DNA of 64,000 nucleotides, taken from positions 62,001 through 126,000 of the forward strand of contig NIVC01000897.1 in assembly GCA_002269645.1 (NCBI GenBank), written 5' to 3'. The translations under genes and the position numbers were made by a program. Numbering within the stretch: position 1 is the first letter of the stretch; the number at the start of each line of letters is the position of its first letter. Below the pieces are notes generated by a model. That model saw only the letters and a list, made by a program, of their open reading frames with translations, was not told the origin of the DNA and did no database searches. Origin of the DNA: Macrostomum lignano (Eukaryota). This document shows, in pieces, positions 1-64,000 of this stretch.

Positions 1-982
1 CAAGCCACAGAGATGTACAGCCAGTTTCGCATGGGAACTATTATAAAAATCTCCCCCTTCTTAGCACCCACATCATTCTTCCGGGCATCATTGAAACTGT
101 CCTATCCTATAGATACTTTTGTTTCGTATAGAGAAAAATAATGGCGCACCTGGTCACTCATAGAGAGAACTTTAATAACGGAACAATAGGAGAGCCAGTG
201 GGAGGAATCTCCGCAGATTGCGCTTTCTCTCAGTCCTCAGCGCTCGAAAAGACACAAAATGATTTGCAGACTCCCCGCAACCGTGCTCTAAGCATTTGTC
301 CAAGTGCTCTATTGTCCTCTATCTGTCACGCGACTCAAGGGGGGGGGGGCGCCGGACACAAACTGTCGGAAAAAATCCAGCCTAAGCAGTGATTTCTATA
401 AATAGCTTGGCGCACCCGAAGGGGCGTGGAAATTTCGCAGGTCGCCCAGCGGGGTGCCAAATCTTCAACAAATACAGCGAGTGACCCGGACAGTCCTCTA
501 CACACTACCTGGGAAGCATAGCAACCCGTCAGCAAGCCGGGACCCCAGCTTTGTCTTCAGTTTGCTCTTCGAGCCCATGAAAAAGCGCGGGTAGCACACG
601 CAGACTTCATCACTAGGCTGATGATGAGGCTCAGCCTCCGCAAACAGGAGTCTCCTGTATGTCAGAGCTGTTTGTCCTTTTGGTTAAAAAAACCGCTACT
701 TTTTATACCAAAAAAATTGCAACAAGGAAAGCTCGTGTCACGAAGCGAAAAACAGGCAAATGGGGATCTCAGTAAAAAGTCAGTTTTTTTACTTTTTCTT
801 TTCCCCGATTTGTAGAGATTAAAAGCATGGAGTCGGGTTGGCTGATGTTCGGAATCAAAAAGCCGCACTGCTTGAGGTGCACCTGAGCAGTTGTCTTTTT
901 GTCACGTTCCGCCTCTCTGTTGAATCTCTGAAGAGCTGCAAACTTTTTCTTCACTGCTGCCTCTCAGCCGCTTGTTGTCTCT

Positions 983-3900
983 ATGGGTCAGGTTTTATCC
1001 GGCACTGAGGTCATTGAGTTAATCAGGACAGCTGGCTCAAACTCTTACTGCATCAACCCGCCCGCAGCAGCAGCAGCAGCAGCAGCGTGGAGGCGGCCAA
1101 TGGCAGAGCGAGCCCGACAGCCCGACCCGACAGCCGCCTGGTGTCAGGCCTGCCTGCAGCCCATCGCTGACCGCTACTTCCTGCAGGTTGGCGACTGTCT
1201 CTACCACAGCGGCTGCCTGCGCTGCCAGCAGTGCCAGCGGTGCCTGGAGACTGCCGGCTCCTGCTTCGCTAAGGAGGGGAAAATCTTCTGCCGAGACGAC
1301 TATTATAAGTGAGACTGGTTTGAGCTGCACGCGCGGGTTGCTATTGAACTCGTGTGATACCGGCGCTGGTTGACCCTCTCCGTTCCTGTCTGACCTTCTT
1401 CTGTTCCTGTTGGATCCTCTTCCGCCCCTGTCTCACTCTGTTCCGCCCCTGTCTCACTCTCTACCGCCCCTGTATCATTCTATTCCGAACCTGTCTCATT
1501 CTATCCCGCCCCTGTCTCATTCTATCCCGCCCCTGTCTCATTCTATCCCGCCCCTGTCTCATTCTATCCCGCCCCTGTCTCATTCTATCCCGCCCCTGTC
1601 TCATTCTATCCCGCCCCTGTCTCATTCTATCCCGCCCCTGTCTCATTCTATCCCGCCCCTGTCTCATTCTATCCCGCCCCTGTCTCATTCTATCCCGCCC
1701 CTGTCTCATTCTATCCCGCCCCTGTCTCATTCTATCCCGCCCCTGTATCATTCTATCCCGCCCCTGTCTCATTCTATCCCGCCCCTGTCTCATTCTATCC
1801 CGCCCCTGTCTCATTCTATCCCGCCCCTGTCTCATTCTATCCCGCCCCTGTCTCATTCTATCCCGCCCCTGTCTCATTCTATCCCGCCCCTGTCTCATTC
1901 TATCCCGCCCCTGTCTCATTCTATCCCGCCCCTGTCTCATTCTATCCCGCCCCTGTCTCATTCTATCCCGCCCCTGTCTCATTCTATCCCGCCCCTGTCT
2001 CATTCTATCCCGCCCCTGTCTCATTCTATCCCGCCCCTGTCTCATTCTATCCCGCCCCTGTCTCATTCTATCCCGCCCCTGTCTCATTCTATCCCGCCCC
2101 TGTCTCATTCTATCCCGCCCCTGTCTCATTCTATCCCGCCCCTGTCTCATTCTATCCCGCCCCTGTCTCATTCTATCCCGCCCCTGTCTCATTCTATCCC
2201 GCCCCTGTTTCACACTCAACCGCCCCCTCCGCGCCCATGGATGCAGCTGCCCCTCATGCAGCCATTCATGCCAGCGCAGATATTCTACATCTGTGAACAG
2301 AGTTCCCGCAGGAATCTCTGATTGAGATAGCATTTGCATAGAAAAAGCAAACTAGCACGGGAGGCCACGCAGGTGCTGAGGGCGGCCCGCTGTGCTATGG
2401 AAGGGAATTCTTCAATCCCAGCAGTTTATCTCAAGCCTATACTAAATATTCGTTGGCCCAAAAATCAGTGCGGCAACTTGTGGCAATGTCACTATCAGAT
2501 TCTCAGAAATTGGCTTCCAATTTTACTAGATAAGAGATCTGCAGCGGTTGGAACAATTTCTTATAGGCAGCACTGATCTCCCGCGGGAATCCAGAGTGGA
2601 GCATCGATCAAAAAAGCATCTTCTAGCAAAGGCAGTTCAGTTATTTAAAAGATGAAATTTGAAGTTTGACTTGAAGTAGTAGAAAGCAAAACAAGTAAGT
2701 AAAGGATTCCTTTCGCATGGATCTGACTGACTCGACCCCCCAGCTGTCTCGTCTGCCATAGACTATAGCGCTCGTTAGCTCCCCTCCCAGCGGGGCCACC
2801 GCATGGGAGACTTTTCCCCAACCTCTATTCGCCCAACTAGGCCCACCAGCTGCTGCGGCAAGCCAAGGACCCTTGAACTCCGTGGACTGGGAAGCGAGCG
2901 CTCTGAAATAACCAGAATTTTGACTTGCCTCCTCTTTTTACACAAAAAAGATTGACGGAGAAGATTTAACAAAATCTTTCACGGCTTTCAATCTTGTGCC
3001 CGGCGCCAAATGCATAGGGAAATCTATAGCTCTGGTGAGCTGTAAAATATCCATCATCAAGAAGAGATATCTCCCAAATAGTCCAGTCCAGTACCAAGTT
3101 CGAGGGTCCATGGCTGCGCTGCCATCCCCCCTGCCGATCTGTGCCGCCACAGCAAGGGAGGTCGGTTGGTCAGCATTGCATGGCAGCTCGGCAATTGGAA
3201 TCGAATGGGTGGAAAATAACTGCATTGGGTACAGACTGACGGGCAGTGCAGGGGGGCCAGCAGGGAAATTTGAATGACAACTCGATTCCCACCGCTGGTG
3301 GCCGTTCAGCGAAATTGTCAAATAATTTCGAATTGCCGCTGATGCTGCGGCGGGGCCTCTGAATATTTGTTCGGTCTATAGCTCTAGAAATCAACTGCCA
3401 GATGCAGTCTATTTCCCAGCGTGTGTGCGGGCATTGTTCAACTTATCTGTTTGAATTTTTGTTTGCAATTATTTGATCAAAACAAAGGACAGTCTTGAGA
3501 GAATTTTTTACCCTATAATTTTCTTGACCTCAGCAAGCGAAAAATATTTAATGGATGAATTACTTAAGCCCGAGTGGAGTCTAGGAGCTTAGGAACTTTT
3601 GATTTGGGAATTAATTAATTCAAGTATGAGCATGCCAAATTAATTTTACAAGAATTCCAAGAATCCCGCTTTCTACTCTGTCTCCGCCGTCTACTCTATC
3701 TCCGCTCTCTACTTTATCTCCACTGTCTACTTTATCTCTACTGTCTACTCTATCGTCTCCGCTGTCTACTCTATCTCCGCTGTCTACTTTATTGTTTCCG
3801 CTGTCTACTTTATCTCCGCTGTCTACTCTATCTCCGCTGTCTACTCTATTGTCTCCGTTGTCTACTCTATCTCCGCTGTCTACTTTATTGTTTCCGCTGT

Positions 3901-6900
3901 CTACTCTATCGTCTCCGCTGTCTACTCTACCTCCGCTGTCTACTTTATTGTTTCCGCTGTCTACTCTACCTCCGCTGTCTACTTTATTGTTTCCGCTGTC
4001 TACTCTATCTCCGCCGTCTACTCTATCTCCGCTGTCTACTCTATTGTCTCCGCTGTCTACTCTATCTCCGCTGTCTACTTTATTGTCTCCGCTGTCTACT
4101 CTATCTCCGCTGTCTACTCTATTGTCTCCGTTGTCTACTCTATCTCCGCTGTCTACTTTATTGTTTCCGCTGTCTACTCTATCGTCTCCGCTGTCTACTC
4201 TACCTCCGCTGTCTACTTTATTGTTTCCGCTGTCTACTCTATCTCCGCTGTCTACTCTGTCGCCTCTCATTACATACTCATTACATACTCATTACATAAG
4301 GAACATATCGTTTCAAGTGAAATCATTAATCAAATAAGAGTATTTAGACTTAGAGTGGGAATTACTGAGAAAATGATAAGTGTTGGGTAACACTCCATCA
4401 ATAACGGTATAGAAGCGATACGTAAATACAACAGCATTAGCGCCTATTGCAGAACAATGTTAAATCACAGTCAATAGAATGCGTGACAGCCTGACAGTGC
4501 ATCATTATTGGAATGCTTTGGGATCGCGCGAAAGTGGCGCTTGATTTCAAGTTCCGTTAGCAAAGAAATTCCGCAGCATCTCGTTCGATTCAGTTTAATC
4601 GATAAACGATAAACGATTACAAACTGAGTGGGAGGAGAGAAGTATTTCTCTATGTTTATCCCCCATGTCTAAATATCCCAACCGATGCGACCGGCTCGCA
4701 GGGGCCCTCGCCAAAAACTCCAGCGCGGGGCCGCTCCATTTGATTTTCTTAGAAAACACGGAAGATCCATCAATGTTGGCCTTCAGTTCTGGCATTTCGG
4801 TGAAGGGAGGAGGGAAGAATCGCAAGTATAAGCCGCAGTTTCAGTTGGCTGCATGACAGGTGACAGGCAACACACAGAAAGCCAGGAGAAGCAGCAAATA
4901 AGCGGCAGTTTTTCAGTGATGACGGAGATTGCTGGAAGCTGCAGAAGCAGAAGGTTAAAATGGTTCGAATCTTCATCGATTCTGAGTTTCTAGGATATTG
5001 CAGCGAAGATGGGAAAGTTAAAGTTTGAAGTATGAAGTATGAATTCTTCTCTAGAATTTGATGCATGAAACATGAAATGTGAAATATGAAATATGACACA
5101 TGAAATATGAAATATGAAATATGAAGTATGACATATGAAATATGACATATGAAATATGAATCGTGAATCGTGAATCAGGATGTATTTAAAAAAAAATTTC
5201 ATAAAACTTTACAAAGTTACTTTCGGGTTGAACGGGTTGAATTCTTGCTCGAACTTCTTAGAACAACAATCAGAACTTGTTAACCGAAGGGCAAGGGTCA
5301 GTGCACCTATACAATATGAAAGTGAAATCGGCACCCCGCAATAAATTCACTATTAGATTCTGTTTTCAACAATACGCGATCGGATGGTTGCAGGACCTTC
5401 CCCAGTATTTTTGTATTGTTGCCATGGGCTAAGCAGGTTCACCCGAGAGGGGCAGGTTGGCCGGGCACCGGGGGTCTGCCCCCCCCCCCAGTGCGGCGCT
5501 GACAGTAAAGCCCGTGATTGAGGGCTTGGGCGCATTGGATATGACAGGTCATGTTTACTGGGCTAGGCTTAAGCCAGGAGGCCCCGTGCAAAGTCTTCTA
5601 GCGGGCATAATCTTCTTGCATCGCATTCTTCATCTGGGGCCGGAGAGGCTGCGGCATCTCCTACCCCTAACCCTCCCAGCCTCCATCCGCGTGTCTGCTT
5701 GGAAACAAAAATCGTCTTGTTGCAAAATCTTTCCTTCCGGCTTCCTTATACAGTCGCTGGCGCCTGTAATCCCCCTTTACTGAGAGGCTCTCCCCCCTCT
5801 CTCTTCCCAGCTGGATAGCCTCCTGAAAGATATGCGGATAGGCGGATATGCACCTGACTTTGTCAAGTTCCTCAACCAGCAGCACCCGCCTTGGTGATAG
5901 GAAGTGGGGGATCGAAGGGGGGAGGGTCGCCACCGCTTGCACAGACTGCGGCCGTGTCGGCGGTCATCGCTTTATGACTGCTTTATGATCCATTGGAGAA
6001 TCGTGGTCCCTGGCAAGCGTCTTCTTTAAGCCTGCAACCCCCCCCCGGCCCAAAAAACTTGTGCGGCAAGAAAGGCAGTAAAAGCTGATGCGGTGCTGCG
6101 AAGGCACCGGGTGGAGATATTGCAGATAACGGATAGATGAGGCGCAAAAAGACTTTGCGGGAGTCTGTCTGGGCCGCGATTAAGCTCGCCACCCCTTCAC
6201 GTTCGATCTCTTACACTCAGTTTCCTGATTTCTTGCAATACTAGGCGCCAGCAGAAACCCGGCCCAGACTTTGATTGTTTTGCCTCTTTTTCATCTGGTG
6301 TAACTCCTGCCTGCTTTATTGTTTCTGCTACTCTATAAAAATACAGGTAGGGGGACAAGGAGGGCCCAGAAACACGAGTCTGGAGCAGCAACACTTCCCC
6401 AAGACCCCATATTTTCAGAATATTTTATACCAACATTCGACAGATTGGCTTGTGTATTTGAAAATCGATCAATGAGTAACATACTTCAGTATTACCCAAC
6501 CATTTCTGCAGTGCACCATTTATGCCATCTAGTTCGAAAATATGAAATTTTTTGTTGTGAAAACTTTTGTGAAAACTAGCTTGCAGGTTTTTGCTGTTCA
6601 GTCCAAGGACTGGGGGGTCGCCACACACCCTCAATTACCCCAGCTAATGCTGGCACCCATTTTACAGCTGGGTGAACTGAAGCAGTGCAGAGTTACGCGT
6701 CTTTGCTCACAAGGGCACAAATTGTTCCGAGTGGGTCGAGAATCGAACTCCCAACCTATCAGTCGTGAGTCCTACGCTCTGACCGCTAGGCAGCAACCTT
6801 CTAGCCGCCAAAGCTTACTGAGGGGAATTTATGGCACAGACTTATTTCTGCTGACAGGCTGGGTCTATGGCGCGATACCGACTTTCGGTTGGCAATTCGT

Positions 6901-9900
6901 GATGCATATTCTATGGGAAAACCTGTCCTAAAAAAGACGGCCAGACACACACACACACACACACCTTTGCAAAGTAGATCCGTTATCGCCTGTAGCATTC
7001 AATCATCAGTATGTTTGATCCCCCGGTCCCAGATTCCCGTGGCGCGTGCTCCGCCTCTTGACCACTGGGTGACGGGGCGTCGGTAAAGCAGCGGGTGAAG
7101 TGGACCTGCGCGGTTGCCGAGTGGGCGGGTTGTGGATAAGTGGGCAAGAAAGAATACCAAACTCGGCGGCCTCTGAGACTCGCCACTTATCAGTCTGTGG
7201 GATCTACTTTGGGGGGATTTTTCGGACCCTCCGGGGTGGACGTAGGGGAGCAACAGGGTTGGGAAGATTTACAAGGGGAATGCGAGCGGGTTGGTCGGAT
7301 ACTGAAAGATTTAGCGGAGTATGATCAACCCTGGTTATGAAATTCACTCACTGTAGCTAGTAAGCCGAGAGGGGACCATGCTGAGAGGGCGAGCGGAGCT
7401 GGAGAATGGAGAAGAAAAATGAGAGGGAGAGCGAAGATAGAGAGAAGTAGAATGAGAGGGCCGGTGAGAGGAGACAGAGAGAAGTAGAATGAGAGGGCCG
7501 GTGAGAGGAGACAGAGAGAAGTAGAATGAGAGGGCCAGTGAGAGGAGATAGATCTAGAGAGAAGTAGAATGAGAGGGCCAGTGAGAGGAGACAGAGAGAA
7601 GTAGAATGAGAGGGCCAGTGAGAGGAGACAGAGAGAAGTAGAATGAGAGGGCCAGTGAGAGGAGACAGAGAGAAGTAGAATGAGAGGGCCAGTGAGAGGA
7701 GACAGAGAGAAGTAGAATGAGAGGGCCAGTGAGAGGAGACAGAGAATAAGAGAGAGAGGCCAGACTCGGGCAAAGGCCGGAAGATGTTCAGGAGACTGGC
7801 AGGCAAAGAATGGCAGCCAGAATACGAGACGCAGATAAATGCCGATGAAGTTCGACACACAGCGGACCAGCTTGTTTGTTACACCTATCGTTATTACACA
7901 AGTAGGCGCTGAAGCTGCATTGCATCGCAAATTCTGCAACCTCGGTGGTTCAAATTCCAAGGCGCCTCGCCCGGGATATGCTGGGGCACCACCGCTTGGC
8001 GTGTTGCACGCGAGAAAGACACAATATTTCCACACGGTGTCGCGTTACACTGGGCCTCCCCGGAGAGGTAGGAGGGGCAGCTTTCCCACAGCTCCCCATG
8101 CCTTATCCTCATCAGCGATGCTTATCAAATCCCAACAGCGGATAGAGGAGTCGAGGCTACAAAGTGAGGGGTCGGCCAGTGAAAACAGACAGTGGGATCC
8201 CCATTCCTCAAATATCCCCTTCCCGTTTTGTATTTTTGAAAACTTTCCAAAACTCCACCGTTACTCGAGGCCGAAAAGTTTCGGGGGGATAAAAGGAATG
8301 AGGATCGTGGGGAGTAGGTCGCCCCTCCCGGATCCCCCTCGTCCTTTCGTGTCGCTGTTTCTTTCGCCGAAAGAAGAAGAAGAAGGCAGCAAGATAAAGA
8401 AGCCAGCGGTTGCCTGCATCTCCTTGGCGCTATCGCTGCGCGGGAATTTCGAGTTTTCGAGCTCACTAACGAGCTGCGGCCGGCCGGCAAATGAAAGCGC
8501 ATAAAACAGAGGAGGAAGGGAGCTGTTAAACAGACAGGGGGCCTGGGGCCATGATGCTGGATGCTGGGCGCAAGTGTTAAGATCCTGTTTTTTATATCCT
8601 TGACTTTCTCTCCAGGGCCAGGGTATTTCGCAATTACGGGAGCAAATATTGCCAGAATCCGGGCGCCCGGCGAGCCTTTGAATTTGTAATTAAAAACAAC
8701 AGCAAATTTGTTAGGGATTGATGCCTGCTTGTAAAACTTCTGGCACCATGAAATACGTATGAAAACCCCGCAGCAGTAATAAAAAATATCTTCGTAGCAC
8801 TGAGTCAGCCGGTTGCGGTGAATGACACTTTCATTCGGGTATTCTGGGTGCTCCTCTATCCTCTATTGTCCCGTTCTTGTCCTGTCCTATTCTGCCTTGT
8901 CCTGTCTTGCTCCGCCCTGTCCTGTCTTGTCCTGTTTTATCCTGTCTTATCCTGTTTTATCCTGTCTTATCCTGTCTTATCCTGTCTTATCCTGTCTTAT
9001 CCTGTCTTATCCTGTTTTATCCTGTCTTATCCTGTCTTATCCTGTCTTATCCTGTCTTATCCTGTCTTATCCTGTCTTATCCTGTCTTATCCTGTCTTAT
9101 CCTGTCCTGTCTTATCCTGTCTTATCCTGTCTTATCCTGTCTTATCCTGTCTTATCCTGTCTTATCCTGTCTTATCCTGTCCTGTCTTATCCTGTCTTAT
9201 CCTGTCTTATCCTGTCTTATCCTGTCTTATCCTGTCTTATCCTGTCTTATCCTGTCATATCCTGTCCTGTCTTATCCTGTCTTATCCTGTCTTATCCTGT
9301 CCTGCCTTATCCTATCTTATCCTGTCTTATCCTATCTTATCCTGTGTTATCCTGTCTTATCCTGTCTTATCCTGTCTTATCCTGTCTTATCCTGTCTTAT
9401 CCTGTCTTATCCTGTCTTATCCTGTCTTATCCTGTCTTATCCTGTCTTATCCTGTCTTATCCTGTCTTATCCTGTCTTATCCTGTCTTATCCTGTCTTAT
9501 CCTGTCTTATCCCGTTCCGCCCCGTCCTACACAGCCAGCAACTCCCATCCCGCAGTCTGTTCAGCGCCCGGCAGTCGTGCACCCGCTGCGGCGGCTGCCT
9601 GCACCCGGCGGACCTGGTGATGAAGGCACGCGAGCATCATTTCCACCTGGGCTGCTTCACCTGCCACTGGCCCGCCTGCGAGCGCCGTTTCTCGCCAGGC
9701 GACGAGTTCGGCCTGAGCCTCGGCGGTGCCGTCTTCTGCCGGCTGCACCTGCAGCATCAGCAGCACCTGCCGCCGCCGCCGCCGCTGCTGCCGCCGCCAC
9801 CGCCGCCGCAGTTCCTTCTGTCCGACTCGCTGGAAACGGCAGAGGCGGCCACCGCGGCGGCGAAATCAGCGACCCAGTCGGAGATGGGCGGCGGCGCCGG

Positions 9901-12900
9901 CGGCAAGCAGGCGAGCCGCGCTGGCAAGGGTCGGCCGCGAAAGTCGAAGAAATTAGCGGAGCCACCGGCGACGTCACAGGCTACCCAGCATCCGGCGGCG
10001 CTTCATCAGCCGCATTCTCAGCCGGATGAGCTGGGTATTGTTCAGCAGCCTCACCTGCAGCTGCAGCATCAGATTGCCTGTGGCTTTTCCAACTGCATTG
10101 TCAAGGAGGAGCTGCCGATGACTGCCTCGACAGCGGAGACCACGCCGACGACCGTGACGCTGGCGTCGACACTCGCTGGAGACGCGATGGACAGCTCCCT
10201 GGTGGACCTGGCCGCTGTGCAGGGCTCCGCCGTGTTCGGCGTCGGTGGCGACCCGCTGGAGCAACTGGGTGAGCTGGATGACCTTGGCTGACTGACTGAC
10301 ACTAGCTGACTTACTGACACTAGCTGACTGATTGACACTAGCTGACCTACTGACTCTAGCTGACTGATTGACACTAGCTGTCTGACTGACACTAGCTGAC
10401 TGACTGACACTAGCTGACTGACTGACACTAGTTGACTGACTGACACTAGCTGACTGACTGACACTAGCTGACTGATTGACACTAGCTGACCTACTGACTC
10501 TAGCTGACTGATTGACACTAGCTGTCTGACTGACACTAGCTGACTGACTGACACTAGCTGACTGACTGACACTAGTTGACTGATTGACACTAGCTGTCTG
10601 ACTGACACTAGCTGACTGACTGACACTAGCTGACTGACTGACACTAGTTGACTGACTGACACTAGCTGACTGACTGACACTAGCTGACTGATTGACACTA
10701 GCTGACCTACTGACTCTAGCTGACTGATTGACACTAGCTGTCTGACTGACACTAGCTGACTGACTGACACTAGCTGACTGACTGACACTAGTTGACTGAT
10801 TGACACTAGCTGTCTGACTGACACTAGCTGACTGACTGACACTAGCTGACTGACTGACACTAGCTGACTGACTGACACTAGCTGACTGACTGACACTAGC
10901 TGACTGACTGACACTAGCTGACTGACTGACACTAGCTGACTGACACGAACTGGTTGTTGCTGAAATAACAATCGTAAACAAAAAAGCACCTCCAATTGTA
11001 TCGCTAGCCATTTAGCAGTGTCAGAGTCCACCGGACAGACATTCAAGATTCCACTGATTTAAGCAAACTGATGAACAAGCAAAATCCGTGTGCTCGCTCC
11101 GCGGGACCGGCTTGCGGAAAATTTTGAGCAGGAAAAAAACTTCTTGCATGCACAGGGCGCCTCAATAATAATAGCTGGTTGCAAACTTTCCCACAGGGCT
11201 TCCCTACCCTCCACTCTGAATGCTGAAGCCTTGAAATAAAGATTGCTTTTTATTGTCTACAAGGAGGAACGGATAAGAAGGGATGGAATTGAGGAAGAAA
11301 ATGGGGAAGACAAAAGGAGGAGATGCAGCGGTGCGGAAGGCGCAGTTTCTGCTTGGGAAACTGTTTGGGGAAGCAAGTGGCGCGGGCGGGGGGGGGCAAC
11401 TCAATGGCGCAAAAAAGTTTCAAACCGACTTTTTTCTATATAGCTATCTTTCATCACCGCCAGGATGTGCAGGGGGGCTTTTCTTTGAGTGGCTTGTTAG
11501 AAATGTTAGCAACTCCCCACACCCACCTCTGCTCACTCAAATAATCCCATTCAAACAGGCGGGAGATCCGTTGGGCAAATAATCCCTGGATTTGCGTCCC
11601 CGGCAGTCAGCCAGTGCAGTCCTGTTTGAGGCGGCTGGGGTGAGCATTCTCCCCCGATGCCAGATTCCGAAGTTCACAGGCAGCTTCCTTCGTCTGGGCA
11701 AACACCGCCTGGAATGCGCCACTCTTCAGCTTGAAATTTGTGTCATTTTTTATTGCCCTCCCCCCCCCCGAGTTTTGCCTGCTGGTCGGAAGAAGAAGTT
11801 TCCCGGCCTCGGGTTGCGCAAGGAGGAACAGGCGCAGGTAGAAATACAAGCTACTGCCCGGCAAGTCCCTTTGAGCTCTCGAACTATAGCCACTCGACTA
11901 TATTGAGTACTCGCTGGGGCTTCTCTCTCTCTGTCTCTCTTTAGACCTCCAGTTGGCGCAGCGGGGAGCCCTGCTTAATGAGGCGGACCGGCCCATCAGG
12001 CCAGCCGGCTTATTTTAGAGCTCCCATTCCGACGCAAGAGCTCGCCAACTGCGACTACGAGATGGAGTAGGGGAATCTGGACAATCCACTGGATGAAACA
12101 ATCATCGTTTTAAAAACTGTCCCTTCCCTGGAGGCTAATAGAGATGGGGATAGACGGAGGAGGCTGACTTCTCTCTCTCCTCAGGCCGTTTTACTCATAG
12201 TAGGGATCAACGGCTGCCGCTGGGTAATTGGCGGCCGCCACTTTGGAGCTGCCTGGGGGCGAATTCCCCCTCCCCCATTCGTGTTTGTTGAGCTGCAGTT
12301 GAGTTGATGTAAAAAATTAGCGTGGTGTTAATTTGTCTGTCCGGCCGGCAGGATAACTGATGGGTCTGAGCAGCGACAACTTTTTGTAATAAAATTTTGA
12401 AGCTGGAAACTGAGAAGAGACTTACAGATTCACTGACAGATTCACTGACAGATTCACTGACAGATTCACTGACAGACTCACTGACAGACTCACTGACAGA
12501 CTCACTGACAGACTCACTGACAGACCCACTGACAGACTCACTGCCAGACTCACTGACAGACGCGCTCACAGACTCACTGACAGACTCACTGACAGACTCA
12601 CTGACAGACTCACTGACAGACTCACTGACAGATTCACTGACAGACTCATTGACAGACTCACTGACAGACTCACTGACAGACTCACTGACAGACTCACTGA
12701 CAGACTCACTGACAGACTCACTGACAGACTCACTGACAGACTCACTGACAGACTCACTGACAGACTCACTGACAGAATGACTGACAGACTCACTGACAGA
12801 ATCTGACAGACCCTCTCAAAGACACTGAATGCCATTTCCTCAACTCAACCGCCCCACAGGCTCTGAGATGGCCAGCGATCCGTGCTGCCAGTCGCCAAAT

Positions 12901-13836
12901 TCTGCCAGCAGCGGTTGCGGCGGTGTCGGAGGAGGCGGCGGAGGCAGCCTCGTCGCTGGCGACGGCGGTGACGGAGGCGTCGGGGGCGGCTCGTCCTCGG
13001 TGACGTCTGGGACGCCAGGCCAGCGGCAGAAGCGAGTCCGCACCAGCTTTAAGCACCACCAGCTGCGCACTATGAAGAGCTACTTCATTATCAACCACAA
13101 TCCGGACAGCAAAGACCTGAAGCAGCTGGCCCAGAAGACTGGACTGAGCAAGCGGGTGCTGCAGGTGAGCCCGCTGACTTTCGTAGCTTAAAATTAAAGC
13201 GTCATAAAAATTCGTATTTTTACAAAAAACTACTGAACTGTCTACTGGCTGCAGTAGTATACTGAAATAGTCTAAAAATTCTAGGTCTGGTTTCAAAACG
13301 CCCGAGCCAAATACCGGCGCTCTCTGCTCAAGCAGCAGCAGCAGCAGCAGCAGCCTCAGCATCAGCAGCAATTGCAGCAGCAGCAGCCGCCACTGCAGCC
13401 GCCGGACGAAGCTGCCTCGGCTGCTCACGCGGCAATGCTGAGCAGCGCAGCGGCGGGCCACCAGAAGTCCGCCAGTCTGCACGTCGCCTCTCCAGACGAC
13501 ATGTCCGACCTGTCCAGCACGGGCTCCGTGCCGGAGTTCAGCCACCACCACCAGCATCATAATCATCACCTGCAGCAGCATCATCACCAGGCTCAGCATC
13601 TTCAGTATCAGCTGCAGCAGCAGCCGGCGTCCGTCAGTTCAGCAATCGAGTCGGCGATCTGCCAGTCTGCTGGCGGCGGCTACTGCGGCGGCGTCGGCGG
13701 AGTCGATGTCATCAACAGCGGCGGCGGAAGCAGCGGCGGCGTGGGAGGCCCCGTCGGCATGGAGACGTCACTGGAAGGTTCCCCATCTGGCGGGGCAGAC
13801 TACTTTGCCATGCAGAATGTGAACTGCCTGGCCTGA
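983..13836 (+). CDS. LHX2/9: LIM-homeobox transcription factor of the Lhx2/Lhx9 (apterous) class; 4 coding exons: 983-1308, 9535-10268, 12860-13164, 13285-13836 (about 638 aa)
   Basis: LIM1 [31 protein letters not shown]; LIM2 [32 protein letters not shown]; GRPRK motif; homeodomain [45 protein letters not shown]|[12 protein letters not shown], nearly identical to the recalled Lhx2/9 sequence. GT-AG junctions are phase-consistent (2,1,0). The start (983 or 1100, or an upstream exon) is uncertain. Confidence 0.93.
1410..2207. repeat. 21-bp minisatellite (ATCCCGCCCCTGTCTCATTCT)n
   Basis: About 38 near-perfect tandem units starting about 100 nt after the Lhx2/9 exon 1 donor. Confidence 0.97.
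3666..4262. repeat. Composite 18/21-bp minisatellite (core TCTACTCTATCTCCGCTG)
   Basis: Tandem variants seen directly. Confidence 0.93.
5023..5175. repeat. Degenerate 7-bp repeat (GAAATAT)n
   Basis: Runs of TGAAATA/TGACATA. Confidence 0.8.
6593..6799 (-). mobile_element. tRNA-derived SINE with CORE-like domain, copy A (3'-truncated), in Lhx2/9 intron 1
   Basis: Reverse strand reads GCCTAGCGGTCAGAGC (A box) ..GTTCGATTC (B box) ..CTTCAGTTCACCCAGCTGTAAAATGGGTGCCAGCATTAGCTGGGGTAA, shared with the copies at 45.5 kb and 51.1 kb. Confidence 0.8.
7437..7745. repeat. 37-bp purine-rich minisatellite (GAGAGAAGTAGAATGAGAGGGCCAGTGAGAGGAGACA)n
   Basis: About 8 tandem units. Confidence 0.93.
8878..9510. 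repeat. 10-bp repeat (CCTGTCTTAT)n
   Basis: About 60 units ending about 24 nt before the LIM2 exon acceptor. Confidence 0.97.
10287..10945. repeat. 18-bp minisatellite (GACTGACTGACACTAGCT)n
   Basis: About 36 units starting about 18 nt after the donor at 10269. Confidence 0.96.
12421..12810. repeat. 12-bp repeat (CTGACAGACTCA)n
   Basis: About 32 units ending about 50 nt before the homeodomain exon. Confidence 0.96.
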
Positions 13837-14849
13837 CAGAGGCACTCACTGCCAATCAGTGCAATCAATCAGTCAAGACAATCAGTTAACTGTTTAATAA
13901 ATGATAAATTTATGCGTTGCTCGCTTATTTTGGACACTTTGTGCACCTCATTCTATCTTCGATTTGCTGAAGCTTGCCCGCAAACAGGTGTGTCTGTACA
14001 TAAATTTGTAACCTCAGCCGCTGTTAGGTCCGCAGGGTAAAGTCCTGCCAACTGCACACATTATTGTTGCAATTTTTGTGTGTGTCCTAGGGGTCCTCGT
14101 ACCAGTTGTGCTTATAATAATCAATATTTACTGCCTCAGATTTGGACTTCTCATGCTACTGCAACAATGTCACTAGTAGAAAATTAGGGCTAGACATTGT
14201 TGTTATTAATCCACGTTAATAATGCTTTCTATCACAGTCTGTCAATTTGGTTGCAGAAAAATCGATGAAGCACTATAGACTTTGCTCCCGCGACTCCCGT
14301 GTGTTCACCTCCCTCCCCAATTGACCTTGACCAGCTAATGTCCAGCTGACCAAATTCACTAGCAAGTCAAACGAGTTCACAAAAATAAAATTATGAAGCC
14401 TGCAAAAAAAGTTTGCTGAATTTTGTCGAGTCCTTTCTAATTTGTTTTCGTGCTCTGTAGGCTACGGGTTGTTCATAATTTGAGTAGGAAAAGCTGACCA
14501 AGTCAGGCTCGCACACAGAGGAGGGGAAAGCTTGTTACACATAGCGAAACAGAAACTGAGATTGAATGAAGCAGACACGCGGAAGAACAGAAAAGAGAAA
14601 GAGCGCCAGACACACCCTGTGCTGGTCCACTGTACGATAAGAGAGAAAGTACACAGCCTACATCGAATGCCGGAGTCGAAAGCAAATGAGGAAATGCTGT
14701 AAAATATTGCTCCAAATATAGGAAGCAGATTGAGTAAGAACTTGAGCAGGACAAGAAACTAATCTAGCATGAGCACAGTTTGGTCATAAAGTATAGACAC
14801 AAAATTAGCTCAAATTCTGACAAAAAAATTATTATCGAAATTGTCGAAT

Positions 14850-23872
<9,023 letters not shown>

Positions 23873-24903
23873 GCCTGAATAGCTCCCAACTGAAGCTCCC
23901 CCCGGTTAAGCGGAGTGCAGTATGAGGAAGAGACAATGTAAGACCTACTTACTAATATTAATAAAGCAGTTAGTTTCCGCTAGCCAAATGCGAAGCTGCA
24001 GCATATAGCATAATAAAATGTGCACGCTAGTCAAAGCTTATAACTATCGCTCGTACAGTCGGTCTTGGCCATAGAATATCCAGCGGCGCGGATTTGGGCG
24101 CGTTTAAAACTTATTTTTAATTCAGCTTTTGGCGAGCATTGAAATATAATAAAAATGCTAGATGTGCTACTTTCCTCACTCGGACTCTAGTAGTCTATAA
24201 AGAAAATGTTTCTTTGACAATCTGGTGTTAGCATTGATGCGAAATGAAAATTTTAAACAAAATTCCTTTGTTTAGGACTTGTTTTCTAGCAAGCATTTGA
24301 GTATGATTATTGTTGTATTTAAGTCGAATTCTTGCACAGCCGAAAATGTATAAAATATTATTTTTTCTAAAAAGTATGAATACATGTACTCGTACACAGT
24401 AAAATATTAATTGATTGAATTTCAATTAGCTTTGATTGACATTTATACTTCGAATTCGTCTCTTTGGTGGGGAGACTATACCGTATTTACACTAGCAGAC
24501 AGAAGCGACAAGAAAATGCATCGCTCTTTGGAGGCTGGGTTGGATGATGGAGCAAGATGCTGCTTATTCGGCGTGTGTTTTGGGGTCCGATAAACGTGCA
24601 ATGAACTAAAATCTGAACTGTTCTAGACTATACATTGTATTACAATGCAAGGCCTTGAGGCGAAATGTGTAAAGCAAAGCAATGGGCACTAGGTCATCAT
24701 GTAGGGGTCAGTGGTTGTTTAATTAAGTGTACACAAGGGCAGGCATGCAAGAAAGGATATGTTTCATGGGAAAGTTCATCTTTTGGGTATATGCAGCTTA
24801 AAAACTTTGATGGAGCAGGCCGCCTGATTGCAGACAGCAAATGTTGCATATTCTAAAATTGTCTCGATCCAGAATGTTTAATCTAGAAAAATAGCCCGAA
24901 GCA

Positions 24904-27900
24904 TCACAGGTCGCTGTGCTGCTTTAACGGCCGTCTTTGCTGCGGCACCGGGTGCGACGGCTCCAGGTTGGAACGCGGCGTGTACCAGTAGGGCGACTGC
25001 TGGCTGGCCGAAAGAGAGGCCGAGACGCCGCCGACGCTGCCGCCTCCAACGCTGCTGCCGCCGATGCTGTTGCCGCCGACGCTTGCATTGGAGCCGCGTC
25101 GATAGGGCGCCGGAGGCTGCGACTGCACCGGGATCGGGAAGTTCGTGTTGACGGGCTTCGTCACCGTTGGAGTGGCCGGCAGTCGGCGCTGCTGCTGACG
25201 CTGGTTGGCCGCGTAGACAGCGGCTGCGGCTGTGTCGGCCGATTGGATCGCGCTGGCGGCGTCGGCCTCGGCCAGCAGATTGCCCATGGAGTTGGAACGG
25301 CGCCACTTGGAGCCGGCGCGGGCGTTCGGACCGAGGTTTGAGCGGCGAGGCACAATTGGCGGCGGCTGCAACTGCTGCTGCTGCTGCTGCTGTTGTCGGT
25401 GCTGCTGCGGCTGGTTTTGGTGGCTGCCCAGGATGCAGCTGCTCACGCTCCTGGGTTGGATGAGGACTGGCGTTGTTAACTAAGGCATGCGGTGAATAAA
25501 TCTGGACACTTTTGATACACTTGCTCAGTGTATTTTCATGAGTGATGGGTTAAGCTTGCTCTATTCTCATATTCTGTGGTAGCAACACTATCCTAACTTA
25601 CGGCGCATTGGCGGACGCTGCCGACCGGACAGACGATTCGCGGCTGAGGTCGGACACGAGGCTGCGGGCGTCGTACACCTGTCCGGAGAGCAGCTGAGGG
25701 GTTTAGGTAGAGGAAATTCGATGAAATGCGATGAAATAGCATGCATGTAAATGCTAATCACTAATCAGTCTACTCACAGACTCGGAGCAGTAGTCAGTAG
25801 AGGACGTATTTCTAGGACTGCCGCTATGGTAGGCGGAGGACACGGACCCGGCAACGGAGCAGGTATCCGGGCCGCCTTGACTAGTGAAACCGGCACCCGC
25901 GCCCGCTCCGTTGATGTAGGCGAAGCTGGACGAATGCGACAGGGTGTCCTCGTCGAACCAGTCGGCGCTGGACATCTGGTCCCGGATGTAGCGGGCCCTC
26001 AGGTTTAGCTGAGACAGCTGCGAAGTTCAAATGGTGGAGTTCCATTTTAAACTACGGTTCAGTTACTTCAGGTCCAGGATGTTTCTAAACTTTAAGACAG
26101 CTCATGGTTGGTAGGTTATTCCTCACCTTCTCCAGCGCCAGCTGGTAGTCCGCAGCTCGTTGCTTTTTCACGTGCCTCGGCTGTCGAGTGGCCTTGGCCT
26201 CGCGAAGCAGCCGGACGTGCGCGTCCACCATGGCCTTCTGGACGGAGATTTCCTGCTTCACCGATTCCAGCTGCAATTGTGCAGGGTTCGGAGATTGGGG
26301 CAGCTTTCTTATTGATTGACTTGGACTTATATAGGATCAGATACAAGCTCAGCTCACCTCAACAGATAGCACTGAGTCCGTGTCTGTGCCAATGGCGTCG
26401 GTGTCAACTGCCACCAGGAATTGAGTTGGCAGGCACAACGTGCTCCCGAGACCGCCTGGTCGTAACCTCTGCTGCTGCTGTTGCTGCTGCTGCTGCTGTC
26501 TTTGAGGTTGCTGCTGGAGATGCTGCGTCTGCTGCATCTGTTTGCCTGTGAGTTCCTGCGCATTCAGAAAATTGATTTACTCGTAACTGTTAAAGTCTGA
26601 ACAGCTGTAGGCGCTAGTTACAGGTGCTTACCTTCAGCCAGCAGTTAACCTTAATGCTGGCACAGCGCAGGTCATACGGGGTCACTTCCGGAGGGTCGAG
26701 CATGATATTATTCAACTAGTTACTAGCTTAATTTTTGCTTGCTACTATCGACTGCTGAGTATTTCTCTGTATCCTAGCGAAAGTAAGTTTTTATTATTCG
26801 ATTAGGGCTCTGTAATTCGAACTGACACAAAGAGAAATATAGCAGAGGAACCTTAAGCGAGGGTAACAAAGAATCTATATAGTATAACGAGGCGTTTTGC
26901 CGGGGGGAGTGGTGGGGGAGGGCAAGACCCAGACAAGACTGTGTTTGGGGTGGGGCCTGTGGGGCGCTATAGGGATGAGTCACCGCGAGCGCAGAGCAGT
27001 GAAGAGAAGCATAGGGGACAGAAAGGTAGAGTGTAAAACAGGGGTAGGTGTGCTGGAGCAGGAGAGGGAAGAGAGAACCCCGTCAAATCCAGCACCCACC
27101 ACCCCATGTGCGGAAAGAGGCATGGGGTGGTGGAGCCTGTCCTGTTTTTTCTCTCTCCTATCCCCTCTCCTCTCCCCTCTGCGCTCTCTCTCTCCTCTGC
27201 TTGCTTATCTTTCTCTCTCGTTCGTTAATAATCCAACACGCGACAGCGACGACAATGCATGGACTGGTATTTAGGTCTAGGGTTAGGGTTAGGGTTAGGG
27301 GAGAGGACGTCTGAGTCACCACTGGACGGCCACAAGCTTAAGGCCCAAACTATAAACTACACGCACTAAAGCGGAAAGCAGTGAAAAAGAGGAGGGGAGG
27401 CCGGAGGGCGCTTCTTTCCAATTTACGGGCGGGTTCCATGCCGCCCTGGGGCTGAATTGATAATCGTAAAAACTGCGGAAAGAGCATACGGCCTTGTGTT
27501 CTTATCTTCTTCGATTAGAGAAAAGCGGCGGGGTGGTGGCGCTGTATCAGTTTAACAAATTTATAACCCTGTTAGAAGGAGACTACCGGTTTGGCCTTGC
27601 GAGAATTGGGAAAATAGGCTCACTGCGCACTATACTACTAATAAGCAATTCCCCCCATTCTAAACTGACCTGTCCTCTCCTGACCCTGACCCCTGACCTG
27701 ACCTTATGAAAACAGGCGACAGGTATGGAAACAAATTGTGCCAGCGACTGGACAAGACAGTACAGATTATAGGTACAGGGTGCTGTAGGAATGATATAAA
27801 TGTGACAGATGCAAGGGACTGTAGAAAACTTAGGGTAGAAAATGGCCAGTGACGGACAGGGAGTGACTGGAGAGTGACATGTAGGAGTGATGGAGAGTGA

Positions 27901-30900
27901 CATGTAGGAGTGATGGAGAGTGACATGTAGGAGTGATGGAGAGTGACATGTAGGAGTGATGGAGAGTGACATGTAGGAGTGATGGAGAGTGACATGTAGG
28001 AGTGATGGAGAGTGACATGTAGGAGTGATGGAGAGTGACATGTTGGAGTGATGGAGAGTGACATGTTGGAGTGATGGAGAGTGACATATAGAAGTGACAT
28101 GTAAGAGTGATTCACACTCCTGAGAGTGACATGTAGGGGAGTGATGGAGAGTGACATGTAGAAGTGACTGTAGAGGGACATATAGAAGTGACATGTAGGA
28201 GTGATAGAGAGTGACATGTAGGAGTGATGGAGAGTGACATGTACAAGTGACTGGAGAGGGACATATAGAAGTGACATGTAGGAGTGATGGAGAGTGACAT
28301 GTAGGAGTGATGGAGAGTGACATGTTGGAGTGATGGAGAGTGACATATAGAAGTGACATGTAAGAGTGATTCACACTCCTGAGAGTGACATGTAGGGGAG
28401 TGATGGAGAGTGACATGTAGAAGTGACTGTAGAGGGACATATAGAAGTGACATGTAGGAGTGATGGAGAGTGACATGTACAAGTGACTGGAGAGTGACAT
28501 ATAGAAGTGACATGTAGGAGTGATAGAGAGTGACATGTGGAAGTTATTGGAAAAGGACATGCGGAAGTGACGGACAGGGACATGTAAGAGTGACATGTAG
28601 AAGTGACGGAGAGTGAATAGTACATGAAGGAGTGACAGATTAGAGACTGACATACTGTATTGGAGCGACTGAAACTGAAGCATTAACCTGAACAACAAGT
28701 AATAATAGGAGAAGCGTCTCACCCGTTCCCTAGCCAGCAGCGCCTGCAGCTGAGCCTCCTTTGCAGATTTCTGCTCGCGCAGTTCGGCCAACAGTTCGCG
28801 CAGCTCCAAGTAGCGCTGCTGCATCCGGGCTCGCTCCGCCGGGTCCTGCATTTTCTGGCTCAGCGCCAGCATCATCCGACTGCCGCTATGCACGGTGAGG
28901 TAGCCGCTCTCCTTTGAGGCGGCCGAGCCGCGCGATCCCGACAGCAGCTCCGAGGAGCCGCGCCGACTGCCGAACAGCAGGTTCAACGGGCCGCCCGAAC
29001 TTCGGCGGCGCTGCTGCGCTGAGGCCGGCTCTGCCGACGCTGCTGGCGCAGCTGCGATGCCGATAGGGTGCAGGTCTCGGCCTGCAGGCTTCTTGCTGCG
29101 GACTGGAATGCAGATGATGCAGAAATCCCGACTGTGTGTAGATCACAGCCTCTTTGACAAATCTAAGATGGCACGTCACGTACTGCCAAAACTGAAAGAA
29201 ATCATGATACCCTTTTGCCCCCCCCCCCTGATTGCATAACCCTGTAACCTTATCAACACTTTTAAAGGGCCTGGATGCTTCTCTTTTGCTTGTCCTCTTT
29301 TCTAAAGACAGCTTGATATTCTGGACAGCATGTGCCCTGGTTAGAGACATCTAGTGACCCTTGGCTTCCAGCTAGAGACCCTGTTCTCCATCTAGAGACC
29401 CTGGCTTCCAGTTAGAGACCCTGTTCTCCATCTAGAGACCCTGACTTCCAGCTAGAGACCCTGTTCTCCATCTAGAGACCCTGACTTCCAGTTAGAGACC
29501 CTGTTCTCCATCTAGAGACCCTGACTTCCAGCTAGAGACCCTGTTCTTCATCTAGAGACCCTTGGCTTCCAGCTAGAGACCCTGTTCTCCATCTAGAGAC
29601 CCTGACTTCCAGCTAGAGACCCTGTTCTCCATCTAGAGACCCTGACTTCCAGCTAGAGACCCTGTTCTCCATCTAGAGACCCTTGGCTTCCAGCTAGAGA
29701 CCCTGTTCTTCATCTAGAGACCCTTGGCTTCCAGCTAGAGACCCTGTAGAGACTGAGAATTTTTGAGTTTTGCACAGTAAGTCTGCTTGTGATTTTGAAG
29801 CTAAAATATCAATAGGGTCTCTGAGATCCAGCTGTGCGTCAGGGAAATGGGTCAACTACAGCGAGTACGCTTGAGCACGTACAATTCACAGACAACGGAG
29901 GGGTTGAGAATCCTCTCATTAATTTCTGTCCCCAGTTTGCCTAGGCTTTCTGTTGCTATTTTTAGTAACAAGCTAAATAGCTTTCAGAGCTGGTGAGGCC
30001 TCACGTTTTCCTGTGTATCCCGCGACATTTCTCTTTCATATTAGCACTATTCTACTCACATGAGTAGACAGGCTCGATCGTTCAGATATATTTTCTCTCT
30101 CACTAAATCGAATCTTTTTTTAAAGGATTACAGCGGGAATAATTCGAGTATGAAACAGTTTTCTTGTAGCCAAATATTTGCGCAAATGTAAGCCCCGTGA
30201 AAATGATCGTAAATCATGGCTGGAGTTCGCAACGGAATTGCTTGTTGGGCGTGCTAGTGTTGGTGCATTGAATCGCATGCCAAAAGCATAATTTGTATGC
30301 GAATCAAATAACGCCTATCGTTTTGGTTGTAGCCTATGCTTGGAACAAGAATTAGGTGTGCAGTTCGGAGTCTAAGTGCGAGAACTGAAGTCTTCGGTGT
30401 GAGGAATCGGGTACTCAGTGTGAGGAATCGGGTACTCAGTGTGAGGAATCGGGTACTCAGTGTGAGGAATCGGGTACTCAGTGTGAGGAATCGGGTACTC
30501 AGTGTGAGGAATCGGGTACTCAGTGTGAGGAATCGGGTACTCAATATGAGGAATCGGATACTCAGTGTGAGGAATCGGGTACTCAGTGTGAGGAATCGGA
30601 TACTCAGTGTGAGGAATCGGATACTCAATATGAGGAATCGGGTACTCAGTGTGAGGAATCGGATACTCAATATGAGGAATCGGGTACTCAGTGTGAAGAA
30701 TCGGGTACTCAGTGTGAGGAATCGGATACTCAGTGTGAGGAATCGGATACTCAGTGTGAGGAATCAGGTACTCAGTGTGAAGAATCTGTTATTCAGTTTG
30801 AGGAATCGGATACTCAGTGTGAGGAATCGGATACTCAATATGAGGAATCGGGTACTCAGTGTGAGGAATCGGATACTCAGTGTGAGGAATCGGATACTCA

Positions 30901-32917
30901 GTGTGAGGAATCGGATACTCAATATGAGGAATCGGATACTTAGTGTGAGGAATCGGGTACTCAGTGTGAGGAATCGGATACTCAGTGTGAAGAATCTGTT
31001 ATTCAGTTTGAGGAATCGGATACTCAGTGTGAGGAATCGGATACTCAGTGTGAGGAATCGGTTACCCAGTGTGAGGAATCGGTTACCCAGTGTGAGGAAT
31101 CGGATACTCAATATGAGGAATCGGATACTCAGTGTAAGGAATCGGGTAGTCAGTGTGAGGAATCGGGTACTTAGTGTGAGGAATCGGATACTTAGTGTGA
31201 GGAATCGGATACTCAGTGTGAGGAATCGGATACTTAGTGTGAGGAATCGGATACTTAGTGTGAGGAATCGGATACTCAGTGTGAGGAATCGGATACTTAG
31301 TGTGAGGAATCGGTTACTCAGTGTGAAGAATCGGATACTCAATATGAGGAATCGGATAGTGAGTGTGAGGAATCGGATACTCAGTGTGAGGAATCGGTTA
31401 CTCAGTGTGAGGAATCGGATACTCAATGTGAGGAATCGGGTACTCAGTGTGAGGAATCGGGTAGTCAGTGTGAAGAATCAGGTACTCAGTGTGAGGAATC
31501 GGATACTCAGTGTAAGGAATCGGGTAGTCAGTGTGAGGAATCGGATACTCAGTGTGAGGAATCGGATACTCAGTGTGAGGAATCAGATACTCAGTGTGAG
31601 GAATCGGATACTCAATGTGAGGAATCGGGTACTCAGTGTGAGGAATCGGGTACTCAGTGTGAGGAATCGGGTACTCAGTGTGAGGAATCAGGTACTCAGT
31701 GTGAGGAATCGGGTAGTCAGTGTGAGGAATCGGATACTCAGTGCGAGGAATCAGATACTCAGTGCGAGGAATCGGATACTCAGTGTGAGGAATCGGATAC
31801 TCAGTGCGAGGAATCAGATACTCAGTGTGAGGAATCGGGTACTCAGTGTGAGGAATCGGATACTCAATGAGAGGAATCGGATACTCAGTGTGAGGAATCG
31901 GGTACTCAGTGTGAGGAATCAGGTACTCAGTGTGAGCCTGTCGCCAAGTCTTACTCTGCGGCGACCCTGACCGCGCCCCGCCACCAGCGCTGAGCTCCAG
32001 CGAGTCCGCCCTGTCCCGGCTGACCGCGCCGACTCCGGCTGGAGCTGTCTGCACCGAGCTGCTGCTGCCGAACTCAGCAGGTCCGCCTACTCTGAAGCCG
32101 TTGAGATTTGCAGCTTCTCGGCTGGGTGAAGGATTTGCCCGATCAGGGGCCGCAGTTGCCGCTGCTGCTGCCGCTGCTGCTGCCGCAGCCTTATTATGGA
32201 ATTCTTTCAGGTCAGTCTGTCGTGTAGAAGTTTGGGATGCAATCAGATAAAGTAGGTTGTGTGAATATTAGGGTTGTAGTTTTAGATTAAGCTTGGAGAT
32301 GAGGCTGATGTAAGATTGAGACGTGGCTGATGTAAGATCGAGACGTGGCTGATGTAAGATCGAGACGTGGCTGATGTAAGATCGAGACGTGGCTGATGTA
32401 AGATCGAGACGTGGCTGATGTAAGATTGAGACGTGGCTGATATAAGATTGAGACGTGGCTGATGTAAGATCGAGACGTGGCTGATGTAAGATCGAGACGT
32501 GGCTGATGTAAGATCGAGACGTGGCTGATGTAAGATCGAGACGTGGCTGATGTAAGATTGAGACGTGGCTGATGTAAGATTGAGACGTGGCTGATATAAG
32601 ATTGAGACGCGGCTGATGTAAGATTGAGACGTGGCTGATGTAAGATTGAGACGTGGCTGATTTGAGCCTGAGATGAGGCCTAAGTGAAGCGAGTACTCAG
32701 CCAAAGATGCGATGACGAGTCAAGAAAACTGTTCCGTCACGTCCAAAACTACATGACGCCAGTCACGATTGCAACCAGATTAAAGTCAGTTGGGTTAATG
32801 CAATGAATAGCTACAGCTCACCAAGTTATTGTCCGAGTGGAACCTGGACCCCTTCTCCCTGACGGACAGGTAGACCTGTCGGCTGTCCCTCCGTTTCGAC
32901 AACCGCTTGGATGACAT
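24904..32917 (-). CDS. CUPID/DUF3338-domain protein (FRMD4/CCDC120/INAVA-related, no FERM seen); 8 exons: 32822-32917, 31955-32216, 28723-29102, 26358-26555, 26127-26270, 25778-26017, 25602-25693, 24904-25450 (about 652 aa)
   Basis: Spliced product [23 protein letters not shown]|ELTGK ... [37 protein letters not shown]|LSQL matches the recalled FRMD4A CUPID pattern (LREAELTGK; LEREFAIQ..KKLKKQRKTSYLNALKKLQ). All junctions are GT-AG and phase-consistent. The rest is low-complexity Ser/Ala/Gln sequence. Confidence 0.68.
27280..27300 (+). repeat. Short interstitial (TTAGGG)3 tract
   Basis: GGGTTAGGGTTAGGGTTAGGG seen directly. Confidence 0.6.
27860..28620. repeat. 23-bp minisatellite (GAGAGTGACATGTAGGAGTGATG)n with internal block duplication
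   Basis: Tandem units; the TTCACACTCCT interruption occurs twice (28110, 28369), indicating a roughly 260-bp duplication. Confidence 0.93.
29343..29746. repeat. 40-bp dimeric minisatellite (two related 20-mers, each ending CTAGAGA)
   Basis: CCCTGACTTCCAGCTAGAGA / CCCTGTTCTCCATCTAGAGA alternate about 10 times. Confidence 0.93.
30397..31935. repeat. 21-bp minisatellite (GTGTGAGGAATCGGATACTCA)n, about 1.5 kb
   Basis: About 73 units; source of the spurious 544-aa ORF. Confidence 0.97.
32300..32660. repeat. 22-bp minisatellite (GCTGATGTAAGATCGAGACGTG)n
   Basis: About 16 units. Confidence 0.95.
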
Positions 32918-33513
32918 GAGCTCGGCGGTTGAGAAAAATCTCAGCTAAGTTGAGAACTGGGCAATTAACAAAGCAGCCGCTTACGCCCCCACCATCTGTC
33001 CGTCAATACGCAGTCAGGTCTTCGAGGCGGTCGCTATCTCTGTGTCTACGAGCTAGTATCGCGTCTCAGCTCGTATCTTGTCCTGTCGCAGGTTTTTGAC
33101 TCTTTACCAAAAAGCCCTTTAATTGCGACACCGCAATGTCGCATGCACTTAGCTGTCTCTCTGACCGCCCGCTCAGGCCCGACTGTGCGCTCTCTTATTG
33201 CACAGAAACTGCAGCCAAGTGCGACGGAGGTTGGGGCGGTCTGAGCTGCGCAAATTCGTGTCGTCGAATGTCTCTCCGTTCGGTGCGCGCGCTCCTCCTA
33301 CCCGCAGATCACTGCGACCCTGTTTGACCCTGCTTGGAGTAGCAATTCAGACTCTGTATTTATGAGCCTTGCAAAGACACGCAGAATATTCTGCCACAGA
33401 TGAAACGAGCATAAGAGATGCTGAGTGCTTGCACAATAGGAGGACGGGTCGTACTGGCGATTTCTGCCTCGAGGCGGTTTTTCTGCGCTCACAAAAGACG
33501 TTTTTTACGAATT

Positions 33514-33547
<34 letters not shown>

Positions 33548-33849
33548 GACAGTCTTAGCTGCCCGATAGGGGGAGAGAGAATCAGAGAGAGGGCCCAAGC
33601 CCCAACTGCTCAAGATTTCGGTCGGTCTACTACTAAATTTGGCAGATAGCTGGGGTAAAGTTGTACGCCAAGAATCTCGAGTAAATTACTGCCCATATGC
33701 GAGCTGGGTGCCGAGCGCCTTTCTCGCCTGTCTTAGCAAGAGCTGCTCCACATGCAGAGATAGCCTCTACATGTAGCAGATCCCGAGCCAGTCACACAGA
33801 AAAGTCACACTAGTTTGAAAATGTTGGAGTAATTAAATTGGTGATGATC

Positions 33850-36800
33850 CTTGCAGTTTGGATATCAGTGCAAATCATTGTAGTTTTTGGGGATCAGTGC
33901 AAATCATTGTAGTTTTTGGGGATCAGTGCAAATCCTTGTAGTTTTTGGGGATCAGTGCAAATCCTTGTAGTTTTTGGGGATCAGTGCAAATCCTTGTAGT
34001 TTTTGGGGATCAGTACAAATCCTTGTAGGTTGGGGATCAGTGCAAATCCTTGTAGGTTGGGGATCAGTGCAAATCCTTGTAGTTTGGGGATCAGTGCAAA
34101 TCCTTGTAGTTTTTGGGGATCAGTGCAAATCCTTGTAGTTTTTGGGGATCAGTGCAAATCCTTGTAGTTTGGGGATCAGTGCAAATCATTGTAGTTTTTG
34201 GGGATCAGTGCAAATCCTTGTAGTTTTTGGGGATCAGTGCAAATCCTTGTAGTTTTTGGGGATCAGTGCAAATCCTTGTAGTTTGGGGATCAGTGCAAAT
34301 CATTGTAGTTTTTGGGAATCAGTGCAAATCCTTGTAGTTTTTGGGGATCAGTGCAAATCCTTGTAGTTTTTGGGGATCAGTGCAAATCCTTGTAGTTTGG
34401 GGATCAGTGCAAATCATTGTAGTTTTTGGGGATCAGTGCAAATCCTTGTAGTTTTTGGGGATCAGTGCAAATCCTTGTAGTTTGGGGATCAGTGCAAATC
34501 ATTGTAGTTTTTGGGGATCAGTGCAAATCATTGTAGTTTTTGGGGATCAGTGCAAATCCTTGTAGTTTTTGGGGATCAGTGCAAATCCTTGTAGTTTGGG
34601 GATCAGTGCAAATCATTGTAGTTTTTGGGGATCAGTGCAAATCCTTGTAGTTTGGGGATCAGTGCAAATCATTGTAGTTTTTGGGGATCAGTGCAAATCC
34701 TTGTAGTTTTTGGGGATCAGTGCAAATCCTTGTAGTTTGGGGATCAGTGCAAATCATTGTAGTTTTTGGGATCAGTGCAAATCCTTGTAGTTTTTGGGGA
34801 TCAGTGCAAATCCTTGTAGTTTTTGGGGATCAGTGCAAATCCTTGTAGTTTTTGGGGATCAGTGCAAATCCTTGTAGTTTTTGGGGATCAGTGCAAATCC
34901 TTGTAGTTTGGGGATCAGTGCAAATCCTTGTAGTTTTTGGGAATCAGTGCAAATCCTTGTAGTTTTTGGGGATCAGTGCAAATCATTGTAGTTTTTGGGA
35001 ATCAGTGCAAATCCTTGTAGTTTTTGGGGATCAGTGCAAATCATTGTAGTTTTTGGGGATCAGTGCAAATCCTTGTAGTTTTTGGGGATCAGTGCAAATC
35101 ATTGTAGTTTTTGGGAATCAGTGCAAATCCTTGTAGTTTTTGGGAATCAGTGCAAATCATTGTAGTTTTTGGGAATCAGTGCAAATCCTTGTAGTTTTTG
35201 GGGATCAGTGCAAATCATTGTAGTTTTTGGGATCAGTGCAAATCCTTGTAGTTTTTGGGAATCAGTGCAAATCCTTGTAGTTTTTGGGGATCAGTGCAAA
35301 TCATTGTAGTTTTTGGGGATCAGTGCAAATCCTTGTAGTTTTTGGGAATCAGTGCAAATCCTTGTAGTTTTTGGGGATCAGTGCAAATCATTGTAGTTTT
35401 TGGGGATCAGTGCAAATCATTGTAGTTTTTGGGAATCAGTGCAAATCCTTGTAGTTTTTGGGGGTCAGTGCAAATCATTGTAGTTTTTGGGGATCAGTGC
35501 AAATCATTGTAGTTTTTGGGGATCAGTGCAAATCCTTGTAGTTTTTGGGAATCAGTGCAAATCCTTGTAGTTTTTGGGGATCAGTGCAAATCCTTGTAGT
35601 TTTTGGGGATCAGTGCAAATCCTTGTAGGTTGGGGATCAGTGCAAATCATTGTAGTTTTTGGGGATCAGTGCAAATCCTTGTAGTTTTTGGGAATCAGTG
35701 CAAATCATTGTAGTTTTTGGGGATCAGTGCAAATCCTTGTAGTTTTTGGGAATCAGTGCAAATCCTTGTAGTTTTTGGGGATCAGTGCAAATCATTGTAG
35801 TTTTTGGGGATCAGTGCAAATCATTGTAGTTTTTGGGGATCAGTGCAAATCCTTGTAGTTTTTGGGAATCAGTGCAAATCCTTGTAGTTTTTGGGGATCA
35901 GTGCAAATCCTTGTAGTTTTTGGGGATCAGTGCAAATCCTTGTAGGTTGGGGATCAGTGCAAATCCTTGTAGTTTTTGGGGATCAGTGCAAATCATTGTA
36001 GTTTTTGGGGATCAGTGCAAATCCTTGTAGTTTTTGGGGATCAGTGCAAATCCTTGTAGTTTGGGGATCAGTGCAAATCATTGTAGTTTTTGGGGATCAG
36101 TGCAAATCCTTGTAGTTTGGGGATCAGTGCAAATCATTGTAGTTTTTGGGGATCAGTGCAAATCCTTGTAGTTTTTGGGGATCAGTGCAAATCCTTGTAG
36201 TTTGGGATCAGTGCAAATCATTGTAGTTTTTGGGGATCAGTGCAAATCCTTGTAGTTTTTGGGGATCAGTGCAAATCCTTGTAGTTTTTGGGGATCAGTG
36301 CAAATCCTTGTAGTTTTTGGGGATCAGTGCAAATCCTTGTAGTTTTTGGGGATCAGTGCAAATCCTTGTAGTTTGGGGATCAGTGCAAATCCTTGTAGTT
36401 TTTGGGAATCAGTGCAAATCCTTGTAGTTTTTGGGGATCAGTGCAAATCATTGTAGTTTTTGGGATCAGTGCAAATCCTTGTAGTTTTTGGGGATCAGTG
36501 CAAATCATTGTAGTTTTTGGGGATCAGTGCAAATCCTTGTAGTTTTTGGGGATCAGTGCAAATCATTGTAGTTTTTGGGAATCAGTGCAAATCCTTGTAG
36601 TTTTTGGGAATCAGTGCAAATCATTGTAGTTTTTGGGAATCAGTGCAAATCCTTGTAGTTTTTGGGGATCAGTGCAAATCATTGTAGTTTTTGGGGATCA
36701 GTGCAAATCCTTGTAGTTTTTGGGAATCAGTGCAAATCCTTGTAGTTTTTGGGGATCAGTGCAAATCATTGTAGTTTTTGGGGATCAGTGCAAATCCTTG

Positions 36801-39800
36801 TAGTTTTTGGGAATCAGTGCAAATCCTTGTAGTTTTTGGGATCAGTGCAAATCATTGTAGTTTTTGGGGATCAGTGCAAATCCTTGTAGTTTTTGGGAAT
36901 CAGTGCAAATCCTTGTAGTTTTTGGGGATCAGTGCAAATCATTGTAGTTTTTGGGGATCAGTGCAAATCCTTGTAGTTTTTGGGGATCAGTGCAAATCCT
37001 TGTAGTTTTTGGGATCAGTGCAAATCCTTGTAGTTTTTGGGGATCAGTGCAAATCCTTGTAGTTTTTGGGGATCAGTGCAAATCCTTGTAGTTTTTGGGA
37101 TCAGTGCAAATCATTGTAGTTTTTGGGGATCAGTGCAAATCCTTGTAGTTTTTGGGAATCAGTGCAAATCCTTGTAGTTTTTGGGGATCAGTGCAAATCC
37201 TTGTAGTTTTTGGGATCAGTGCAAATCCTTGTAGTTTTTGGGGATCAGTGCAAATCCTTGTAGTTTTTGGGATCAGTGCAAATCCTTGTAGTTTTTGGGG
37301 ATCAGTGCAAATCCTTGTAGTTTTTGGGATCAGTGCAAATCCTTGTAGTTTTTGGGGATCAGTGCAAATCCTTGTAGTTTTTGGGGATCAGTGCAAATCC
37401 TTGTAGTTTTTGGGATCAGTGCAAATCCTTGTAGTTTTTGGGGATCAGTGCAAATCCTTGTAGTTTTTGGGATCAGTGCAAATCCTTGTAGTTTTTGGGG
37501 ATCAGTGCAAATCCTTGTAGTTTTTGGGGATCAGTGCAAATCCTTGTAGTTTTTGGGATCAGTGCAAATCCTTGTAGTTTTTGGGGATCAGTGCAAATCC
37601 TTGTAGTTTTTGGGGATCAGTGCAAATCCTTGTAGGTTGGGGATCAGTGCAAATCCTTGTAGTTTTTGGGGATCAGTGCAAATCCTTGTAGTTGGGGATC
37701 AGTGCAAATCCTTGTAGTTTTTGGGGATCAGTGCAAATCCTTGTAGTTTGGGGATCAGTGCAAATCCTTGTAGTTGGGGATCAGTGCAAATCCTTGTAGT
37801 TTGGGGATCAGTGCAAATCCTTGTAGTTTGGGGATCAGTGCAAATCCTTGTAGTTTGGGGATCAGTGCAAATCCTTGTAGTTTGGGGATCAGTGCAAATC
37901 CTTGTAGTTTTTGGGGATCAGTGCAAATCCTTGTAGTTTTTGGGGATCAGTGCAAATCCTTGTAGTTTGGGGATCAGTGCAAATCCTTGTAGTTTTTGGG
38001 GATCAGTGCAAATCCTTGTAGTTTTTGGGGATCAGTGCAAATCCTTGTAGTTTTTGGGGATCAGTGCAAATCCTTGTAGTTTTTGGGGATCAGTGCAAAT
38101 CCTTGTAGTTTTTGGGGATCAGTGCAAATCCTTGTAGTTTTTGGGGATCAGTGCAAATCCTTGTAGTTTTTGGGGATCAGTGCAAATCCTTGTAGTTTTT
38201 GGGGATCAGTGCAAATCCTTGTAGTTTTTGGGGATCAGTGCAAATCATTGTAGTTTTTGGGGATCAGTGCAAATCCTTGTAGTTTTTGGGGATCAGTGCA
38301 AATCCTTGTAGTTTTTGGGGATCAGTGCAAATCCTTGTAGTTTTTGGGGATCAGTGCAAATCCTTGTAGTTTTTGGGGATCAGTGCAAATCCTTGTAGTT
38401 TTTGGGGATCAGTGCAAATCCTTGTAGTTTTTGGGGATCAGTGCAAATCCTTGTAGTTTTTGGGGATCAGTGCAAATCCTTGTAGTTTTTGGGGATCAGT
38501 GCAAATCCTTGTAGTTTTTGGGGATCAGTGCAAATCCTTGTAGTTTTTGGGGATCAGTGCAAATCCTTGTAGTTTTTGGGGATCAGTGCAAATCCTTGTA
38601 GTTTTTGGGGATCAGTGCAAATCCTTGTAGTTTTTGGGGATCAGTGCAAATCCTTGTAGTTTTTGGGGATCAGTGCAAATCCTTGTAGTTGGGGATCAGT
38701 GCAAATCCTTGTAGTTTTTGGGGATCAGTGCAAATCCTTGTAGTTGGGGATCAGTGCAAATCCTTGTAGTTTGGGGATCAGTGCAAATCCTTGTAGTTTG
38801 GGGATCAGTGCAAATCCTTGTAGTTTGGGGATCAGTGCAAATCCTTGTAGTTTGGGGATCAGTGCAAATCCTTGTAGTTTTTGGGGATCAGTGCAAATCC
38901 TTGTAGTTTGGGGATCAGTGCAAATCCTTGTAGTTTGGGGATCAGTGCAAATCCTTGTAGTTTGGGGATCAGTGCAAATCCTTGTAGTTTGGGGATCAGT
39001 GCAAATCCTTGTAGTTTGGGGATCAGTGCAAATCCTTGTAGTTTGGGGATCAGTGCAAATCCTTGTAGTTTGGGGATCAGTGCAAATCCTTGTAGTTTTT
39101 GGGGATCAGTGCAAATCCTTGTAGTTTGGGGATCAGTGCAAATCCTTGTAGTTTGGGATCAGTGCAAATCCTTGTAGTTTGGGGATCAGTGCAAATCCTT
39201 GTAGTTTGGGGATCAGTGCAAATCCTTGTAGTTTGGGGATCAGTGCAAATCCTTGTAGTTTGGGGATCAGTGCAAATCCTTGTAGTTTGGGGATCAGTGC
39301 AAATCCTTGTAGTTTGGGGATCAGTGCAAATCCTTGTAGTTTGGGGATCAGTGCAAATCCTTGTAGTTGGGGATCAGTGCAAATCCTTGTAGTTGGGGAT
39401 CAGTGCAAATCCTTGTAGTTGGGGATCAGTGCAAATCCTTGTAGGTTGGGGATCAGTGCAAATCCTTGTAGTTGGGGATCAGTGCAAATCCTTGTAGGTT
39501 GGGGATCAGTGCAAATCCTTGTAGTTGGGGATCAGTGCAAATCCTTGTAGTTGGGGATCAGTGCAAATCCTTGTAGTTTGGGGATCAGTGCAAATCCTTG
39601 TAGTTTGGGGATCAGTGCAAATCCTTGTAGTTGGGGATCAGTGCAAATCCTTGTAGTTGGGGATCAGTGCAAATCCTTGTAAGGTTGGGGATCAGTGCAA
39701 ATCCTTGTAGTTTGGGGATCAGTGCAAATCCTTGTAGTTTGGGGATCAGTGCGAATCCTTGTAAGGTTGGGGGATCAGTGCAAATCCTTGTAGTTTGGGG

Positions 39801-40010
39801 ATCAGTGCGAATCCTTGTAAGGTTGGGGGATCAGTGCAAATCCTTGTAGTTTGGGGATCAGTGCAAATCCTTGTAGTTTGGGGATCAGTGCAAATCCTTG
39901 TAGTTTGGGGATCAGTGCAAATCCTTGTAGTTTGGGGATCAGTGCAAATCCTTGTAGTTGGGGATCAGTGCAATCCTTGTAGTTTGGATCAGTGCAAATC
40001 CTTGTAGTTT
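33850..40010. repeat. About 6.2-kb satellite array of 26-29-bp units (GGGGATCAGTGCAAATCCTTGTAGTTTTT)n, intergenic
   Basis: More than 200 tandem units, no spacers. Confidence 0.99.
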
Positions 40011-41700
40011 TTCAGTGGGCAGCGGTAGCAGACAGACTGGGGATACTGAAGCGCAAGCATGAAATAGTGATTGAATGGCATGTGAAGCTGTGAGTCCTCA
40101 GCTACAGAGGCAAACCGAGGCGAAGGAATTATCTATTAAAATCTAGAAACTAGAAAAACCCGCATATTTTGCTACTCAAAGTAGCAGAAAAAGAGTTATT
40201 TCACACTCTAACTAGCTAAATATTGCTTTAAATGGTGAGACGCTTGAAAATGAAGTCAAGCCAGTCTTAATTTGCATCTAAGCTATTGCAATAAATTCAG
40301 AGAGAAAGCTCAATTGACTTTCTGCCTTGCGTCTGACCTAAAAAATGCGCCTCTTTGTCCGCTTGCATTTCTGCATTTTCAGTCTCAATCAAGCGGTCGC
40401 AGGTTGAATAGTGTCGAGTGTGGGAGAGGGCGAGTGGGGGCTCAAGGCTCCGTTCGGATTGTCTCAAATTACAGCAACATTCGGCCGCGTGTCAGGCTGG
40501 GCAGTCTTGCATTCGAAATTAGTTTGAATTCGAACAAATTGGTCGCCTCTGGCCCTTTTTGATTTCCTGTAGCCTTTTGCAATGCTATTTTAGGATATTA
40601 TAAGCATCATATTGTTGTCTGACTGTCTGAAACTTCAATAACACATTTTTAAATTAACAGCTTAACTAGCAGATTATATTATAAGTTCGATCGGTAACGC
40701 AGCACTCGACTAGCACAGCAACTGACTTGCTGGCAGATCTCGGTCGCAATCCTTGCCCACCAGCCCCTGGCTGAAACTGCGCAGTCCCCAAAGTTGTTGT
40801 TGGTGCAGCGCCCTCTGTTTTCGTTAAAGCCGAATTGCTCTTCGCTACAAACCAGCCGATTCCCAGGCAGCAGAAGCAGCAGCAGTAATTGAATACAGTA
40901 AAAAAAGAAGCAGAAAAAGTTTCAGACCCCCCAAGTAAAGAAGTGAGAGGTGGAGAACCAGAGAAAAGCAGCACTTGCCCGCCGCGGAGAGCCCGAAAAG
41001 CTGTGCAAAACCCCCGTCTCCACCGGACTGGAACCAGCCGAACGGAAATGAAAGAAGAAACAAAGCCAACGAAGAAGAAGAAGAAGAAAACGCATATAAA
41101 TAGGCGTCAGTTTTAGAGACGACCAGGCGAGAGCGGCGGCGGCGGAGGCGCGCATTCCGAGGACAGCTTGGCGAGCTGACTGTCTGCAGATGGTGAGAGC
41201 ACCGGCTATAGTTGTAGAGCTGAACCCGAAGGGGAGCTGCTTGAACTGACACACCGCCTGACAGCACTGTGTCATGGAGCTGCTCTCTTGCTGGTTCCTC
41301 TTCTGTCTTCAGGCCAACCCGCAGTTCTCTGATCCCAGTTCGCATGGTACAAATAAACTACCTTTTGCATGATCAGCATGTTTAAAAATTGCCTTTTCGA
41401 TTTGTCTTTTTTATTTGTGTGTAATTGAGAGGGGCGCAGATACAACTGGGAAAGGGAGGAAAATATTTACAGTATAGCAAGTGATTGTCACTAAAAAGTT
41501 AATCTCCTCGGGCATTATACGAGCGATAAGAAAGTGTTTGATTATTGAATAGGTTAGTGTAAAAGGTGACACCGCAGGTGCACTGCATGATTTAAAACAA
41601 TTTTACATACACATGGAGCAATCCGCCATTAGCTTTGCTACATAATCTAAGTGAGTTACCAGTAGCACACAGCCGGAGGCTGAGAAAGATACATGAAAGC

Positions 41701-44700
41701 TCAAATGGCCCACCAGCGACATCCGTCGCCAGACATGGTCACTGTTGCCGCCTCGCCGTCGTCGCCTTCGCCTTCACCGTCGCTGTCCGGTCCACTAGAA
41801 AACTGGGCATCGGCTTCGTCTCTGCCCTTGTACTCAAAGCTGGCGCTTCTGTCTTCTTGTCTCTCACTGCCCGAGCTCCAGCTGCCAACAAATCCAGTTT
41901 CGATGCTCCCGGCTTTGCTGCTACCGACAAATCCTGCTGGATCCTTGTCTGATCCGTCTTGCATCTCGTTGCTGCTCGATTCTTTATTGCATCGCTCTTT
42001 GATCTTGCCGACATTGTCGTTGAGCTCACCAGTTGTGGATTGCTTGCCGCTGGCCAGGGTGACTGCCGCGCTCTCTTCGTTGTCCAGCTCGGCCAGGAAT
42101 TGCTCGACTTTGCTCCGGCCCAGAATGCGAGCGCAGTCAAGCGCCGTGAGGTCCCAGCGATCGCGCAGGCGTCGGTCGACGCGGCAGACGCTGCAGAGGA
42201 ACTGAACAGCGGCCAGGCGGCCCTCCGACGCGGCCACGTGTAGAGGGGTGCGGCTGTCGTAGTCACAGGAGTTCATGTCGTGGCCCTGTGACGGAGTGGA
42301 CAGCACTGTCAATGTTAGCCTTCAGCCAAATTCCCCTCATGGAATTCCCTTCATGGAACTCCCACATGGAACTCCCACATGGAATTCCCCACATGGAATT
42401 CCCTTCATGAAATTTTCTTCATGGAATTCCCCTCATCGAATTCCCCTTATGGAATTCCCTAATGGAATTCCTCTAATGGAACTCCCCTCACCGAATTCCC
42501 CTCACCGAATTCCCCTCACCGAATTCCCCTCACCGAATTCCCCTCACCGAATCCCCCTCACCGAATTCCCCTCAACGAATTCCCCTCACCGAATTCCCCT
42601 CACCGAATTCCCCTCACCGAATTCCCCTCACCGAATTCCCCTCACCGAATTCCCCTCTCCGAATTCCCCTCACCGAATTCCCCTCTCCGAATTCCCCTCA
42701 CCGAATTCCCCTCACCGAATTCCCCTCACAAAATTCCCCTCACAGAATTCCCCTCACAGAATTCCCCTCACCGAATTCCCCTCACCGAATTCCCCTCACA
42801 GAATTCCCCTCACCGAATGCCGAATTCCCCTCACCGAATGCCGAATTCCCCTCACCGAATGCCGAATTCCCCTCACCGAATGCCGAATTCCCCTCACCGA
42901 ATGCCGAATTCCCCTCACCGAATGCCGAATTCCCCATTCTTCACTTCTAGGCATACCCAGACTGAATCCCCCGCTAGCTCCTCACCGTCAAGTAGAACCG
43001 CCGCAGGCAGGCGATGTCGCCGTCTCTAGCCGCGTACAGCATGGTGGAGACAGCGTCGAACCTGGCTCTGCCCGAGTCGGCCAGCCGGCCAGTCGGGTCC
43101 AGCTTCCTGTTGTGCAGCAGCGAGTCGTACAGGTGAAAGCTGTACTGGCGCACCAGCAGCTCGCAGAAGTGCAGCGACCTGGCGGACACGCGGCCCTGCA
43201 GCAGCCGCGGGGAGTACAGGCAGAGGCCCATGACATTCGGCAGCACAGCCAAGAGGCAGCCGCTGACGCCCGCGGTGGCCGGTAAGCCGCATTTGAAGGC
43301 GAATCGGCCAGAGTGCCGGCCAAGCCCGCAGCTGTGCATCACCGACAGGGTGCTGCGGGTGGCAGCCGGGCTGAGCACCCGGTCCTCGGTCAGGGGGCAG
43401 ACTCCGCCGTTAGCCAGGGCAGCCGCGATCAGGGCCCCGGCCTTGAATTGGAGAATTGGGGATCGGGTCTGCTTGACTCCATTGTGCTTGATTGGCCCAT
43501 TCTTTGCACTCTCCACACCCCTAATTTCCAACTTCATTTTCCTCTTTGTCTTCCTCTCTGTCTCCCCCTCTTTGTCTCCCTACTCTCTCTCTCCCCTCTT
43601 TGTCTCCCTTTCTCTCTGTCTCCCACTCCGTCTCCCACTCTCTGTCTCCCACTCTCTGTCTCCCACTCTCTGTCTCCCACTCTCTGTCTCCCCCTCTCTG
43701 TCTCCCCCTCTCTGTCTCCCACTCTCTTTCTCCCACTCTCTGTCTCCCCCTCTCTGTCTCCCACTCTCTGTCTCCCCCTCTCTGTCTCCCCCTCTCTGTC
43801 TCCCACTCTCTGTCTCCCACTCTCTGTCTCCCACTCTCTGTCTCCCGCCTCACTCCACCTCACAACCTCTCGCCTCGTGTGTTATCTCCGGTAGTATTAG
43901 TGAACTGATTTTAGAAATTTGGCGAATGCATTCTACACAAATTCGCCGAATAGGTAAATAAGTAGTCAAAACGAGCATGAGTTATATAATTTCTCTACGT
44001 TAGCAAAACCTAACAAAATCCGCACCTGACAGTCAATAGAGAAGGACGCCAACTGCAGGTGCAAATCCATGGCGTCTGTAGCCTGTGCACCGGGCGGGAA
44101 GGCGCCCAGCTCCATCAGGCGGTAAGCGGCAGCCCAGTTGTGATAATTGGCCTCCCGCTGCGACAGGTACGAGCCCGTGTGCACCGACACTGAGCCTCCG
44201 GCCAGCAGGCGGCTGTAGACACGGCACAGGGCGGAGAACCGAGCGGACAGCGGGTCCTGCGGCGAGCCGATCAGGGCGGCGGTGAGCAGCGCGCCGGAGC
44301 CCGTCAGCGGGTTGAATGGCTTGCCATCCGGACCGATCTCTAAGCCTTCGTGGTGTACACCTGTTTGGATTCACCATTCTCTCATGCTGTCATTCTGTTG
44401 TAATTTTGCAAATCTGTAATGCTGACATTCTGTTATTCAGCCACTCTGCCATTCTGCCATTCTGCCATTCTGCCATTTTGCCATTCTACCATTTTGCCAT
44501 ATTGCCATTTTGCCATTCTACCATTTTGCCATATTGCCATTTTGCCATTCGGCCATTTTGCTATTCTGTCACTCTGCTATTCTGCCATTCTGCCATTCTG
44601 CTATTTTGCCATTCTGCCATTTTTATATTTTTCAGTTTTCTATTCTGCCATTCTGCCATTCTGCCATTCTGCTATTCTGCCATTCTGCCATTCTGCCATT

Positions 44701-47136
44701 CTGCCATTCTGCTATTCTGCCATTCTGCCATTCTGCTATTCTGCCATTCTGCCATTCTGCCATTCTGCCATTCTGCCATTCTGCTATTCTGCCATTCTGC
44801 CATTCTGCTATTCTGCCATTTTGCCATTCTGCCATTCTGCCATTCTGCCATTCTGCTATTCTGCCATTCTGCCATTCTGCCATTTTTCCATTCTTTCATG
44901 CCGTCATTCCGTCATTCTGCAGCAGAAATGAATGAACAATTGCTCACCAACTGGCTCATAGCCAACAAATTGGTGCACAACAACCGGTCCCTTCTCCGTC
45001 AGCGCCACAGCATAGGTGATTGGCTGGCTGCAGTCCTGCAGGCAGAAGGCCGCTCGAGAATCGCCAAGCGACAGCCGCTGACCGTCCACGGTGCACAGCG
45101 AGATGCCCCACGAATCGGGGTCGGCCTGGGTGAGCTCTGGGGTCAGGCGGCTCACCTCACCGACGTTACACTCTTGCCGCGCTTGCCTGAGCGGGTGGAT
45201 TAAGTGCATTATCGCTTGCTGGCCCAGTCACCGGAAGCTAGTGTCACAATGGAAGCTAGTGTCACAATGGAAGCTAGTGTCACAATGGAAGCTAGTGTCA
45301 CAATGGAAGCTAGTGTCACAGTGGAAGCTAGTGTCACAATGGAAGCTAGTGTCACAATGGAAGCTGCTGTCACAATGGAAGCTAGTGTCACAATGGAAGC
45401 TAGTGTCACAATGGAAGCTAGTGTCACAATGGAAGCTAGTGTCACAATGGAAGCTAGTGTCACAGTGGATCCCACTGGAACAATTTGTGTCCTTGAGTAA
45501 GACGACACTTAGCTCTGCATTGCTTCAGTTCACCCAGCTGTAAAATGGGTGCCAGCATTAGCTGGGGTAACTGAGGCTGTGTGTGGCGACCCCACAGTCC
45601 TTGGACTGAACAGCCGTACGCAGCCTTCAGATGCGCCGCGCAATAGCTGCGGCTGAGCTGTCGGTTGCACATCTGGCCCAATTGGGACAGGTGTAATCAA
45701 ATAATGTCAGAAATTTTCACTACACAGCAACATAAAATACAACAGAGTAACATGTTTTGCATGCTTAGTTAAAAGAATGTTAATATTCAATGTCCCGGAT
45801 CAAATGCAATCATTGATTATGTGATGAGAGAATGATTTTCCCTATCTCCGCAGTGCATTTTTGCCACTGCTTGCTATCTGGGGGTGCTTGCTATCTGGGG
45901 ATGCTTGCTATCTGGGGGGGGAGTGCTGGCTACCTTGGGGTGCTTGCTATCTGGGGGGGGGAGGGTGCTTGCTATCTGCGGGATGCTTGCTATCTGGGGG
46001 ATGCTTGCTATCTGCGGGGTGCTTGCTATCTGGGGGGGGGGAGTGCTGGCTACCTTGGGGGTGCTTGCTATCTGGGGGGGGGGTGCTTGCTATCTGCGGG
46101 ATGCTTGCTATCTGGGGGTGCTTGCTATCTGGGGGATGCTTGCTATCTGGGGGGGGGTGCTTGCTATCTGGGGGGGTGCTTGCTATCTGCGGGATGCTTG
46201 CTATCTGGGGGTGCTTGCTATCTGGGGGGGGGGTGCTTGCTATCTGCGGGATGCTTGCTATCTGGGGGTGCTTGCTATCTGGGGGGGGGTGCTTGCTATC
46301 TGGGGGGGGGGTGCTTGCTATCTGCGGGATGCTTGCTATCTGGGGGTGCTTGCTATCTGGGGGATGCTTGCTATCTGGGGGGGAGTGCTGGCTATCTTGG
46401 GGGTGCTTGCTATCTGGGGATGCTTGCTATCTGGGGGGTGCTTGCTATCTGGGGGATGCTTGCTATCTGGGGGTGCTTGCTATCTGGGGGATGCTTGCTA
46501 TCTGGGGGGGGAGTGCTGGCTATCTTGGGGGTGCTTGCTATCTGCGGGATGCTTGCTATCTTTTGTGAAGGCTTTATTTTGTTGTGACCTTTTGTTTGCT
46601 ATAAGAGCTTTATAGCAAACATCTTTGTCCGTGACAATTTTACTCGAATAAGGTGATTTATAATAATGAAGAAGGAATTTGTTCTTAAGAAAATGTGCTT
46701 TTTAATGGATTTGCATGAATAATTTTTTGCTCCTTGCTTATTAGGCGCCCCGAAGGGGGGCACTAGATTGCTAGTCAAATATTAAAAGCAACCCAACAAC
46801 AATGCCCACTCACTCAAACAGCATCTCGATAGTCTGCGCAAATCCGACAAAGTCGCGCACAATGAGCTCATTGCGCAGCACCTTGAGCAGAAAGACGCTG
46901 CCAGTGGCCGAGAAGATTCGCTCAACCGACTCTTTGCTGAAGGCGGCCTCGCCCTCATTGTCTGACATTGCGGCCAGCAGCTGCTGCAGGTTGGCCTTGA
47001 TGCGCGGGTCCCGCTTGTCGATGCCCTCGGTGCGCAGCCAGGCGGTCAGCTTGGCGGCCCGGATCAGGCCGAGGTCCTCGGCGCTGTAGCGGACAGCCGA
47101 AGGCGCTGCTACCTGCGAGACAGTCTGAGTCTGCAT
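41701..47136 (-). CDS. GLS: Glutaminase-like protein (N-terminal EF-hand-like bundle, glutaminase domain, ankyrin repeats), catalytic residues substituted; 5 exons: 46814-47136, 44948-45186, 44026-44360, 42986-43441, 41701-42285 (about 645 aa)
   Basis: WGISLCTVDGQRLSLGD..FCLQ, GYEP, KPFNP, ALANGGVCPLT, MHSCG..SGRFAFKCGLPA..GVSG..LPNVMGLCLYSP, YAARDGDIACLRRF, DYDSRTPLHVAASEG, DRWDLTALDCA all match GLS/GLS2 architecture. 4 GT-AG introns, phase-consistent, no frameshift or internal stop. Confidence 0.92.
42325..42932. repeat. 14-bp (CCGAATTCCCCTCA)n grading into a 21-bp variant
   Basis: Seen directly in intron 42286-42985. Confidence 0.95.
43550..43845. repeat. 14-bp pyrimidine-rich repeat (CTCTCTGTCTCCCA)n
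   Basis: Seen directly. Confidence 0.93.
44405..44920. repeat. 8-bp repeat (TTCTGCCA)n
   Basis: Seen directly. Confidence 0.95.
45234..45466. repeat. 18-bp minisatellite (GGAAGCTAGTGTCACAAT)n
   Basis: About 13 units abutting SINE copy B. Confidence 0.96.
45471..45700 (+). mobile_element. Same SINE, copy B (5'-truncated, lacks tRNA head), in the glutaminase-like gene intron
   Basis: About 230 nt nearly identical to 51090-51333, including CACCCAGCTGTAAAATGGGT and the 3' end GGTTGCACATCTGGCC..CAGGTGTAATCAA. Confidence 0.8.
45870..46560. repeat. G-rich variable-length repeat GCTTGCTATCT(G)n
   Basis: Units with runs of 4-10 G. Confidence 0.94.
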
Positions 47137-47730
47137 TGCTCAGCTTGGGAGAGAAGACAGTTCTGTGCTGTGTCTGTAAAACCGTGCCAGAAAATTGATT
47201 ATATTCTCTTGAGACTGCGTTTGTTTAATGCGTAATGCAAATATTAGCACTATCGCACCACGGCTAGATGAGTGAGTTTCAATTTAAACTCAATTAATTG
47301 CGTGCAAAGCGCGATGAACCCTAGTTGGGCCCCCCCTGAGATGTCTCTGTGATGCAATCTTACAAGAACACAAGAAGGTCATCAAAAATTTTATAAGCGA
47401 CGAAGTAAACCTTCGTGAAAGCTAATAACCAACGATTCAATATAGAGAAACAGATTTACTCAAAGTAGCCCCCAGTAGCAACAAGATTACATCATAGCCA
47501 AGGCCTCAAAACCAACTATAACTTTAAACGCTGCATAGAACGTGCCGATTCTCACGCACAGACTGGGTAATTTTTCTAACTCTCCACAATGCCCCAGTTT
47601 CATAATAATTTCGTCAGTAAAGCAATAAAGCTATTACAACTCACACTACTGCCAGTAGCTTCGCGGGTTAAAGATTCCATTCTTAGTGTGGTTGAGTCAC
47701 TTATTATTATTAATATAATAATAATAATAT

Positions 47731-48048
<318 letters not shown>

Positions 48049-49095
48049 CTTTTACTCTGCAAGTTCGACAAGAACTCGGAAATACACCGTTAACAGAAAT
48101 AACTGTGTGGCTGACTATATTTTAGTATGCAATGGCAGAAATGATTTTTATCTATCTGCTTTGTAGACCATTTTATTGACTAAACGCATTTTAATATCTC
48201 AGCCGCGCAATGATATTAGCGATAGAAATATAGATACACAACACACTTAAGACACTGCACACTGGGCTACTTGCAGTAGGTAGGCTAGAAAGATAACTGT
48301 GCATTAATCAGAGACTATAGCATAAGGAATTGATAGCGTTGCAGTTACTCTTAAGGATTAATTCACTTAACGGATTAAATATATCTAAGTAAAATTTATT
48401 ACATACCAATACGCTCGTACAACATAATTATTTAAATTACTATTATGCAGTGGCAGAATAAAACCATTTATAACAGCTTGCATACGTGATGCTACTCACT
48501 AATATATGGCAGTAGTCGTTATGACATGGTGTGACAGCTTGTAATAAGCTACAGTTAAAACTTGAAGGTAAAATCGCAAGGAGATTCTTGTCAGCCAAAA
48601 AGACGCAAAGTGCGCAATGCTACGATATTGTCTCACTGAGGTATGCACGAGAATTTGATAGATCTAGCATTTTGAGCTATCATGGTTCCCGTCCTTACTT
48701 GTGACACTGCCTCAGATCAGACTCGTAGCTCGCACAGCTTCAAAGGATTTAGGAAATTTCAGGAGGTCAGGAGACAATCATGTCAACGAAGGTTTAAAAA
48801 ATCCGGAAAGTTCCTATTTCTCCGATTTGATTATAGAGTCAAGGTACGATTAGATTAGAAAGTCAGGGCGTGCACCCCGTGTGAGCTGTGTGTGAGCATG
48901 TGCCTGAGTACAGTATCAACGCGCTTGTATGTGGTCAGGAGTCAGCGGAATGTGCTGAATCGCCTCAGCGTTGGTTGTTGGGACGATGTCTGCGTCCTAA
49001 TAAGTGGTGCAGTGCAAAGCTGTCAGTGACGCGTTGTGCCCTCCCAGTTAGTTGAGCTGTCAGCTCAGAACACGCCATCCGCAATGCGTCAGCAC

Positions 49096-58391
<9,296 letters not shown>

Positions 58392-60139
58392 GTCGAATGG
58401 CTGCAGTAGGATTAGCTGAGCTTCATGTAGCTTATTGATTAATATTGTTTAATTATGCAGAATAAAAGTTCTCTACGCTGGGGCAAGCATAGAAGTCACT
58501 GACTGTGGTGTAACTACGAACTATATTGAATAAATAATTAATTAACCGCATGCCGGACGCCAACTAAACTTGGGCCAAATGAGCAGAATAAGTTCTTACT
58601 TTGCCTAGTCGGCGCTCGTATGGCTTAGACTTTCTGTAATTTCTACTGTAAATCTACTGTCATTACTGTAGCTCGTAAAAGATTCCCTATGAAAGATAAC
58701 GGAGAGTTTGCCCCCCCCTCCAAGTCGCTGCTCACAGCTTCAACCAAAGACACGGAACAGGTTTAGCTGAACCCTTGGTCAGAGAAGCCCGATATTTTTC
58801 TGCATTTGGAAAGTTTTGTCTATGGTTTAAAGTACATCTTGACCGGCCCTCCGTATTACTACACCTTTTTACTACACAAAATTATCCATTCAGACTGAGG
58901 ATAATTTTGTCTATGGCTAAACCTTACTTCGGTTAGAATGTTTTGAGCTGGGGTTAGACTGGGCCCCAGTCTAAATTATCTGAATTGAATTTCCGCTAGT
59001 TTTTTTTAGAACTGGACTTTGATCAAAATTGAACGTGAAAAGGTGTACTATTCTAGTAGGAGCGTCACTTTCACTGAACTCGATTTCACTACAAAGAGCT
59101 ACAAAGACTTGAAAAAACTGATATTGCCCTAGTGACAGCTCAGCATAATACGAACTGAATTATGGACAGACCATCGGGGCTTCACACACTCAGCCAGTGC
59201 GCTGGGTGCAGGAGCTGCTTATAAGCGGCACCTGAGCAAACTCAGTCTGTAAGCAGCAACTCTAATTAATTGAATTGAATTAAGCGGGAAATTCTCTCTC
59301 TTACGTCGGAAGCCATGATTGATGACGCGCGCGCCAAGACGACAAAGCGATGCAAAATTTGCTTCTCGTTACAGACAGGGCTGGTCCTGCTGGCTTAGGG
59401 CTTTTCTGTGATCGACCTGTGAAAGCCTGGGGGAGGTGGAGCAGAGCTCAGTGGACTGAACGGAACCTAGGGGCGGAGGAGAGGCTCTCTCTCTCTCTCT
59501 CTCTCTCACTATTTTTAATGCTGCGACTCAATCCGACCCTGCACCTCCGGATGAGGCATAAAGCGAAGAGGACGGGAGGCTGGGAGGCAGAGATAGAAAT
59601 GGAGGATGAAGCACATAGCGCTGCCATTGGCCGCGGATGCCCTCCTCCCAGTCCTGACGCTTGCGGCTCCGCGGGCCAAGCCAGGTGGAAATTCCACGCC
59701 CCGCCCTCAGCTCGTGCCCAGCCGGCCTCAACGCATTTTGGCATTTTTTAGGGGGAAAAATAGCAAAGCAGCGCGAGTAACGGGAGGAGAGAGAGGAGAG
59801 AATCTGTGCGGGATGATGAGGAAGGAAAGCAGGGATTAGGCCACAATGGCTGGGGATCAAGGGGTGAGCTGGGGACGGGGAGTAGGGCTAGTTAGTCTCA
59901 GATTATAATGGAAAGTCAGCGCGAACGCAACGGGAGGCAGAGGCGGCTCAAATCGGGGCTTCTGAGCAGCAGCTGCTCGCGACTTGAGATACGCTTCGGC
60001 TACGCAAATGCAATCCACTGCAGAAGGCAGCAGTGATCAGATGCATTTGCTCTGCTCTGTCTGCACTGCCCAGACTTTGTATCTCCGGCATCATCTTTTC
60101 TCTTTTTCGATATGCTTCATTTCCATCTCTTATCCCTAT

Positions 60140-60710
60140 TCTATCCCCTCTCTTATCCCCTCTCCTATCCCCTCTCCTATCCCCTCTCCTATCCCCTCTC
60201 CTATCCCCTCTCCTATCCCCTCTCCTATCCCCTCTCCTATCCCCTCTCTTGTACCTCCCTATCCCCTCTCCTATCCCCTTTCTTATCCCTCTCATATCCC
60301 CTTTATTATCCCTCTCCTATCCCCTCTCTTATCCCTCTCCTATCCCCTCTCTTATCCCTCCCTATCCCCTCTCCTATCCCCTCTCCTATCCCCTCTCCTA
60401 TCCCCTCTCCTATCCCCTCTCCTATCCCCTCTCCTATCCCCTCTCCTATCCCCTCTCCTATCCCCTCTCCTATCCCCTCTCCTATCCCCTCTCCTATCCC
60501 CTCTCCTATCCCCTCTCTTGTACCTCCCTATCCCCTCTCCTATCCCCTTTCTTATCCCTCTCCTATCCCCTTTATTATCCTTCTCCTATCCCTTTTACTA
60601 TCCCTCTCCTATTCCCTCTCCTATCCTCTCCTATCCCCTCTCTTATCCCCTCTCCAACCCCTCTCCTACCCCTATCCTAATCCCCTCCCTATTTCCTACC
60701 CCCTCTATTT
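60140..60710. repeat. 12-bp pyrimidine-rich repeat (CTATCCCCTCTC)n
   Basis: Seen directly. Confidence 0.94.
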
Positions 60711-61550
60711 ACTAATTCCTTCTCTATCTACCCATATCCCTCTCTTCTATTTACTTCCCCTCTCAAACCTCATTTCTATCCTCTATGCTCCATTCCTCTC
60801 TGAGCTATCCGCCTCTGGTATTGTCACCTAAGCTAACTAACTAGCAAGGGCTAGATTAGATGTACAGCCAAGCTCAGTCGCAGAGCCATAAAGCTAATCA
60901 GCTCAATTAGCAATAGTTTGGCTGCATGTCATTCCAAATTACCGGAGATGATAAAGTGTCTGGACAAATTTAGAACGAATAAAAACAAAAAGCAAGATAT
61001 AAATTGATGAATGCACTGACTACCAAACAGCGAAATACTAGCTCTTATGTCTCTGCACTGTCAGTCATTGCTCCAACAATAAATGTTTATTTGTTAAATA
61101 ATTTTATTCAATTATTAGGATACTGATGCAGTAAAGCATAAGACTGAGGTTCCTAGCTCAGCAGTTCGGTATTGCAGTTAGCTTGTCCTATATATATATA
61201 CAATGGTGCGAGATGACAATAACACATTATTTAATCAACTTCGTGGGATAATTATTGCTAAAGGCATGCAATGACTGACCATCTACTCGTAACTGAGCGA
61301 GAGGGTGTATTGGAGCAAAGTTCAGAGAACCACAATAAGCACTATAAAATAGCCGTTGAACTTTGCAATACAAACCAAAAAAGCAAGCAGATGGGCAGAT
61401 TGCCCAGCAAGTCCAGGGAGGGGGGGGGGTTAACGTTGACTGCAATCTTATTTTACTAATTTCTCCGTTTCCCTCTCGTACATAACCTTGCCTGTAAGAT
61501 TTGCCAGCAACCATGTACACTGCTGCCCCGCTCAACCTCTTTGCCCACCT

Positions 61551-61950
61551 GAATTCTATTGCCTACAATGTACACTGTTTTTCTACCCCGAACCCCCCTG
61601 AAATGTACACCGCACGTCTAGATTCTATTGCCTACAATGTACACTGTTTTTCTACCCCGAACCCCCCTGAAATGTACACCACACGTCTAGATTCTATTGC
61701 CTACAATGTACACTGTTTTTCTACCCCGAACCCCCCTGAAATGTACACCGCACGTCTAGATTCTATTGCCTACAATGTACACTGTTTTTCTACCCCGAAC
61801 CCCCTGAAATGTACACCACACGTCTAGATTCTATTGCCTACAATGTACACTGTTTTTCTACCCCGAACCCCCATGAAATGTACACCGCACGTCTAGATTC
61901 TATTGCCTAAAATGTACACTGTTTTTCTATCCCGAACCCCCCCTGAAATG
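61551..61950. repeat. 69-bp minisatellite
   Basis: About 5.8 units GATTCTATTGCCTACAATGTACAC...GCACGTCTA. Confidence 0.95.
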
Positions 61951-62729
61951 TACACTGCCCGTCGAAATTCAGTCTAATCTATCTGACCCCAATTCTAAGT
62001 TTTTTTAACTCAAGACCAAAATACCATTCATTATCTTTCGACACCATTGCAAACAAACATTTTCTAGCATAAAGCGTGCCAATGACCAATGAGTCCCGTT
62101 TGCTATCAAGCAATCTTGGAGAGCTCTCTCGCCAAATTAAATGGTTTTCCCCTATATTACAAGGTTGGTTAAAGCCAAAAGAAATGCATGCCGCAACGAT
62201 GCATTAATTTGATTTTTCATTCGCACTGACGATGTCAAGGGGACAGCAAAAGCAAGACGAATTGAACCAGAAAGAGAACCTACCTACTTATAGTAGCTAT
62301 CGACAGATGAACAAGCTCGGCTGATTTTGACGCAGAAACTTACTAAGCGGCTAAGAAATTTTCCGATTTTTTGGCAGTGGATCTTGCAATAGAAGTGAGC
62401 CGTTCTTTCTCAGTCAGTCAAAAAGTAGAGTAGATTGCCATTCTGAATACTGATAGAGTGTCAAGGTGTGAAGCGCAATCTACACTGCACAGAAACTCGC
62501 ATTGAGCTACATGCAGCAATCCGCAAAGATGAATATAACGCGCTAAAATGTTTACTAGAAAATTTTACCGCATCGACGAAAAGGGTGGAGAAGGGGAGGC
62601 GGCGAGTTAAGGCAGCGAAACTTGGTGCGAATTGTGCAACAATGCGAACAAGTACAAGCCTAATAAAGATATTGCAATGCTTTGCTTCAGGGTTCGTTAG
62701 CGATTTCCTGATAGATTGATCCCTATCTA

Positions 62730-62946
62730 TCAGCGCCTCTGTTGGTTCTGTACTAGAAGCTTGTTGATGAAGGACACGATGGCCGGCGCTGGCTGCTGCG
62801 GATCGAACTCGCAGGCAAGTACGCAGGTGTTCTCCGACGGGCCGAAGTGCCCGCCCACGCCGCCTACTGCACCGCCTTTCCGGGCTACAAAGCCGAATAG
62901 TCGGGGGCTCTTCAAGCCCCTCACTGACAGTTCCGGGTGGGCGAAT
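62730..62946 (-). CDS. TNS: Tensin family, last coding exon (C-terminal end of PTB domain); the gene continues beyond the window end
   Basis: [45 protein letters not shown] matches the recalled tensin C-terminus ([36 protein letters not shown]). Acceptor probably at 62946, alternatively about 62925. Confidence 0.82.
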
Positions 62947-63042
62947 CTGGAATGGTTCGGGTGCAGGTGCTGCTTATTGTTGCTAGGCTTCACTTGCGTA
63001 ATGGTGGAGAGAGATCGCAAAGAGAGTAGGAATGGAATGAAC

Positions 63043-63600
63043 TGAGGAGAGAGTCAGGATGACAGTAGGAGCGGAGGAGATTCTGAGGAGGGCAGTAGGG
63101 AGCGGAGGAGATTCTGAGGATAACAGTAGGGAGCGGAGGAGATTCTGAGGAGGACAGTTGGGAGCGGAGGAGATTCTGAGGATAACAGTAGGGAGCGGAG
63201 GAGATTCTGAGGAGGACAGTTGGGAGCGGAGGAGATTCTGAGGATAACAGTAAGGAGCGGAGGAGATTCTGAGGAGGACAGTAGGGAGCGGAGGAGATTC
63301 TGAGGAGGACAGTAGGGAGCGGAGGAGATTCTGAGGATAACAGTAAGGAGCGGAGGAGATTCTGAGGAGGACAGTAGGGAGCGGAGGAGATTCTGAGGAG
63401 GACAGTAGGGAGCGGAGGAGATTCTGAGGATGGCAGTAGGGAGCGGAGGAGATTCTGAGGATGGCAGTAGGGAGCGGAGGAGATTCTGAGGATGACAGTA
63501 GGGAGCGGAGGAGATTCTGAGGAGGACAGTAGGGAGCGGAGGAGATTCTGAGGATGGCAGTAGGGAGCGGAGGAGATTCCGAGGATGACAGTAGGGAGTG
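63043..63600. repeat. 31-bp purine-rich minisatellite (GGGAGCGGAGGAGATTCTGAGGAGGACAGTA)n
   Basis: About 18 units, probably in the last tensin intron. Confidence 0.95.
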
Positions 63601-64000
63601 AAGAGAGGTTCAGGGATGAAAGAAGGGAGCGGAAGAGATTCTCGGGAGTAAGGGAGATGATGGATTATATGGCGGTGAGATGCAATAGATCAAAGCAAGC
63701 TGATAGTGAAGTAGGCAGCACTGGAACGAAATTAGTGTAGCAAGAATGTACTAGATAATGGATATGGAATGGATTCGATTTTAAAGCTCTTACAAACTAA
63801 CTAATTAGACTACGGGATAATCACTTAATCAGCTTTTCATATTATAACAAACAGGAGAATGAAATCCTCAGATAGAATTCTAACTGTTCTGAAAACTCAC
63901 TTTGATGCTTCACCTACCTGCGATCCTGGTTGTCCAATCCGCAGTACAGAACGGACGCCAGCGGATAGTTGCGTCGGAAGAAAAGTTTCCGATGATTGTC

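What the first reader, a model, noticed from the sequence alone, without database searches (positions are those of the whole stretch)
41701..47136. Intact glutaminase gene that has lost essentially its whole catalytic machinery: candidate pseudo-glutaminase
Seen: a 5-exon, about 645-aa uninterrupted ORF with full GLS architecture. The S-x-x-K motif (human FCLQSCVKP) reads FCLQDCSQP, with GAC at 45033-45035 and CAG at 45024-45026. Other changes: VADYIP to VSRLTP, NPMVNAG to NPLTGSG, YFQLCS to HLQLAS, SCGMYDFSG to SCGLGRHSG, PAKSG to PATAG, SERES to SQREA. Established: GLS is a beta-lactamase-like serine enzyme using Ser286 as nucleophile, with Lys289, Tyr414 and Tyr466 in catalysis and Tyr249, Asn335 and Glu381 in substrate binding (human numbering from memory). 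Inference: the concerted loss of active-site residues, with the fold motifs, ankyrin repeats and splice sites kept, suggests selection for a non-catalytic role such as scaffold, glutamine/phosphate sensor or dominant-negative partner in GLS tetramers or filaments.
Basis: partly seen in the sequence, partly recalled or inferred. Interest (0 to 1): 0.82.

Follow-up and report, generated by a model that had tools for sequence, protein, structure and literature searches.

The report
Catalytically dead glutaminase paralogue in a flatworm
The flatworm Macrostomum lignano keeps an intact, apparently transcribed copy of the glutamine-splitting enzyme glutaminase that has the normal fold but has lost nearly every active-site residue; similar unstudied 'dead' glutaminases turn up in fishes, a copepod and many protists.

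Summary
On the minus strand, 47136-41701, five GT-AG exons encode a 645-aa protein with the full GLS layout: helical N-domain, Glutaminase domain PF04960 and ankyrin repeats. It equals GenBank PAA75183.1 (BOX15_Mlig015753g3, Macrostomum lignano). Aligned to human KGA it reads Y249L, S286D, K289Q, N335G, E381Q, Y414H, Y466G, K481T and S482A; only Q285 and N388 remain. It is neither an assembly error nor a decaying pseudogene. Three separate loci carry intact 645-aa copies with the same D-x-x-Q. Among them pN/pS is 0.27, and the CDS has no indels against 9-13 per 1.6 kb of noncoding sequence. An AlphaFold model (pLDDT 89) superposes on human GAC at 1.5-1.8 Å. Losses are concentrated at the active site (8 of 10 sites against 18 of 86 other conserved columns). 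The activation loop and dimer-dimer interface are also rewritten, which argues against a glutamine-sensor or tetramer-partner role. No orthologue was found outside M. lignano. Dead GLS domains are not rare: teleost Glsl (G-E-x-x-W), a sea louse and many protist tandem proteins have them. I found no paper describing any of them as a pseudoenzyme. Verdict: a real, probably non-catalytic GLS paralogue, a new member of a known kind, of moderate interest.

The parts
46814..47136 (-). Exon 1 (ATG at 47136; codons 1-108, phase-2 end). Encodes the helical EF-hand-like N-domain. There is no long N-terminal presequence.
45187..46813 (-). Intron 1 (GT..AG, 1627 nt), mostly 18-nt minisatellites. It is 3246 nt long in copy g2.
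44948..45186 (-). Exon 2. Start of the glutaminase domain. Holds L122 (human Y249; 45146-45144), Q158 (Q285, kept), D159 (S286; 45035-45033) and Q162 (K289; 45026-45024).
44361..44947 (-). Intron 2 (GT..AG), mostly an 8-nt repeat (CTGCCATT). An alternative AG 15 nt inside exon 3 is used in the older model P0002.
44026..44360 (-). Exon 3. Rewritten activation-loop equivalent (GVHHEGLEI, G193 = human K320). Holds G208 (N335; 44301-44299), Q255 (E381; 44160-44158), N262 (N388, kept), R268 (Y394) and H288 (Y414; 44061-44059).
43442..44025 (-). Intron 3 (GT..AG), mostly a 14-nt repeat.
42986..43441 (-). Exon 4. Rest of the glutaminase domain plus the linker and first ANK helices. Holds G340 (Y466; 43321-43319), T355 (K481; 43276-43274) and A356 (S482; 43273-43271).
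42286..42985 (-). Intron 4 (GT..AG), 14- and 21-nt repeats.
41701..42285 (-). Exon 5. Ankyrin repeats (to about 42079), then a 125-aa Ser/Gly/Glu/Asp-rich tail with no counterpart in other GLS proteins. Stop codon TGA at 41703-41701.
41410..41415 (-). AATAAA, a candidate polyadenylation signal about 290 nt after the stop.
   Evidence: motif match only

Best explanation
This is Mlig015753, a paralogue of mitochondrial-type glutaminase (GLS/GLS2 family) so far seen only in Macrostomum lignano. It is present in three near-identical copies, and the window holds copy g3. It keeps the whole three-domain GLS fold but cannot hydrolyse glutamine by the family's Ser-x-x-Lys mechanism, because the nucleophile, the general base, both catalytic tyrosines and most substrate-contacting side chains are replaced. 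Selection maintains it as a protein. It therefore most likely acts non-catalytically, as a folded binding or scaffold module. The best-kept surfaces are the structural core and the ankyrin repeats, and it has a new acidic Ser/Gly-rich tail. It probably works outside the canonical phosphate-activated tetramer or filament, since the activation loop and dimer-dimer contacts are rewritten. It is possibly non-mitochondrial, since it lacks an N-terminal extension. Shown: the gene structure, the residue losses, fold retention in a model, three intact copies, and recent purifying selection. Inferred: loss of activity, transcription (from how the annotation was made), and the scaffold role and location.
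For: The gene model and the exact match to GenBank PAA75183.1 come. The residue roles are documented in PMC4929687: Ser286-Lys289 form the dyad, Tyr466 acts in proton transfer, and Tyr249, Gln285, Asn335, Glu381, Asn388 and Tyr414 contact the ligand. Alanine mutants of Y249, S286, K289 and Y466 lose activity. Here seven of these nine are replaced, along with K481 and S482. Losses are enriched at the active site (p=3.5e-4). The AF2 model has pLDDT 89.3 and pTM 0.80. It superposes on GAC structures at rmsd 1.5-1.8 Å with TM 0.92-0.94. Three intact copies give pN/pS 0.27, p=0.005. The CDS has no indels against 9-13 per 1.6 kb of unique noncoding sequence at the same roughly 1.1% mismatch level. 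The ORF could not survive neutral decay at the observed divergence. GC3 is 0.77 against about 50% GC in the introns. The annotation is transcript-derived. Non-catalytic function in this family has a precedent: GLS2 binds and inhibits Rac1 (PMC4749555).
Against: There is no biochemical test, and pseudoenzymes predicted from sequence sometimes prove active. No orthologue was found in any other species: nothing lies between 94% and about 42% identity among representatives of 15 billion proteins. Long-term conservation of the dead state is therefore unproven, and the constraint estimate rests on only 18 variable codons among recent duplicates, which may undergo gene conversion. A pN/pS of 0.27 indicates fairly relaxed constraint. 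I saw no expression level or tissue data. The replacement residues D159, Q162 and H288 are polar and could in principle support other chemistry or ligand binding. The scaffold role and the non-mitochondrial location are inferences with no direct data.
Confidence: 0.7

Rival explanations
1. It is a regulatory subunit. The dead paralogue forms hetero-oligomers with the canonical M. lignano GLS (Mlig006689/Mlig026033) and modulates its tetramer or filament assembly, acting as a dominant-negative or an activator in the way PDX1.2 acts on PDX1.
For: A canonical, catalytically complete GLS exists in the same genome (P0008, P0010). The overall fold and many core residues are retained. GLS activity depends on oligomerisation through the activation loop (PMC8800119).
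Against: The activation loop and the dimer-dimer contact residues are exactly what has been rewritten: F318H, N319E, K320G, F322E, D386Y, R387H, Y394R and K396M. The protein lacks the N-terminal extension of the canonical paralogue, so the two may not share a compartment.
Confidence: 0.15
2. It is a neo-functionalised enzyme or small-molecule binder. The remodelled pocket (D159, Q162, H288, Q255, with small residues G208 and G340 enlarging the cavity) carries out different chemistry or binds a different ligand.
For: The replacements are polar or small rather than pocket-filling, and Q285 and N388 are kept. Acidic residues recur at the nucleophile position in independent dead lineages, in 19 of 56 other Ser-less domains. 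This hints that the pocket is still used for something.
Against: To my knowledge (from memory) no member of the serine beta-lactamase-like fold works without the S-x-x-K dyad. Eight of 10 pocket positions have changed at once. Single alanine mutants of four of them already abolish activity in KGA.
Confidence: 0.1
3. It is a decaying duplicate: a non-functional copy left by the recent genome duplication that has simply not yet been disrupted.
For: The gene is lineage-restricted and evolves fast, with 2-2.8 times more unique changes than the canonical paralogue. The pN/pS of 0.27 is not very low. GC3 is lower than in the canonical gene, 0.77 against 0.92.
Against: The divergence from any functional GLS is 46% at the nucleotide level, yet three copies each keep a 645-codon frame with no stop and no indel. 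Simulated neutral change of only 10% destroys the ORF in 99% of runs. Noncoding sequence between the copies carries 9-13 indels per 1.6 kb. Conserved structural-core columns are largely retained (70 of 96), and the model folds with high confidence.
Confidence: 0.04
4. It is an assembly or annotation artefact that creates a false D-x-x-Q.
For: None found.
Against: The same codons occur in three loci on different contigs and in protein models from the older independent assembly (P0002, P0123, P0124). S286D needs at least two base changes from any Ser codon, and eight further sites are also changed.
Confidence: 0.01

Closest known systems
Canonical animal glutaminases GLS (KGA/GAC) and GLS2 (Pfam PF04960 with EF-hand_14 and ankyrin repeats; EC 3.5.1.2)
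   Same: They share the three-domain architecture over the whole length. Identity is 38-41% overall and 42-47% in the catalytic domain. The predicted fold superposes at 1.5-1.8 Å, and 70 of 96 strongly conserved columns are kept.
   Different: The Ser286-Lys289 dyad, Tyr249, Asn335, Glu381, Tyr414, Tyr466, Lys481 and Ser482 are all replaced. The activation loop and dimer-dimer contacts are rewritten. The N-terminal presequence region is missing, and there is an extra 125-aa acidic Ser/Gly-rich tail. None of the intron positions is shared.
Canonical M. lignano glutaminase (Mlig006689g2 / Mlig026033g1; P0008, P0010)
   Same: It is in the same genome and has the same architecture. The two share some rare flatworm-type residues such as T171, Y184 and L289.
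   Different: Identity is only 40%. The canonical gene keeps 95 of 96 conserved columns, with Y249C as its only active-site change. It has a single GC-AG intron at a different position. The dead paralogue has 2-2.8 times more unique substitutions.
Teleost Glsl ('glutaminase like'; RefSeq entries named 'glutaminase liver isoform, mitochondrial', e.g. XP_044211831.1 from Thunnus)
   Same: It has the full GLS architecture with the catalytic set replaced wholesale, including an acidic residue at the nucleophile position. In zebrafish it is expressed, in the swim bladder, and it falls outside the GLS and GLS2 clades (PMC6197330). I found no paper describing it as a pseudoenzyme.
   Different: Its signature is different (Q285G, S286E, K289W, N335E, N388L, Y414M/L, Y466K/N). 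Identity to the flatworm protein is only 32-35%, lower than to canonical GLS. It is conserved across teleosts, whereas the flatworm gene has no known orthologue. The NJ tree groups them only weakly, as long branches (bootstrap below 40), so independent origin is likely but not proven.
Non-catalytic ('moonlighting') function of human GLS2
   Same: A GLS-family protein acts through protein binding rather than catalysis: GLS2 binds Rac1 and blocks its activation (PMC4749555).
   Different: GLS2 is still a fully active enzyme. Here the catalytic function appears to have been given up entirely.
Pseudoenzymes derived from metabolic enzymes, e.g. plant PDX1.2 or viral pseudo-GATs
   Same: These are enzyme homologues that have lost catalytic residues and been retained for a regulatory role (abstracts of PMC6829848 and PMC7605207).
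   Different: They have unrelated folds and chemistry. The 'glutaminase' in those systems is the class-I amidotransferase type, not the beta-lactamase-like GLS family.

Membership tests
Glutaminase family PF04960 (GLS/GLS2-type, serine beta-lactamase-like fold) | Significant full-length match to the family profile | tested here: met
   E=3.3e-70, 237 bits (cut-off 27), model positions 1-286 of 286; human KGA at E about 1e-114.
Glutaminase family PF04960 (GLS/GLS2-type, serine beta-lactamase-like fold) | Animal GLS domain architecture: helical EF-hand-like N-domain, catalytic domain, C-terminal ankyrin repeats | tested here: met
   Ank_2, Ank_4 and Ank_5 pass their cut-offs; EF-hand_14 scores 22.2 bits against a 23.7 cut-off; the alignment to KGA runs over residues 155-660; the model matches the multidomain KGA structures 5uqe and 8gwr.
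Glutaminase family PF04960 (GLS/GLS2-type, serine beta-lactamase-like fold) | Three-dimensional fold of the catalytic domain | tested here: met
   AF2 model with pLDDT 89.3. Foldseek against GAC structures gives rmsd 1.5-1.8 Å over 393-400 columns, TM 0.92-0.94. This is a prediction, not an experimental structure.
Glutaminase family PF04960, as an active enzyme (EC 3.5.1.2) | Catalytic dyad Ser286-x-x-Lys289 | tested here: not met
   Asp159 (GAC, 45035-45033) and Gln162 (CAG, 45026-45024). The same residues occur in all three gene copies.
Glutaminase family PF04960, as an active enzyme (EC 3.5.1.2) | Catalytic and substrate-contact residues Tyr249, Gln285, Asn335, Glu381, Asn388, Tyr414, Tyr466 (PMC4929687) | tested here: not met
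   They read L, Q (kept), G, Q, N (kept), H and G; K481T and S482A are also changed. These columns are 100% conserved in 64 canonical sequences, except Tyr249, which is below the 95% threshold.
Glutaminase family PF04960, as an active enzyme (EC 3.5.1.2) | Activation loop and dimer-dimer interface used for phosphate activation (K320 loop; PMC8800119) | tested here: not met
   Human 314-SGLRFNKLFL-323 reads VGVHHEGLEI here. D386Y, R387H, Y394R and K396M are also changed. The interface roles of residues other than K320 are from memory.
Glutaminase family PF04960, as an active enzyme (EC 3.5.1.2) | Glutamine hydrolysis | not testable with these tools
   Needs a recombinant enzyme assay.
Pseudoenzyme (operational definition) | Enzyme homologue lacking residues essential for the ancestral reaction | tested here: met
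Pseudoenzyme (operational definition) | Maintained by purifying selection (not a pseudogene) | tested here: met
   Three intact copies give pN/pS 0.27, p=0.005. There are no CDS indels against 9-13 per 1.6 kb of noncoding sequence. ORF-survival simulation. Limited to within-species duplicates.
Pseudoenzyme (operational definition) | Dead state conserved in orthologues of other species | tested here: inconclusive
   No orthologue was found among representatives of 15 billion proteins or in the word-indexed search. Other Macrostomum proteomes may simply be absent from these collections.
Pseudoenzyme (operational definition) | Expressed as a spliced mRNA and as protein | tested here: inconclusive
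   The GenBank model is identical to my splice model and comes from a genome-guided RNA-seq assembly (PMC5730564). No read-level, tissue or protein data could be reached.
Teleost Glsl-type dead glutaminase | Signature G-E-x-x-W at 285-289 with N335E and N388L, plus specific sequence affinity | tested here: not met
   The signature here is Q-D-x-x-Q with N335G and N388 kept. Identity to Glsl (32-35%) is lower than to canonical GLS. The tree grouping has bootstrap below 40.

The most novel reading that the evidence does not exclude
Dead glutaminases may be a recurrent, convergently evolved class rather than isolated oddities. Examples are this flatworm gene, teleost Glsl, a copepod gene, and one domain of many protist tandem glutaminases. 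They may share a logic: the nucleophile Ser is repeatedly replaced by Asp or Glu (in the flatworm, in teleosts, and in 19 of 56 other Ser-less domains). An acidic side chain there could mimic the bound glutamate or acyl state and hold the domain in a fixed 'occupied' conformation. That conformation could be used for signalling, or for controlling the assembly of active glutaminase.
Probability: 0.15. Interest if true: 0.7.

Novelty: new member of a known kind. Interest (0 to 1): 0.45.

Why it matters
Glutaminase is a central enzyme of nitrogen and neurotransmitter metabolism and a cancer drug target. I found no paper that describes a pseudoenzyme of this fold. Databases nevertheless label this protein, and the teleost Glsl clade, simply as 'glutaminase', so metabolic reconstructions and orthology tables count an activity that is probably absent. 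M. lignano supports transgenesis (PMC5730564); RNAi is also routine in this species as far as I recall. A dead paralogue there, together with zebrafish glsl, therefore offers a practical way to ask what the GLS scaffold does apart from catalysis. That question is already raised by the catalysis-independent effects of human GLS2. On its own, a lineage-restricted dead paralogue in one flatworm is of moderate interest.

Tried and rejected
1. Orthologue search. The word-indexed search and the exhaustive HMMER search of 1.84 billion representatives found nothing between the M. lignano cluster and about 42% identity, so no cross-species dN/dS was possible.

2. Phylogenetic placement. An NJ tree with 100 bootstraps left the protein on a long branch with support below 40, grouped with other dead long branches. 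I treat this as long-branch attraction and draw no conclusion about origin from it. A count of shared rare residues points weakly to a flatworm origin: 15% shared with trematodes and 12% with the canonical M. lignano gene, against a median of 7%.

3. Intron positions as an age marker. No intron is shared with the canonical M. lignano gene or with zebrafish gls2b. This does not distinguish a retrocopy with later intron gain from general intron turnover. Nucella was not on record and the Dicrocoelium gene was too long to fetch.

4. Expression data. 'Mlig015753' appears in no paper text and in none of the supplements of three M. lignano papers.

5. Functional link to the neighbouring MFS transporter. 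I considered a glutamate-transporter link, but by eye the exons do not look SLC17-like. This was not tested and I dropped it.

6. Long ORFs elsewhere in the window, for example 30336-31970 with 'ice-binding' Pfam hits. These are translations of minisatellite arrays, not genes.

7. Assembly-error and young-pseudogene readings were rejected, as set out under the rival explanations.

Full report
What is there. The finding's coordinates are exactly those of a coding sequence on the minus strand. Reading the reverse complement and joining five exons gives a 1938-nt frame of 645 codons with one terminal stop. The exons are 47136-46814, 45186-44948, 44360-44026, 43441-42986 and 42285-41701, and all four introns are GT..AG. 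The product is identical to GenBank PAA75183.1, 'hypothetical protein BOX15_Mlig015753g3' of the free-living flatworm Macrostomum lignano. UniProt names it 'glutaminase'. Pfam finds the Glutaminase domain over its full length (E=3.3e-70) and ankyrin repeats, plus the GLS-specific EF-hand-like N-domain just under its cut-off. phmmer against the PDB aligns residues 26-536 to human kidney-type glutaminase residues 155-660 at E about 1e-114.

The active site. In the numbering of full-length human KGA (chain 8gwr_B) the substitutions are Y249L, S286D, K289Q, N335G, E381Q, Y414H, Y466G, K481T and S482A. Gln285 and Asn388 are kept. The roles of these residues are documented in PMC4929687. Ser286 and Lys289 form the catalytic dyad. 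Tyr466 takes part in proton transfer. Tyr249, Gln285, Asn335, Glu381, Asn388 and Tyr414 contact the ligand. Alanine mutants of Y249, S286, K289 and Y466 lose activity. The losses are not a by-product of general divergence. I took the 96 alignment columns that are at least 95% conserved in 64 catalytically complete GLS proteins. This protein keeps 70 of them, while the canonical M. lignano GLS keeps 95. Eight of the 10 active-site columns are changed against 18 of 86 others (Fisher p=3.5e-4). Other changes cluster in the activation loop (human SGLRFNKLFL reads VGVHHEGLEI, including K320G) and in the helix that forms the dimer-dimer contact (D386Y, R387H, Y394R, K396M). K320 lies in the activation loop at the dimer-dimer interface (PMC8800119). 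The roles of the other interface residues are from memory.

Not an artefact and not a decaying copy. The public assembly GCA_002269645.1 holds three copies on different contigs: g1 (locus L003), g2 (locus L001) and g3 (this window). They have syntenic flanks. All three are intact at 645 codons and all read LQDCSQ. So do protein models from the older independent assembly. Among the three copies 18 codons vary, 10 synonymously and 8 non-synonymously. That gives pN/pS of 0.27, with a one-sided binomial p of 0.005 against neutrality. Unique, non-repeat intron and flank sequence differs between copies by 1.1%, close to the synonymous rate, and carries 9-13 gap openings per about 1.6 kb. The 1938-nt CDS has none in any copy. 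The coding sequence differs from the canonical M. lignano GLS at 46% of aligned nucleotides. In simulations of substitution only, the frame survives 10% random change in about 1% of runs and 20% in none of 5000. GC3 is 0.77 against about 50% GC in the introns. The GenBank gene set for this assembly was built from a genome-guided RNA-seq transcriptome, and transcripts at least 95% identical share a name prefix (PMC5730564). The annotated spliced model, identical to mine, therefore implies a transcript. I could not see reads or expression levels.

Fold. An AlphaFold2 model of residues 1-533, built with a 76-sequence alignment, has mean pLDDT 89.3 and pTM 0.80. Foldseek places it on human and mouse GAC structures at rmsd 1.5-1.8 Å over 393-400 columns (TM 0.92-0.94). 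It also matches the multidomain KGA and GLS2 structures, including the ankyrin domain. The last 125 residues are rich in Ser, Gly, Glu and Asp and have no counterpart in other GLS proteins.

Origin. M. lignano also has a canonical GLS (P0008, P0010) with the full catalytic set apart from Y249C. The two paralogues are 40% identical. The dead one has 2-2.8 times more unique substitutions in relative-rate tests with five outgroups (p from 1e-3 to 1e-8). An NJ tree leaves it on a long, unplaced branch. It shares rare derived residues most often with flatworm GLS: trematodes 15%, canonical M. lignano 12%, against a median of 7%. This weakly suggests a duplication within flatworms. None of its four introns coincides with the single GC-AG intron of the canonical gene or with any of the 17 introns of zebrafish gls2b. 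All four introns consist largely of minisatellites. An exhaustive HMMER search of representatives of about 15 billion proteins found no orthologue elsewhere. Other Macrostomum proteomes may simply be missing from that collection.

How it most likely works. The canonical acyl-enzyme mechanism is not available, and five of the seven substrate-contacting side chains are gone. Glutamine hydrolysis and glutamine sensing are therefore both unlikely; this is an inference. The elements that couple canonical GLS to phosphate activation and to tetramer or filament assembly are also rewritten, which argues against a simple role as a partner in canonical tetramers. What is kept is the structural core, the ankyrin repeats and the N-domain, and a new acidic tail has been added. 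The protein also lacks the roughly 70-residue N-terminal extension of the canonical paralogue, so it may not be mitochondrial; this is a weak inference. My best reading is a non-catalytic binding or scaffold protein. A precedent is the catalysis-independent binding of Rac1 by human GLS2 (PMC4749555). The rivals are a regulator of canonical GLS, a protein with new ligand binding or chemistry, and a decaying duplicate. They are weighed in their own sections.

How unusual it is. Thirty-six teleost proteins among the top hits carry G-E-x-x-W in place of Q-S-x-x-K, with N335E, N388L, Y414M/L and Y466K/N. RefSeq names them 'glutaminase liver isoform, mitochondrial'. This is probably the zebrafish gene glsl, which one paper notes only as a 'novel Ensembl prediction' that does not cluster with GLS or GLS2 and is expressed in the swim bladder (PMC6197330). 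A sea-louse transcript (Caligus, P0250), several unnamed eukaryotic sequences, and one of the two domains in many 900-1300-aa tandem glutaminase proteins also lack the dyad. In 19 of 56 such domains outside teleosts and M. lignano, the nucleophile Ser is replaced by Asp or Glu, as it is here. Full-text searches found no paper that treats any GLS-family protein as a pseudoenzyme. The hits concern amidotransferase-type 'glutaminase' domains instead.

Verdict. It is a new, undescribed member of a known kind: a pseudoenzyme derived from a metabolic enzyme. It is lineage-restricted on present data, and it is one of several apparently independent dead GLS lineages. Interest is moderate. It would rise if the recurrent acidic replacement of the nucleophile turned out to reflect a shared non-catalytic mechanism.

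Noticed in passing
Proteins P0078-P0120, e.g. P0088 = XP_044211831.1 from Thunnus albacares: A teleost-wide clade annotated 'glutaminase liver isoform, mitochondrial' has G-E-x-x-W instead of Q-S-x-x-K, plus N335E, E381S/L, N388L, Y414M/L and Y466K/N. It is probably zebrafish glsl. It looks like a vertebrate dead glutaminase that databases label as an active enzyme.
   Followed up: partly
Proteins P0003, P0004, P0125-P0147 and others: Many proteins of 900-1300 aa, mostly unnamed eukaryotic or metagenomic sequences, carry two glutaminase domains in tandem. One domain is canonical and the other lacks the Ser-Lys dyad.
   Followed up: partly
Domain signature table: In Ser286-less glutaminase domains outside teleosts and M. 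lignano, the nucleophile position is Ala in 22 of 56 and Asp or Glu in 19 of 56. It is also acidic in the flatworm (Asp) and in teleost Glsl (Glu). This is a recurrent acidic replacement with no explanation so far.
   Followed up: partly
P0250, P0273, P0274 (Caligus rogercresseyi transcripts): A sea-louse transcript encodes another single-domain GLS homologue without the catalytic set (signature -RDKEQQNHMS). In the NJ tree it sits beside the canonical copepod GLS.
   Followed up: no
L002 3001-5502 (canonical M. lignano GLS, Mlig006689g2): The canonical paralogue has Cys at the Tyr249 position, a GC3 of 0.92, and one intron only. That intron has a GC-AG boundary and lies between codons 209 and 210, a position not shared with zebrafish gls2b.
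   Followed up: partly
window 42329-46561 (introns) and the whole window: All four introns are made largely of 8-21-nt minisatellites. The window holds about 30 such arrays, including a 6.2-kb array of a 29-nt unit at 33857-40012, a related 27-nt array at 16175-17300, and (TAG)100 at 47731-48031. Intron 1 is 1627 nt here but 3246 nt in copy g2.
   Followed up: partly
window 30336-31970 (+) and other long ORFs: Several long ORFs are translations of tandem arrays, not genes. For example, the 544-aa ORF over the 21-nt array at 30397-31936 gives spurious Pfam hits such as 'grass antifreeze beta roll'.
   Followed up: yes
window 41401-44025 compared with L001 and L003: Differences among the three gene copies lie almost entirely in the 5' half. 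Exons 4-5, the unique parts of introns 3-4 and 300 nt of 3' flank are identical or differ at one or two sites. This suggests gene conversion or uneven divergence between the duplicated loci.
   Followed up: partly
window 44346-44360 (start of exon 3): The older-assembly model P0002 (A0A1I8J099) uses an AG 15 nt downstream, which removes VHHEG from the activation-loop equivalent. The upstream acceptor keeps the loop length of canonical GLS. Which form is made, or whether both are, is unknown.
   Followed up: no
window about 49800-55600 (-): An MFS-type transporter gene lies upstream on the same strand and is syntenic in all three loci (faint MFS_1 hits). Its 3' region holds a 71-nt tandem array at 49515-50339. 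I did not test whether it is co-transcribed with the glutaminase paralogue; polycistronic precursors are reported for about 7% of M. lignano transcriptional units.
   Followed up: no
window 8822-10291 (+): An ORF has a LIM-domain match (E=9e-6) just downstream of a 10-nt tandem array. It is possibly an exon of a real LIM-domain gene.
   Followed up: no
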